NCBI GenBank assembly: GCA_963804955.1
Contig: CAWDSQ010000020.1
Coordinates: 246,758 to 310,757, forward strand
DNA from: an uncultured delta proteobacterium
Lineage (GTDB): Bacteria; Desulfobacterota; WTBG01; CAIYCZ01; CAIRTM01
Length of the DNA stretch: 64,000 bases
Reading direction: 5' to 3'
In this document: positions 1 to 64,000 of the stretch, in pieces
Position numbering within the stretch: position 1 is the first letter of the stretch
Layout of the letters: each line of letters begins with the position of its first letter
The notes under the pieces: model-generated
Told to the model about the DNA's origin: nothing
The model's database searches: none
The model's input: only the letters and a program-made list of their open reading frames with translations
Translations under genes and position numbers: made by a program

Positions 1-940
1 TGACGAAAATCCAGGTCAGCAGCAGCATCTGATTGCTCACATCGCCTACAGCAAGAACGATGAAGGTGATGAGGGCAACACCCGTCACGCCGTAGGTTTC
101 GAAACCATCTGCCGTAGGGCCAACGCTGTCGCCGGCATTGTCGCCCGTGCAGTCGGCAATAACGCCGGGGTTGCGCGGATCGTCTTCCTTGATTGTAAAG
201 AAAACCTTCATAAGATCAGAGCCGATATCGGCGATCTTGGTAAAGATACCGCCGCAGATACGCAGGGCGCTGGCGCCCAGCGACTCGCCGATGGCAAAAC
301 CGACAAATGATGCGCCGGCATATTCACGGGGCACCATAAGCAGAATAATGAGCATCATGATAAGCTCAACGCAGACAAGCAGCACGCCAATGCTCATGCC
401 TGCCGTCAAGGGGATATCAAGCAGCTTGATGGGCTTGCCTTCAAGAGAGGCAAATGCCATGCGGCTGTTGGCAAGGGTGTTCATGCGGATTCCGAACCAT
501 GCAACACCGTAGGACCCGAGAATACCGATGATCGACCAGAACAGAATCAGCAGCACCCCGCTTGTATGCATTTTCTGCAGTACGCCGAAGTAATACACGA
601 TGCAGGCGCCGATAAAAATTTCAAGAATTGCAAGAAGCTTGCCCTGCTGCAGCAGATAGGTCTGGCAGGTCTGAAAAATAATCTCCGCAACATCGAGCAT
701 CGACTTGTGAGCCGGCATATTCTTGACCTTTGCATACATGAAATAGCCAAAAATCATGCCCAGAATGCAAACACCCAAACCAATATATAATAGTGTCTGC
801 TGCCCGGAAGCAAGTTCGGGAATCGCCAGATCCGCTTCACTTGCCCACGACATGGCGGGTGCGGCAAGCGTCAGCAGCGCCGCCACGGCGCCTGCCCTGA
901 ATTTTGTCAGGGCCGTTAAAAACCTTTGCATACTGCTCAT
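1..940 (-). CDS. hppA: Membrane-bound ion-translocating pyrophosphatase, divergent clade (3' part runs off the window start)
   Basis: Manual translation from ATG at 940 (GGAGG SD upstream) gives a multi-TM protein with GGIFTKIADIGSDLMK...IKEDDPRNPGVIADCTGDNAGDSVGPTADGFETY; absent from the ORF track because there is no stop in the window. Confidence 0.93.
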   Translation of the reverse strand, partial: MSSMQRFLTALTKFRAGAVAALLTLAAPAMSWASEADLAIPELASGQQTLLYIGLGVCILGMIFGYFMYAKVKNMPAHKSMLDVAEIIFQTCQTYLLQQGKLLAILEIFIGACIVYYFGVLQKMHTSGVLLILFWSIIGILGSYGVAWFGIRMNTLANSRMAFASLEGKPIKLLDIPLTAGMSIGVLLVCVELIMMLIILLMVPREYAGASFVGFAIGESLGASALRICGGIFTKIADIGSDLMKVFFTIKEDDPRNPGVIADCTGDNAGDSVGPTADGFETYGVTGVALITFIVLAVGDVSNQMLLLTWIFV

Positions 941-1612
941 ACATTCCTCCTGTGTCAAAAAAATAAACTGTAGGGAAAAGACTACTCCGCCAGAGCCCTG
1001 GCGAAGTCATACCTGTGTGTATGTCGATACACCCGGTTTGACACCTCATCTACTATTGCGCGGTCCGGATGTATATCGTAGTAGTGAAAAATAATCGTAT
1101 ATTTATAAGCTAAAACCCCCATATATGTCAAGGTTTTATACAGTAACAACACTATAAAGACGGGCCGGTTCCGGTACGCCAGGTCCGCCCCAGAATGAAA
1201 TATTATTGTCTATGTTGATGGAAACACGAAAAAAATAACTTTTTCAAAAAAATATTTTTTTGCCACTACTATAATATTTATATTATAATATACTATTAAA
1301 TAGTTTAGCGTACTAGGTAAATTTGCAGGTTTCCAACATTGACCATCAGCGAATTGATAAATAATGTGCTGGTGACAAAATTGGTTATAGGTAGAACAGC
1401 ACGCTTTCGAGGACTTCGTGGTACCTTCGCCAAAAAAACTATTGTTTATTGCGCCTGAACATGAAATAGGAACCCATACAAGAATGCCGGCATTCATACA
1501 GTGCCAATATCGTTATAAATAATGTATTTAAAAATCCATGCAAAGCTTATTCGATAAAGATATGCAAAATTCAAAATATCCCCCAAAAAAAAAGTGCGAA
1601 AACTGCCAGCAC

Positions 1613-2632
1613 ATGCTGACAATAGGCTCCGTCCATCTCAGTTCTCCACTGGTGCTCGCCCCCCTGGCGGGCATTACCGACCTGCCCCTGCGCATGCTAA
1701 ACCGGAGTTTCGGCTGCGAGCTTGCCTTTACCTCCATGATAAGCGCACGTGCCCTGGCCTGGACCAATCACAAAACCGAAAAAATGCTTCTAACAGAAGC
1801 CGCTGACCGGCCCCTTGGCGTGCAACTCCTTGGCGCCGACCCCGAAATGCTTGCCCGTGCAGTCGATACACTCGCTGACTTCCCTTTTGATATCCTCGAT
1901 CTTAATGCGGCCTGCCCTGTTCCCAAGGTTGTGCGCAAGGGCGAAGGTTCCTGTCTAATGAAGGAGCCAAAAAAAATATACGAGCTGGTTAAAGTGCTGG
2001 TATGCCGGACGGGCTTACCGGTAACGGTCAAGCTGAGGGCCGGCTGGGACAACTTCAGCCGCAATGCCTGCGAGGCCGCTTTGTACGCCCAGGATGCAGG
2101 CGCGAGCGCAGTTTTTATTCATGGCAGAACACGGGCACAGGAATACCGCGGCAGGGTACAGTATGAATCGATTCGGGAGGTTAAAAAAGCACTTTCGATT
2201 CCCGTTATCGGCAGCGGCGACGCTTTTTCACCGCGGCTTATCAAAAAGATGCTGGATGAAACCGGCTGCGACGGAGTCGCGATCGCTCGCGGCGCCCTCG
2301 GGAACCCGTGGCTTTTCCATGAAACAAATTTATTTTTAGCAGGGAAACCTTCACCAGACCGGCCCGGACCTGCAGATATAATCGCTGTTATGCAGCATCA
2401 TCTTGACCTGTGCTGCGCATTTCATGGAGAATCGCTCGGTACAAAACTTTTCCGTAAATTTTTTTCCTGGTATTCAAAAGCATTTCTGAATATCAAACCC
2501 CTTCGCATAAGAGCTTTTGGTGCTGCAACGCAACAGGAGATGCTGGAGGTGATCGATGAAATGTCCGGTCTTGGCATGGAGCCCGGTGCGCCGGTCTATG
2601 CATCCCGCGAAGCAGATGTTTGTGTGGAATAA
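1613..2632 (+). CDS. dusB: tRNA-dihydrouridine synthase (DusB-like)
   Basis: LAPLAGITD, DLNAACP, VTVKLRAGWD, IHGRT, IARGALGNPW motifs; start chosen at second plausible ATG. Confidence 0.9.
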   Translation: MLTIGSVHLSSPLVLAPLAGITDLPLRMLNRSFGCELAFTSMISARALAWTNHKTEKMLLTEAADRPLGVQLLGADPEMLARAVDTLADFPFDILDLNAACPVPKVVRKGEGSCLMKEPKKIYELVKVLVCRTGLPVTVKLRAGWDNFSRNACEAALYAQDAGASAVFIHGRTRAQEYRGRVQYESIREVKKALSIPVIGSGDAFSPRLIKKMLDETGCDGVAIARGALGNPWLFHETNLFLAGKPSPDRPGPADIIAVMQHHLDLCCAFHGESLGTKLFRKFFSWYSKAFLNIKPLRIRAFGAATQQEMLEVIDEMSGLGMEPGAPVYASREADVCVE

Positions 2633-2692
2633 GAAAATTCAGGTTAAGTGAAAATCTCAAAGTCATTATTCTGATAATGCATCTATAAGCTA

Positions 2693-2720
2693 TTGACACT
2701 ATGGTGCCACATGCTAGAAT
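2693..2720 (+). promoter_or_regulatory. Putative sigma70 promoter for radA
   Basis: TTGACA-16nt-TAGAAT with TG extended -10, ~35 nt upstream of radA ATG. Confidence 0.55.
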
Positions 2721-2755
2721 CCGTCAACATTTACAGAGCATCGGCGCATCGTAAT

Positions 2756-4127
2756 ATGTCAAAACTAAAAAATATATTCACCTGTTCGTTCTGCGGCTTT
2801 CAATCACCCAAATGGCTGGGCAAATGCCCGGACTGCGACCAGTGGAACACCTTCTATGAAGAGCTGCAAAAAACGCCTTCAAAACGCGCGCAATTCGAAT
2901 TTGATGCAGGCCCCCGGCAGGGACCGGTTTCGCTGCACACAATCAGCACAGCACAATGATGACAGAATTCCAACCGGCATCGGAGAACTGGACCGCGTGC
3001 TGGGCGGGGGGCTGGTACGGGGCGCGGTCATTCTCATCGGCGGAGATCCGGGCATAGGGAAATCGACCCTGGTGCTGCAGGCTCTCACAAGCCTTGCCTG
3101 CCGCGGCATAAAAGCTCTGTACGTGTCGGGTGAAGAATCGCTGAGGCAGCTGAGGATGCGCGCCGAGCGCCTGGGCTCACTGCCTGAGAACCTTTTCATT
3201 CTTACTGAAACAGCCCTTGAAACCATTATCGAGCATATCAGGGAATTCAAGCCCGAGATTCTTGTTATCGACTCAGTGCAGACCATCTACACCGGTGAGC
3301 TTGAATCTGCGCCGGGAAGCGTCAGCCAGCTGAGGGAGACATCGGCGAGGATTATCAGCCTTGCAAAGCAAAGTGAAACAGCTACTTTCCTGGTCGGCCA
3401 TGTGACCAAGGAGGGAGCAATAGCGGGCCCCCGCGTGCTTGAACATATGGTCGACACGGTTCTTTACTTTGAAGGAGACAGGGGGCACGCCTACCGCATT
3501 CTCAGAGCTGTAAAAAACCGCTTCGGCTCAACCGACGAAATAGGTGTGTTCGAAATGGGTTCTGCCGGCCTCATGGAGGTTGCCAGCCCGTCGGAGCTTT
3601 TCATCTCTGAGCGGCCTGAACATGCTCCAGGATCGACCGTAGTGCCGAGCATCGAAGGCACGAGGCCGATTCTTGTCGAGGTGCAGGCACTGACCGCGCC
3701 CACACCGCTTGCCATGCCACGGCGCACTGCAATCGGCATTGATCAGAACCGCACATCAGTGCTTGTCGCCGTGCTTGAAAAAAAGCTCGGCATGACGCTG
3801 TTTAATCAGGATATTTTTCTTAATGTCGCCGGCGGTATCAGGCTGAATGAGCCGGGAGTTGATCTTGGAATCATCACGTCTATCGTCTCAAGCAAGCTTG
3901 AAAAGCCCATGCCGGGCAGGACGGTCGTCTGCGGTGAGGTTGGCCTGACCGGCGAAGTGCGCGCAATAAGCCAGATTGCGCCGCGCATCAAGGAAGCCGA
4001 GCGGCTGGGCTTTTCACAGTGCATACTGCCTAAAAAAAATATGAAGGGCCAGCCTGGCTCATCAAAAATGAAGCTTATCGGGGTTGAGTCAGTTCAGGAA
4101 GCAATAGATCATCTGTTCAAAAAATAG
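2756..4127 (+). CDS. radA: DNA repair protein RadA/Sms (one frameshift near 2955, likely sequencing error)
   Basis: N-terminal C4 zinc finger CSFCG..KWLGKCPDC in one frame; Walker A GDPGIGKST, KNRFG motif and Lon-like C-terminus in the next. Confidence 0.95.
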
Positions 4128-4142
4128 AAAGGATCGTCCAGC

Positions 4143-4818
4143 ATGTCCATCATAGCACGTGCGGGGTATCCGGTCATCGGAGCCATCGCCATAATCGCAG
4201 CCTTTTTTATTCTCATTTCTTCATTCACCTCAGGCCCCGGCCAGACCCTTTTCCGAATTCTGGGAGGGCTCGGCATTTTTTTCTTTTTCTTTTCACTCTA
4301 TTTTTTCCGCGACCCGGAACGCATAATCCCCACTGCCCCCGAACTTCTGCTCTCGCCTGCCGACGGCACTATTATCGATATCGCGGAAATGGATGAACCG
4401 GTATATCTCAAGACCACGTGCTAAACGGGTGAGCATTTTCATGTCGGTTTTCAATGTGCATGTCAACCGTGCACCCATGGATGGCACTGTGGAATTGCTG
4501 CACTATAATCCAGGAAAATTCATCTCGGCATTCAAAGACAAGGCTTCTGAGGAAAATGAAAGCATTTTTGCAGGAATAAAAGGAAAGGACGGAAATGTCC
4601 GAATTTCAGTGAAGTTTATAGCCGGCCTGATTGCGCGGCGGATTGTCTTCTATAAGCAGCTCAACGAGAAAATAACGCAGGGTGAACGCATAAATATGAT
4701 TCGCTTCGGCTCCCGTGTAAATATTTTCTGCCCAATCGATTCAGCAATCAATGTAAAAAAAGGTGAAGCAGTAACAGCCGGCATGACCGTAATAGCCGTT
4801 CTTAAGAAAGGTGCGTAA
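4143..4818 (+). CDS. psd: Phosphatidylserine decarboxylase proenzyme (frameshift near 4415)
   Basis: FFRDPER, SPADG, SIFMSVFNVHVNRAP, IRFGSRV autocleavage motif. Confidence 0.92.
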
Positions 4819-5854
4819 ACGTAACGCTTTTCCGGCGCCGCTCTTTGCTTTCTATCTCGCCGATGGTATAGGCATTCTGCTGCATGGCCTTGAGCCGCTG
4901 CAGGACATCTTCCTCCTGTGCCGCAGGAACCACCAGCACGAGGCCGATCCCATTATTAAACGTACGCATCATCTCTTCTTCTTCAACATTGCCCCTGTCT
5001 TTCAGGAAATAAAAAATCGGCGGGACCGGCCATGAACCGGGCCTGAGATGGGCAAGGCACCCTGCGGGAAGAATACGGGCGATATTGTCGACCAGGCCGC
5101 CTCCTGTAATATGGGCGATGCCTTTGAGCTTAAAATCGCGCATGAGGTTGAGCACCGCTTTTACATAAATGCGCGTAGGCTTTATAAGTTCCTCACCGAC
5201 TGTGCAGCCAAGCTCCTGCACATAATCAGTAATCTTGAGATGCAGATTATCAAACATAATAGTGCGGGCAAGGGAGAGGCCATTGCTGTGTACACCGCTG
5301 GAGGCAATGCCGATAATCTTGTCGCCGACGGTAATTGTAGATCCGTCAATCACTTTGTCTTTATCAACAACGCCTACCACAAAGCCGGCTAAGTCGTATT
5401 CACCGTTGGGATAAAATGACGGCATCTCGGCCGTCTCTCCGCCAACCAGGGCGCAGCCGGAATCCTTGCAGCCTTCCACCATTCCTTTAACAAGGTCTAC
5501 AAGAATATCATTATTGATCTTGCCCATGGAAATATAGTCAAGCATGAACAAAGGCTCGGCTCCCTGCACGATGATATCATTGACGCACATGGCGACAAGA
5601 TCAATGCCGACGGTGTCGTGCTTATTCATCATGAATGCCACTTTCAGCTTGGTGCCGACACCATCAGTGGAGGCAACAAGCACGGGCTCTTTATACTTCT
5701 GATGGTTCAATGCAAAGAGGCTGCCGAAACCGCCGATACCGGCAAGAACTTCATGCCGGAATGTGGGCTTCACAAGAGTTTTCAGTGACTGCACAAAACG
5801 GTCAGCCGCATTGATATCAACACCCGAATCCTTATATGTAAACTTTTTTTCCAT
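4802..5854 (-). CDS. purM: Phosphoribosylformylglycinamidine cyclo-ligase (AIR synthetase)
   Basis: TYKDSGVDI, STDGVGTK, GGETAEMP, HSNG, AHITGGG. Confidence 0.97.
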   Translation of the reverse strand: MEKKFTYKDSGVDINAADRFVQSLKTLVKPTFRHEVLAGIGGFGSLFALNHQKYKEPVLVASTDGVGTKLKVAFMMNKHDTVGIDLVAMCVNDIIVQGAEPLFMLDYISMGKINNDILVDLVKGMVEGCKDSGCALVGGETAEMPSFYPNGEYDLAGFVVGVVDKDKVIDGSTITVGDKIIGIASSGVHSNGLSLARTIMFDNLHLKITDYVQELGCTVGEELIKPTRIYVKAVLNLMRDFKLKGIAHITGGGLVDNIARILPAGCLAHLRPGSWPVPPIFYFLKDRGNVEEEEMMRTFNNGIGLVLVVPAAQEEDVLQRLKAMQQNAYTIGEIESKERRRKSVTFTHLS

Positions 5855-6017
5855 AGTGGTGCGTCATCCTGTAAGTTGATAGAGTGTACTTTATGTATAG
5901 CAGAATGTATTTTAAGAAGAAAGAGAAAAGCACGCCTCAGGCATCTTGAAACAGTAATTTGTTATGAATTCCAAAATTTTTTTTTGCAATATAGATGATT
6001 TTCATATGAAAGGTCAT

Positions 6018-6332
6018 TCAATCCTCAGAGCAGGCCAACTGCTCCGGCAGAGGCAATGATTCAAGAATAACAATTGTGGCACCCCATCCGCCTGCATCAT
6101 CAGAGGCCTGATAAAAATCAATCACCTCAGGCAGGCGGCAAAGCACACGATGAACGGTCTGCCGCAATACGCCCCTGCCTTTGCCATGTATAATCCTGAC
6201 CTGCAAAATACCTTTTTCCCGGCATGCCGCAAGATAGTCAGGCACCAGATATCTGCAATCGGCAGGCTGAAAAGTGTGCAGATCGAGCACATCATCAATC
6301 GGGAGCCGGAAGAACTCATCAGTCTTTTCCAT
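6018..6332 (-). CDS. Stand-alone Smr/MutS2 domain protein
   Basis: LDLHTF, IIHGKGRGVLR, GGWGATIV motifs. Confidence 0.85.
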   Translation of the reverse strand: MEKTDEFFRLPIDDVLDLHTFQPADCRYLVPDYLAACREKGILQVRIIHGKGRGVLRQTVHRVLCRLPEVIDFYQASDDAGGWGATIVILESLPLPEQLACSED

Positions 6333-6468
6333 AGCATCTGTTTTAAAAATATGTCAGTAGGCCAAGCGGTAGGCTGCATCTAAATAAAAAGTTATGAATA
6401 AACAATTTGATTTTTAGTTCAAATTTGAATAAGTTACAATCATAAAATTAAGTTATTGTGTTCATCGG

Positions 6469-7087
6469 ATGAAATCAAAAAAATACACTTATTATTGCCA
6501 CTTGCTCATGGGCGGTTTTGCTCACCATTTCCTTCTGGGCAAGCATCTGCATGGGCTGGGGACCGGCAGAAAGCGAGCATGACCCGGCATCGGTATGGAT
6601 GTATGTTCGACGGGGGCTTTTGCTGACAGGTGCGCTGCTGCTGCCGCGCATTGCCGGCGGCAGGGGTGCAGAAACCTATGGCTGGAAAATATCCTTCAAG
6701 TGGTTTCTGATTGCCGTTCCTCTTGGCATAGCTATGGGTTTCGGCAACAAAGGCGGGTTCGACCCCCGCTTTGTGTCGGCGCTGCTGCTTGCCTGCATGC
6801 ATGCACTGGCAACAGAACTTTTTTTCAGAGCCTACCTCATAACAGCCCTGTCTTCTGTTTTCAAGACATTCTGGACGCCGGTCATCATCTCATCGCTCAT
6901 GTACGGGATCTATTATCTGACTGTCTGGACAGCATGGTCTCAGCCCGGCGCACTCAAATTTGCATTTGTAGGACTTTTTACCTTCATCGGACTTATTCAT
7001 GGTTACTGCTACAAAAAATCCAACAGCTTTCTGGTGCCCTGGCTGATACATTTTCTTGGAGTATTGAAGTACAGGGTTTTCTTATAA
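6469..7087 (+). CDS. CPBP/CAAX-type intramembrane protease family protein (probable frameshift near the 5' end)
   Basis: Hydrophobic; TELFFRAY and C-terminal WLIH resemble the CPBP EExxFR / H motifs, partly degenerate; start inferred. Confidence 0.65.
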
Positions 7088-7112
7088 CATAGTACAAAAA
7101 AGTAAGGCTGCC

Positions 7113-8021
7113 ATGAAAATTATAAGAAACATTTTTATCGTTCTTGCCGCTCTGTATGCCTGCTGCATCATCTATGCGCTCATCCCGCAAAAATCAATTC
7201 CCGTGCAGGAACTTGCGGGGAAACACAGTCAGTTCATCAATGTAAGCGGGAGAATGCTGCATTATGAAAAAAAAGGCACTGGTAAGCCTGTAATTCTCGT
7301 GCATGGCTTTGCAGGCTCAACGTATACATGGAGGAATGTTATACCACTGCTGGCTCAGCAGTATGAGGTTTATGCTGTTGATCTGCTGGGCTTCGGTCTT
7401 TCTGACAAACCTGCCGACGGCGGCTATTCCCTTGCTGATCAAGGGCAGCTGATCATCGCTTTTATAGAAAAACTCAAGCTGCAGCAGCCAACGATTGTTG
7501 GTCATTCCATGGGAGGAGTCATTACCGCGCTCGCAGCAATGCAATCGCCTGAAAAAATCCGGAGGCTCGTCCTGATTGATGCCGGAATCTATCATGGCGG
7601 CCCACCTCAGTTTTTAAAATATTTCTTTTTCCCTTTTGATGTTATAACCGCGAGGTTATTTTATACTAAAGGCGCTCGGACAAGGAGCCTTCAAAATTCA
7701 TATTTCAACCAGTCAATGATTACTAATGAGCTGGTAAACAATTATCTTAAGCCCGCCGGTACACCGGGCGCGGCTGCTGTTGTGGCCAGCATGAACAAGT
7801 TTGCTTCTATCAGGTATGAAGATATCAGCGTCAGGCTGCAGACGCCGACACTACTTGTGTGGGGCCGATATGACAGGATCGTACCCGTGACTGATGCCGA
7901 ACGGCTTCATAAGGAAATAAAGGGCTCTCAGCTTGCTGTCATTGATGACGCAGGACACATGGTACAGGAGGAAAAGCCAAATGAAGTTGCCTCGGCGATA
8001 CAAAAATTTCTGGAACAATAA
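7113..8021 (+). CDS. Alpha/beta hydrolase with N-terminal anchor
   Basis: LVHGF, DLLGFGLS, GHSMGG nucleophile elbow, GRYD acid, AGH catalytic His. Confidence 0.9.
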   Translation: MKIIRNIFIVLAALYACCIIYALIPQKSIPVQELAGKHSQFINVSGRMLHYEKKGTGKPVILVHGFAGSTYTWRNVIPLLAQQYEVYAVDLLGFGLSDKPADGGYSLADQGQLIIAFIEKLKLQQPTIVGHSMGGVITALAAMQSPEKIRRLVLIDAGIYHGGPPQFLKYFFFPFDVITARLFYTKGARTRSLQNSYFNQSMITNELVNNYLKPAGTPGAAAVVASMNKFASIRYEDISVRLQTPTLLVWGRYDRIVPVTDAERLHKEIKGSQLAVIDDAGHMVQEEKPNEVASAIQKFLEQ

Positions 8022-8167
8022 AAATTCGTCATAAGACCATGCATGACAGCATTACACAATGTACAAAACCAGATAAATAGCATATTCTTCGGCCGCCAGA
8101 GCGGAATCGAGCGTGCTCTTGATGTTTTTTACGACATCCGGTGATATACGGCGAGCTGACAGACTAA

Positions 8168-8202
8168 AAGCCGGGCTGATGATCTTCATCGCAGCCCGGC
8201 TT
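8168..8202. terminator. Hairpin between convergent hydrolase and flavodoxin genes
   Basis: AAGCCGGGCTG...CAGCCCGGCTT inverted repeat. Confidence 0.6.
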
Positions 8203-8222
8203 AAATTTGAATCGTTCTTTGT

Positions 8223-8804
8223 TTATGCCTCAAGCGCAGCCCCGAGTTTTTTTCCTGCCTCTTCAGCCCGCTTGAGCACATCGGGCATATCATCTATATC
8301 GTTCATGCCAACAACTTCGGCAAGCTGCGCCACGATTTTCATTTTTGAGCAGTCATCGAAGGCAAATTTCAGGGTCTCAATTGTTCGTTGGTGCCCCGAA
8401 CCTGCAACCGTAGTAATAATTACGGCAGGCTTGCCGGCATGTGGCCTGTCGCCAAGCCATGGCATGTCGGGATGATATGCAGGCCCCTGACTGCGGTAAA
8501 AAATTGCCATGGTGCGGTCTATAAAATCCTTCGTCGCACCGTTTAAATCAAAAAAATATGTTGGGCCGCCTATGATAAGCCCGTCGGACTGCAGAAGTTG
8601 CTCATACACCTGATCCATATCATCACGAATAGAGCACTGTCCCTCGTTCATCATGCAGGCGCCGCAGCCCGAACATGGTTTGATATCGAGCTTGCCGAGA
8701 TAGATAAGCTCAAAGTCGCAGCCTGATGCCTCGGCGACTTTCTTTACAAGCTTATTCGTGTTGCTCTCCTCCCGATGACTGCCGCAGATGCCTAAAATTT
8801 TCAT
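8223..8804 (-). CDS. Flavodoxin-family / iron-sulfur flavoprotein (NADPH-dependent FMN reductase fold)
   Basis: MKILGICGSHR..SNT, CSGCGAC..C motif, GGPTYF, KDFIDR. Confidence 0.85.
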   Translation of the reverse strand: MKILGICGSHREESNTNKLVKKVAEASGCDFELIYLGKLDIKPCSGCGACMMNEGQCSIRDDMDQVYEQLLQSDGLIIGGPTYFFDLNGATKDFIDRTMAIFYRSQGPAYHPDMPWLGDRPHAGKPAVIITTVAGSGHQRTIETLKFAFDDCSKMKIVAQLAEVVGMNDIDDMPDVLKRAEEAGKKLGAALEA

Positions 8805-8845
8805 GGCCACAGCTCCTTCCATAATTAGTATTCAAAAAGGTATAC

Positions 8846-8885
8846 AAAAAAAGGCTGGGTACAGGCATGTCTGTACCCAGCTTTT
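8846..8885 (-). terminator. Rho-independent terminator after the 4Fe-4S membrane protein gene
   Basis: GCTGGGTACAG/CTGTACCCAGC stem followed by a U-run on the minus strand. Confidence 0.65.
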
Positions 8886-8934
8886 CTATCTTTATCAATT
8901 GGACTCTGCATCGCGGCACATTGTGCGGCCAGGC

Positions 8935-10063
8935 CTAGGCAGCTTTAGGCGCATCAGGTATGCCGGTCTTTGATTCGACTTTTAGCCGGGCTTTTTCAGC
9001 AGGGTCACGCTTATAGGTTATAACCCCCTCAAAGGGGCAGGCTTCCATGCAGCTGAAGCAGAGGCAGCAGGTTGCCGGCATTTCATTGTCCTGATTGCGA
9101 ATGTCAATATAGAACGGACAGGCCTTTTCTGCCTGGCAGACCTTGCAGTTTTTGCACTTTGAACGGTTATAGCGAATGCGCCACAGGCTGTTATGGCAGT
9201 TGATGCCGCGGTATGATGAAAGCCAGCAAAAATGCGTGCACATCTTGCGCCACTTAAATACGAGGGACAGTATAAATAAGACCATACATAAAGGCAATCG
9301 GATACCAGGCAACACCGGTAAGATCCCATACGGTTTCTGCAAAAAACATGGGAAACCAGGACAGCAGCAGCGTTGCCGGGAACAGGGGAGCCCGGACATC
9401 AGCCTTGCCGCTGATATTCATGCAGGCAGTGCTGCTTTGTGAATCAATTGCTTTCGGCAGATTCTCAATAGGCCGTTTGAATGTCATATTTTTATAAAGG
9501 GCGTCCTGCAAAGTTGCATTGGGGCAAATCCAGCCGCAGATTACGCGGCCGAAAAATACCGGAAAGAGCGCCACTGTGGTCACATGAAACATGGCCCAGA
9601 ACAGCATGTCGGGCCGTGTGCCTTTGATAAAACAAAATGATGTAACCGATGCCCAGATCATAAAGATACTGCACTGAACGAATGTGCGGATGGTAACGGC
9701 TTTCAGGCGCGGCTTTCTGGGCGGCTTCTCTTCGGACGAGCCGGTGATTAATACGAGACAGGGGACCAGACAGGTCAGCAGTGAAAGCAAAAACAGCAAA
9801 GGATTACCATCGCCTGCTTGAAGCGGAGTAGCGGCGGTAAAAAGGGTTACGCCAAGCGGCAGCATCCACACATGACCGGCAAGACTTGGTTTCGGGGTAA
9901 AATAATCTTTGTGAAAGAGACAAAAAAAGCCGGCAAAAAAAGCAAACAGGAGGCCCGGCTGCAGATATTTCAGTGGTGTGAACACGCCGATGAGATAGAG
10001 AAAAATGGCTGAAAAAAGTGCCCACTTATTTATTCTTACAAAGCTGTCTTTAGCAATCATCAT
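8935..10063 (-). CDS. Polytopic membrane protein with 4Fe-4S binding domains (NapH/MauN/RdxA-like; frameshift near 9280)
   Basis: FGRVICGWICP, CTHFC, CKNCKVC..ACP and CCLCFSCMEACP motifs; strong AAGGAGG SD. Confidence 0.8.
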
Positions 10064-10078
10064 GGCATCTCACCTCCT

Positions 10079-10744
10079 TTAGTGTTTACCGTGTGCGGCC
10101 ATCATTTTAGGCAGAATTTCAGCAGCTTCCATTTGCGTGATGCCGAGGCCACAGGCAAAATAAGCAGCAAGAAAGCCGATGCCAACCAACAGTACAAAAT
10201 AACGCCGCTTGCCGATAACCCCTGTGCGCTTTGCGAACATCCAGAGCGCCAGCATATAAAAGACACAAAACATCTGTATCTGGCCACGGGGAGAATCAAC
10301 AGCGCTTTTGGTGAGGGACTCTATTGTCTCACCTCCGCCGAGGGTCTCAAGCAGCGTATTGGTAACATGCGACAGCGTGCCGTTCATGACTGCAAGGGGA
10401 ATCAGGGTAATCGATGTAAACCTGAGGGAATCGATATATTTGCGGTCGCCCAGCACAAGGTGCATGACTGCGCCAAGAATAAGTATAACCAGAAAGCCGA
10501 CCAGAGCGCCTGAGCAGGTCGAAAACAGGCGCTCAAGTGCGGCGCTGTCGGTCACCATAAGGCCTTTCATCTTCTCGGCCATATTGATGAGAAAAGATGG
10601 AAATATTGCGCGATAGAGGTCCACGGTCTGTACATTTGCTATGCCCCAGGCTTTGCCGAACATATACCCCGGAATAAAAATTTCCAGAATACGGGCCCAT
10701 TTGGCAAGTGGAGTAATATATCTTTCTTCCAGTATCTCTGCCAT
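10079..10744 (-). CDS. Uncharacterised membrane protein
   Basis: 221 aa ORF with several TM segments, AAGGAG SD, tight spacing with neighbours. Confidence 0.7.
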   Translation of the reverse strand: MAEILEERYITPLAKWARILEIFIPGYMFGKAWGIANVQTVDLYRAIFPSFLINMAEKMKGLMVTDSAALERLFSTCSGALVGFLVILILGAVMHLVLGDRKYIDSLRFTSITLIPLAVMNGTLSHVTNTLLETLGGGETIESLTKSAVDSPRGQIQMFCVFYMLALWMFAKRTGVIGKRRYFVLLVGIGFLAAYFACGLGITQMEAAEILPKMMAAHGKH

Positions 10745-10782
10745 ATACGCTCTCCTTATTGACTAAGTTATATATGCGTGAG

Positions 10783-12042
10783 TTAGTCTTCTTTTTTGAC
10801 CATTTTCAAATACTGACGATACAGTACATATCTGCCGTTTTCATTTTTCTTAGCAATGCCCATATCGCGCAGGGGCTTAAGATCTGCTTCAGAGAGCATA
10901 CTGCGGTCAAGCACGGCCTGGAACTCATCTACGGTAATAAGGCCGCGGGTAGCTAAAAACTCAAGGCCCTTGCCGTCAACCATGCCAAAGTTTACAAGTT
11001 TCTTGAGCTTGGCCATGGGTAAAATCCCGTGGTCGTACATATACTTAAAATCACTCGCCTTGAGCATCCGCTTGGCAGCCATATAGTCAAACAACCGCTC
11101 GAGATTAGCCTGGTCTTGCTTTCAGTTCTTCAATTTCGTGGCCAAGGTGGGCTGCTTCATATTTTACATAAAAAGTCTGCGGCTCTTTCCACTGGCCGCT
11201 CATAAGAATAAGCGCGAAAACAATATAAAAAATGCAGCCCAGTATCGTTTTTCTTTCAAGTGACTCCGTTTTCTTGGCTGCACGCAATATCATATAGGTT
11301 GCAATGAGTGATCCCATCAGCACCATGGTGCTCATGCCGGCCATTTTCTGCAGCGGGTCAGCAAAGGCAAGTACATCCCGGAAATTTATAAGTGTCGAAC
11401 CGGCAAGGCCAAGGATGATCAGGACACCCAGTATTGCCTTAATCGGCTTTCTGTACCTTAAACAGGTTCCAAGCATATGTCAGGCAAACTGCCAGGAGTG
11501 CAAGAATAGCAATTGCAAGCAAGCCGCCGATGTAGAGAAACTTGTCACTGGACATGCTTGAATAATTGTCCATGTAAAGCTCAAAGCTCCAGATGGACAG
11601 GAAGGTCATGAAAAAAACGCAGACGGATTTTTTCAGAGCGCCGGTTCGCCACATGATATGCAGCAAAGCCCAGCCGGAAAGAACATAAAAATAAGCCCCA
11701 AGGGCTTTAATGTTAAAATCGCTGAACTGGGTAATAGTGCCTTTATCAACAGGTATATTGGACACCTCGCCAATCAGCGGCCAGGCAAACATAGCTGCAA
11801 AAAAGCCGTACAGATAGCCTTTAGCCTCATTCTCTTCAATGCAGCAGCGGTAAAAAAGCGCAGCCAAGTATTAGCGCAAGTATCGGAACATAATACAGAT
11901 TATAGTTGACAACAGGATTTTCCCACATGCGAAGCGGCGACATGGTGAAGACCGAAATCAGGAATACCCCCTGACCTGCCAGAGCTATCCAAATGGTTCG
12001 CCACATCGGTTTGAAGAAGTTTTTGATTCTAGCTAGCATCAA
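10783..12042 (-). CDS. Uncharacterised polytopic membrane protein with soluble C-terminal domain (about 3 frameshifts; could be two genes)
   Basis: ORFs 11836-12042, 11439-11867, 11105-11476 and 10783-11094 overlap or abut (about 10 nt gap at 11094-11105) and read as one continuous protein; AAGGAG SD at the 5' end. Confidence 0.6.
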
Positions 12043-12202
12043 TCCTCTCCTTAAAGTTAGGGTTTCTAAAAGTAAAAAATTTTTTTTATTTTGCGCACGG
12101 ATAATTAGTTACATAAACGGTATAATGGAGATGCTTTAGTGTGTCAAGATTTTTCACGGTAAAGATAAAATAATTGACAGTACAGGCTGGGTAGTGATTT
12201 AT

Positions 12203-13321
12203 TTATTCAAACAGAAATGACCGGTCAAAATCCTTCCACACAGGCTCAAGATTTTTGCCTGCAAGCATGGCTGCAACTTCCGCAGGCGTTCGATTGTCGG
12301 CTATCTGAAACTGTTCGAGAGAGTCCTCCTCAAGGCTGTAGCCGCCGGGGTTGGTTTTTGAACCCGCGCTCATGCGCGTTATGCCGACATCGGCCATGCC
12401 GTCACGAAATGCCGCCCTCTCCCGGGTTGAAAGCACAAGATCGGCATCAGGCAGGACCATGCGCGAAGGGCAAACACGGTCTGGGCCAGTTCCCTGTCGG
12501 AAACCAGATAGGAAGGGATAAACGAACCGGCTGCAGCACGAATGCGCGGAAATGATATGGAAATCTGCGATTTCCAGAACTGTTTCATCAGATAGGCGGC
12601 ATGAAGGGCAACGCAGGTCATATCAACCCTGAAATCAGTAAGGCCCATGAGGGCGCCAATCCCAAGATCACGCAAGCCTGCCTGCCCTGCCCGCTCAATG
12701 GCGGCAAGGCGATAGTCATAATCAGCCTTTGGGCCTGCATGCAGGGTTTTATAGATTGCGCGATCATAGGTTTCCTGATAAATGGCAATGCCGGTAACAC
12801 CGGCCGCGGCCAGGGCACGGTATGACTCACTGTCCATGGGATAGATTTCAATTGAAATACCGGCAAACAGCTGCGTCAGCTCACGCACAATATCCGTCAA
12901 GATAGTCAAGAGTCACTTTGTTCTGTGCTTCTCCGGACACCAGCAGCAGATGCCGGAACCCCAGCCGGTGAATAGCCTCCGCCTCCCGAAGGACTTCGTC
13001 TCTTGAGAGGGTCACGCGGGCAAGCTTGTTGTGAACATTAAATCCGCAATAGAGGCAGGCATTGACGCATTCATTGGATACATACAGCGGGGCATAAAGC
13101 TTCATTACCCGAGCCAAAACGAAGGCGGGTGATTTTTCGGGACAGAGCTGCCATGCGCTCAAGACTGCGAAGCCGCAGCCGGGGATATCAAGCACGGGAA
13201 AATCATCAACGGTCAGATTGCTTTTAGCAAGAACCCGCTGTACATCCCTGCTCGGTAACGGCATAGATCCGGTGTTTCAACTGCTCAAGATCAAGCGCGG
13301 CAAGGTTTCTAGAAATGACAT
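12203..13321 (-). CDS. thiH: 2-iminoacetate synthase ThiH, radical SAM (several frameshifts)
   Basis: LYAPLYVSNECVNACLYCGF, YQETY, SISFPR, STRE, SAGSKTNPGGY, EQFQIAD, PVWKDFD. Confidence 0.9.
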
Positions 13322-13324
13322 ACT

Positions 13325-14089
13325 TTATTCCAGAAAACCGGTTAAGCGGGCTTGAGGCAGATGCCGCTCCTGCTGGTCTATCGGGCCGGCATCAAGTGCT
13401 GCAATTGCGCTCTCCACAGCAAGCCTGAATGCATGGGACATTTTGACCGGATCCTGCGCAACGGCAATCGCGGTATTAACGAGCACTGCATCGGCGCCCA
13501 TTTCAATAGCCTGTGCGGCATGCGAGGGAAGGCCGAGTCCCGCATCGACAACCACCGGCACCGTGGCCTGCTCAATAATAATTTTTATAAACTCTTCAGT
13601 TTTAATTCCCCGGGCTGAGCCGATAGGCGATCCCAGGGGCATAACCGCTGCGCAGCCGACTTCTTCAAGCCGCTTAGCCAGTGTCGGATCGGCATGCATA
13701 TAGGGTAGAACGATAAAGCCTTCTTTTACCAGAATCTCAGCAGCTTTCAGCGTATCGACCGGGTCCGGCAGCAGATACACCGGGTCCGGCGTTACCTCGA
13801 GCTTTATCCAGGTAAGGCCTGATGCTGCCCGCGAAAGGCGGGCAAGCCGCACAGCCTCATCGGCGTTTTTGGCGCCTGATGTATTGGGAACAACCAAATA
13901 TTTGCTGAAATCGATTGCCGAAAGCGTGGGATCAGGCTCTGAAAAATTCACACGGCGGAGCGCCACGGTAACAAGTTCGCAACCTGAAGCATCAAGAGAT
14001 TCTGCCAGAACCCGTGGCGACGGGTACTTGCCCGTTCCAACAAAAAGTCTCGACTTCAGCTGTCGACCGGCAATAATAAGCGGCTTCAC
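13325..14089 (-). CDS. thiG: Thiazole synthase
   Basis: [47 protein letters not shown] start after GGAGG. Confidence 0.95.
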
Positions 14090-14090
14090 T

Positions 14091-14295
14091 TCAACCACCT
14101 CCAACAAAAGATACTATTTCAATTTTATCCCCATCGCACACCGGGGTCTTATCAAACAATCCAGGGTCAACGACATCATCATTGAGTTCAACAGCGGCGC
14201 GCACCCAGGGAACATTGAAATAATCAAGCACCTGACCGATATTGTTCAAGTGGCTGAGCAAGAATGTGCTCCTGTCCGTTAACCTGAATTTTCAT
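14091..14295 (-). CDS. thiS: Sulfur carrier protein ThiS (one frameshift)
   Basis: Manual translation MKIQVNG...AVELND...[14 protein letters not shown] stop. Confidence 0.88.
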
Positions 14296-15098
14296 ATTTC
14301 TTCTCCCGCAAGAAGCCGTATTATTACATGAGACTGCATGGAGGCGGCAATCCCGACTCGGGATGCAAAAAGGCCATTGCCGTCGGCCATGTCGCTGACC
14401 AAATCACCGACAAGATACACTCTGCTGAAAATTTTACGCACTGAGATACTAGCACCATCTCCAATGCCGGCAAGACCCGATGCAGCTACAATTTTTGCCT
14501 GCGGCACATGTTTAAGAAAGCCTGATACTATGGACGCTTTTTCCGAAGCGCTGTCAAGACATTCCGCCACAATGGCGCAACCGCGAAAAAGATCGCCGGC
14601 ATTATCAAATGTTATGCGCTCCTGGTGTGCGACAACGGTTACAAAAGGGTTGAAGCTTCGAATGTTATCGGCAAGCGCCTGCACCTTAGGCAGGCCGAGC
14701 TGCGCCAGACAATACCTCTGACGATTAAGATTTGAAGGTTCAACAACATCAAAATCAGCAATAACCAGCTTTCCGACACCGCTGCGGGCAAGGTTTTCGG
14801 CAACCACGCTGCCAAGGCCGCCTGCGCCCGCTATGCCCACACAGGCTGCCTTCAGCCGGCTGGTAATAGCTTCGGGCTGCCGTGCAAGAATGAGCGCTTC
14901 AAGCTCGTGCTGTTCAGACAGATTGCCTTTTTTAAAAAAGGACACGTGATCGCCTTCGCAGATCGCCGTCGACATGTCGGAAACCGGCATACTATTGACA
15001 ATCACGACATCGGCTGATGGGCAATACTGCTGCAGCACATGACCGACAAGCGGACTGCCGGCGATATCACACTGACTGCCGTTTATATATACTTTCAC
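14292..15098 (-). CDS. thiF: ThiS adenylyltransferase ThiF with N-terminal ThiS-like domain
   Basis: VKVYING...EGDHV ubiquitin-like N-terminus, GIAGAGGLGS, DFDVVEPSNLNRQ. Confidence 0.88.
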   Translation of the reverse strand: MKVYINGSQCDIAGSPLVGHVLQQYCPSADVVIVNSMPVSDMSTAICEGDHVSFFKKGNLSEQHELEALILARQPEAITSRLKAACVGIAGAGGLGSVVAENLARSGVGKLVIADFDVVEPSNLNRQRYCLAQLGLPKVQALADNIRSFNPFVTVVAHQERITFDNAGDLFRGCAIVAECLDSASEKASIVSGFLKHVPQAKIVAASGLAGIGDGASISVRKIFSRVYLVGDLVSDMADGNGLFASRVGIAASMQSHVIIRLLAGEEI

Positions 15099-15105
15099 AG
15101 CTGCA

Positions 15106-15666
15106 TTACCCGCCGCTGCCATTGAAAAAAAATGTGATTCCGGCAGCGGAAAAATCGCATCTGAAATCCTCTGCAAGCGTCTTTATGCGCTCAGCTGTCA
15201 TGCCTCCCAAAAGAACTATTCTCTCTCCATGCAGGGCAATAAGCTTGCGCAGATCAGCATGCGGGAAGAGCGGCCTTTCATCATGCTTGGACAGGGGCTC
15301 ATAAACGGGCGAAACATAGACATAATCCGCCCCTGCATTCAAGGCAAACCGCGCTTCAACCTTGCTATGTGTTGAAACCGTTATCGACTCGGTTGCTGTG
15401 GAGCCAGCCGCTGATCAAGAAGGTTTAATTCATTGCTTTTAAAATGCACGCCGCAGTTGCCCGGCTTGTCACGCTTGTAGACTGTATAGGGAACGATAGG
15501 AACGATGCCGGCAAACGACTGCAGCATCAATCAGCAGACGGATATCCCGGCTTGAACCTGACAGGCGAAGATAGAGATGTGTGGCACCTCGATTCTGAAT
15601 TTCGGGCAATCGTGCAACCAACTGATCTTTACTGATATTGTCCGGAGTAATTGCGAAATGCTTCAT
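15106..15666 (-). CDS. thiE: Thiamine-phosphate synthase / TenI-like TIM barrel (frameshifted)
   Basis: FAIT, GVHF, STHS, GADYVYVSPVY..SK, LGGMT; position in the thi cluster. Confidence 0.65.
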
Positions 15667-15861
15667 CTAGTCTTATCCCTGAAAAAAACAGGGCAATGAG
15701 AGGCGATATTGTGTGCGGCCGCATACAATAAAAAAAAACGGTGTCCAGGTCAACTGAAATGGTGGTATGGGCGATAGTCTCACCATGCGGCTGATGTTCG
15801 TTCTGCCATGCCCTGCGGTACAGCTGGAGATGCGGCAGGAAAAAGCCCGGATCCGGTGCGG

Positions 15862-16243
15862 TCAAGCAGCTCCGCCGCCTTTAATAAGCGCCAATTTTCT
15901 GCGCACAGGTCTGCCGGAACCTTCATTAACCGCATTCTTTTCACGGGTCGGGGCGCCGGCCAAAACATCAACGGCAACAACAAAATGCTCAGCACCGTTT
16001 ATGGTAAATATATCACCGCTCATCTGAGGTATGCGCAATATCCAGGTTATTTCAACGGGGGGCAGAATTAAGAAGTTTAAACTTAAGTTGATACCAGTTT
16101 TTTTTGTCATCAGGCTCAATACTCTCAACCAAACCGTAAAAAACTCCTGATGGCATCCCCACAAGAATAAGATCGCCAGGGGCTGTTGTCGGCTTAACAT
16201 GCATGTAGCCCCGCAAGGTCTGCAGTGCTTTGGGTATATCCAT
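15862..16243 (-). CDS. Hypothetical protein (one frameshift)
   Basis: ORFs 16052-16243 and 15862-16200 join into a ~125 aa protein; GAAGG SD. Confidence 0.55.
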
Positions 16244-16506
16244 GGACCACCTTCGTGTGAATTTCCGGTTCCTACTCTACTCGTTCCGTTCTAAAAAATC
16301 AACTATGGATGTCCTGTGCGTAAAATTATTTTACGAATAACTATTTCAACGTCAACCATCTGATGATAGTGCGCTCGAATTATGTACTAATCAATATCCA
16401 ATCTAAAAAAAATATCAAGCCAATTTTTCTTTAATCTTTACTTTTTCTTTTACACTACTATCATGAAAATACTTTTTCATGCTAAACTTAAAGAAAGGTG
16501 CGCGCA

Positions 16507-17131
16507 TGCTTATGCTGATAAAAGTTCCCCGGGGGAGCATTGAGGAGGAAATGGATGCGGTAGGCCGTGACCTTGAAACACAGCACTCTCCGGCCTATGT
16601 TCCGCATCTTTTTTTAAAGCTCGGTTTGGAGACCATCAGGATTGCAGAAAAAACCTTCAACCTTGACTGCGGCCCGACAATTGGAAGTGATGCGGCCATC
16701 CATTGCACGCAGCAGGCAGCGGATGATGAACGTTTCATAGCCGGATTAGCAGGATATGCTTGAAGCGGTTTACACCACTGTGTCCGCCTGCGCCCGTCAG
16801 CATGAAGGAATTGTTTCTCAGGAATCATTGAGCTCATTGCTGCCGGATAGAGCAGCTTTTCTTCAGCGGGAGCTTGCAGATATTGATCTGGCCTTGTTGA
16901 TAAAAAACTTTTTCACAAGCACCGTTCGCCACAGCGGAAATTACATCTGCCGCACTTAAATTGTTCATAATCAAAAACAGCAGGGAGCCGGAGTTGGAAA
17001 AGTTCTGCGCCTGGGTCGTGCAGCATGAAAAAATCCCCAATTTTCGCGTCTATGAAGTAATTGCAGAATATCTGCAAACATACCGGACGGGCATTGCTCA
17101 GCTTAAAAAAACCCGTGGACGGATACAATAA
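16507..17131 (+). CDS. Hypothetical protein (about two frameshifts)
   Basis: ORFs 16479-16763 and 16756-16959 plus a third frame ...KLFIIKNSREPELEKFCAW...RGRIQ stop form one continuous coding stretch. Confidence 0.45.
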
Positions 17132-17218
17132 AACAGTGGCTGCTGTATAAGCTGAAAAGCAAGTTTCAATTGTGATTTCACTATAAAAAGACTGAAACCA
17201 TTACATGAGGAGAACAGC

Positions 17219-18596
17219 ATGAAAAATATTTTTTTTATATTTTGCTCAATCTGCGCTTTTGTCTGGACATTTCCCTTCGGCAATTTCGCTGCCGCTTCAA
17301 TTCTCATAGATCATACATCCACGGATCTGTCCAAAATTCCCGACCAGTAGATTACACAGGCAAAATCAAACCTTCATATCGCCTATCAGCACACCTCCCA
17401 CGGCAGCCAGCTCATTACCGGCATGAATGCACTGCAAAGCTATCCGGACTATCGGAACAAAATACAGCTGGACCGATGAGGGCACGGCAGGCACGCTTGA
17501 TCTTGATGATTACGGCATTCCGCGGCTGCGATGATTTAGCACGGGAGACACTATCGACGTGTGGGGTAACCCCCTGGGTAACCGCAACTCGCACGCTGCT
17601 CAACAACCCGGCAAACAGCCATATCAATGTCATCGTCTGGTCATGGTGCAGCATCAACGGTCATGATGCCCAGCGCTATGTCGATAATATGGAAATTCTT
17701 ATCGCTCAGTATCCGGCTAAAAAATTTGTTTTCATGACCGGCCATGCCGAAGGCCAGGGTTTAGATACATTACTCCCAATTCCGTCCACTACAATAATCA
17801 GCTTATTCGAAATCACTGTGCAACCCATGACCGGATACTGTTTGATTTTGCCGATATCGAAGCCTACAACCCCGACGGCACGTACTTCTGGGATAAAGAC
17901 ATGTATGATAATCTTAATTACACCGGCGGCAACTGGGCTGTTGAGTGGATTGCGGCAAACCCGACTCATGAACTGACAAAACTCACGACCGGCACAACAG
18001 GCTACAGCGGCTGCACGGGCTGCGCCCACTCAGACAGCCCGACACAGGCAAATCTCAACTGCGTTCTGAAAGGCCGGGCTGCCTGGTGGCTGTGGGCGCG
18101 CTTGCGGGCTGGAGCGGCCCGGACGGAGACTTCCACCACGACACTCCACGGTACCACAACTACAATAACGGGTGGCTCAACAACAACTACAACTGTCAGA
18201 AGATTCCCCTGCCCGGCTGCACAAATACTGGGAGATGACCGTCAGTCACTTTCCGCCCTGCGGGAGTTCAGAGACACTCGACTTGCCCCCACAATCAACG
18301 GCCGCCTGTTTATCATTCTCTATTATATGCATGCACACGAACTGACATCGCTGCTTGAAAATAACGATACTTTGCGTGATGAAGCACGGGAATTACTTGC
18401 CGATATCCTGCAGCGCCTGTCAGCATGCCGCTACGGAACATGCTCAGCAGCTCTTTCTGAAGATACATTAAATCGCATCGATAGCCTGATTGATGAAATT
18501 GAGCCTCTAGCTTCACTGCGCCTGCGCATGAGCATGGCTTTTGTGCAGCACAAGATTCACTCAGGCGAGTTGCTGCGAAGTTTAAGTGCAGAATAA
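17219..18596 (+). CDS. Secreted protein with HTSHGSQL domain, Thr-rich linker and CFI-box-CTERM-like tail (multiple frameshifts, one in-frame TAG)
   Basis: GAGGAG SD, signal peptide, HIAYQHTSHGSQL, WSWC, FMTGH, LFDFADIE, TTTT linker, C..LREFRD..L...GR.FI.LYY. Confidence 0.65.
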
Positions 18597-18600
18597 AACA

Positions 18601-18630
18601 AAGGGCGGATGCACCGCATCCGTCCCTTTA
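18601..18630 (+). terminator. Terminator hairpin
   Basis: AAGGGCGGATGC/GCATCCGTCCCTTT directly after the stop. Confidence 0.55.
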
Positions 18631-18865
18631 AAATTGCAGTATAGAGGATATAATTCACTTAGTTTTTCCAGCATTTCTATTTCAAATTGCCACTTCCATT
18701 GACGTTCCTTGCGGTCCAGTATCTCTTGATACACCATGGGAGTGATTTCTCGTGGGAATCGAGTCAGGATAGTGCATCCGCAAGTAGGACTCTTTGAAAG
18801 TACGAATGCTGCATCTGATCAGACTCAAGGATTTTAGCAAGATTATTCGTATAACGATCCAGTGA

Positions 18866-20065
18866 CTATTGCAGAACACAGTTCAACTCAAATAAATACA
18901 TAGACTTAAAGCCTTTAGCTATCAGTTCCCGGAACCTGCCGAACAAATACGACGAATCATGCGGGCCCGGCGCGGCTTCGGGATGATACTGAATAGAAAA
19001 CATGGGCTCAGTTTTGTGCTCTATGCCTTCTGTAGTCTGATCGTTCAGGTTGATATGCGTCACCTCTATTTTTGAGCGATCCAGAGAATTGATATCAACG
19101 GCAAAATTGTGATTCTGCGAGGTTATTTCAACTTTGCCGGTTTTCAAATCCTTCACCGGCTGATTGCAGCCGTGATGGCCGAATTTCAGACGGTATGTTT
19201 TCCCGCCCAATGCAATTCCCATTATCTGATGACCAAGGCAAATACCCATGACAGGAATTTTGCCTATCATAGTTTTCATAGTATCAATAGCATAGGTAAC
19301 AGCAGCAGGATCAGCCGGGCCATTTGAATAGAATACGCCATCGGGCTTCATGGCGAGCACCTTGTCTGCAGGAGTTTGCGCCGGCACAACGGTAACATTC
19401 ATGCCCGCAAGGCGCATGCGCCGCAGTATATTCCACTTAATGCCAAAGTCATAGGCCACGATCTTTAAATCAGCAGGCGGCAACTCTGCAGCTATCCCCC
19501 AGGTATCGGTCAGTTTGCCATCAGGGTCCCATTCATAGGGCGCTGCACAGGAGACACGGCATGCATAATCCTGCCCGTCTAGGCCTATCCACTCTTTGGC
19601 CTTTTTTATCGCCTCCTCCACACCAACCTTCTGTTCAACGGAAATATAGCCCCGCAGCGTTCCTGCATCGCGCAGCTTGCTGGTAAGCGCCCGTGTGTCG
19701 ATGCCGGCAATAGCAGGAATACTGTTCCTTATGAGGAAATCACGCAAAGACTGTTCACTGCGCCAGCTGCTGGGCTCATTCATATGGTGTACAATGAAGC
19801 CGTTGGCGAAGCAGGTGCGGGATTCCATGTCCTGCATGGACACTCCGTAGTTGCCCATCTCGGTATAGGTCATGGTGACGATCTGGCCGCTGTAGGATGG
19901 GTCGGAGAGTATTTCCTGGTAGCCCGTCATGCCCGTGTTGAAAACAACTTCGCCCAAAGAGTCTTTCAAAGCTCCGACCGAGTGGCCCCGATAGACTGTG
20001 CCGTCGGCAAGGGCCAAAAACGCCCTCTTCTCCCGCTTTTCTTTCCAGTTGTATTTTGTATCCAT
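18866..20065 (-). CDS. carA: Carbamoyl-phosphate synthase small subunit
   Basis: [47 protein letters not shown]. Confidence 0.97.
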
Positions 20066-20182
20066 GATAGTATTCAATTAAATATTTTGATTTTTTAGTG
20101 TTGATGCAGCGCAGCGAAACTCACCGTGCGCGGATGGGTTCACCATTTTAATTCATGTCTTAGCCCACACAGTATTTCTTTT

Positions 20183-23100
20183 CTACCTCTCCCGCTTCAC
20201 GATCTTAATCTTCGGCGCGTGGCGGTGATATTCCTGAAGGCTGCACACCTCCATCTGGCTGAAAGTGCTGAGGCTCTCAAGGCCCTGAATGGCGGCGCGC
20301 AGGCCGTCGAGCGTTGTCGTAATCGGTATGCCGCGCAGCACGGCATGGGCCCTGTATCTTTACTTCGTCAAACTTGGGGCTGGCGCCGGTTGAGGGCGTA
20401 TTTATGATCCAGCTGACATTCTTTTCTTCAACCAGATCGATAACATTGGGTCTGCCATCGGACACGCGGAACATGGCATTACTGTTGACGCCATTATCGC
20501 GCAGCACGGTGCTGGTCCCCTGCGTGGCATAGATGCTGAATCCGAGCTGCTGAAGCTGTTTGACAAGCGGCACAATCGACTGCTTGTCGGAATCGCGGAC
20601 GCTGACAAAAACATTTCCCGTACCAGGCAGAGCATTGCCGGCTGCAATCTGGCTTTTAAGAAATGCCATGCCGTGGGATGAATCAATGCCCATAACCTCG
20701 CCGGTTGATTTCATCTCGGGCGAGAGCAGCACGTCGATACCCGGAAATTTCACAAACGGGAAGACTGCTTCTTTAACCGAATAATACCTGGGCACAACTT
20801 CTTTGGTGAATCCCATGTCTTTGAGCGTATTGCCGACCATGACAAGGGCTGCAAGCTTTGCCAGAGGTACGCCGATGGTTTTGCTCACAAAGGGCACGGT
20901 GCGCGATGCCCGGGGATTTACTTCAAGCACATACACAACGTCGTCTTTCACTGCATACTGCACGTTCATAAGGCCCATTACATTGAGCTCTTTTGCCATC
21001 TTGAAAGTATAGTCGCGAATAGTATTTTTTGTTTGTTCAGTAAGATGCGGCGCAGGGATGATGCAGGCGCTGTCGCCGGAGTGAACACCGGCAAGTTCCA
21101 CATGCTCCATGATAGCGCCAAGCAACGATGTTTCGCCGTCTGAAATGCAGTCGACATCGACCTCAACGGCGTTTTCAAGATAATCATCAATGAGCACAGG
21201 CCGCTTATCCGACACCTGCACAGCCTCGGCCATATACTGCCGCAGGCCATCCATATCATACACAATCACCATGGCTCTGCCGCCAAGAACAAAAGAGGGG
21301 CGCAGCAGCACAGGAAAACCAATACGCTCTGCTATTGTTTCAGCCTCGGCAAGGCTTCGTGCAATTCCGTTAACAGGCTGTTTGATATTTAAGCGTGTGG
21401 CAAGCTTCTGGAAAAAGTCACGGTCTTCTGCCGCCTCGATGCTGGCGGGTTTGGTGCCGATGATATTGACGCCGTTTTTCTCAAGATCCTTTGCAAGGTT
21501 GAGCGGTGTCTGGCCGCCGAACTGCACGATAGCGCCCCAGCATTGCTCACGCTGATAAATATGGAGTATGTCTTCAAGCGTAAGCGGCTCAAAATACAGC
21601 TTATCGCTGGTATCATAATCGGTAGAAACGGTTTCCGGGTTGCAGTTGACCATGATGGTCTCAAAGCCCGCATCGCGCAGGGCAAATGAGGCATGGACGC
21701 AGCAATAGTCAAATTCAATGCCCTGACCGATACGGTTGGGCCCGCTGCCAAGGATCATTACTTTTCTGCGATCAGAGGGCATGCTTTCGTCAAGTCCGCC
21801 ATAGGTCGAGTAGAAATAAGGCGTATAGGCCTTAAACTCAGCTGCGCAGGTATCAACAATTCCATATACCGGCAGCAGGCGCATTTCATAACGCGCCGCG
21901 CGTACAGCATCTTCAGTAGTCTCTAAAAGAAAGGCTATCTGCCGGTCGGAATAACCCATTTCCTTGATCTGCTCAAACAGGGGCCTGTCCTTTTTTAATT
22001 TCTCAAGATTCCCTGCCGACTGTATCTCCTGCTCAAAACACACCAGCTCCTCGATTTGCCGCAGAAACCACGGGTCGATGCCGGTACGGCGATGTACGGT
22101 TTCAATATTCCAGCCGCGTTTAAATGCTGCCCGGATATAGAACAGGCGGTTTGCCGTGGGCCGCACAAGGGCATCATTCAGTGCGTCGTGCGGCAGTGAC
22201 TCGAAGTGCCCGTCTTTACCATCAGCGCCGAAGCCTGACCTGCCAAGCTCAAGTGAACGAAGGGCCTTCTGAAATGACTGCTTGAAGGTCTTGCCGATGC
22301 CCATGGCCTCGCCTACGGATTTCATCTGCGTGCCGAGAGTATCATCTGCAGCGGCGAATTTCTCAAATGCAAAACGAGGTATCTTGGTTACCACATAGTC
22401 GATAGTCGGTTCGAAGCAGGCCGGTGTTTCGCGCGTGATGTCATTGAGTATTTCATCAAGCGTGTAGCCGATGGCGAGCTTTGCAGCTATCTTTGCAATG
22501 GGAAAGCCAGTGGCTTTTGAGGCGAGTGCAGAAGAGCGCGACACGCGCGGGTTCATCTCGATGATGATCAAGCGGCCATTTTGGGGATTCACGGCCCACT
22601 GGACATTTGAACCGCCGGTCTCGACGCCGATCTCCCGGAGCACGTCAAGAGACTTGTCGCGCATGATCTGATACTCGCGGTCGGTAAGGGTCTGGGCCGG
22701 CGCAACGGTTATGCTGTCGCCGGTATGAATGCCCATGGGATCCAAATTTTCAATCGAGCAGACGATGACGGCATTGTCGTTTTTGTCGCGCATCACCTCA
22801 AGCTCGTACTCTTTCCAGCCAAGCACCGACTCTTCTATCAGTATCTCGGAGGTTGGGCTGTAGAAAAGACCACGAGCTGCAATCTCTTCAAACTCAGCAT
22901 CATTATAGGCTATGCCCCCGCCCGTGCCTCCCATGGTAAAGCCAGGCCGAATGATGAGCGGATAGGAGCCGATCTCTTCGCGTACTTTTCGGGCCTCTTC
23001 AATAGTATGGGCTGAATCGCTTCGTGGAACATCAAGCCCGATCTTGAGCATGGCATTTTTGAATAGATTACGATCTTCGGCCTTTTCGATTGATTCGGCC

Positions 23101-23456
23101 TTTGCGCCGATCATTTCAACATTGTAGCGCTGCAGAATTTTTTTTCTGTGCAGCTCAAGGGCAAGATTTAAGGCCGTCTGTCCGCCAAGGGTCGGCAGCA
23201 GCGCATCAGGCCGCTCTCTTCGGATAATTTCTACCAGAATGTCGACATGCAGTGGTTCGATATAGGTACGGTCGGCAAATTCGGGATCGGTCATGATGGT
23301 GGCGGGATTGGAGTTTACCAGCACCACCTCAAAGCCTTCCTCTTTCAGTGCCTTGCAGGCCTGAACGCCCGAATAGTCGAATTCGCAGGCTTGACCGATG
23401 ACAATCGGGCCGGAGCCGATAAGCATAATCTTCTTTATGTCTGTTCTTTTGGGCAT
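20183..23456 (-). CDS. carB: Carbamoyl-phosphate synthase large subunit (frameshift near 20350; true end inferred at TAG 20183)
   Basis: [24 protein letters not shown], two ATP-grasp halves, MGS domain continuing as ...[10 protein letters not shown]...SLQEYH in the shifted frame. Confidence 0.97.
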
Positions 23457-23462
23457 AATAAA

Positions 23463-23580
23463 TTGTTTAATTTGTTTTATTTGTTCAATTGGTTTTATTG
23501 GTTAAATACTTTAACCCAATCTCAAACAATCCAATCAGTTCAACCAATGTAACTCATCAAACTAATTGAACCAATTCAAC
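23463..23580. repeat. Inverted pair of degenerate 9-bp tandem arrays
   Basis: Left TTGTTTAAT/TTGTTTTAT/TTGTTCAAT/TGGTTTTAT/TGGTTAAAT; right arm is the reverse-complement type (TCAAACAAT, TCAACCAAT, TGAACCAAT...). Confidence 0.75.
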
Positions 23581-24975
23581 TATGTTTTTCCATAGATTTC
23601 TTACCTTCAAAGCTCTCGATTGCAACCGGATAGGCACCGCTAAAGCAGGCCGTGCAGAAATCCTGCGGATTATCAAATGGCGACAGTATCCCTTCAAGGC
23701 TCAAATACCCGAGAGTATCCGCACCCATGAGCTGTCTGATTTCTTCAACTGTTCGGGTTGCAGCCACCAGCTCTTCAGAAGTCGGGAAGTCTATACCATA
23801 AAAGCAGGGATGCTTGATAGGGGGGCATGATATGCGCACATGCACCTCTTTGGCTCCAGCATCGCGCAGCATTCTGATACGTTTTGCCATGGTATTGCCG
23901 CGCACGATGGAGTCATCCACAGCAATAATGCGCTTGCCCTTGATCACATCCGGCAGCACTGCAAGCTTCATGTCGGCAGAGGACTTTCTCTGCTTATCCT
24001 CGGGCATGATGAATGTGCGGCCAACATAGTGGTTGCGTATAAAGCCGAAATCAAGCGGTATGCCGCTTGCACGTGAATACCCGAGTGCTGCAGAATTTCC
24101 GCTGTCGGGTATGGGTATGACCATATCGGCATCAACGGGATGCTCCTGCGCAAGACTGCCTGCCATAGGCCATGCGCACCTCATGGACATTTTTGCCAAA
24201 AACATGGCTATCCGGATGGGCAAAATATATGTGCTCAAAAATACACTGGCCATAGTGCTCGCGCTTTTCGCAGAACATGTTGCTTGTGAGCCCGGATGAA
24301 TTCACGGTGACTATCTCGCCGGGCAGCACGTCGCGCATATAGGTAGCACCGATCAGAGGCAGCGCGCAGGTCTCACTGGTGAATATAAAGGCTTCTCCCA
24401 GTTTACCGATTGACAGGGGCCTGAAGCCCAGCGGATCGCGTGCAGCCATAATGCTGTCTTTAGTCATTAAAAGAAAAGAAAAAGCGCCTTTGAGCTCACC
24501 AAGTGCGCGCTCAACCCTGCGGGGCCGGTTGCGGTACATGGGATCGGCAAGAATGTGCACCAGAACCTCGCTGTCCGTACTGGTCTGAAAAATAGAACCT
24601 GATTCCTGATACATTCTGCGCAGCTTATTGGCATTGACCAGGTTACCGTTATGGGCGATAGCCCAGATTCCGTCTGCGCACTCGGCAACAAGGGGCTGCA
24701 CATTCTGGATTCGCGTGGAACCGGTTGTGGAATAGCGCACATGGCCGATGCCAATTTTGCCGTTTAGATCACTGATCGGCTGCTTCGAGAAAACTTCCCC
24801 TACAAGACCAAGGCCCTTGGCCGACTTTATCTTCTCGCCATCGCTGACGACGATTCCCGCGCCCTCCTGCCCGCGGTGCTGCAAGAGCAAAAAGCCCCTG
24901 GTAGATAAGCGGGGCTGCTTCCGCAACACCGTAGACACCGAAAAGTCCGCAAAATTCCTTCAGTTCACTTCCCAT
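23576..24975 (-). CDS. purF: Amidophosphoribosyltransferase (two frameshifts)
   Basis: EFCGLFG after a short propeptide, QHRGQEGAG, GHVRYST, AHNGN, CIFEHIYF, VDDSIVRG, CFYGID, CTACF. Confidence 0.95.
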
Positions 24976-25127
24976 ATATACCCGCTTTGCCGCTGCAAAC
25001 ACATGTCTGCAAACAGCATATAATTAAAAAATGCAATTTATACTTTATACACACATAAAGGTCTGACTGTCCACGGGACAACCCTTTTGTGCAGCACCGC
25101 ACAGATCAACCACTGTGTACAACCTGC

Positions 25128-26753
25128 TCAATTTTTGAGCGCAGCGGCAATAAATGCCGAAAACAGAGGATGAGGGTCATGCGGCCGCGATTTGAATTCA
25201 GGATGAAACTGGCAGCCAAGAAACCATGGATGATCAGGTATCTCGACAATCTCCACAAGTTCGGCATCGGGGCACATGCCGGTAATCCTCATGCCGTTTT
25301 TTTCAAGCACATCCAGAAAGGTATTATTGAATTCATAACGATGCCGGTGCCGCTCTGATATTTTTTTTATCTTGTAGGCTTCAAATGCCTTTGAAGGGCT
25401 TATAAGACCGCAGGGAAAGGCTCCGAGCCGCATGGTTGCTCCGTAGCAAAACTGCTCATCCCGCACCTGCTTTGTCTGTTTCTGATAATCAAACCACTCT
25501 TTCAAAAGAAAAATAATCGGGCTCGGGGTATCCTTATTGAACTCCGTGCTGTCGGCATCCTTAATGCCGCAGACATTACGGGCAAATTCAATGACGCACA
25601 GCTGCATGCCCAGACAGATGCCGAAATACGGCTTTTTCTGCTCACGGGCATACCGGATGGCCTCAAGTTTTCCGGGAATGCCGCGGTCTCCAAAACCGCC
25701 GGGCACCAAAACGCCGTTTGCATCATCCAGTATGTCGGCAACATTTTCTGCGGTTATGGTTTCGGAATCGACAAACTTCAGGTGAACGCGTGCACTGTTG
25801 GCAATGCCCCCGTGAATGAGAGCTTCGTTTAGACTTTTGTATGAATCTTCAAGGTCTATATACTTGCCCACAATGGCAATAGTTGTCGCATGATCAGGCT
25901 TTTTTAATTTTTGAAGCATCCCTTCCCACGACTCAAGATGCGGCGCACGGGTCCAGATATTGAGAAGCTCAATAATTTTTTCATCAAGTCCCTCCTGGTG
26001 AAGCAGCAGCGGCACCTCATAGATTGAATCGACATCTTTTGCCGTTATGACCGCGTCCCGTGAAAGATTGCAGAACAGAGCGATCTTATCCTTGATATCA
26101 TGGGGCAGAAGCCGGTCAGACCGGCACAGCAGAATATCGGGCTGAATGCCTATCTGCAGCAATTCCTTTGTGCTGTGCTGCGTGGGCTTGGTCTTGAGCT
26201 GACCAGCAGCTCCTAAAAAGGGAACATAGGTCAAATGAACATAGAGAACGTTTTCCCGGCCTGCATCATTTTTAAACTGTCTGATAGCCTCAAGAAAAGG
26301 AAGTGATTCAATATCGCCAACCGTTCCGCCGATTTCGATTATGGCAATATCAACACCCTGGGCTACAAGCCATATTTTATCTTTGATCTCATTGGTGATA
26401 TGGGGAATGACCTGAACGGTGGCGCCCAGATATTCACCCTTGCGCTCCTTGCCGATCACGCGCTCGTAAATCTGGCCTGTCGTATAATTGTTCTTTGAAC
26501 CCATTCGGGCAAAAGTGAAGCGCTCGTAATGCCCCAGATCAAGGTCTGTTTCATTGCCCTCATCGGTTACAAAAACTTCACCATGCTGAAACGGATTCAT
26601 GGTGCCGGGATCGACATTTATATAGGGATCAAACTTCAAAAAAGTGACTTTGAGCCCACGGGCCTCCAGCAGTGCCCCCATAGAAGCCGCGGCAATGCCT
26701 TTGCCCAGTGCCGATAGTACGCCGCCTGTTACAAAAATAAATTTTGGCTTCAT
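25128..26753 (-). CDS. pyrG: CTP synthase
   Basis: [44 protein letters not shown]. Confidence 0.98.
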
Positions 26754-26825
26754 TGCAGACCTTTCTAGTGCATATTTAATAAAATGCTTTAAGATGCCGT
26801 AATAACCTTACAAACTGAAAAAAAC

Positions 26826-26854
26826 AAAAAAAAGCGGGAGGGGGGCCTCCCGCT
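26826..26854 (-). terminator. Terminator after glutamine synthetase
   Basis: GCGGGAGG/CCTCCCGC stem with a U-run on the minus strand. Confidence 0.7.
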
Positions 26855-26861
26855 GAAAGGA

Positions 26862-28952
26862 TTAGTTGATGAACATCATTTCCGCATAGGTGGCAAGCGG
26901 CCACTGATCCCGGGGCAGCAGACCTTCGAGATCATCTACAGCTGCCCGCAGCTTTGCCATGGCAGGCAGTATCTTTACGGGATGGCCTGTTTTGACTGCG
27001 GCCTCCACAGCTTTGCAGCCCTTGAGGGTTGATTCAATCTGTTCCGTCACAGCTTTCAAAAGATCCCTGCTTTCATTGATCTTCACGGCTTTCATCATCT
27101 TTGAGATATCGGCAATTGCCGAAGCAAGCTCCCTCACATATGTTACCGCTGCCGGAACAATCATGGTGCGGGCAATGGTAACCGAGCAGTTCGCCTCAAG
27201 AATGATGGTCTTTTCATAATTTTCAAGCAGGGCGTTATATCGTGACTCAAGCTCCCTTTTTGTGAGCACGCCGTGCTTTTCAAACAGCTTCACGGTTGCT
27301 GGAGCAGCAAAAGCCTTCAGCGCTTCCGGCGTCGTCATAATGTTGGGCAGGCCGCGCCGGGCAGCTTCCCTGCGCCACTCGGCAGTATAATTGTCGCCAT
27401 TGAAAAGAATGCGCTTATGCTTCTTAACTATTTTCTGCAGTATGCCCTGCAGGGTTTCATTGAAATTCTTTCTGGCTTTGACTGCCGCTTCAAGCTCGCT
27501 GCACACTTCATTGATTGCATCGGCGACGATCGTATTGAGAACGGTATTGGCTGCAGAGCAGTTGTGGCTCGAGCCGACTGCGCGGAACTCGAACTTGTTG
27601 CCGGTGAAGGCAAAGGGCGAAGTGCGGTTACGGTCAGTTGCATCACGCGGAAACTGCGGCAGAGAGGTAACCCCGATCTTAATCACGCCGCCGTTTTTCG
27701 AGCTTTTCGCCTTGCCTTTCTCTATCTGCTCGATCACATCATAGAGCTGATCTCCAAGAAAAATTGAAATGATGGCCGGAGGAGCCTCATTAGCCCCAAG
27801 CCGGTGATCATTGCCAGCCGAAGCCACAGCCGCCCGAAGAAGCGCTGCATTGGTGTCAACGGCTTTCATAAGAATGCAGATCATGGTGAGAAACTCTGCA
27901 TTTGCATGGGGAGTATCACCCGGGGTCAGCCAGTTGCGGCCGGTCGGGTCGACAAGGGACCAGTTATTGTGCTTGCCCGAACCGTTTACTCCGGCAAAAG
28001 GCTTTTCATGCAGCAGGCATACCAAACCGTGCTCATCGGCAACATTGCGCAGCACTTCCATGGTCTGCATATTGTGATCAACAGCAATGCTCAGCTCCTC
28101 AAAGACCGGCGCAATTTCAAACTGCGCAGGGCACACTTCATTATGCCGTGTCTTTGAAGGAATCCCCAGGCGCCAGAGCTCGCGGTCCAGATCTTCCATA
28201 AAAGCCATAATCCGCGGTTTGATGGGTCCGAAATAATGATCTTCCATCTGTTGATGCTTGGCAGGCTGGCGGCCAAACAAGGTACGGCCGGTCTGCATGA
28301 GATCAAGACGGCTCTCATAGAACTGCTTGTCAATCAGAAAGTATTCCTGCTCCGGTCCCAGGGTCGGATAGGTGCGTGTGCCGCCATCGACATCCATGCC
28401 GAACAACTTTGCAAGCCTGCATACCTGCTTTGACAGCACGTCCATCGAACGCAGCAACGGCGCTTTTTCATCAAGCGCTTCACCGCTATAGGAACAAAAA
28501 ACCGTCGGGATACACAGGGTCGATCCTTTTGCACCGCGTTTTATAAAAGCGGGGCTTGTGGGATCCCAAGCCGTATACCCCCGTGCTTCAAAGGTTGTAC
28601 GAAGCCCCCCTGAAGGAAAACTTGAGGCGTCGGGTTCGCCCTGTATGAGCTCCTTGCCGGAAAAATGCATCACGCAGCCGCCTTCTCTATCCGGGTCGAT
28701 AAAAGCATCATGCTTTTCTGCAGTTGTTCCCGTCAAAGGCTGAAACCAGTGTGTAAAATGGGTCGCCCCTTTTTCCATGGCCCAGGTCTTCATGGCATCG
28801 GCAACTTCATCGGCAATCTTCGGATCAAGTGATGCCCTGCGGATTATTGTATCCATGATGGAATCATAGGCATGTACAGACAGATAGTTGCGCATGGTTT
28901 TTATGGTAAACACATCTTCTGCGAACAACTTGGTACAGTCAAAAGTATTCAT
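26862..28952 (-). CDS. glnA: Glutamine synthetase type III
   Basis: 696 aa; THWFQPLTG.TAEKHD, GEPDASSFPSGG, HEKPFAGVNGSGKHNNWS, RLGANEAPP, DRNRTSPFAFTGNKFEFR. Confidence 0.96.
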   Translation of the reverse strand: MNTFDCTKLFAEDVFTIKTMRNYLSVHAYDSIMDTIIRRASLDPKIADEVADAMKTWAMEKGATHFTHWFQPLTGTTAEKHDAFIDPDREGGCVMHFSGKELIQGEPDASSFPSGGLRTTFEARGYTAWDPTSPAFIKRGAKGSTLCIPTVFCSYSGEALDEKAPLLRSMDVLSKQVCRLAKLFGMDVDGGTRTYPTLGPEQEYFLIDKQFYESRLDLMQTGRTLFGRQPAKHQQMEDHYFGPIKPRIMAFMEDLDRELWRLGIPSKTRHNEVCPAQFEIAPVFEELSIAVDHNMQTMEVLRNVADEHGLVCLLHEKPFAGVNGSGKHNNWSLVDPTGRNWLTPGDTPHANAEFLTMICILMKAVDTNAALLRAAVASAGNDHRLGANEAPPAIISIFLGDQLYDVIEQIEKGKAKSSKNGGVIKIGVTSLPQFPRDATDRNRTSPFAFTGNKFEFRAVGSSHNCSAANTVLNTIVADAINEVCSELEAAVKARKNFNETLQGILQKIVKKHKRILFNGDNYTAEWRREAARRGLPNIMTTPEALKAFAAPATVKLFEKHGVLTKRELESRYNALLENYEKTIILEANCSVTIARTMIVPAAVTYVRELASAIADISKMMKAVKINESRDLLKAVTEQIESTLKGCKAVEAAVKTGHPVKILPAMAKLRAAVDDLEGLLPRDQWPLATYAEMMFIN

Positions 28953-29068
28953 TTAGAAAATCTCCTTACATAGGTATAGCTGTTATAAATAATTTTACTT
29001 CGTTCTGTAAAGCACTCTTTGCTCAAGTACTTATTTTTTTAATTTTCCTTTGTTAGCTAAATTTAATT

Positions 29069-29083
29069 ACAAGAACGGTGCCA
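29069..29083 (-). promoter_or_regulatory. sigma54 -24/-12 promoter of glnA
   Basis: TGGCACCGTTCTTGT on the minus strand ~115 nt upstream of the ATG. Confidence 0.75.
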
Positions 29084-29225
29084 AACCATCGAGAGGCTTA
29101 CCAGCTCCGCCTGCACTAAACAGGCGTTATAAACTAAGTTATTGTTATAGCATCAAAAATTAATAAGTTGCGATTTATTCTAAACAAAAAAAACCTTCTT
29201 CCTGCCATTTAAATTGACAAAATAC

Positions 29226-29270
29226 TTACATTATTGTTACTATACTGCCTAGTGAATCACAAATTTGTTT
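29226..29270. promoter_or_regulatory. Two putative activator (UAS) sites, ACA-N4-TGT
   Basis: TTACATTATTGTTA (29226-29239) and TCACAAATTTGTTT (29257-29270); similar boxes at 49869-49903. Confidence 0.5.
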
Positions 29271-29306
29271 TTAGAAAAAAAATAATAAACCATAGCAGCT
29301 TTTCAT

Positions 29307-30875
29307 ATGAAACAAAAAGAACCCGAAAGTATAAATACAATCAACGCACGCTCCGCAAAACAGCTGGCAATTCTTGCAAAAATTTCACACGCCACATTTC
29401 ATCAGAATAATATTTCAGCCCTGCTTGAAGATGCACTGGGCATCATGGACACGGAAATGGGCATGTCGCGGGGTATACTTACTCTGCGCGTGCCGGATAC
29501 CGACGTCTTAGTTATTGAAGCATCAAAAGGCCTTTCTGCAGAAGAAAAAAAACGCGGCAAGTACAAACTCGGAGAAGGCATAATAGGCCGTGTGGCGCAG
29601 ACAAAAAAATCCGCTCTTATTGAAGACTTCACTACGGATCCCTATTTTCTGAACAAGACAAGATCGCGCAAAAAAGATGTGCCCATGGCATTTCTTTGCG
29701 TGCCGGTCCTGCATAATCACGAGGTCATCGGAACCATCAGTATCGACCGGCCCAAGGATGATCTGAACATTCTGCGCAGCGACCTGAACTTTCTGTCCCT
29801 GGTCGCAGACATTCTTGCAGAAGCCGTCGCCCAGATACGCGAGCAGGTTGCCGAGAGGGAAAACCTGATGGCGGAAAACCGTCAGCTGCGGCAACAGCTT
29901 GGAGAGCTCTACCAGCCCAACCATATCGTCGGACGCTGCAGCGTCATGCAGCAGATATATCTCCAGATCGCCCAGGTCGCCGACAGCACTGCCACCGTTC
30001 TTGTCCGGGGCGAGTCCGGCACGGGCAAGGAAATGATTGCCCGTGCGATTCACTTTTCAAGCTCCCGCCGCAACAATCCCTTTATTGCGGTCAACTGCGC
30101 GGCCCTTCCTGAAAACCTCATAGAAAGCGAGCTGTTCGGCCATGAAAAAGGCTCGTTCACCGGCGCCATGCAGCAACGCAAGGGCCGCTTTGAGCTGGCA
30201 AATGGCGGCACTCTTTTTCTTGATGAAATCGGCGATATATCCCCGGCCGTACAGGTTCGCCTGCTGCGGGTACTGCAGGAAAAAATATTCGAACGCGTTG
30301 GCGGAACTGAAAGTATCAGGGTCAACATCCGCATTATCGCCGCTACTGCGGCAAACCTTGAGCAGGCCATTGAGAGCGGAAAATTCCGCGACGATCTTTT
30401 TTACCGGCTCAACGTGTTTCCCATCTACATGCCGCCGCTTCGCGAGCGCCGCTCCGATATCATTCTGCTTGCCGATCATTTTCTGCAAAAATACAATGAG
30501 GTCTACGGCAAGACCATAAAGCGGATATCAACCCCTGCCATCAACATGATGATGGCCTATCACTGGCCGGGTAATGTCCGGGAGCTTGAAAACTGCATAG
30601 AACGCTCCATCCTCACCAGTTCAGACGACGTCATTCACAGCTACTGCCTGCCGCCGTCGCTCCAGACATCCGATGAAACCAATACGGCCCTGCTGCCGGT
30701 TGATGGAGCACCGCTGACAACACTGGTGAGCTCCTACGAGCGGGAGCTGATTGTCGATGCGCTGAAAAAGCACCGCGGCAATGTTGCCTCCACGGCCCGC
30801 TATCTGCAGACCACGCAGCGCATTCTGCACTACCGCATTATCAGCCTTGGCATTGAAACAAAAAAATATAAATAA
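29307..30875 (+). CDS. sigma54-dependent activator, GAF + AAA+ + HTH (NifA-like architecture)
   Basis: GAF with [48 protein letters not shown]-terminal HTH. Confidence 0.92.
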
Positions 30876-30970
30876 TGCCCCCACAGGCGTTAAACTGCCA
30901 GCAGGCGGGTTGTCTGCCTCGCCCGCCCCTGCCTGAGCACTGTCATTGGCAATACGTACGGTGCGGCGGT

Positions 30971-33577
30971 TTATTCATCAGTCGCATGGGGGCTTATGCA
31001 GAGCAGCTTTTGCGTGTGAATATCGGACATGAGGCAGAGTTTTCTTGAGTCCGTATCAAAGACCCGGACAATATGTTCATATTGAGCGCTCTCCGGGAGC
31101 AGGCGCGCAAGCAGGTTTTCCATGCCTTCCATCCAGGCGGTGTTCAATGCAGCCTGTTCATTTTTGAGAAACAGCGCTGCATAAAAAATATCGGTTTCAA
31201 CCAGGTCCTGAAAAAAATGGGTTCCAAAGGACAGCTCTGGCATGAGCATCTCTCCCCTGTACTCAATCTCGACCATCACCGAAATATTATTAATCTCTGC
31301 AAACCTGACAGGCACGCCAAGGGCCGGTGTTGAAGTGCCCCACCTGCCAGGCCCCATCAGCATGACATGCGTGCTGCTTTTATCTTCAATCTGTCGGTTA
31401 AGTCTGCCGATAAGCCGGGCAATAGTATATTTCTCAGAGATGGGAAGCCCGCTGTAGCCTTCCGGATCGACATAAATCACGCGGCTGATCGGCAGCATGA
31501 CATTGCTGCCCATAAAATTGCCGTTCGATGAAAATAAAACTTTTTCAGGTTGTACGTTGTCCGGTATGCTTACGCGGGCCTGTATTCCCTTTGTCTGGAG
31601 TGGCCGGCACTGAACTAAATTTATATGAAACTGCCCACTGCGGTCGAAATTGACGGTAAATTCCGTATCAACCGGATAGCTATAGGTATCCTCAAGCTTT
31701 TTCAGCATATCACGCATGACCGCGGGAAACAGGCTATCGGCAAGAAGTGGATCAAATGTCAGCAGCCAGGCATCTTTATCAAAAATGCCGCGTTCCCGCA
31801 ACCGCTCAGCCGCATGGCTGTCGCGCATGCCGAACCGCTCAAAATCAATTTCCACAGCGCTCTCGACTACGGTATCGAGAGGAACTGTTTCAAGCTCGTT
31901 TTGCATAACATTCAGAACATCAACATAGCGCTGTGAGTATTTTCTGGCATCGCTCAGGCCTGCATGGGGCCGCAAAAGCGGGTTGTCAAGCGGTACTATC
32001 CGGGGATAATCATTTTCCACGCGGTTGACCGCTCGGGTCCCCAGCCCCAGCACCAGCCGCAGCATGCCGGCTTTAGGGTCCATATCCGGCTTCCAGACAA
32101 AAGCATTATAAGAAATGCCCACGCCCGCCAGATCAGGAAAGAAATACCCGTTATGATGGGAGCCGGAAACCCGCTGCACAAGAAGCGCCATCTGCTCATC
32201 GTGCTCGGCAAGGCCGCGCTGCTTTCTATAGCTCAGGGCATCCTCGCCCATGGTGCTTGCAAACACCTGCCGTACATAATCTTTAAAGCGCTTGAAGCGC
32301 TGCTCGGGCGAGCCCTGATTGACGCAGAACAGGCTTTCGTATTTTCCGGCAAAAGCATTGCCGAAAGCATCCTCAAGAAGGCTGCTGGAGCGTATGATTA
32401 TCGGCGCCTGGCCGAAATACTCGATCAGTTCCCAGAACTGGTCTTCAATTTCTTCAGGGAAAGACCCCTCAAGCATCTTGTCCTTTAAAATTCCGGCTGC
32501 CTTAAAATAGCCTTCAGGTGTCTTGTGCTCCATCAGCAGCGGCCACCAGCCGTTTGACACGATATAGGTATAAAAAACATCGGAGCCGATAAAAAAAGAA
32601 TCATGGGGCTCAAGCAGAGCCCGCCAGTCGCGTGAGCTGTCCAGGTAGAAGAATTTTGCGGGCTATGAGCATGCCGGCTGCCTTTCCGCCGATATAACCG
32701 GTGCCGATAGTACGCTCTTTGATGGCAAGCAGATCCTGCAGCGATGAGCGTTTTTTTCGCAAGATCCAGAATGCGCTGCTCACGGCCAATCATGACCGAG
32801 CACAGCAGCTCCAAAGCCTTATCCTTATCAGCGTCCTGGCTGTGGCGTCGCAGCAGATCCTGAACTTCCATAAACAGCCGGTCCCAGGAATCAAGATTTC
32901 TTCTTGTCTGAATAGTGCTTTTACCGGTTATATAAGAAGTGAGTTTCGCCAGATCCATGCTGCTGGTAACCGGTATGAAAGATTCGTCTGTTTTTTTATG
33001 CGGTAAAAACATGGTCGGCGAATACCTGCCGAGCACCTTCAGCGGATGCACATAGGTGTCGGTACCGGTATTGTAAACATCCATCAAAAGCTGGGTGGTT
33101 TCCCTGATGCGGGCTACGGTTTTGTAGGAATGCCGGCTGCGGATGAGGCCGAAATAGGCAATGGTGTCAAGCTGAAAAAGATACGGGCAGGTGATCCTGA
33201 AAAAATTGCCGATCATCAAATCCGTTGCCCAGGCCGAAAGCAGATCAGACAGGCAGTCAAAAACATAATAGGCGCCGATACCTTCGCGGGCAATTATGCC
33301 ATGCACCTGCGTTGAAAACGACTCAAAGCCCGAGCCTGGCATCAAGTTCGTAGCGGGTTACTGCCGCCGTGGGTGCTACGAGTTCACGGTGCCGGGCGAA
33401 CTGAACATAAATGAGTTTTTTCTTTTCTTCGATGGCCCGTTGAACAAACGGCATTACAAAGCCGGCATAGTCATCGATATTGTCGACTTGCCAGACCACA
33501 TTATCGCCAAGCCTGAGATGGTCGATAATGGCGTCAAGCCCTTTAATGCCGGTTGTCGGATAGAGTGATGCTTTCAT
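30971..33577 (-). CDS. PEP/pyruvate-binding (PPDK N-terminal) domain protein with KaiC/RecA-like start (frameshifts near 33330 and 32550-32750)
   Basis: TGIKGLD..IDHLRLGDNVVWQ, IGGK region, IIRSSSLLED..AFAGKYES, EQMALLVQRVSG, GLGTRAV, DTEF, VQCRP, GPGRWG, ELSFGTHFFQDLVE. Confidence 0.85.
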
Positions 33578-33733
33578 CTATTCTGCTCATAAAAAGGTCT
33601 GAAGACAATACATAACTTATAAAATAGTTTAACTTTTAATTTTATATTCATGTAATAACTTAATATTAAAACTTTAATTTCACATTACTTTCGTTCCTGT
33701 ATCCATACTGTCACGCCACAGGCCAGACAGGGC

Positions 33734-35172
33734 CTATCCCTTCGCCGGCCTTGCCATAACAGCCTCATGAAGGCACTGAGCAGCCTGCCTGCCCTGCCAG
33801 ATGGCGCGCACAACAAGCGATGGCCCTGTTACCGCATCGCCTGCGGCAAACACGCCAGGCACGGAACTCATATATCTGTCATCCACGGCAATGGTTCCGG
33901 AAGAGGAGAGCTGAACGCCAAGCTCATAAATCAATTTTCCATGAACTATGCCGGTAAATCCCATGGCAAGTATGACAAGATCGACATCAAGAGAAAAATC
34001 CGAGCCAGGCACTTCTTCAAATACCTGCCGTCCATTAATATCTTTCCATCCAACTCGTGTTGCGATTACCTTGGAAATTACTTCCACCATTTCCTTCGAA
34101 GCGCTTTGTCAAGACCGACCACTGAAGCTGGCAGCCTTCCTCGTGCGACGAGCTTTTTCTTACAATACGCGGCCAGTAGGGCCACTCAGGGTTCCACTGC
34201 TCGCTCCATTCACGCGGCATGGGCAGAAGTTCGAACTGATGAACGTCGCGGGCACCCTGCCGGTTTGCCGTCCCGACGCAGTCGGAGCCTGTATCGCCTC
34301 CGCCGATCACAAGCACGGATTTGCCGCATGCGGTAATGCCGTTGCCTGCAGGAGCTTCACCCTCAACTGTCTGGTTGGAGTATGCAAGGAAATCCATAGC
34401 ACAGTGGATCCCCGCAAGCTCACGGCCCGGCACCGAAAGATCGCGAGGAACTTCGGCGCCGCAGGTGATGAGAATGGCGTCAAAAGATCTTCGCAGATAG
34501 GCTGCTGAAATGTCTTCACCAACATGCACACCGGTTTCAAACTGGACTCCTTCGGCAGCCATCTGTTCAAGCCTGCGGTCGAGCACCCATTTTTCAAGCT
34601 TAAAACTGGGTATGCCGTAGCGCAAAAGGCCGCCGGGACTCTTCGATTTCTCCCAGACGACAACATCGTGGCCCAGACGCGCAAGCTGCTGAGCGGCAGC
34701 CAGTCCCGCAGGGCCTGAACCGACGATGGCAACGCGGCGGCCGGTTTTGAAGGGCGGTGGCGCCGGAAGCACCGCGTTTTCGGCAAAGCCGCGCTCAATA
34801 ATTGCAAGTTCATTGAGCCGTATGGTCACGGGGCCTTCGTTGATGGCAAGGGTGCAGGCTGCCTCACAGGGCGCCGGACATACACGCCCTGTAATTTCAG
34901 GAAAATTATTGGTCATTTCAAGGCGCTGCAGAGCATCTCGCCACTGACCACGGTAGACAGAATCATTCCATTCGGGAATAAGGTTGTAGAGCGGGCATCC
35001 CATGGCATGACAAAACGGAACTCCGCAGTCTATGCACCGTGCGGCCTGCTGCTGCACCGCCTCGTCCGGCAGGCGCGTTGCGACTTCACTGTAGTCTTTA
35101 AGCCGTTCAGGCACCGGACGATACGGTGGTAGTTACGCGCGAATACTCAAGAAAGCCTCTGATCTTTCCCAT
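33734..35172 (-). CDS. gltD: Glutamate synthase small (beta) subunit (frameshifts near 35125 and 34080)
   Basis: [62 protein letters not shown] overlaps the gltB TAA. Confidence 0.95.
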
Positions 35173-38100
35173 TACCTGAAAACCTCCTCGGTCATGACGA
35201 CATGTTCAGAATCCCGGGTCTGCTGCTGCCTGATACGCTCCAGGGCTTTGCGGTAATCCATGGGCATGACCTTCACAAAATACGGCAGCAACTCAGCCCA
35301 GTCCTTTAAAATGCCTTCGGCATATACGCTGCCTGTATAGCCGGCATGCCGCTTGATCATGGTGTAGAGATAGGCAGCTTCCTGATCATCATCGATGGGA
35401 CTCAGATCAACCATTTCAAGGTTGCAGCGGGTGTCGAACAGCTGATTGGTGTCAAGCACATAGGCTATGCCGCCGCTCATGCCAGCCGCGAAATTGATGC
35501 CGGTAGGGCCGAGGATGATAACACGGCCGCCGGTCATATACTCGCAACCATGATCACCCACACCTTCTACCACCGCAACGGCGCCGCTGTTGCGCACGGC
35601 AAAACGCTCGCCGGCCTGCCCATGTATAAAAACCTCACCGCCTGTTGCGCCGAACAGATTTACATTTCCCGCGATGATATTGTTCTGCGGCCGGAATGTA
35701 GAATTTTCAGGCGGATACACAATGATGCGGCCCCCTGAAAGGCCCTTTCCGAAATAATCGTTTGCATCCCCTTCAAGTTCAAAGGTGATGCCGGGGGCAA
35801 GAAAGGCCCCGAAACTCTGCCCTGCCGAACCGTTGAACTTTGCCCAGATAGTGTCATCCGGCAGTCCGGCTGAGCCATACCGTTTTGACACCTCATAGCT
35901 CAGCATCGCACCGGCTGTCCGGTTGCGGTTGCGAATGTCCATAAGAATTTGAACCGGCTGGCGCTCATCCAGCGCCTGCCGCGCCTTTTCAATGATGGCA
36001 AAATCAAGACACTGGGAGAAATCGTGCTGCTGGCTCCGGGTGCAGCGCAGGCTGCGTCCTGCGGCAAGCTCCGGCTGATGAAAAATGCCTGAAAAATCAA
36101 GGCCGCGGGTTTTCCAGTGCATCAAGGCATCATTAACATCCAGCATGTCGACGCGACCAACCATATCATCGACAGTGCGGAATCCCAAAAGCGACATAAT
36201 TTCACGCGTGTCCTGAGCAACAAAGCGCATAAAATTCATCAGATGCTCGGGTTTGCCCCTGAAGCGTCTGCGCAGCTCGGGGTCCTGCGAGGCAACGCCG
36301 ACCGGACAGGCATCAAGATGGCATTTGCGCGCCATGATGCAGCCCATGGTCACCAGAACGATAGTGCCGAAGCCGAATTCTTCAGCTCCAAGAAGCGCAC
36401 CGATGACCACGTCGCGGCCCGTTCGGAGCTGGCCGTCGACCTGCAGGCGTATCCTGTTGCGCAGCTTATTGAGCAGCAGTGTCTGCTGCGCCTCGGCAAG
36501 TCCTATTTCCCAGGGCATGCCGACATATTTGATGGATGAGATAGGCGATGCGCCCGTACCGCCGTCATGGCCGCTGATGAGAACCATATCGGCCTTGCCT
36601 TTGGCCACCCCGGCAGCTATGGTGCCGACTCCCGCTTCTGACACAAGTTTAACAGACACGCGCGCCTGAGGATTGGCATTCTTCAGATCATAGATCAGCT
36701 GCGCAAGATCTTCGATGGAGTATATGTCATGATGCGGCGGCGGTGAAATGAGCATAACGCCTGGCGTTGCATGCCTGACTTTGGCTATACCTTCAGTTAC
36801 CTTATGGCCCGGCAGCTGGCCGCCTTCACCCGGCTTGGCGCCCTGTGCCATTTTGATCTGAAGCTCGCGTGCATGGGCCAGATAATTGCTGGTTACGCCA
36901 AATCGCGCTGATGCAACCTGCTTTACGGCGCTCATGGACAGGTCGCCGTCGGCCCTTGGCTGATACCTGCTCTCATCTTCGCCGCCCTCACCTGAATTGC
37001 TCTGGCTGCCCAGGCGGTTCATGGCAATGGCTATTGTCTCATGGGCCTCCGGGCTGATGGAACCCAGAGACATGGCCGATGACACAAACCGTTTAACAAT
37101 CGAGTCCACGGGCTCAACCTCATCAAGAGGTACGGGTGTGCCTTTTTTAAACTTGAAAAGGCCGCGCAGCGTGCATAGATTTTCAGCATGGTTGTTCACG
37201 CATGAGGCATATTTCTTATACAGGTCATACCGGCCATCCCTGACAGACCACTGGATATTGGCGATTGATTCAGCGGTGAGCAGGTGTTTTTCAGAAAATT
37301 TTCGGAAGTGGTAGCTCCCCCCTGACGGCAGCGCTTCACGCTCCGGACTTTCATGCAGTGCAAAGGCTTCGCTATGGCGCTGCAGGGTTTCGCGGGCTAT
37401 CTCCTCCAGCCCGATGCCACCCACGCGTGAAAAAGTGCCGGGGAAAAAGGTATCAACACATGCTTTGTTCAGGCCCACGGATTCAAACAGCTGTGCGCTT
37501 TTATAGCTGCGGATCGTGGAGATACCCATCTTGGACATAATTTTAAGGAGGCCTTTTTTAAGTGCTGTAATGTAGTTTTCGATAGCCTGCGGCATCGTCA
37601 AGCCCTGGGGCAGTTTATTATCGTTTTGCAGGGACGCAATAATCTTATATGCCAGATACGGGCACACGGCGCTTGCGCCGAAACCCACGAGGGTTGCAAA
37701 GTGCATGACATCGCGCGCCTCGGCTGTTTCGATAACGAGGCCGGCAAGATGCCGTTTGCCCGCCCGCACAAGATGATGATGCACGGCAGAGGTTGCAAGC
37801 AGGGCCGGCACCGCCATCTGCTTGCAGTCGATCCAGCGATCGGAAAGGAGCACAAGTGAAGCGCCCTGGTCGATGGCAAGCTCAGCCCGAGAGCACATGG
37901 CTCTGATGGCGTCTGCCATGCCCTGCTTCCCCTCATCCACGGCAAACAGCATGGAAACTTCTTCAACTTTAAAATCAGGTATCTCGCAGTACCGCAGCTT
38001 CTCCATGTCCTCATTGGTGAGCACGGGATAGAGAAGCTTTATCTGGTGGCAGTGCCCGGGCGTTTCTGCCAGAAGGTTGCGCTCGCGGCCGGTGAATGCC

Positions 38101-39719
38101 ATGACAGACATGACAAGATTTTCCCGGTAGGGGTCAATAGGCGGATTGGTAACCTGCGCGAAAAGCTGCTTGAAATATTTATACAGAAGCTGCGGCCGGT
38201 CGGAAAGCACGGCCAGAGCTTCGTCATTGCCCATGGAGCCGACCGGCTCCTGGGAGGTTTCAACCATAGGGGTTAAAATTTTGTCAATTTCTTCAAGGGT
38301 ATAGCCGAAAGCACGCTGCTGCGTAGCCAGCGACTTTTTCTCCTCTACCTGCACCATTCCCGGCACCTGAAAAAAACCTTTCAGCTCTATCTGATTCTGC
38401 TCCAGCCAGCGCCGGTAGGGTTTATGGCGGCATACCGATGCCTTGATCTCATTGTCCTTGATGACGCGCTTATGCACCGTATCGACAATGAGCATTTTGC
38501 CCGGCGCAAGCCGGCCTTTTTCAAGAACATCAGCCGGTTCAACAGGCACAACCCCCACTTCTGAAGCCATAATAACCCTGCCCTGCCTGGTCACAATATA
38601 GCGGGCAGGGCGCAACCCGTTCCGGTCAACTATTGCCCCCACCTTAAACCCGTCAGTGAATGCCATTGCAGCCGGGCCGTCCCAGGGCTCCATAATGGCT
38701 GCATGATATTCATAAAAAGCCCGCTTGTCTGTACTCATATGAATGGCCGGTCCGAAAGCCTCGGGAATCATCATCATCATGGCATGCTCCGGACTTCTGC
38801 CGCCGGCTACAAGCAGTTCATAGGTATTATCAAACATGGCTGAGTCACTGCCGCCCGGCATGATGATCGGGAAAAGCTTTGCTATATCATCGCCGAACAC
38901 TGGCGATGCCAGTGTTTTTTCACGCGCCTTCATCTTGTTGATATTGCCCCGAAGGGTATTGATCTCGCCGTTATGAGCCAGATACCTCAGGGGCTGGGCA
39001 AGGGGCCAGGATGGAAAGGTATTGGTGCTGTAGCGCTGATGTACCACGGCAAATGCGCTGTCGAAATCACGCTCGGCAAAATCACAGTAAAACTGCTCGA
39101 GCCGGGGGGCGTCAAACATGCCCTTATACGTGATGGTACGGCAGGACAAAGACGGAATGTAGAATTCCTCCAGCGGCAGCTTAAGACGAGCAGCCTCCTG
39201 TTCAATGCATTTGCGCACTACATACAGCTTTCGCTCCAGATTATCGCCAGCGAGTTCACCAAACTGAACAAAAAACTGCTTCATGTGGGGCATGGAGGCA
39301 AGGGCGATTTCGCCAAGGCAGTCCGGGCTCACGGGAACATCGCGCCATCCCAGCACAAGACCACCTTCCTGCTGCACAACAGATTCGACGGCAGCCAGCA
39401 TTTTTTGCCTGGTATCAATGTTTTGAGACAGAAACAAAAAACCTGCGCCGTAGGAACCGGGATCCGGAAGGCTAAAGCCCAGAGCCTTTGCCGTTTTCCT
39501 GAAGAAGAAATGAGGAAGCTGAATGAGCATGCCTGCGCCATCGCCGGTTTTCAGATCGCCGCCGACCGCTCCACGATGTACGAGGTTCTTTAAAATCGTC
39601 AATCCGCCGGTAACGATATCATGCGCTGGTTCACCGTCCACATTGACGATGAAGCCTACACCGCAGCTGTCATGTTCGAACTGCGGATCATAAAGCCCAT
39701 GCTCCGAATCCTGGCCCAT
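35172..39719 (-). CDS. gltB: Glutamate synthase large (alpha) subunit
   Basis: 1515 aa; HDSCGVGF, HQRYSTNT, EPWDGPA, KMAQGAKPGEGGQL, CIMARKCHLDAC, GXGXG domain. Confidence 0.98.
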   Translation of the reverse strand: MGQDSEHGLYDPQFEHDSCGVGFIVNVDGEPAHDIVTGGLTILKNLVHRGAVGGDLKTGDGAGMLIQLPHFFFRKTAKALGFSLPDPGSYGAGFLFLSQNIDTRQKMLAAVESVVQQEGGLVLGWRDVPVSPDCLGEIALASMPHMKQFFVQFGELAGDNLERKLYVVRKCIEQEAARLKLPLEEFYIPSLSCRTITYKGMFDAPRLEQFYCDFAERDFDSAFAVVHQRYSTNTFPSWPLAQPLRYLAHNGEINTLRGNINKMKAREKTLASPVFGDDIAKLFPIIMPGGSDSAMFDNTYELLVAGGRSPEHAMMMMIPEAFGPAIHMSTDKRAFYEYHAAIMEPWDGPAAMAFTDGFKVGAIVDRNGLRPARYIVTRQGRVIMASEVGVVPVEPADVLEKGRLAPGKMLIVDTVHKRVIKDNEIKASVCRHKPYRRWLEQNQIELKGFFQVPGMVQVEEKKSLATQQRAFGYTLEEIDKILTPMVETSQEPVGSMGNDEALAVLSDRPQLLYKYFKQLFAQVTNPPIDPYRENLVMSVMAFTGRERNLLAETPGHCHQIKLLYPVLTNEDMEKLRYCEIPDFKVEEVSMLFAVDEGKQGMADAIRAMCSRAELAIDQGASLVLLSDRWIDCKQMAVPALLATSAVHHHLVRAGKRHLAGLVIETAEARDVMHFATLVGFGASAVCPYLAYKIIASLQNDNKLPQGLTMPQAIENYITALKKGLLKIMSKMGISTIRSYKSAQLFESVGLNKACVDTFFPGTFSRVGGIGLEEIARETLQRHSEAFALHESPEREALPSGGSYHFRKFSEKHLLTAESIANIQWSVRDGRYDLYKKYASCVNNHAENLCTLRGLFKFKKGTPVPLDEVEPVDSIVKRFVSSAMSLGSISPEAHETIAIAMNRLGSQSNSGEGGEDESRYQPRADGDLSMSAVKQVASARFGVTSNYLAHARELQIKMAQGAKPGEGGQLPGHKVTEGIAKVRHATPGVMLISPPPHHDIYSIEDLAQLIYDLKNANPQARVSVKLVSEAGVGTIAAGVAKGKADMVLISGHDGGTGASPISSIKYVGMPWEIGLAEAQQTLLLNKLRNRIRLQVDGQLRTGRDVVIGALLGAEEFGFGTIVLVTMGCIMARKCHLDACPVGVASQDPELRRRFRGKPEHLMNFMRFVAQDTREIMSLLGFRTVDDMVGRVDMLDVNDALMHWKTRGLDFSGIFHQPELAAGRSLRCTRSQQHDFSQCLDFAIIEKARQALDERQPVQILMDIRNRNRTAGAMLSYEVSKRYGSAGLPDDTIWAKFNGSAGQSFGAFLAPGITFELEGDANDYFGKGLSGGRIIVYPPENSTFRPQNNIIAGNVNLFGATGGEVFIHGQAGERFAVRNSGAVAVVEGVGDHGCEYMTGGRVIILGPTGINFAAGMSGGIAYVLDTNQLFDTRCNLEMVDLSPIDDDQEAAYLYTMIKRHAGYTGSVYAEGILKDWAELLPYFVKVMPMDYRKALERIRQQQTRDSEHVVMTEEVFR

Positions 39720-39781
39720 AAAAACCTCAATTGTATGTGTCGGTTTATAAATGTTTTATATCAACATGCAAAATACTTTAA

Positions 39782-39797
39782 AGCAAAATAGATGCCA
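39782..39797 (-). promoter_or_regulatory. sigma54 -24/-12 promoter of gltBD
   Basis: TGGCATCTATTTTGCT on the minus strand ~60 nt upstream of the gltB ATG. Confidence 0.7.
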
Positions 39798-39828
39798 TTT
39801 TTGCAAACGATAACCTAAGAGCGAGGCC

Positions 39829-40647
39829 ATGCTAAACTACAAAGCTAAAGAACCATTTCCTGCTCTGTCGACCTGGATTGACTCTCAGCAGTCACAGGGC
39901 CGATATTTCTTTACCAGTGAGCAGGCCATTAATGAACTACAAGCATCCAAAGCCGCTTTTGATAATGCATCACTGAGGCTTGGAAAAAAGAAAAGAATAG
40001 CCCGGCTGTACAGCGGTTTCTATAGTATCATCCCCCTTGAATATGCCGCCACCGGCATGCTCCCTCCTGAATGGTTTATTGCCGACCTGATGAGTTATCT
40101 TAAAAAGCCATACTACGTCGGCCTTCTCAGCGCAGCAAACCTGCATGGCGCAGCCCATCAGCAGCCGCAGGAGTTTCAGGTGATAACGACCGCTGTAGTA
40201 AGAAAAATCGAGGTCGAAAATCTTGCAATTCGCTTTTTTACTAAAAAGAACTTTTGAGAGCACGTTCTACTTCTCAGGTTAAGGTGCAAACCGGTTTTAT
40301 GACGGTCTCCACCCCGGAGGCTACGGCTGTTGACCTTGTTTGCTATGCACGGCAAATTGGCGGGCTTGACCGGGTGCTTACCGTTTATCCAAGAGCTTGG
40401 GGAGGTGCTGGATGCCGACAAACTGGCAGCTGCGGCGAAAGCTGAAAATAATCTTGCGTATGCCCAGCGGTTAGGGTGGCTGCTTGAAAAGGCTGGCTTT
40501 AAAAACAAGACGCAAAAGCTTGCTGCGTGGGTATCAGGGCAAAATCCGCTGCCGGCAAGGCTTGAACCATCTCTTGCAGTAAAGGGTGCGCAGAAAGATG
40601 AACGGTGGTCGCTGCTCATTAATACCACGGTAGAGGGCGACCTGTGA
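39829..40647 (+). CDS. abiEi: Type IV toxin-antitoxin antitoxin, AbiEi family (frameshifts near 40255 and 40385)
   Basis: GRYFFT wHTH N-terminus, YYVGLLSAANLHGAAHQQPQEFQV, VSTPEATAVDL, QRLGWLLE, DERWSLLIN; GTGA overlap with the toxin. Confidence 0.88.
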
Positions 40648-41432
40648 TCCCGAAGGCCGACATTGTGGCATGGCGACAGCATGCGCCGTGGGTTGCCGAT
40701 GCTCAGGTCGAGCAGGATCTTATTATTAGCCGGGCGCTGGTTGCCATCTTTGCCGACGAAACACTTGCAGGGAAGCTTGCCTTTCGCGGCGGTACTGCTT
40801 TGCATAAGCTCTATTTTAAACCGGCACGGCGGTACTCTGAAGATATTGACCTTGTGCAGAGCAAGGCTGGCCCAATAGGTGCTGTGCTCGATAGTCTACA
40901 GGCAGTGCTCAACGGCTTTTTGGGAACGCCAAAGCGGAAACAGACAGAAGAAGGGGCCACACTAACCTACCGGATGGAATCAGAAGGGCCGCCTGTGGTG
41001 CCGATACGCTTGAAGGTTGAGATAAATACGCGCGAGCATGTTGCTTTTCAGGGGCTGCAACTGATGCCTTTTGCCGTTACAGGTCGTTGGTTCAGTGGAA
41101 GCTGTAATATTTCAACATTTACCCTTGAGGAGCTTCTGGCAACAAAACTGCGGGCGCTCTACCAGCGGCGCAAAGGCCGCGATCTGTTTGATGTATGGCT
41201 GGGGCTCACCGAAGGTGGTGCGGATGCTGTGCAGATTGTCACACTGTTTAAACAGTACATGGCTGCTGAAGGTCAAACAATTGATGCACGGACCTATGAA
41301 GCAAACATGCAGGATAAAATGAAGCATGCAGGGTTTTTGAGTGACCTGAAGCCCTTGCTGCCTGCAAAAACGAAATATGACGCATCAGAAGCCTTTGCCC
41401 TGCTGCAGAGGGAGATCATCGCTCGGCTGTAG
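40644..41432 (+). CDS. abiEii: AbiEii/AbiGii nucleotidyltransferase toxin
   Basis: QVEQDL, FRGGTALHKLY, RYSEDIDL, KVEINTRE, TKLRALYQR.KGRDLFD. Confidence 0.92.
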   Translation: MIPKADIVAWRQHAPWVADAQVEQDLIISRALVAIFADETLAGKLAFRGGTALHKLYFKPARRYSEDIDLVQSKAGPIGAVLDSLQAVLNGFLGTPKRKQTEEGATLTYRMESEGPPVVPIRLKVEINTREHVAFQGLQLMPFAVTGRWFSGSCNISTFTLEELLATKLRALYQRRKGRDLFDVWLGLTEGGADAVQIVTLFKQYMAAEGQTIDARTYEANMQDKMKHAGFLSDLKPLLPAKTKYDASEAFALLQREIIARL

Positions 41433-41459
41433 AAATCATTAGATAAAGGCCGATATTTT

Positions 41460-41550
41460 TGTCATTTCTAAGGAGCAGAGCGACTGAGAAATCTTGGGCC
41501 TGTGCTAATTAGCAGTGGGGGTAAGATTTCTCCCTTCGGTCGAAATGACA
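41460..41550. repeat. Palindromic miniature element (RPE/REP-like nested hairpin)
   Basis: Outer TGTCATTTC...GAAATGACA and inner GAGAAATCTT...AAGATTTCTC inverted repeats. Confidence 0.7.
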
Positions 41551-41661
41551 GACAACCATTCGTCGCAAAGCAGGGCAAGTCACAGGGCAAGTCCCTTAAA
41601 AAGAAAAAGACGATAAGGGCTAAAGGGCCTTTGTATAAACGGATTTACGAGGAGCGATAAT

Positions 41662-42055
41662 ATGAGTCTCAAACCCTGGCGGGAAATTGCAATTCCTCAT
41701 GAAGACGTGCTGAAAGGCACATTTCAGCAAGCGGAGTTTGCAGCCGATCTGTCGCGCGTGCATGACGGCACGGCAACGGCGGAATACCAAAACCCGGCGC
41801 TTTTTTATCAGCGCACTTTCATTACCGAAGGCCGGCCATATTGGAGGATTCCGCCTACAGCAGGCTCCAAGATGCCAAAAAGTCAAAGGTGTTAGACTGG
41901 ATCTTTTCATGTTTACACCACTAAAGTGGACCTTGAAAAGCTTGCCCGTGAATACTCTTTGCATTACACCAACAAACAAACTCCTGCGCGTGACCGACGA
42001 AGAAATTGAACTGCTCAAAAATCAGATACCAATGAATATCCGTGTAAATAGGTAA
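41662..42055 (+). pseudogene. Truncated DUF499-type AAA ATPase N-terminus joined to an unrelated gene fragment
   Basis: [38 protein letters not shown]...EYQNP..F..RTFITEG, then an abrupt switch near 41830. Confidence 0.7.
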
Positions 42056-42127
42056 AATCGGATAAAACAAAATGTGGACTACACTTATTGGCTGTCCGCT
42101 TAGAGAATCTCGAAAGCTGATACATTC

Positions 42128-42166
42128 AAAAAAAAGCGGACATACGCTCACTGCGCTGTCCGCTTT
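42128..42166 (-). terminator. Terminator after the second GOGAT-like operon
   Basis: AAAGCGGACA/TGTCCGCTTT stem with a U-run on the minus strand. Confidence 0.65.
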
Positions 42167-42190
42167 GATGAATTTTTTAAAAAAATAAAG

Positions 42191-44827
42191 TTAGTTACAC
42201 GCGCAGGTTTCTCCCAGCCCGGCGTCGTTTTTAGCGGGTGCGGAAGCCTTTTTCGGCCATATTTTTCGGTATACGTCAGCAGGTGTTTTTTTTGTGCCGT
42301 CAACGGTCAGCAGCCTGTCGAGGCTAATGCCGAAAAGATTTTCATTCTCCTGAAGATACGGCAAAATAAGGCTCCAATCGGCATCGGTCATATCGGTGTA
42401 TTCACCGCCATTGAGCTGCTCGTCAACAAGTTTCCTGTGCGGATCTCGTACATAGATCGCACCGCCTGAAGCAAGTGAAAATATATTTGAGCCCGGGTAT
42501 GGCGAGTCGTATTCTTTGATGCTGCCGTCGGCATCATCAAAGCCGATGCCATTAAGCACTACAAAACCGCCGCCATTGAGAGGATCGCCGGCCATGAAGG
42601 ATTCTGCCAGATAGTCCAGGGCCGTACCGTTGATGACCACCCGGGGCTTGCCCACGGCATTGATGAGCGGCCTGCCCGCAGCATTGCCCAGGACATAGGC
42701 CGCGCCGCCCTTGGCGCCGTACATGAAGGTCTGGCCCACATCGCCGTGCACGACGAGCTTGCCGGCTTTCATGATCTGGCAGAGCTGGTCCTGGGCATTG
42801 CCGTGCACCTGAATTTCCATGCCGTCGATGCCTGACGCGAGATAATCACCCGATGCTCCGTACACATCGATGCGCACGCCTTCGGTTGCCGCACCGAAGC
42901 CGCAGCCCGTAAAACGCTGGCCGCGGTACTTGTAGACGATAAAGCGCCGCCACCCGAGCTTGTAGGCCGCCACAATCAGGACGGCGTCGCACATATCTCC
43001 TTCGGGCTCGAATTTTTCGGCATCGATGACCAGCACCGCATCTTCCTTCAGCGGCGCTCGCAGGCTCGCGCGGGTTTCAAAATCGATATGGCTGTATTTC
43101 GAGCCCGATGTTTCCGTAATGTTCGCCGTTGCGGCAAAAATCCCGTCGAGGCTCGCTTTCAGCACATGCAGCACCGATGCCCGCTTGACCGCGCCCGTAT
43201 CGAAGCGCCGGTCACCAAGCTTGGTGAGTGCCTCGATGGCGATGGTCTTATTGGCATCGCTCTGAGCCGCGAGCTGCTCGATGGCCTTGATTGCGCAGGT
43301 GAAAGCCTCAGGGGTAAATGTTTTGAGCCCGTCCCGGATAAAGGCAAACACGCCTGCAGCTGCCGCATCGGCGCCTGACTGAAACAGGGGGGCAAGCTTG
43401 GCTGCCGCGTTCTGCACGTCTGCATCGAGTGACTTTGAGGGCACTGAGCATATCTGCTGGTCCCGAGGGGTCGTGATCACCTTCCCGAACTTGTCTGTGC
43501 AGATGAGCTTTTTGCCGCCGTTGCCATTGTCAACAAGGCTAAAAATAAAAGAACCTCCGTCTGTATAGCTGCCGCCTCGTGCATTCCAGTACTTGTCGGC
43601 AATGGGCCGGAACCGTGAATCCTCGCGCTCAAGGGATATCAGCGTTGCGTCAATGGCCTGCTTTTCCGAACAGATGAGGCCGATCTGCACCTCGCCGCTC
43701 TCCTGCAGGGCAAATACCTGCGGCCGCAGCATGGCTGTGTCGGTGATGCCGATAAGCTGCAAGGCTTTATCTGCAATATTGTTCCGGGCAATAATGAAAA
43801 ACCACGGGCCGTCGGGCGAGGCATTCACATGGTGCGTCTGAATGGCCTTGTACAGCTTCTGCTTTTCAGCCGGAAGCAGGTCGAAATCCATCTCCGATGT
43901 GGGCGCCAGTGCCTCAATCAGGTACTCGAGCGGATACTTGTACACGCGGCTCCACAGGTCGAGCATAAGCGCCGCCTCTTCGGTATCGGTGAGAAACAGA
44001 GGAATATAATTGCGTTGTTTCAGATATTCGCTCACTGACTGATAGTTGGCAAAGTCCCCATTGTGCACCAGGGCCTCGTTGAGGGCGCTGAAGGGATGGC
44101 AGCCGCCGGGATGCCACACGCGGCCGCGGGTCGGGTAGCGCTGATGGGCGATCCATGCATGGGCCTTGAACTCCTCGAGCTTGTAATACTTCACCACATT
44201 TTCAGCATAGCCCACAATTTTAAGTATCATCATGTTGCGGCCATGGGACATGACGAAGGCTTTTTTCTCGCCCAGGGAGGCATAATATTTTGTGTTGATT
44301 TTAAAGCTGTTGCGGTACACGAACTCGTCTTCGGCATCGCGTCGGTCGAGGGCTGTAAGGCCATTGTCCCGGATAAAGCCGTCGAGCACGTCCGCTTTGA
44401 CCCGGACAAAATACCGCATGATCTCGGGCGGCTTCACATCAAGGCCGATGCTGCGGTAGTCGTCGATGCGCGCCAGCTTTTCCGATTTATCGATGGTGAA
44501 GCAGGGGAAGATGAACTGCTGTTCGATTTCAGCGGCAGCTGACTCGACAAGCAGAGCTATGTGCAGCATATAGTCGTCTTCAAGCACCTGCTGTGACACG
44601 CCCAGCGCTTCGGGGATGAAGCCGACGGCAGCTATACCTCCGCCCTTGCCGTTGCCCCGGTTGTGCATCTGTACCGAGGGTTCAAAAATATTTTTTCCCG
44701 TCACGGGGATGGAGCTGATGAAACCGGTAACACCGCAGCCGCCTTCCTCTTCGGTGTTCTGGGCAAGCGGGGGCACCTGGCTGCACAGCTCGGTGCGGGA
44801 TTCAAGAATTTGTTCTGCTCTGTTCAT
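42191..44827 (-). CDS. Glutamate synthase-related subunit: Ntn (type II) amidotransferase + GXGXG domain
   Basis: EGGCGVTGF after a ~30 aa propeptide, RGNGKGGG, AHQRYPT, HPF, HNGD, TDTE, GXGXG beta-helix, YLAESFMAG. Confidence 0.85.
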   Translation of the reverse strand: MNRAEQILESRTELCSQVPPLAQNTEEEGGCGVTGFISSIPVTGKNIFEPSVQMHNRGNGKGGGIAAVGFIPEALGVSQQVLEDDYMLHIALLVESAAAEIEQQFIFPCFTIDKSEKLARIDDYRSIGLDVKPPEIMRYFVRVKADVLDGFIRDNGLTALDRRDAEDEFVYRNSFKINTKYYASLGEKKAFVMSHGRNMMILKIVGYAENVVKYYKLEEFKAHAWIAHQRYPTRGRVWHPGGCHPFSALNEALVHNGDFANYQSVSEYLKQRNYIPLFLTDTEEAALMLDLWSRVYKYPLEYLIEALAPTSEMDFDLLPAEKQKLYKAIQTHHVNASPDGPWFFIIARNNIADKALQLIGITDTAMLRPQVFALQESGEVQIGLICSEKQAIDATLISLEREDSRFRPIADKYWNARGGSYTDGGSFIFSLVDNGNGGKKLICTDKFGKVITTPRDQQICSVPSKSLDADVQNAAAKLAPLFQSGADAAAAGVFAFIRDGLKTFTPEAFTCAIKAIEQLAAQSDANKTIAIEALTKLGDRRFDTGAVKRASVLHVLKASLDGIFAATANITETSGSKYSHIDFETRASLRAPLKEDAVLVIDAEKFEPEGDMCDAVLIVAAYKLGWRRFIVYKYRGQRFTGCGFGAATEGVRIDVYGASGDYLASGIDGMEIQVHGNAQDQLCQIMKAGKLVVHGDVGQTFMYGAKGGAAYVLGNAAGRPLINAVGKPRVVINGTALDYLAESFMAGDPLNGGGFVVLNGIGFDDADGSIKEYDSPYPGSNIFSLASGGAIYVRDPHRKLVDEQLNGGEYTDMTDADWSLILPYLQENENLFGISLDRLLTVDGTKKTPADVYRKIWPKKASAPAKNDAGLGETCACN

Positions 44828-44854
44828 TATAAGAACTCCGATTGAAATTTCACT

Positions 44855-44881
44855 GTAGGGGCGGTTGCGAACCGCCCCTAC
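44855..44881. repeat. GTAG-type REP palindrome
   Basis: GTAGGGGCGGTT-GCG-AACCGCCCCTAC. Confidence 0.8.
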
Positions 44882-44893
44882 CATTAATCATAT

Positions 44894-46375
44894 TTAGCTG
44901 TAATCAACATGCTCGAGCAGGTCGGTCCGGCCCACCAGCTCGGTTACGCTTTTCATGCCCATGCGCTGCAATATGTCGACGAGCTGGTAGTTCCAGGCAT
45001 GGTAAAGGTTGGTGAGGCGCTGTGTGGCCCATTCGTCATTGAACAGGTCCGCAAGCTCCGAGTCCGTCGAGGCGATGCCGCGGGCGCAGCCCCGGCCCGA
45101 TTCGCAGTTGCCGCAGCGCACGCACTCAAGAGCGACCATTTCTGCGGTGCCGATAACGGCGCCGTCGGCCCCCAGGCAGATCGCTTTTGCCAGGTCATGG
45201 GCCGTGCGTATGCCGCCCGAAGCGATCAGTGTCACCACATCCCGAGCGCCTTCGTCCCTCAGGAAATTGTGCACCTTCGGGATAGCGTATTCGATGGGCA
45301 TGGCGATATTCTTTTTCGCGATATCGGGCGCCGCGCCCGTTCCGCCGTAGCCGCCGTCGATGTGGATGATGTGGGCGCCGGCATAATAGGACCCGACGGC
45401 TACCATGTCGACGTCATTGGGCGTTGAAACCTTTACCGATACGAGTGCCCGCGGGTTCATTTCCTTGATCCAGTCGATATGCTTTTTGTGGTCCTCGATG
45501 GAGTAGACCGAGTGGAAGGGAAAAGGCGAAAACAGGGGCGTGCCCTTCACGGCCTCGCGCATCCGGGCGACGCTTTCGGTATTTTTTGTCCCGAGCAGAT
45601 GCCCGCCAAGGCCCGGCTTAGCTCCCTGGGCATACTTGAATTCCACGATCTTGACGCGCTGGATCGTTTCCTCGCGCACGCCGAAAAGGCCAGTGGCGAC
45701 CTGGGTGATCACATTATCATCATAGGGATACAGCATTTCCGGATACCCGCCTTCGCCGGTGCAGGTGAAGGTGTTCCATATTTTTGCATTGCGCGCCTTT
45801 GACAGCATCGTCGCAAGGCTCACCGAGCCGAAGGACATGCCGCCGCCATAGACGGGCGTCGAGATCAGCACATCGGCTCGGCCGTCAGCCCTGCGGTTCA
45901 GGCGTATGGCCGTCGAGATTTCCTCGCGATTCACCCTGGGCGGATTTTCCGGGAACTTCAGGCGCAGCTTGTCGAAGCCGCCGCCGGAATTGCCGAGGTT
46001 GTACCCCAGGTCCGTGCGCTCGGGCGGATAGCCGGTTTCGGCCATAATCCAGGTCGCAACGATCATGTCCGAGGTCCAGCGGCAGTCGCCCAGGGCGTCG
46101 TACATGGGATTGAGGGACAGGCTCAGGGCCTTGCGCGGGCACCGGTACACGCAGTAAAACTCATCGTTTTTGCGGCACTCGTAGCCGATGCATTTATAGT
46201 CGATGGGAGGCCGCATTCTGTTGTGCCCCTCGATTCGCTCGTGCACGCCGTAGGGGCAGCTTTTCGCGCACATGCCGCAATTGATACAGGCATCAGACCG
46301 GGTGACCTTGTACTTGGGCACCTGGTGCTTGAACCGCGATGGCATTGGTTTTATGACGACGCTGTCTGGTTTCAT
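44894..46375 (-). CDS. Glutamate synthase FMN-binding subunit with N-terminal ferredoxin (archaeal-type GltS/GltB2)
   Basis: CINCGMCAKSCP, GGMSFGS, TGEGG, EFKYAQGAKPGLGGHL, DGGYGGTGAAP, ASGGIRT, CVRCGNC..GC. Confidence 0.9.
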   Translation of the reverse strand: MKPDSVVIKPMPSRFKHQVPKYKVTRSDACINCGMCAKSCPYGVHERIEGHNRMRPPIDYKCIGYECRKNDEFYCVYRCPRKALSLSLNPMYDALGDCRWTSDMIVATWIMAETGYPPERTDLGYNLGNSGGGFDKLRLKFPENPPRVNREEISTAIRLNRRADGRADVLISTPVYGGGMSFGSVSLATMLSKARNAKIWNTFTCTGEGGYPEMLYPYDDNVITQVATGLFGVREETIQRVKIVEFKYAQGAKPGLGGHLLGTKNTESVARMREAVKGTPLFSPFPFHSVYSIEDHKKHIDWIKEMNPRALVSVKVSTPNDVDMVAVGSYYAGAHIIHIDGGYGGTGAAPDIAKKNIAMPIEYAIPKVHNFLRDEGARDVVTLIASGGIRTAHDLAKAICLGADGAVIGTAEMVALECVRCGNCESGRGCARGIASTDSELADLFNDEWATQRLTNLYHAWNYQLVDILQRMGMKSVTELVGRTDLLEHVDYS

Positions 46376-47769
46376 ACGTTTGCCGCTTCCTGCTTCTGAA
46401 AAAGTTTACCGAAAATGTCCTTATCAATTTCATCAAAAAATATGGCTCTACCCGTTTCGCCCCGCAGTCGCCTGGCCTCACGGATGCCCATCGCTCCCAT
46501 CATTTCAAGAATCTGCGAGTGCCAGGCGCCCATGAGGTTCACGATGCGCTGCCGCGCGACGGCTAGAGGTATGTTGTCGATTCCCTCGGGCATGATTATT
46601 TTCTTTTCCGGCTGCTGGTACACAAGCGCTCCCAGGGCGATGAGCAATGGCAGCCCTACCGCGGTCAGGTCTGCGCCGCATATACAGGCCTTGGGCACGT
46701 GCTCGGCCATGGCGATGCCGCCAGAGGCGATTATCGAGATTTCATCACGCACCCGCTCATCGACCAGCCTCAGGTGAACCGCCTGGATAACATCCTTGAT
46801 ATAACGGTCACCCTGTACTTCCATGCCGCAATAATCGGCGGCGATCTGCACGATCTCAACGCCTGCGCGGACAAGCTCAACCACCCGCTCCTCTATACCG
46901 GAGGCGGCGGGGATGCGCACGATGACCAGCGCCGGGGACAGGTTTTTAACCGATTCGCGAATGCTTGCGAAATTTTTCACCAGGGCATCGCTGTACTCGA
47001 GGGCGATGACCCGGGCATGCCTGATAAGCTCGGCATGGGACAGGACCTGCTCAGCGCTCATCAGCGGTATGATATGCATCATGTACGTGCGCACATCATC
47101 GGTAATAAGCTCTGCCGGTAACATAGCCAGGGAGCCGATATCTTTGGCTGCCGTAACGATCGCTTGCTTGACGGTGGGCCCGATGGGATCCGATGAGAGT
47201 ATGTCGAAAATAATCGGAATTGGCACATCGACAACGTCGAAAATCTTCGACACAAGAGCGCCCGAGCCGTCGAACTCCAGATGGTTGAGCTTCCTGCCCA
47301 GTTCCACGGCGGTGCTGATATATTCGCGGCCGTGAATGCCGTCGCGCGTTGGCCGGACGATCTCGGACATGTCGGTCCACATGCCGTCGAACCCCGGGCC
47401 CGTAAAAGGGCCGCGGTACCCGGCGCCCGATACGGGCACCTTGCCGTCTTCGGCCTGCTTCCAGATGGAAAGGAACATGTCGGGCTTCCAGTACGGCCCG
47501 CCCAGGGCCTGAAACTCGGGCTCAAGGGATTTCACCAGGGCGCCGCGAGGGCATTCCTGGATGCAGCGAAAGCAATTTTTGCATACCACGGTGTACGGGT
47601 CGGCGAGCTTGCGGATATCTGCCTCCGAGCGCTTGTGCGCTTCATAGATGCACACCTTGGTGCACTTGCCGCAGTTGATGCAGTTTTCACCCCGGGTGAT
47701 TTTGAACTTGGCTACGAGTTTCACGTCCAGGGGCGTGGGGTTGATTTCAATGTGATATTTTTTCGGCAT
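46372..47769 (-). CDS. Degenerate glutamate synthase FMN-barrel paralog with 2x[4Fe-4S] ferredoxin domain
   Basis: CINCGKCTKVC, CKNCFRCIQECP, GAGY.GPF.G.GFD, IASGG, MGAMG; lacks MSFG, GEGG, QGAKPG and the Cys cluster. Confidence 0.8.
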   Translation of the reverse strand: MPKKYHIEINPTPLDVKLVAKFKITRGENCINCGKCTKVCIYEAHKRSEADIRKLADPYTVVCKNCFRCIQECPRGALVKSLEPEFQALGGPYWKPDMFLSIWKQAEDGKVPVSGAGYRGPFTGPGFDGMWTDMSEIVRPTRDGIHGREYISTAVELGRKLNHLEFDGSGALVSKIFDVVDVPIPIIFDILSSDPIGPTVKQAIVTAAKDIGSLAMLPAELITDDVRTYMMHIIPLMSAEQVLSHAELIRHARVIALEYSDALVKNFASIRESVKNLSPALVIVRIPAASGIEERVVELVRAGVEIVQIAADYCGMEVQGDRYIKDVIQAVHLRLVDERVRDEISIIASGGIAMAEHVPKACICGADLTAVGLPLLIALGALVYQQPEKKIIMPEGIDNIPLAVARQRIVNLMGAWHSQILEMMGAMGIREARRLRGETGRAIFFDEIDKDIFGKLFQKQEAANV

Positions 47770-47801
47770 ACGCACTACATTCAATAGGATTAGGATCATT
47801 T

Positions 47802-47829
47802 GTAGGGGCGTATGGCCATACGCCCCTCC
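47802..47829. repeat. GTAG-type REP palindrome
   Basis: GTAGGGGCGTATGG/CCATACGCCCCT. Confidence 0.75.
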
Positions 47830-47832
47830 TTC

Positions 47833-49671
47833 TTATGAATTGCGCTCGACCATGTCCCAGTATTCCTTGCTGGCATCTATGGTTTTTAAAAATTCCTTGA
47901 TTTTTTCATCCGGCCTGGCGAAATTGACTTCAAGCCGGCGCTCCAGTGCATCCCAGAGCGTCATCAGGTCGAGGTTGGTTTGGCAGATTTCCTCGCAGGC
48001 CCGGCAGTGCATGCACATATAGGCGTTTGCCGCCTCCTCGGCAGTAACGGGCTGCCCGGCAATGAGCTTTTTGGCAAGTTCAATTTTACCCTTGCCGCTG
48101 ACGGCCTCGTTTTTCAGGACCAGGTAGGCCGGGCACACGGCCATGCAGTTGCCGCACTTGGCGCAGGCATGCGTACTGAGCTCAAGATCAAGGGAGTCGA
48201 GCTTCTTGTCCTTGCCGAAAAGCATGGTCGCGACCGGACCGATTATCGGCGACAGCAGAATAAGCAGGCTCATGGAAAGCCCGAACACCATGGGGTGGAA
48301 CAGCAGTGCCGGAATGTTCATGAACTTCGACCCAACCCGAAGGTGCTTGCCAGGGTTCATGATGCCGTTCGGGTCGGTCTTTACTTTGTAAGCCCGTATT
48401 TCAGCCTGCTGCTCGGTACTAAACAAATGGTTGACGAAAGCGGCATTCCAAATCCCCAGGCCGTAGGGCTTGGCGCCCATGGAAACGGCGGCCTGCGTGA
48501 GCATGGAAACAAGCGGCATGTGGATCATGTACTTGAGTTTCCGTGAGTCGCAGAGAAATGTCGTCATGATAAGGGCGCGGGTCCGGTCCAGGATATAGGA
48601 ATCAATACAGATCTCGGTCCCGTAATACCCCCCGAGTGTTTTAGCCTTATCAATGAAGGCCGCGGCATCAGCTATGGGCAGGACAACTTCGCTTGCCAGC
48701 AGCGTCGGGCCCAGTCGTTTTGCCTTCATGCCGAACAGCCGCTCGTTCCACAAGTATGAGGCGGCATAGGCAGGAGATTGCTCATAGGTGCCGAATTGCC
48801 TGATAAGGTCTAGAAACTGCTGTTCCTCAGCGGTATTTGAAAATTCGACCAGCACGCCAGCCTCTTCCTTGAAGACATTGGCATGCATTATTTCATTGGT
48901 TTCACGCAGGTGATTCGCGTCGATGAATCTGATCACATTGGCAGCTGTTTTCTGCCTGGCTGCCTGGGCTATGAAATCAAAGGCATCCTTGTCGGTTGCG
49001 AAATAAAAAATATGGGCATAGGAGTTTTTCGGCAGTTCGCGAAGCTTGAGGGTCACTTCGGCAATTATACCGAACTGGCCCTCCCTGGAGACGAAAAAAT
49101 CGAATTCCCGGTCAGCGGGCGTCAGCTTTTTCACCTCTCCGGCCGGGGTGACCACGGTCATGGACTGGATCTGTTTAGAAATATGTCCGTAGCGGTAGCT
49201 GTTGATGCCGTAGCCGCCGGTGGCGATCCAGCCGGCAACGGTGGAGAACTTGCTGGAAGGATAGGTCATCAGGCACAGGTCGTCTTTTTTAGCCAGTATG
49301 TCGATGTCGCTCCACCTGGCGCCCGCCTCAACCGTCACGGTCTTGTGTGCTTTATCGAGCACAAGGATTTTGCGCAGCGGCGAAAGGTCGACAACAATGC
49401 CGCCCCGCGTGGGAATAACGCCGCCAAAACCCCATGAAGCAGCGCCGCGCGCAATAACGGGTATTTTCCTTTCATGGGCAAAGGCAAGCACCTTCTGTAT
49501 TTCATCTATGCTCTGCGGCTGGACGACAAAATCAGGCTGCGTTTGAAAAAAAGTCTGTGTCATAATATGCGGCACATCGCCAATATCATGACTGTACATG
49601 TCTTTTTCAGCAGCACTTCCAATAATTTTAATCCCGCCGGCAATAGTTCTGAACTCGTCTTCTGGTTTCAT
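47833..49671 (-). CDS. FAD-binding oxidoreductase (GlcD/D-LDH family) with C-terminal 4Fe-4S dicluster
   Basis: PVIARGAASWGFGG, VTVEAG, STVAGW.ATGGYG, EGQFGII, DPNGIMNPGK, CAKCGNCMAVCP, CMHCRACEEIC. Confidence 0.88.
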   Translation of the reverse strand: MKPEDEFRTIAGGIKIIGSAAEKDMYSHDIGDVPHIMTQTFFQTQPDFVVQPQSIDEIQKVLAFAHERKIPVIARGAASWGFGGVIPTRGGIVVDLSPLRKILVLDKAHKTVTVEAGARWSDIDILAKKDDLCLMTYPSSKFSTVAGWIATGGYGINSYRYGHISKQIQSMTVVTPAGEVKKLTPADREFDFFVSREGQFGIIAEVTLKLRELPKNSYAHIFYFATDKDAFDFIAQAARQKTAANVIRFIDANHLRETNEIMHANVFKEEAGVLVEFSNTAEEQQFLDLIRQFGTYEQSPAYAASYLWNERLFGMKAKRLGPTLLASEVVLPIADAAAFIDKAKTLGGYYGTEICIDSYILDRTRALIMTTFLCDSRKLKYMIHMPLVSMLTQAAVSMGAKPYGLGIWNAAFVNHLFSTEQQAEIRAYKVKTDPNGIMNPGKHLRVGSKFMNIPALLFHPMVFGLSMSLLILLSPIIGPVATMLFGKDKKLDSLDLELSTHACAKCGNCMAVCPAYLVLKNEAVSGKGKIELAKKLIAGQPVTAEEAANAYMCMHCRACEEICQTNLDLMTLWDALERRLEVNFARPDEKIKEFLKTIDASKEYWDMVERNS

Positions 49672-49744
49672 AATGGCTGATCTCTTGGGCTTAAATGTGT
49701 GCGAGTGGCGCTCTTAACTAATAAGTTTATTTCAAATATTAATT

Positions 49745-49760
49745 TGCAAAAGCAATGCCA
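49745..49760 (-). promoter_or_regulatory. sigma54 -24/-12 promoter of the FAD-oxidase/GOGAT-like operon
   Basis: TGGCATTGCTTTTGCA on the minus strand ~75 nt upstream of the ATG. Confidence 0.75.
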
Positions 49761-49868
49761 TGATAAAACAAAACCGGTAACCAATTGATAAATAGGGTAT
49801 TTTTTAAAGAGACGAACAAAAGCAGAAGCAGTTCAGTAGGAGCAGATGGTGCTTGGCTAGCCATATTA

Positions 49869-49903
49869 TTACATTTTTGTAAAGCACCATTTCATTATTG
49901 TAA
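49869..49903. promoter_or_regulatory. Putative activator (UAS) sites
   Basis: TTACATTTTTGTAA (49869-49882) and TTTCATTATTGTAA (49890-49903), between two divergent sigma54 motifs. Confidence 0.55.
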
Positions 49904-50018
49904 TATATTGACTAATATCATTCTGCTCACAGGACTAATGCGCGAGGGAGTTTATAAAAAGAACTAAACTAACATTCTCAACTTGACTGACTTTTTTAGC
50001 TGGCGCCAGCCTGCTCAG

Positions 50019-50033
50019 TGGCACGCCGCTTGC
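50019..50033 (+). promoter_or_regulatory. Orphan sigma54 -24/-12 promoter
   Basis: TGGCACGCCGCTTGC, an exact TGGCAC-N5-TTGC match, with no annotated gene downstream. Confidence 0.65.
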
Positions 50034-50306
50034 GTCGGGCTACGTGCTCATAAAACCGGTTTTTTGTGTGATACGGCACATTCATTCGCACCGCCCTTGC
50101 GACGCTTTGTGTTCCTGAACAGGCTGGCCGGGGCAAGAATTAATACAAGGATTTTCCATGATTCTGTTAAAAGCCAGTCAAGTTGGGTAACATTGAAGCA
50201 TGCCCTTGATGGCTTTCCTGCCTGGTTTGAAAAGACATAATTAAACCGGAACATTACCTGTGCAGTATGCTGAGAGCGGAATAAAGATGTTTTGAGATTT
50301 TACCGT

Positions 50307-50333
50307 AAAAAAAGCTCCCGGAGTCCGGGAGCT
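50307..50333 (-). terminator. Terminator after lipA
   Basis: AGCTCCCGGA/TCCGGGAGCT stem with a U-run on the minus strand. Confidence 0.65.
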
Positions 50334-50347
50334 CGCTATGAAAATGC

Positions 50348-51229
50348 TCAGTTTGAAGGTGTATGGCCATGCCCGATGGCTTTGAGGGCCTCCTCAGCAT
50401 GAAATGAACTGCGGACAAAGGGCGATGAAGCCACATAGCGAAAGCCCATCTCATAGCCCAGCACCCGGTACTCTTCAAAGGCCTCCGGCGTGATGAACTC
50501 CGTGACTTCGAGATTTTCAGCAGCCGGCCGCAGATACTGCCCCAGCGTTAAAAAATCACAGTCAACGCTGCGCAGATCGCGCATTACACCGACAACCTCA
50601 TCGCGCTTCTCGCCCACACCCAGCATAATTCCGGATTTCGTGCAGACTTGCGGATTGAGCTTTTTAGAGTTTGCAAGCACCTGCAGAGAATTCTCATAGC
50701 TGGCGCCCTGCCGCATCGTGAGATACAGGCGCGGCACGGTTTCAAGATTATGCGCCAGGATATCGGGCCTGGCATCAATAACTATTTTTAAATTCTCAAT
50801 TGATGCCTTCAGATCGGGGATAAGGACATCCGTTGTGGCCTCGGGCAGTATGCGGTTAATGGCAGCAATGGTTTTTGCAAACTGCCCTGCCCCGCCGTCG
50901 GGCAGATCATCGCGTGTGACCGATGTAATGACCACATGCTTAAGATTAAGGTCCCGTGAGGCGCGCGCAACATTTTCAGGCTCATCCGGGTCGGGCTCAA
51001 GCGGTTTGCCGGTTTCAACACCGCAGAACGCGCAGTTTCGGGTGCAGATATTCCCGAGAATCATGAATGTTGCAGTGCCAGCCTTAAAGCAGCTGCCCAT
51101 GTTGGGGCAAACGGCGCTTTCGCAGACCGTGTGCAGGTGATAGCGGTCAAGCAGAGCTTTCATTTCGTTCAAAACGCGCTCGTCAACGCCCTTGACGCGT
51201 ATCCATTCAGGCTTTTTTGTTATGACCAC
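50348..51229 (-). CDS. lipA: Lipoyl synthase
   Basis: KPEWIR, TVCESAVCPNMGSC, CTRNCAFC, HNLETV, TKSGIMLG, GQYL.P, VRSSF. Confidence 0.97.
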   Translation of the reverse strand: MVITKKPEWIRVKGVDERVLNEMKALLDRYHLHTVCESAVCPNMGSCFKAGTATFMILGNICTRNCAFCGVETGKPLEPDPDEPENVARASRDLNLKHVVITSVTRDDLPDGGAGQFAKTIAAINRILPEATTDVLIPDLKASIENLKIVIDARPDILAHNLETVPRLYLTMRQGASYENSLQVLANSKKLNPQVCTKSGIMLGVGEKRDEVVGVMRDLRSVDCDFLTLGQYLRPAAENLEVTEFITPEAFEEYRVLGYEMGFRYVASSPFVRSSFHAEEALKAIGHGHTPSN

Positions 51230-51903
51230 GGCAGATCCTCCATTGTAATCGCCTTCGGCTCAGCAGAAAAAATCAGCGCATACTGCTTGACCAATCGCTG
51301 TTTTACCTCATTGATATCAACCTCGCGCCCCAGCACCGTGTTCATGCAGGTAACGCCCTTGTCCACAATGCCGCAGGCAATAATCATTTTATAATGATTC
51401 ATATTGGGATGCACGTTCAGCGCAAATCCGTGCATGGTTATCCAGCCGCTTTTCACCGCTATGCCGATGGCGGCAATTTTTTCACTGCCGACCCAGACGC
51501 CGGGGTGTTTGGGGTCGCGTCCTGAATCAATGCCGTACTCGGCAAGGGTATTGATGAGCAGCTGCTCGACATTGCGGATATAGGCATGTAAATCCTTGCC
51601 GTGCTGCTTCAGATCAAGAATAATGTAGCCGGTGATCTGGCCCGGCCCGTGATAGGTTACATCGCCGCCGCGGTCGGTTTTACACACTTCAATGCCCTGC
51701 TCGGCAAGCAGCTCCTGCGGCGCTAGTATATTTTTAAATGTGGCCTCACGGTTTGCCGTAAATACCGGCGAGTGCTGCAGGAGTATAAACGTATCTTTTA
51801 TTTCATCCCTGCCGCGGGCATCAACCAGCTTTTTCTGCAGCTCGAAAGCCTCATTATAGCCGATCCGGTCTATGTCGATTACCCAGCTTTCACTTTTTTC
51901 CAT
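51220..51903 (-). CDS. lipB: Lipoyl(octanoyl) transferase
   Basis: QHSPVFT, DRGGDVTYHGPGQ, KIAAIG, HGFALNV, IIACG. Confidence 0.95.
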   Translation of the reverse strand: MEKSESWVIDIDRIGYNEAFELQKKLVDARGRDEIKDTFILLQHSPVFTANREATFKNILAPQELLAEQGIEVCKTDRGGDVTYHGPGQITGYIILDLKQHGKDLHAYIRNVEQLLINTLAEYGIDSGRDPKHPGVWVGSEKIAAIGIAVKSGWITMHGFALNVHPNMNHYKMIIACGIVDKGVTCMNTVLGREVDINEVKQRLVKQYALIFSAEPKAITMEDLPWS

Positions 51904-52103
51904 AGTGCTTCCTGTCCTTATCCCCGTGCTCCCTGTACCCTGAATCTTGTCAGTATAACAATGATTGTCTTTTTGCTCAAGGCTGTTTTCCGGCATTCCG
52001 GAATTCTTTGCAGTGATTGCTTGACCTTTACTGCAAAAAAATTTATGTTTGTTGAAAATTTAACAATTTTTACTGCGACTATTAATCAAAGGGGAGCCCT
52101 GCC

Positions 52104-53062
52104 ATGAATCTTCGAACTATGTTTATATGCCTGCTTGCTGTCTGCACGATTCAGGGATGCGCGTTTATTTCAATACCGCTATCGCAAAGAACGCAGCCCC
52201 TGGAGGAAAAGGTGCTTGAAGGCGAAGGCCGCGACAAGATACTGCTCATCGATATTTCAGGCGTCATCTCCTCAGAAAAGAAACGATCATTCGCCGATCT
52301 TGAATGCCGGACCAGATATGGTAGCCCGCGTCAAGGAGGAGCTGACACAGGCTGCCGAGGATGACCGCATCAAGGCCATCATACTTAAAATAAACAGCCC
52401 CGGCGGCACGGTTACGGCAAGCGATATCATCTACAAGGAAATCCTGAAGTTCAAGGAGAAAAATAAAATGCTATGTCACCGCATCGCTTATGGATATTGC
52501 AGCCTCCGGCGGCTACTATATCGCCTGCGCAGCGGATACGATCGTTGCCCACCCCACGACGGTTACGGGCAGCATCGGCGTAATTGCGATGAAATTTAAT
52601 GTTAAGGGCCTTATGGACAAACTGGGTGTGCAGGATGATACCATCAAGGCAGGTGATATGAAGGACATTCTCTCCCCCTTCAGACCCATGACGGCCGAGG
52701 AACGTAAGATCATCCAAGATATCATCGATTCCCTGCACCAGCAGTTTATGGATGCTGTCGTGCAGGGCAGGCAAAGAGCTGTCTCTTGATGAGGTAAAGC
52801 CCCTTGCCGACGGACGGGTCTTTACGGCAAAACAGGCCCTTGATGCCCAGCTTATAGATGATATCGGCTATCTTGATGATGCCATTGATATCACCAAAGA
52901 AGGAAACCGATCTTGAAAGAGGCGCGCATCATCACCTATCGCCGCCCGTTTACTTATAAAAACAATATCTACTCACAGACCAGCTTCAGCATCTTCAATT
53001 TCGGCGAAAACGATTTCATGTCCTACCTGCCCGTGCGGTTCATGTATTTGTGGAACCCGTGA
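52104..53062 (+). CDS. sppA: Signal peptide peptidase SppA, lipoprotein (several frameshifts)
   Basis: Lipobox IQGC, INSPGG, AASGGYYIA, TGSIGV, DGRVFT. Confidence 0.9.
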
Positions 53063-53116
53063 CAGCCGTTATTGCAATGTTGCATATGCACCAAAATAAT
53101 GCGCTTTTACATCAAT

Positions 53117-53158
53117 AAGCAACGGGTCCAATGCATGGCATTGGACCCGTTGCTTTTT
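53117..53158. terminator. Terminator between convergent genes
   Basis: 18-bp perfect stem AAGCAACGGGTCCAATGC/GCATTGGACCCGTTGCTT followed by Ts. Confidence 0.75.
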
Positions 53159-53248
53159 GATGCCCCCCCCGTTCACCCTGATAAAAGATAAACGGGGCAT
53201 GTTCTGTTATGGGATCAGATATAAGGCGTCAGCGGACCCTGCCTGCTC

Positions 53249-55145
53249 TCATCTCGCCCATCTGATCGCGCCTTCGCAGCCGCCGATAAGCACGCGGTAT
53301 TCCTGCCACTCAAGCGGGTCGCCGTTGAACGTCGCCCGCATGAACATGAACCGCTTGAAAAACACTCGTGCGCTTAAAACCTCAATGGCATCAGACTCCC
53401 ACGTGATAGTCGGCGTTATCGCCAAATTCCGTGCCCCTCGCGCCAATGACCAGCAGGGTTCTGGTTCTCTCTTTGTCGCCGATAAGCCGGCCAAGAACTC
53501 CGGGTATAATTTTTACAGCGCATGTCGGTAAGATGTCGGTATAAAAGGCATCCGTATCATCAACGTCAAAGCCACTGCTGTTATCTGCATAGCCTGCAGG
53601 CGGCGTCAGAAAGCAAAACTCCGAGGCATTGTCGGCAAAGCCGTACCCGTCGCCATCTGCATCGCGGTAATAGGGAATCGGGTTGTGAATTGCGGAATTA
53701 TTATCATCGCAGTCCGGCCCCGCAGCACATCCTTGTCCATACGTGTCATTGTCATTATCAATACAGGCCGCCCAGGGCAGCGAGTTGCCCATCAGCCGGG
53801 CGCCATCTGTTGTGGCAGCCCAGCAGTCCGCCTGGGCATCGCTGGAGGGCGGGAAAAAGTTCAGGCCCACGATTTTCCCGGTGGTCGGTTTTTTTGTGGC
53901 CACCAGCGGAACGTCGTTGCTCCAATGCGCCACCTGGGTCGCGCTGGCAGTTAGTGTGATGACATTATGGTAACTACTTGACCCTCCGTCGAAGGAACTG
54001 ACGCCCGCCAGGATGGGATGGGTGCCCGCGTCCGAGATCAATGTAAGCGGTGTTCCGAAGGTATACGAGCCTGTCGTAAAAGGCAAATAGCCGCCGCTTA
54101 TGATCCGCCCCTTAAGTTCACACGGCCAACCAGTCAAGTACGAAAAAGCAGCCACTACAACGCCTCTTCCGGCATCTGCATAGTTTGCCAGCACATCGCC
54201 CATTAAAGTGCTGTCGGAAAAACCAAGATCACTGAACACAAACACGGCGCTATATTGCTGCAGTTCTCCCTGGCTTGGAGTGTAAGCTCCTGCATCGTGA
54301 ATATCCACCCGGGTAAACAAGCCGGTGCCGTTAATTTTACTTTGGACATCCGTTAAAAAGCCTGAAATGGCGGCGCCATAAATGCCAACCACACCGCTGG
54401 TGTCTGCTGTGATGCAATTTCCCGCCCAGGCCAGTGCGTTGCCCATCAGCCGTGCGCCATCCGTTGAGGCAGTCCATAAGGTCGGATTGGCATCGCTGGA
54501 GGGTGGATAAAAGTTCAGGCCCACGATTTTTCCGCTGGTCGGCTGTTTTGTGGCCACCAGCGGAACGTCGTTGCTCCAATGCGCGACCTGGAACGCACCG
54601 GCAGTCAGGGAGATTGTTTCATGGAAACTATCTGAACCTCCGTCGAAGGAGCTGACGCCTGCCAGGATGGGATGGGCCGGCACGTCCGGAATCAACGTGA
54701 GCGGTGTTCCAGAACTCTTAGCATTCTGTGTAAAAGGCAGGTAGCCGCCACTTACGATCCGCCCGCCAAGGTTGCCAATATTGAACGAAAAGGTAGCCAC
54801 TACAACGCCGCCGCCGGCATCTGCATAGTCTGCCAGCACATCGCCCAGTGCAGTGTTGTTACTGAAGGTATAATTACTGAACACAAGCACAGCGCTGTAT
54901 TGCTGCAGTTCTGCCAGGGTCGGAGTGTAGGATCTTACATCGTGAACATCCACCTGGGTAAACAGGCCGGTGCCCTCCAGTTTGCTCTGGACATCCTCTA
55001 ATCTGTCTAAAGTGTTTGCGCCATAAATGCCAACCTTGCAGGGGCCGGCTGCTGCGGCTTGATGCGGCGCTAAAAAGAATACCGCGAAACTTGCCAGGAG
55101 CGCCAGTGACAGGGTTAATGAAAAAACGCGAAAAATACGATTCAT
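53249..55145 (-). CDS. Secreted protein with two tandem ~205 aa repeats, Ca-binding (MopE-related) motif and C-terminal domain (frameshift near 53410)
   Basis: Signal peptide; VGIYGA...LAWA twice; CIDNDND.YG..C..GPDCDD; YYRDADGDGYG. Confidence 0.8.
53765..55034 (-). repeat. Intragenic tandem duplication (copies ~54420-55034 and ~53765-54389)
   Basis: Long near-identical DNA blocks, e.g. GTGGCCACCAGCGGAACGTCGTTGCTCCAATGCGC in both copies. Confidence 0.9.
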
Positions 55146-55518
55146 AAAATCCCCCTTTCACAGAAAAAAATTTTATATATAGGAATTTTTAGAAGAGGCA
55201 GGATCTATATGTAATCAATATAGCATAGGAATGTAGCAGCTAACAAGAGTAACGATTTCATTAACCTAATTAATTTTAATATTGGTATGCACAAACGATT
55301 ATCCACCCATGTGCCCCATGTAAGCAGACAAAATAATGCCCTATACAGGCAGTGACAGGAGTACGTGCATGGCTCTACCTGCTCCCGAATTTCGGCAAAC
55401 CCTTTTGAGCTTATGCCTCACAGACTTGTTTTTAAGAAGGAAAAAAGGTATAGCAAACAGGTAAAATGCAGTTTAGCGGCAACTATAAACCTGAACACTC
55501 CTATCGAATACAAGCACA

Positions 55519-56280
55519 ATGCCGACCATAACCGTTGATGATTACAAAATTCACTATCGTATGTCTAAACGGGCATCTGACGACACGCCCGCGGCCGTGT
55601 GCCTGCACGGCTCGGGTGCAGACAGCGTGGTGTGGGGCTACCAGGTAAGCCGCCTCAGTAAACAGTTCCGGATCATCGCGCCTGATCTTCCCGGTCACGG
55701 AGAAAATGAAGGCCCGGCGCTTGAGAGCTCAGAAGCCTATGCCCTATGGCTCGACCGCTTTGCGAGGGCTCTTGAGCTTGATACGTTCTTTTTGATGGGC
55801 CACTCCTTCGGCGGGGCAATAGCTCAGGAATATGCACGGCTGTACCCCGAAAAGCTCAAAGGCCTTATACTCATCGCCACGGGCACTGCTTTCAAACTCT
55901 CCAGCGCCTATCGTGAACTGCATGAACAGGGTGTGGATGTGGAAAGCCTTGACAGCGAGGCAATTCCCGCGTCAATACGGCAGGGATATGACATGCTCAA
56001 AAGGGTGAGCGGACCTCTGCTGCATGCCGATCTGCTTGCAGCCGGCTGCTTTGACAGCACGGCCTGGATTTCATCTGTGCAGACGCAGACCCTGGTGCTC
56101 TGGGGAAGCGCCGATTTCATCACTCCGCGTGCATTGCCCGAGCAGCTTGCCTGCATGCTCCCCAATGCCTCTTTTCAGGTTATTGAAAATGCCGGGCATG
56201 TGCTCATGGTTGAGGCAACGGAGGCCTTCAATACCGCAATCGCTGAATTCATGAACCGCGTTGAAAACCCCCGGGCGTGA
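55519..56280 (+). CDS. Alpha/beta hydrolase
   Basis: LHGSG, DLPGHG, GHSFGG, GSAD, AGH. Confidence 0.9.
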   Translation: MPTITVDDYKIHYRMSKRASDDTPAAVCLHGSGADSVVWGYQVSRLSKQFRIIAPDLPGHGENEGPALESSEAYALWLDRFARALELDTFFLMGHSFGGAIAQEYARLYPEKLKGLILIATGTAFKLSSAYRELHEQGVDVESLDSEAIPASIRQGYDMLKRVSGPLLHADLLAAGCFDSTAWISSVQTQTLVLWGSADFITPRALPEQLACMLPNASFQVIENAGHVLMVEATEAFNTAIAEFMNRVENPRA

Positions 56281-56384
56281 TCATCCAAAGAATGTTAAAA
56301 ATCAGCTGCTGCGCCATTCCCCTTCTAAGGTTCAAAAAAACATATTAGCAGGGTGGTTTCGATCAAACAGCTTCAATTTTTTTA

Positions 56385-57884
56385 TCAAAAGATATACTGA
56401 AGAAACGCATACAGAAATATCATCCTGAAAAGCTTCTGCCAGAGTTTTTCAACTTTGCCGTCGATTTTGCCGTCGCAGTTGTCATCGATCTTATTGCCCA
56501 TCTGCTCCCGGCTGCCCGGATGAACCGACGGGTTCGTGTCGTCGCAGTCACGCTCGGGATGGGCGCAGCCCGGGCCGCCCGCATAGCCATAGCCGTCATT
56601 GTCATTATCAACACATCCGAACGGCGGCGGCATGGTAAACCTGCCACCCCATACGGCGCAGGACTCAGCGCTTTGGGAGTCATCGCCCGAAGGCCTTCGG
56701 GCAATAGAAAATTCACCGCCGCCCTGTCCGGCAAATGAGGCGACAGGCTCGCCGCTGCCGATGCGCTTGATGGTTCCCGTAATGACGGGGAAGCGGCACA
56801 TGATGACATACTGGGAGGTAATGGGCGTTAAATCAGAAAGCATGGGAACCTGATTGTCTCCGATGTCGACGAAGGCCTCAACCGTATACTGACTGTTGCG
56901 GGCAATGACGGTCATGTCACGCGGCATGCACTGGCGCGCCTGCTGGTCATAGTGCCAGGCCGTGTGATACCATCCCAGTTCGCCTGCCGCGCCGGTAAAC
57001 CGCACAGCTTTGAGGTTGCCGCCATCGTAAAAACTCACATCAAGGTAATCCATGACCGCCGAATCATGATAGCTCTGGAGCGCCCACTGGACCTTCGTGG
57101 CATTGTCGGAAACAACGGCAAAGTCCCAGCCGCTGAAGTTGAACGCCCAGGGACCCCAGGCCTGCTCCCGGTAGCCATGGCCGTCGATAGGCACGGTCAT
57201 CCCCGTCACAAGATTGCGGATATAGCCCCGCACTCTGGTTCGCAGCCAGGTCATATCAACGCTCCAGTGCTGCAGAGGAATATAGGCGAAGTTGCCCGCA
57301 TCATAGCCGGTCACGGTTGAAAATGCTTGCTCATAGGCTGCATAGCAGCGCTCCGGCCAGTCCTGGCTCACGGCAAGTTCCCACTCGAACCTCTCGGTCC
57401 GGCCTTTCAGTATCAGCGTTTCATTGTCTGCAACAGGAATAATATGGCCGTAATAAACTCCTTTTTCTCCATGAAACTCACGAATATCGGCGGATGCAAC
57501 ATAGCCCTGTGCGCCGGGTCCGGTCCAGGTCCCAACGCCGAAATTGACATAGTCGGCGATCTCACCGGTTGCGGGAAATGTGCCGGATATTGCAACATTG
57601 CCGCCCGAGGGCATGAGGCCGGCCAGGTGCTGACGCGGATCGGCAACCACGTACCCGATACTGCCGGTAAAACCATCGTCATGAACCATGAAATAGTCCC
57701 ATTGAAAGGTGACGCCATCAAGAAAATACGGCTTGCCCTTTATGTAGTCGTCGTCGCTCAGCACCTGCCAGCCCTGCAGTCCTGTTGCGCAGCTTGCCTG
57801 AGGGAACCGGGACACTGTCGGTCCGATGAGCAGTGTAAGCACTATGGCGGAGGCAAGGACGCTGAGTATCCTGGTCATGCTCAT
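56385..57884 (-). CDS. Secreted protein with aromatic-rich beta domain and MopE-related Ca-binding motif
   Basis: Signal peptide; WDYF, GHGYREQAWG..GWDF (tocopherol-cyclase/lipocalin-like pattern, tentative); DNDNDGY..DCDD..VHPG..GNKIDDNCDG. Confidence 0.7.
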   Translation of the reverse strand: MSMTRILSVLASAIVLTLLIGPTVSRFPQASCATGLQGWQVLSDDDYIKGKPYFLDGVTFQWDYFMVHDDGFTGSIGYVVADPRQHLAGLMPSGGNVAISGTFPATGEIADYVNFGVGTWTGPGAQGYVASADIREFHGEKGVYYGHIIPVADNETLILKGRTERFEWELAVSQDWPERCYAAYEQAFSTVTGYDAGNFAYIPLQHWSVDMTWLRTRVRGYIRNLVTGMTVPIDGHGYREQAWGPWAFNFSGWDFAVVSDNATKVQWALQSYHDSAVMDYLDVSFYDGGNLKAVRFTGAAGELGWYHTAWHYDQQARQCMPRDMTVIARNSQYTVEAFVDIGDNQVPMLSDLTPITSQYVIMCRFPVITGTIKRIGSGEPVASFAGQGGGEFSIARRPSGDDSQSAESCAVWGGRFTMPPPFGCVDNDNDGYGYAGGPGCAHPERDCDDTNPSVHPGSREQMGNKIDDNCDGKIDGKVEKLWQKLFRMIFLYAFLQYIF

Positions 57885-58031
57885 GGCTATGTTCCTGAAT
57901 TGTTAAGGGTATCTGGTATTTCATCTTGATAACAGAGAATCGGCCGAAAAGCAAAAAGATCAGCGCTGCCCACAAACGATTTTTTCCCTGTAAGCAAGCA
58001 CATATCCCATGTACGACATGTTCCTGAATAC

Positions 58032-58060
58032 AAAAAAAAGGCGGCCTTCAGACCGCCTTT
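58032..58060 (-). terminator. Terminator after the Cache protein gene
   Basis: AAAGGCGG/CCGCCTTT stem with a U-run on the minus strand. Confidence 0.6.
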
Positions 58061-58087
58061 ACAATAAATTAAATAGTACCTATTCAA

Positions 58088-59315
58088 TCAGGGCTTTATG
58101 CGGACATAATAAACCATGCCCCGGTATCTGCCTTTTGGTTTAACCGGGCACAGGAGCAACTGGCCGATATTGCCTTCCATGAGCGGAGTTTCTACAAATG
58201 CCTCCCTGCCCTGCTGAACGGCCTGCATAAAAACGCTCTGCGGTGCATCGCGGACTGAATCAAATTTATAATTACTTAAGCTGTTCCCGGGCGGAAAGCC
58301 AAAAAGGGTCACGCATTTTTCATCAACCCACTGAACGCTGTACAGGCCTGGATTATTAACATAGAACTCTTGAAACAAGAGCGCCGAGATACTTTCGGTC
58401 ATTGCGGGCAATGGCATCCTGCATTTCATCAAGGGCGACAAATTCGCGGAACGCCTCATTCAGACTTTTCAGGCCCAGCTCTTCAAGAGTCTTTTTGCCG
58501 TTGACGCCCTCTTTCTCAGCTTTAGTCAAAACAATACGCCACGGCGTACCACAAATCGCGATAGTCTTCCAGTAGGCATATTTTTTCACGCTCTCCTTGA
58601 GCCCCTTGCCTAAAAAATCATATGACGCCGATCCATCGGGTGAATCTGCTATGGCTCGCGCCGCAGCAAGAAGGCCGGGAAAAGGCTTATAAAGATCATC
58701 ACTGAAAACATTGCGTCCAATCTCCTCGGCATCGGGGTCATAGATTATTCTGCCTGCCGGTTCCATTGCCCAGATGTCAACCGGCACACCTGAAATTCTT
58801 TGCTCAACGATGCTTTTCAGGAGCGACTCCGGCCTTAGAAGCATACTGATCGAACCAAGACAATCTCCTTTATCAATTACGGGGTACTGCACAGAAACCG
58901 CATAAAATCCTTCAACTGTCATGAAAGCTTCAGACATGCCGGGCTTTTTATCAGCAAGCATCTTTATTATATGCGCCTGACCGGAAATATCCTTACCCTC
59001 CAATGTTCTGTAATACGCCGGTTCCACAAAACGGATGACACCCCTAGTATCGATAAATGCCAGGTCTGCGGCATAGTGATGCTTTTTATACAGGTCGTTC
59101 AATAGCGCCCTGACACGCGTCGTATCAGCTCCTGAGGCGGCAATCCCACCGGCTGCGAGCTCCATATCGCTTTGAATAACGGCAGATGCTGCGTCAAGCT
59201 CTTTCACGATGTCGCCGAGTGCAAGGGGCTCGTCAAAAGAGGATCCGGCTCTAAAGCATGTGATACAGCATCCGGTAAAAAATATAAGGAAGAGCAGCAA
59301 AAACAACTTTCTCAT
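58088..59315 (-). CDS. Exported Cache-domain protein without cytoplasmic output domain (frameshift near 58385)
   Basis: Signal/lipobox FTGC; GKDISGQAH, AVSVQYPV, GRIIYDPD.EEIG.N, WRIV; second Cache-like part ending YYVRIKP. Confidence 0.72.
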
Positions 59316-59439
59316 GGGAGCATCCTTTCTGATGGTTTATACAATGTGCAAATTTTATGATAGCAGACGTATCACAGATGCGCATTGTCTGTCGTCAAAA
59401 ATTTGTATTTCAAATCCATTCTATTTGAGCTATACTCTT

Positions 59440-59605
59440 CAACGTTACGGGAACCGGAAACGGTTTAATAGGGAAGACGGTGAAAGTCCGTCGCGGACCC
59501 GCCGCTGTAACCGGGAACGAAGGCCGCACAACGTATGCCACTGTTCGATCGAATGGGAAGGCGCGGCTGGAGGATGATCCGGAAGCCAGAAGACCTGCCC
59601 GAAAC
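59440..59605 (+). ncRNA. Cobalamin (AdoCbl) riboswitch
   Basis: AATAGGGAAGACGGTGAAAGTCCG..CCCGCCGCTGT, GCCACTG..GGGAAGG, B12 box AGCCAGAAGACCTGCC, upstream of cbiM. Confidence 0.93.
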
Positions 59606-59665
59606 ATACCAGGCGCATTACCCGTGGTAGGGTTGCGCCGCCTGTTAGGATGGATGAAAAACGGC

Positions 59666-59706
59666 ATCCCCCTGTCTGGCACTGACCAGGCAGGGGGATT
59701 TTTTTA
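59666..59706 (+). terminator. Riboswitch expression-platform terminator
   Basis: ATCCCCCTGTCTGG/CCAGGCAGGGGGAT stem with T-run before the cbiM SD. Confidence 0.8.
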
Positions 59707-59725
59707 TGACACAAAGGAGCCGTTG

Positions 59726-60475
59726 ATGCAAAAAACAGCCCTGAGGGCCACCGCATTTTTACTCATGTTGCTACTGCTGGCACTGCCGGATCAGGCCTTT
59801 GCCATGCATATCATGGAGGGCTTTCTGCCGCCCGGCTGGTGCCTTTTCTGGTGGCTCGCGGCTGCTCCTTTTCTGATTACAGGATTTTTTAAAATAAAAA
59901 AGATCATTCGGGACCGGCCGGAGGCCAAAATGCTGCTTGCCTTTGCCGGAGCATTTATATTCGTTCTCTCGGCGCTTAAACTGCCATCGGTCACGGGAAG
60001 CTGTTCGCACCCGACAGGAACCGGCCTCGGCGCCATACTGTTTGGCGCGCTGCCCATGGCGGTCATGGGCTCCATAGCTTTGCTGTTTCAGGCGTTGCTG
60101 CTTGCCCATGGCGGCATTACAACGCTCGGGGCCAACATTTTTTCCATGGCCGTTTGCGGCCCCATGATTGCTGCAGGCCTCTATGGCATTACGCGCAGGC
60201 TGCATATGCGGCAATGGCTCTGCGTATTCCTGAGCGCCTGCCTGGGGGATCTTTGCACCTATATCGTCGCATCGCTGCAGCTTGCTGCTGCTTTCCCGGC
60301 AGAGCATGGCGGCATCATGGTCTCATTTATAAAATTTGCCGGTATTTTCGCTGTAACGCAGCTGCCTCTTGCCATAAGCGAAGGGTTGCTTACGGTCGTG
60401 GTCTTTAATGTTCTGTCGGCCTACAGCGCTGGAGAACTCGGGCCCCTGTCTGTTTTCAGCCGGAAGGAGGCCTGA
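59726..60475 (+). CDS. cbiM: Cobalt ECF transporter S component
   Basis: Signal peptide then AMHIMEGFLP, GSCSHPTG, QALLLAHGG, FAVTQLPLAISEG. Confidence 0.95.
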   Translation: MQKTALRATAFLLMLLLLALPDQAFAMHIMEGFLPPGWCLFWWLAAAPFLITGFFKIKKIIRDRPEAKMLLAFAGAFIFVLSALKLPSVTGSCSHPTGTGLGAILFGALPMAVMGSIALLFQALLLAHGGITTLGANIFSMAVCGPMIAAGLYGITRRLHMRQWLCVFLSACLGDLCTYIVASLQLAAAFPAEHGGIMVSFIKFAGIFAVTQLPLAISEGLLTVVVFNVLSAYSAGELGPLSVFSRKEA

Positions 60476-60476
60476 A

Positions 60477-60782
60477 ATGAAGGCAAGTCGAACGGGGCTG
60501 CAAAACATCGTATTTCTGCTTCTTGCAGTGGCGCTTGCCGTTGCGCCATTTCTCATACAATCAGGAGCTGAATTCGTAGGCGCCGATAACCTTGCCGAAC
60601 AGGCCATAACCCGGCTTCGGCCCGATTACGCACCCTGGTTCCATTCGCTGTGGAAGCCGCCGAGCAGCGAAGTGGAAAACCTGCTGTTTACCCTGCAGGC
60701 AGCCCTTGGAGCAGGATTCATAGGCTACTATCTCGGCTCGCGCAGAAACCGCAAAAAGAATTCGGACAATGATCGCTCCTGA
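60477..60782 (+). CDS. cbiN: Cobalt transport protein CbiN
   Basis: EFVGAD, YAPWF..LW.PPS.EVE.LLF.LQAALGAG.IGY. Confidence 0.93.
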   Translation: MKASRTGLQNIVFLLLAVALAVAPFLIQSGAEFVGADNLAEQAITRLRPDYAPWFHSLWKPPSSEVENLLFTLQAALGAGFIGYYLGSRRNRKKNSDNDRS

Positions 60783-61509
60783 CACCTGGGCCTACACAAA
60801 CTCGCTTGCAAAAATACACCCGGCTGAAAAATGCCTGCTTGCGGCGGCTCTGCTGTGCCTGAATCTGGCAACGCCTGCGGTCATTCCGGTATCATGCATC
60901 ATTTTTTGTTTCATGTGCAGTCTGACCATATTCAAGGCGGGCATTCCGCCCTCGGTCTACGGCAAACTGCTGCTCACGCCCCTTGTTTTTCTCTGCGCGG
61001 GGGCTGGAGCTGTGATAATAGATATTTCTCCTGATCATGCCGGCTATATAGCTATAAGCTCTCAGGGCATGCATACAGCTATTATTATTGCCTGCCGCGG
61101 CCTGGGTGCGGCGGCATGTCTGCTCTTTATCTGTTTGACAACCCCTGTTGCAGATATCACCTGGTTGCTTGCCCGCCTGCGGCTGCCGGGGCTGCTCATA
61201 GACCTGCTTGATTTAACCTACCGCTGCATCTTCATACTTGCCGGTGCTGCTGAAACAATCATTGCGGCGCAGTCTTCACGCCTGGGATATGCAACAGTAA
61301 AAACAGCCTACCGGTCTTTGGGAACACTTGCAGCAGCAAGTATCATACGTTCGCTTGTAAACGCACGTCTGATGCAGCAGGCCTTTGACAGCCGCTGTGG
61401 CGACGGACCGATACGTGTTATGCATGCCCCATGGCCGATTTCAAAAAAAAATTGCATAGCCGTGTTACTTGCTGTGATTATCATCGCGGCATGCGGCTTT
61501 TTCAGGTGA
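60769..61509 (+). CDS. cbiQ: Cobalt ECF transporter T component
   Basis: HPAEK, LTTP, LTYR.IF, AQSSRLGY, DSRC. Confidence 0.88.
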   Translation: MIAPDTWAYTNSLAKIHPAEKCLLAAALLCLNLATPAVIPVSCIIFCFMCSLTIFKAGIPPSVYGKLLLTPLVFLCAGAGAVIIDISPDHAGYIAISSQGMHTAIIIACRGLGAAACLLFICLTTPVADITWLLARLRLPGLLIDLLDLTYRCIFILAGAAETIIAAQSSRLGYATVKTAYRSLGTLAAASIIRSLVNARLMQQAFDSRCGDGPIRVMHAPWPISKKNCIAVLLAVIIIAACGFFR

Positions 61510-61516
61510 TCCGACC

Positions 61517-62368
61517 ATGAACCAGCCCTTTATTCTTGAAGCCCTGAACGTCAGCTATGCCTATCCTGACGGCACAACCGCCCTCAGTGCTGTAGCAACA
61601 GGCATCAGGCGGGGGGAAAAAATTGCCGTTCTCGGCGCAAACGGCGCCGGCAAAACAACTCTGTTTCTGCACTTTAACGGCATTTTCAGGCCCACCCGCG
61701 GCGCCATTCTGTTGAACGGCACACCCCTTCTGTATGACCGCCGCTCCCTGCGGAACCTGCGCAGCAAAGTTCAGATTGTTTTCCAGGAGCCTGACACCCA
61801 GCTTTTTTCCGCGCGGGTATACCAGGACATATCATTCGGAGCCTTGAATCTGGGGCTGCCGAACGATGAAGTACTGCGGCGGGTCGAGGCAGCCCTCCAG
61901 ACTGTTGACATTGAACATTTACGGAATAAACCCACCCATTTTCTCAGTCATGGAGAAAAAAAGCGCGTCGCGATTGCCGGAGCCCTGGTCATGAACCCTG
62001 AGGTCTTGATCATCGATGAGCCGACTGCCTGCGTCGATCCACGGCATCAGCAGGAACTGCTGGATCTTTTCGACAAGCTCAACAGAAGGGGAACCACCAT
62101 TCTGCTCTCAACCCATGATGTTGAGCTTGCCTGGCAGTGGGCCGACAGAATCCTTGTTATGCATAATGGCCAACTTGCCCGTGAAGGGGACCCTCACACG
62201 GTGTTCTCCGATGACAGGCTCTTACAAACGGCAGGCTTGTGTAAGCCCCTGGCGCTTGAGGTGTTCGATGCTCTGCGTCTACAAGCAAAATTAGCACCTG
62301 ATGCTGCCCCGCCGAGAACCAAACACGCCTTCTTGGAAATGCTTTTTAAAAAACTTTACTACAACTAA
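61517..62368 (+). CDS. cbiO: Cobalt ECF transporter ATPase
   Basis: GANGAGKTT, VFQEPD, LSHGEKKRVAIAG, IDEPT, STHD. Confidence 0.93.
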   Translation: MNQPFILEALNVSYAYPDGTTALSAVATGIRRGEKIAVLGANGAGKTTLFLHFNGIFRPTRGAILLNGTPLLYDRRSLRNLRSKVQIVFQEPDTQLFSARVYQDISFGALNLGLPNDEVLRRVEAALQTVDIEHLRNKPTHFLSHGEKKRVAIAGALVMNPEVLIIDEPTACVDPRHQQELLDLFDKLNRRGTTILLSTHDVELAWQWADRILVMHNGQLAREGDPHTVFSDDRLLQTAGLCKPLALEVFDALRLQAKLAPDAAPPRTKHAFLEMLFKKLYYN

Positions 62369-62923
62369 ATCCAACTTGCTTTCCCCTAAAAAAAATGTAT
62401 GCTCGCTGTTACAAATCAATATAAATCTAAATCCCTGCAAACCATTGATATAAATTTTTCTACAGTTCAGGCTGCAACTATCGAAAAGGTTATTATATAT
62501 TATGCAGATCAAATGAAACGTGCGTTTTAAGGGGATATTCTTTTTGAAGCAAAATTCGTAACTGAAAGAAAACAACGCACTGAATGAATCTGTCGGCTTC
62601 TCTTACGAAACGGTTCAACCAGTTAAAAAATGCTTTTTCGTTCCGGCTTTTTTTATGAGCTTGTTCGATGAGAAGTATTTATGTTATTGCGTATGCAGCA
62701 TTGACCGCATGCACAGCTTTCATTTCCTGAATTATATTAGACACAAACCTTAATAGTAATTTTATCGTTCGAGAGTAATTGATTCTGTATAGCTTATATT
62801 AAAATTTTAATTTTTAATATAAATATTTATTTAAAAATGACGTAAAAGCCCAAAAAAAAAGTTGCTAAATAAAAGCTTTAGTGTACTATCTAATTGCACA
62901 CAAATCAGAGAATGGGAAACGGC

Positions 62924-64000
62924 ATGAAAAATTTTCTTAGCTTGATGAGTACGATTGCCTTCGTGGTTTGCTTATTTTACTCAAACACAGTTCCCTGTCT
63001 GGCGCTGGAGCCGTTACAGGATAATGGCGCATACCTGACCCGGCCCTTGCCATTAAAGGCAATAGGGTTGAAATGCCGCTAAAAAGCGTCCTGCTGCTGG
63101 GTCTGAAAAACAACCTAAACATACAGTTTGCAAGCTATACGCCCGGCATTACCGAAACAGGCATACAGCTTGAAAAAGGAAAGTTCGACACGCTGCTCAG
63201 CACGCAATATCAAAAAAACCGCAGTGTGACGCAAACCGGCAACGCCCTGGGCAGCACTTCCAGCCCGGTGGTCAAGGAGGAACGGCACAACTGGGAAGGT
63301 AAACTGCAGAAAAAATTTCTGACGGGAACCCAGGCGGAACTGAAAACGACCAATGAAGAATATCTGACAGACACAAGCTTTCAGGGACTGAAGCCGCAGT
63401 TCAAAAATACTCTCGCCTTGTCGCTTACCCAGCCGCTGCTGAAGGATTTCGGCATCGGCATCAATGAAACATTCATAAAAATCGCTAATTTAAACTACCA
63501 GACATCGGAATACGAGTTCCGCGATCAGGTTATGAATGTCATGTATCAGATCGAGGCCTTTTACTGGGATCTCTATTACAGGAATCAGGATTTACTGGCC
63601 AAGCAGGACTCCCTTAAGCAGGCTGAGGAACTGCAGCGCGAATTCGGGATTCGCATCGAAGCCGGGGCGCTGGCGCCCATAGAAATTCATCAGGCAGACG
63701 CCAATGTTGCCCAGCGCAAACAGGAGGTCATCGTTGCGCAGGCCGCGGTGCAGGCAGCTGAGGACTATCTGAAGGCCGCTCTCAATCTCTATGACCAGAA
63801 AGAGTACTGGGATGTTCAAATCGTGCCCTCGGACCTGCCCAATGTCATCAACATTAAACCATCTGTTGACGAGTGCGTCAAAACAGCCTTTGAGAATCGG
63901 CCGGATTTAAAGCAGGCCCAGCTGGGCATCCGTGCATCGGAACTGCAGCTCAAATACGCAAAAAATCAGAAACTGCCCAATCTTGCTCTGTTCGGTTCAA
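62924..64000 (+). CDS. TolC-family outer membrane efflux protein (frameshift near 63040-63080; runs off the window end)
   Basis: Signal peptide; LKNNLNI, GKFD, LSLTQPLLK.FG, FYWDL, RIEAGAL, AFENRPDL, NQKLPNL. Confidence 0.85.

Follow-up and report, generated by a model that had tools for sequence, protein, structure and literature searches.

A four-gene operon probably encoding a glutamate synthase with an FAD and iron-sulfur protein in the place of GltD

Introduction

A 64,000-nucleotide stretch of DNA from an uncultured delta proteobacterium (hereafter, the window) carries four adjoining genes, A to D, that had been described from the sequence alone as a second glutamate-synthase-like system beside a complete gltBD. 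This locus raises the question of which enzyme the four genes encode and how electrons would enter it. We propose, with a probability of about 0.7, that the four proteins together form a glutamine-dependent glutamate synthase (GOGAT) with A in the place of GltD. Most likely, the usual NADPH-binding subunit has been replaced by A, an FAD and iron-sulfur protein. Full-text literature searches found no paper describing this four-gene system.

Results

Layout and signals of the operon

Four tightly packed minus-strand ORFs were found where the sequence-only reading had placed the operon: A at 47833-49671, B at 46372-47799, C at 44894-46375 and D at 42191-44884. B and C overlap by 4 nt, and the remaining intergenic gaps are shorter than 70 nt. 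Alignments of homologues suggest that B starts at M11 (47769) and D at M20 (44827). The operon is bounded by a sigma-54-type promoter and a terminator-like hairpin. The -24/-12 promoter motif TGGCATTGCTTTTGCA (TGGCAT-N5-TTGCA; 49745..49760, minus strand) lies 74 nt upstream of the ATG of A. Two matches to this pattern occur in the window versus 0.52 expected, the second at 39782-39797 on the minus strand, and 10 of 100 shuffles gave at least two, so the motif alone is weak evidence. The promoter had been noted earlier, and strict matches precede A in 30 of 57 related loci, at distances of mostly 80-110 nt from its start. The hairpin, AAGCGGACA...TGTCCGCTT followed by a T run (42127..42165, minus strand), was read from the sequence 26 nt past the stop codon of D, and a terminator scan placed its inner stem at 42149-42134. 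The operon is richer in GC (0.561) than the window (0.509) and the immediate flanks (0.482 and 0.416), as had been noted. The raised GC is no sign of import, because gltB has a GC content of 0.545 and the operon position is syntenic with the closest relatives. A search for RNA runs containing this DNA listed none.

Domain composition of C, B and D

None of the four proteins attains the cut-off of an NCBIfam model, and their assignment was made with Pfam, profile and structure comparisons. C (493 aa; 44894..46375, minus strand) is a ferredoxin-fused glutamate-synthase FMN barrel, in which Pfam detects ferredoxin motifs and Glu_synthase (6.8e-88). It aligns with the GltB structures 2vdc/1ea0 (2.3e-50), shares 34% identity across 315 aa with the GltB of the window itself, and keeps the GltB stretches AQGAKPG-GG, SP-P-H--YSIED, GGTGA-P and SGGI...LGAD. 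Its N-terminus carries two [4Fe-4S] motifs (C30/33/36/40 and C62/67/75/79), and a four-Cys motif (C418/421/424/430) occupies the position of the three-Cys motif of GltB. B (465 aa from M11; 46372..47769, minus strand, the ORF extending to 47799) is a degenerate full-length paralogue of C, as indicated by hhalign (probability 99.9%, E 2e-35, 29% identity across 427 columns) and by Pfam, which reports ferredoxin motifs and a weak Glu_synthase match (1.8e-8). It retains the two N-terminal [4Fe-4S] motifs (C30/33/36/40 and C63/66/69/73, numbered from M11) and lacks both the catalytic AQGAKPG...SPFPFH stretch and the cluster adjoining the FMN site.

In D (878 aa from M20; 42191..44827, minus strand, the ORF extending to 44884), a 30-residue leader precedes an Ntn glutaminase, and a variable middle part connects this to a GXGXG beta-helix domain. 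Pfam finds GXGXG (2.2e-12), with GATase_6 below threshold (24.9 bits versus a cut-off of 27). The GXGXG part matches the window's GltB with a probability of 92% (hhalign), and D was also aligned with FwdC (5t5i). The amidotransferase part resembles known ones only weakly; it matches the glutaminase domain of GlmS (1xff, 2.8e-4) with Arg73, Asn98-Gly99 and Asp123 aligned, and the glutaminase residues of D are C31, R230, N256-G257 and D281 in the 878-aa numbering. EGGCGV and the Ntn glutaminase motifs are invariant.

The domains of GltB/GltD from Azospirillum brasilense (PDB 1ea0, 2vdc, 6s6s) recur here, including the FMN barrel with its neighboring iron-sulfur cluster, the GXGXG domain and the Ntn glutaminase, and so does the logic of FAD, iron-sulfur clusters and FMN in series. 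However, two proteins are replaced by four, the glutaminase is nearer to GlmS/PurF than to GATase_2 and is fused to GXGXG, B, a complete but degenerate duplicate of the FMN subunit, stands in for the central domain of GltB, C has four Cys in place of three, and the substitute for GltD is an unrelated LDHD-fold flavoprotein. A further related system is the split archaeal-type synthase, which includes the predicted F420-dependent FGltS of methanogens (PMC3448663, PMC9012536) and consists of a separate glutaminase, a ferredoxin-fused FMN subunit and a GXGXG protein. It shares with the operon the ferredoxin-fused FMN subunit and the idea of attaching different electron-input subunits, whereas D unites glutaminase and GXGXG, the dead paralogue B is added, and the input is a GlcD/LDHD-type FAD protein rather than an FrhB/FpoF-type F420 subunit or a Pyr_redox_2 flavoprotein. 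C-like proteins of 507-541 aa in the window's phylum are 34-35% identical to C, and stand-alone glutaminases of 371-391 aa match residues ~25-395 of D.

The four genes are kept together across genomes

The earlier suggestion of a single heteromeric enzyme with an unusual electron input is supported by synteny, gene fusion and predicted docking. Among close loci with at least 4.8 kb upstream of D, A occurs with B, C and D, in that order and on one strand, in 61 of 62; this count describes one subfamily only, since the loci were found with peptide patterns from the window's D. They come from at least four phyla (Desulfobacterota, Chloroflexota, Bacillota and Verrucomicrobiota). In six genomes of the window's phylum, all domains lie in A-B-C-D order in single ORFs of 2,364-2,548 aa, a seventh genome has a cut-off fusion of this kind, and a protein library contains fused chains of 2,526-3,152 aa. 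In four of five loci, glnA lies immediately upstream of the giant fusion, and carA or carB lies downstream of it in four of five (both in three); no extra redox gene was found beside the fusions in the five loci.

Structure prediction places the iron-sulfur domain of A on the ferredoxin domain of B. When A(440-612) was modelled together with B, the score was 0.70 and that of the best control 0.00; of 157 solved complexes 116 attain this mark of 0.70, as do 2 of 215 mismatched pairs. Contact agreement between runs was at least 79%, partner pLDDT was at least 72, and in the predicted interface the C553-C556 motif of A faces C30-C36 and C73 of the B motifs.

The operon is resident and lies among genes of nitrogen metabolism

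Synteny reverses the picture of a second system beside gltBD. A segment of ~8.4 kb (33734..42126) is missing from the corresponding position in the closest relatives, L002 and L006, where a PPDK_N gene directly follows D. Pfam identifies in this segment gltD in two split frames (33734-34090 and 34035-35114), canonical gltB (35172-39719), an AbiEi/AbiEii toxin-antitoxin pair (39829-41432, plus strand) and small ORFs. The four-gene operon thus sits at the conserved position, and the canonical gltBD and AbiE pair are the inserted DNA; no flanking repeats were found around the segment. The split of gltD is probably an assembly indel, as the nearby purF and PPDK_N genes are split too.

Beyond the segment lies a nitrogen neighborhood (26862..33345; Pfam) whose order beside the operon is conserved in L002 and L006, with a PPDK_N-domain protein in split frames (30971-33345, minus strand), a GAF-domain sigma-54 activator (29307-30875, plus strand) and a type III glutamine synthetase (GS; 26862-28952, minus strand). 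These genes recur among 65 loci, whose flanks contain GS type III in 18, GS type I in 18, AmtB in 13, the GAF sigma-54 activator in 21, carA in 19 and guaA in 16. In a sample of 201 genomes of the phylum, the D type was found in 60, the GltB central domain in 39 and both in 4, and searches for the GltB central domain found none in four of five genomes of one set and in five of five of another. Genomes with the D type mostly lack canonical GltB, a near-exclusion. Glutamate dehydrogenase was present in all five genomes searched, so the operon need not be the sole route to glutamate.

These observations bear on whether the enzyme is a glutamate synthase at all. It could instead be a related enzyme with a different 2-oxoacid or amine as substrate, N-methylglutamate synthase being a precedent, or it could work backwards and oxidise glutamate. 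Split GltB-like proteins of other function exist (MgsABC), and both the lack of an NCBIfam assignment and the mere 34% identity of C to the FMN domain of the window's GltB fit such a reading. We regard it as very improbable, given the invariant glutaminase motifs of D, the GS, AmtB and nitrogen regulators adjoining the operon and the near-exclusion of canonical GltB. Moreover, among the window ORFs scanned there is no sarcosine-oxidase-like gene, and the sole GS-like gene is the type III glutamine synthetase. The different amine donor raised by the sequence-only reading is likewise not supported, since the Ntn glutaminase motifs are invariant and the neighbors are glutamine synthetases, AmtB and glutamine-using enzymes.

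A is an LDHD-fold flavoprotein without the usual catalytic residues

A (612 aa; 47833..49671, minus strand) combines an FAD-binding PCMH domain and a cap domain of LDHD/LctD-like fold with a C-terminal pair of [4Fe-4S] motifs (C503/506/509/513 and C553/556/559/563). Pfam reports FAD_binding_4 (7.8e-35), FAD-oxidase_C (7e-13) and Fer4_8 (3.3e-9), detects no CCG domains in A, and confirms two earlier statements, namely that ferredoxin motifs are present in three subunits (A, B and C) and that the operon contains no GltD-like gene. A hydrophobic helix at ~455-490, which might bear on the membrane link raised in the sequence-only reading, has borderline hydropathy. The best PDB profile match is LctD (7qh2_C, 2.3e-32), the AlphaFold model (pLDDT 76.9) matches mouse LDHD in Foldseek (5e-26, TM 0.81), and a glycolate oxidase / D-lactate dehydrogenase entry is also among the best sequence and fold matches.

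These matches suggest that A could be a D-2-hydroxyacid dehydrogenase, with D-lactate, glycolate or D-2-hydroxyglutarate driving glutamate synthesis; the redox potentials of such donors would suffice. Indeed, A shares with LDHD (8jde), LctD of Ldh-EtfAB (7qh2) and GlcD of GlcDEF a fold of ~450 residues (target-normalised TM 0.76-0.82) and the FAD-binding motifs, and its GlcF-like 2x[4Fe-4S] domain recalls fused GlcD-GlcF or YdiJ-type proteins, although CCG domains are missing and A is partnered with a glutamate synthase instead of a quinone or ETF. According to the mouse LDHD report (PMC10589216), Mn2+ is bound by His398, His405 and Glu442, His443 is the proposed base, Arg347 binds the substrate carboxylate, and alanine at any of these five positions abolishes activity. 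The invariant R311 of A aligns with Arg347. At the positions of His398, His405, Glu442 and His443, however, the A family has Y359, A366, a gap and Y403, with Y359 and Y403 invariant. Four of the five residues described there as essential, the three metal ligands and the catalytic His, are therefore missing, which weakens the earlier proposal of 2-hydroxyacid oxidation by the usual mechanism and makes this reading improbable.

With the catalytic set of its nearest solved relatives missing, the FAD site of A may have no small substrate to oxidise. The iron-sulfur chain could then be fed by reduced ferredoxin or by a different protein, the FAD of A acting as a buffer, regulator or second outlet, possibly bifurcating; the hosts, going by record titles, are strict anaerobes rich in ferredoxin-linked metabolism. 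We consider this unlikely, as a full FAD domain would be costly as a mere wire and many invariant residues surround the expected active site. These cap-domain residues (W308, R311, K316, K318, R319, E328, Y359, D375, R377 and Y403) argue for a specific ligand.

A as a proposed exchangeable electron-input module

Comparison with more distant loci places A outside the catalytic core. The sequence-only reading treated conservation of the FAD oxidase with the other three genes as decisive; this holds for 61 of the 62 close loci but not for a sister subfamily (D ~60% identical), in which B, C and D occur together in 8 of 10 loci and A in none. The shared core is 39-44% (B), 63-69% (C) and 58-61% (D) identical, and glutamine synthetase and carAB-sized genes lie nearby. 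Unlike the window's operon, these have MvhD (FlpD) upstream of B in all five loci tested, with MetV (DUF5981) in three and MetF (MTHFR) in two, so that MvhD, with or without MetVF, takes the place of A. As the sister loci keep B, C, D and MvhD without A, we suggest that A is an exchangeable electron-input module. Because the search for A in the phylum scored only six candidates per genome, its absence elsewhere is soft.

The identity of the exchanged partners points in two directions. MvhD, a pure electron-transfer protein, accords with the protein donor considered above. Conversely, GltD holds the place of A in the canonical enzyme, and Pyr_redox_2/Rubredoxin_C flavoproteins hold it in three of six three-gene split clusters, which suggests that NAD(P)H might reduce the flavin of A, as in MurB, a member of the same FAD-fold superfamily; the enzyme would in that case be one of the NAD(P)H-GOGATs, though its dehydrogenase module would be unrelated to theirs. 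The giant fusions contain no further donor-binding domain, and the invariant basic loop of A, K316-x-K318-R319-L-G-P, could bind phosphates. Against this, the cap domain is LDHD-like and not MurB-like, MurB matches A only weakly (2.1e-7 over the FAD domain), and we know of no member of the GlcD/LDHD branch that uses NAD(P)H. We judge a nicotinamide donor, too, to be unlikely. Our tentative preference, held at somewhat less than even odds, is that A oxidises an anionic organic metabolite at a site of the LDHD fold that is lined by Tyr/Arg and has no metal.

Discussion

For the four-protein glutamate synthase that we favor, the following mechanism can be envisaged. D, from which we assume the 30-residue leader is removed, would expose Cys31 as the N-terminal nucleophile, hydrolyse glutamine and hand the ammonia to C. 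At the FMN barrel of C, 2-oxoglutarate would be bound and the resulting imine reduced to glutamate. The FMN would be fed through a series of seven predicted [4Fe-4S] clusters, of which C would contribute three and A and B two each, with B, as a catalytically dead copy of C, serving as scaffold and wire in the manner of the central domain of GltB. In the role of GltD, A would take two electrons from its donor on FAD and pass them singly into the chain. The comparisons show the domain make-up with its invariant cysteines and motifs, the strict gene order, the natural fusions, the setting among nitrogen genes and the near-exclusion of canonical GltB; from them we infer catalytic activity, the order of electron flow and the role of A as entry point. 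The operon would then represent an unstudied form of glutamate synthase, an enzyme that brings nitrogen into amino acids.

A four-gene operon encoding the parts of a probable glutamate synthase

The genes A, B, C and D follow one another in the same direction on the window's minus strand: A at 47833-49671 (an ORF of 612 aa), B at 46372-47799 (475 aa; alignments place the likely start at M11, position 47769), C at 44894-46375 (493 aa) and D at 42191-44884 (897 aa; likely start M20, position 44827, also from alignments). B and C overlap by 4 nt, the remaining gaps are shorter than 70 nt, and a hairpin followed by a T run stands 26 nt past the stop codon of D. As the sequence-only reading had noticed, the operon is richer in GC (0.561; window 0.509) than its immediate flanks (0.482 and 0.416). 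No NCBIfam model reached its cut-off for A, B, C or D. We found no published description of the operon in the full-text literature, subscription journals and supplements lying outside this coverage, and mentions of GlcD in benzene-activation papers are unrelated to it.

C carries the FMN barrel of glutamate synthase (Glu_synthase, PF01645, 6.8e-88, well above the Pfam cut-off) and is 34% identical to the window's own GltB over 315 residues. Alignments to 1ea0 and to that GltB show that it retains the motifs AQGAKPG-GG, SP-P-H--YSIED, GGTGA-P and GG..T..D...LGA. An eight-cysteine ferredoxin domain occupies its N-terminus, and C418-x2-C421-x2-C424-x5-C430 is invariant. The three cluster cysteines of Azospirillum GltB align with C418, C424 and C430, whereas the invariant fourth cysteine, C421, is additional to those that hold the [3Fe-4S] cluster of GltB; this suggests that the cluster beside the FMN of C would be a [4Fe-4S] cluster. 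Over its full length B is paralogous to C (29% identity across 427 columns; hhalign probability 99.9%, E 2e-35), and it keeps the eight-cysteine ferredoxin domain. The ferredoxin motifs noted earlier in three subunits fall in A, B and C. In the hhalign comparison B is gapped at C's KYAQGAKPGLGG...SPFPFHSVYSIED and has no cysteine at C's third-cluster position.

In D, the GXGXG domain is well supported (PF01493, 2.2e-12; score 47.3 bits, cut-off 32.5; GltB 1305-1426 is aligned at an hhalign probability of 92%). The glutaminase part preceding it falls short of the Pfam threshold (GATase_6, 24.9 bits where 27 are required), and the motifs E28-G-G-C31-G-V, H228-Q-R230-Y-P-T, H255-N256-G257 and T280-D281-T-E are invariant in 22 D sequences. 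When the D profile was aligned to residues 68-131 of GlmS (1xff), R230, N256-G257 and D281 corresponded to Arg73, Asn98-Gly99 and Asp123; in GlmS the Asn-Gly pair serves the oxyanion and the Arg and Asp bind glutamine, roles that would fall to the counterparts in D. The leaders of GltB and PurF are processed to a free cysteine, and the 30-residue leader before Cys31, the predicted catalytic cysteine of D, would have to come off.

Like GltB, the operon thus possesses FMN barrel motifs, class II glutaminase motifs and a GXGXG beta-helix, re-paired as had been proposed: glutaminase and GXGXG are both in D and the FMN barrel is in the separate C. It differs from GltB in having no central domain (PF04898), with B, the paralogue of C, in its place. 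By Pfam, PF04898 is missing from A, B and D and matches C only weakly (6.3e-5, 22.9 bits), in a stretch that overlaps C's own FMN barrel. Homology of B to the central domain was rejected at an hhalign probability of only 9%, and the correspondence is therefore kept as an analogy. The operon probably encodes a variant form of the known enzyme glutamate synthase (GOGAT), common in anaerobes. D is currently annotated as 'glucosamine-fructose-6-phosphate aminotransferase' or 'glutamate synthase domain 1/3', a widespread mis-annotation that knowledge of the donor would correct.

Synteny, fusions and predicted contact of the subunits

A scan of one genome per species yielded 279 stretches encoding a relative of D, of which the best 80 were kept; because close loci were found by peptide patterns from the window's D, the locus counts describe one subfamily. 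Sixty-two of these best 80 extend 4.8 kb or more upstream of D, and in 61 of them A, B and C occur in order and on the same strand; the lone exception (L070) has a truncated D. Median identity to the window is 65% for A, 61% for B, 86% for C and 75% for D. All the domains also occur together in single chains of the protein library (2,526-3,152 aa, one with a permuted order). Among 201 sampled genomes of the window's phylum, six encode fused ORFs, 2,364-2,548 aa long and ordered A-B-C-D, and a seventh encodes an incomplete one. Four of five such fusion loci have glnA immediately before the ORF, four have carA or carB behind it (three have both), and no other redox gene adjoins the fusion ORF. 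The fusion ORFs of loci L081-L085 (genomes G033, G129, G016, G161 and G095) measure 2,364-2,544 aa.

When A(440-612) was modelled with B and four clusters, the predicted complex scored 0.70 (best control 0.00). Among solved complexes 116 of 157 attain this mark, among mismatches 2 of 215; custom alignments and ligands fall outside the calibration of the scoring tool. Contacts agreed by at least 79% between runs, with a partner pLDDT of at least 72. In the model, residues 553-558 and 591-612 of A contact residues 28-35, 47, 52-54 and 74-75 of B, and the cluster motif of A faces that of B.

The flavoprotein A and its electron donor

A contains FAD_binding_4 (7.8e-35), FAD-oxidase_C (7e-13) and Fer4_8 domains (Pfam), the last at residues 501-566, matching GlcF residues 23-111; eight cysteines (C503/506/509/513 and C553/556/559/563) are invariant in 21 sequences. 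Unlike GlcF, GlpC and HdrD-type proteins, A has this 2x[4Fe-4S] domain without CCG domains, none of which Pfam detected at E up to 0.01. The GltD-type domains Fer4_20 and Pyr_redox_2 are missing from all four operon proteins, in keeping with the earlier remark that a GltD-like NAD(P)H subunit is lacking, and the sole GltD-like gene in the neighbourhood is that of the canonical gltBD.

The best solved relatives of A in a PDB profile search are LctD (2.3e-32), alkyl-DHAP synthase and mouse LDHD. Its model (pLDDT 76.9) matches LDHD at TM 0.81-0.82 and 8jde, 9qit and 7qh2_C at TM 0.76-0.82 (Foldseek), and like LDHD, LctD and GlcD it has a PCMH-type FAD domain and a cap domain. For mouse LDHD, a published study (PMC10589216) gives His398, His405 and Glu442 as Mn2+ ligands, Arg347 as binding the carboxylate and His443 as the proposed base, with the Ala mutant of each of these residues inactive. 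The invariant W308-x-x-R311 of A aligns with W344 and R347 of LDHD, and the positions of His398, His405, Glu442 and His443 are occupied in the A family by Y359, A366, a gap and Y403. The H405A substitution named in the entry titles is visible in the aligned 8jdb sequence, which confirms the register. A therefore departs from LDHD, LctD and GlcD in lacking the metal ligands and the catalytic His, and only the carboxylate Arg is retained. With four of the five catalytic positions changed, the usual 2-hydroxyacid mechanism is not available to A, and the earlier proposal of 2-hydroxyacid oxidation as the electron input is weakened.

Invariant residues are nevertheless numerous in the cap domain (W308, R311, K316, K318, R319, E328, Y359, D375, R377 and Y403), a pattern which suggests that A binds a specific, probably anionic ligand. 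The fused library protein P0190 has a His at the position of Tyr359. Segment 445-500 of A is borderline in hydrophobicity (19-residue Kyte-Doolittle maximum 0.85-2.15 in 21 sequences), its hydrophobic helix (~455-490), a possible membrane anchor, makes no contact with B in the complex model, and the same segment of P0190 is, by eye, less hydrophobic. The Protein Atlas returned only same-architecture clusters for A and no functional lead.

To our knowledge, the textbook donors of glutamate synthase are NADPH, NADH and ferredoxin only. A is possibly a metal-independent LDHD-fold dehydrogenase of an anionic metabolite, through which a glutamate synthase would draw electrons straight from a catabolic intermediate rather than from NAD(P)H or ferredoxin; we put the chance of this at roughly three in ten.

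Predicted electron input varies among related loci

The expected co-occurrence of all four genes held in the close loci, where A is so regularly kept, and broke down in ten other D-type loci, none of which has A within 9 kb. In eight of these ten, B (39-44% identical), C (63-69%) and D (58-61%) occur together. In all five sister loci analysed for it, the small ORF before B encodes MvhD (FlpD); three of the five also have MetV (DUF5981) and two have MetF (MTHFR). An MvhD gene, alone or accompanied by MetV and MetF, stands upstream of B in the sister operons L092 and L095-L101. In the 201-genome sample, an A profile found stand-alone A in G000, G006, G087, G185 and G188 in addition to the seven fusions, and as six candidates were scored per genome, the lack of A elsewhere in the sample is a soft result. 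The sister form without A appeared the commoner one in that sample.

In the same phylum, six split clusters of three genes combine a C-like protein with a separate glutaminase; four of them include a GXGXG protein and three a Pyr_redox_2/Rubredoxin_C flavoprotein. Split clusters with this flavoprotein are L086, L090 and L091, and L091 also has a weakly B-like second Glu_synthase protein adjoining glnA. The MvhD/MetVF and Pyr_redox_2 proteins of these related loci indicate a core of B-C-D with a variable electron input, and A would be an exchangeable input module on a core of B-C-D, or of C and D parts. A parallel, as a prediction only, is offered by the F420-dependent glutamate synthases predicted in methanogens and ANME (PMC3448663, PMC9012536).

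Apparent replacement of canonical GltB

In the 201-genome sample, a D-type protein is present in 60 genomes (56 with E = 0, four cut at contig ends) and the GltB central domain in 39, and both occur together in only four (G000, G050, G088 and G155), counts that include related, non-independent genomes. The central domain is absent from all seven fusion genomes (six with full-length fusions, one incomplete) and from the five genomes holding L002, L003, L006, L009 and L042. Five further genomes comprised two Syntrophus (complete or near-complete), a Smithellaceae, a Syntrophomonadaceae and a Chloroflexia; four of them had no significant PF04898, and their Glu_synthase barrels beyond E 1e-5 were the operon's C and B only. 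The operon and its sister B-C-D forms thus appear to replace canonical GltB in many strict anaerobes, and judging by gene content the A-B-C-D operon is likely the GOGAT of these organisms. Glutamate dehydrogenase was found in all five genomes searched, so the operon is not necessarily their sole route to glutamate. Carriers include syntrophic degraders of fatty acids and aromatics (Syntrophus, with the cultured Syntrophus buswellii, Smithella, Syntrophorhabdaceae and Syntrophomonadaceae), Dehalococcoidia and Opitutae, organisms that run methanogenic digesters, sediments and peat.

Nitrogen neighbourhood and regulatory signals

Flank families were counted in the 65 loci with all four ORFs (from the best 80 of 279). 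A PPDK_N-domain protein recurs in 24, a GAF-domain sigma-54 activator in 21, carA in 19, glutamine synthetase (GS) types III and I in 18 each, guaA in 16, AmtB in 13 and NrpR in 6. Beside the operon in the window lie carAB, purF, pyrG, GS type III and a GAF-domain sigma-54 activator, all within 18866-33345; this glutamine-related run and the two GOGAT systems form a 30-kb nitrogen island. The PPDK_N (ATP-grasp) protein of about 860 aa, whose N-terminal part has no domain assignment, comes directly after D (30971-33345, minus strand, in the window; 2060-4651 in L051; about 30 of the 80 loci). In 22 of the 65 loci it shares the strand of D, the median gap being 154 nt; perhaps it is a regulator, or a fifth component of the system.

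The alternative that the enzyme acts on a different amine donor, raised in the sequence-only reading, would bring it close to N-methylglutamate synthase (MgsABC). Gene context sets the two apart, and the idea finds no backing in it: neither the scanned window ORFs nor the flank families of the 65 loci contain the methylamine-use domains of gamma-glutamylmethylamide synthetase or N-methylglutamate dehydrogenase.

A sigma-54-type motif, TGGCATTGCTTTTGCA, stands 74 nt upstream of the start of A (49745-49760, minus strand). The motif that had been read before the operon is present, though weak evidence by itself, since the pattern matches twice in the window against 0.52 expected and at least two matches were reached in 10 of 100 shuffles. 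Of 57 related loci (from the best 80 of 279), 30 have a strict match before A, mostly 80-110 nt from the start; going by record titles, these 30 are deltaproteobacterial or Syntrophales-type plus two Syntrophomonadaceae, with no Chloroflexota or Verrucomicrobiota among them. Canonical gltB is preceded, at a distance of 63 nt, by a second such motif, TGGCATCTATTTTGCT (39782-39797, minus strand). Both glutamate synthase systems in the window may be under sigma-54 control. The sequencing runs listed as containing this DNA, each with a share of 0.28 or less, included no RNA run.

History and spread of the locus

The window shares with its closest relatives among the best 80 of 279, L002 and L006, the order lipB-lipA-[ABCD]-PPDK_N-activator-GSIII-pyrG, with the activator on the opposite strand. 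Between D and the PPDK_N gene the window has some 8.4 kb (33734-42126) with two small ORFs, AbiEi/AbiEii and canonical gltB and gltD, and no flanking repeats were found around the gltBD and AbiE block. AbiEi/AbiEii, a type IV toxin-antitoxin pair, occupies 39829-41432 on the plus strand, between canonical gltB and the operon. Horizontal import of the operon, a possibility raised by its GC content, was rejected on this collinearity, the extra DNA being gltBD and AbiE. As L002 and L006 lack the gltBD block at this spot, the four-gene operon is the resident and gltBD was added in the window's lineage; the operon had been described as a second system beside gltBD, and the adjacency stands while the order of arrival is reversed. 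Canonical gltBD adjoins the operon also in L025, L049 and L059. Four other genomes of the window's family have no D-type gene, and three of these four have GltB.

The gltBD pair had been called complete. Both genes are present, and gltD (33734-35114) is split between two overlapping frames, as are purF (23576-24938) and the PPDK_N-domain gene (30971-33345). So many split genes in 12 kb point to assembly errors (insertions or deletions), and the reading of gltD as a true pseudogene was not adopted for this reason. Farther out on the minus strand are a 584-aa ORF with a sub-threshold ThuA match (53391-55145) and a 499-aa ORF with a MopE-like metal-binding motif (56385-57884).

In a FastTree phylogeny of C and D from 56 loci with both at full length and the window, rooted only at the midpoint, there was one clade apiece for Chloroflexota (14 rows, support 100), Verrucomicrobiota (5 rows, 98) and Bacillota (5 rows, 100), nested among Desulfobacterota on very short inner branches. 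This topology is compatible with single transfers from phylum to phylum or with very strong constraint. Loci L012-L076 of these three phyla are 72-87% identical to the window in C and 66-78% in D, and their neighbours are less alike (PPDK_N protein 40-44% in most loci, GS type III about 50%). That C and D are far more alike across phyla than the neighbouring genes likewise points to transfer or unusually strong constraint.

Implications for nitrogen assimilation in anaerobes

Glutamate synthase is the main entry of nitrogen into biomass. The identity of A's donor would tell how these energy-starved anaerobes pay for nitrogen assimilation and would add an input module to the repertoire of iron-sulfur flavoenzymes. 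If the tentative reading of A is true, the versions with A, with MvhD/MetVF and with Pyr_redox_2 proteins would belong to one modular family, in which glutamate synthases of anaerobes share a B-C-D core and the GOGAT reaction, strongly exergonic, would act as an electron sink fitted to each lifestyle.
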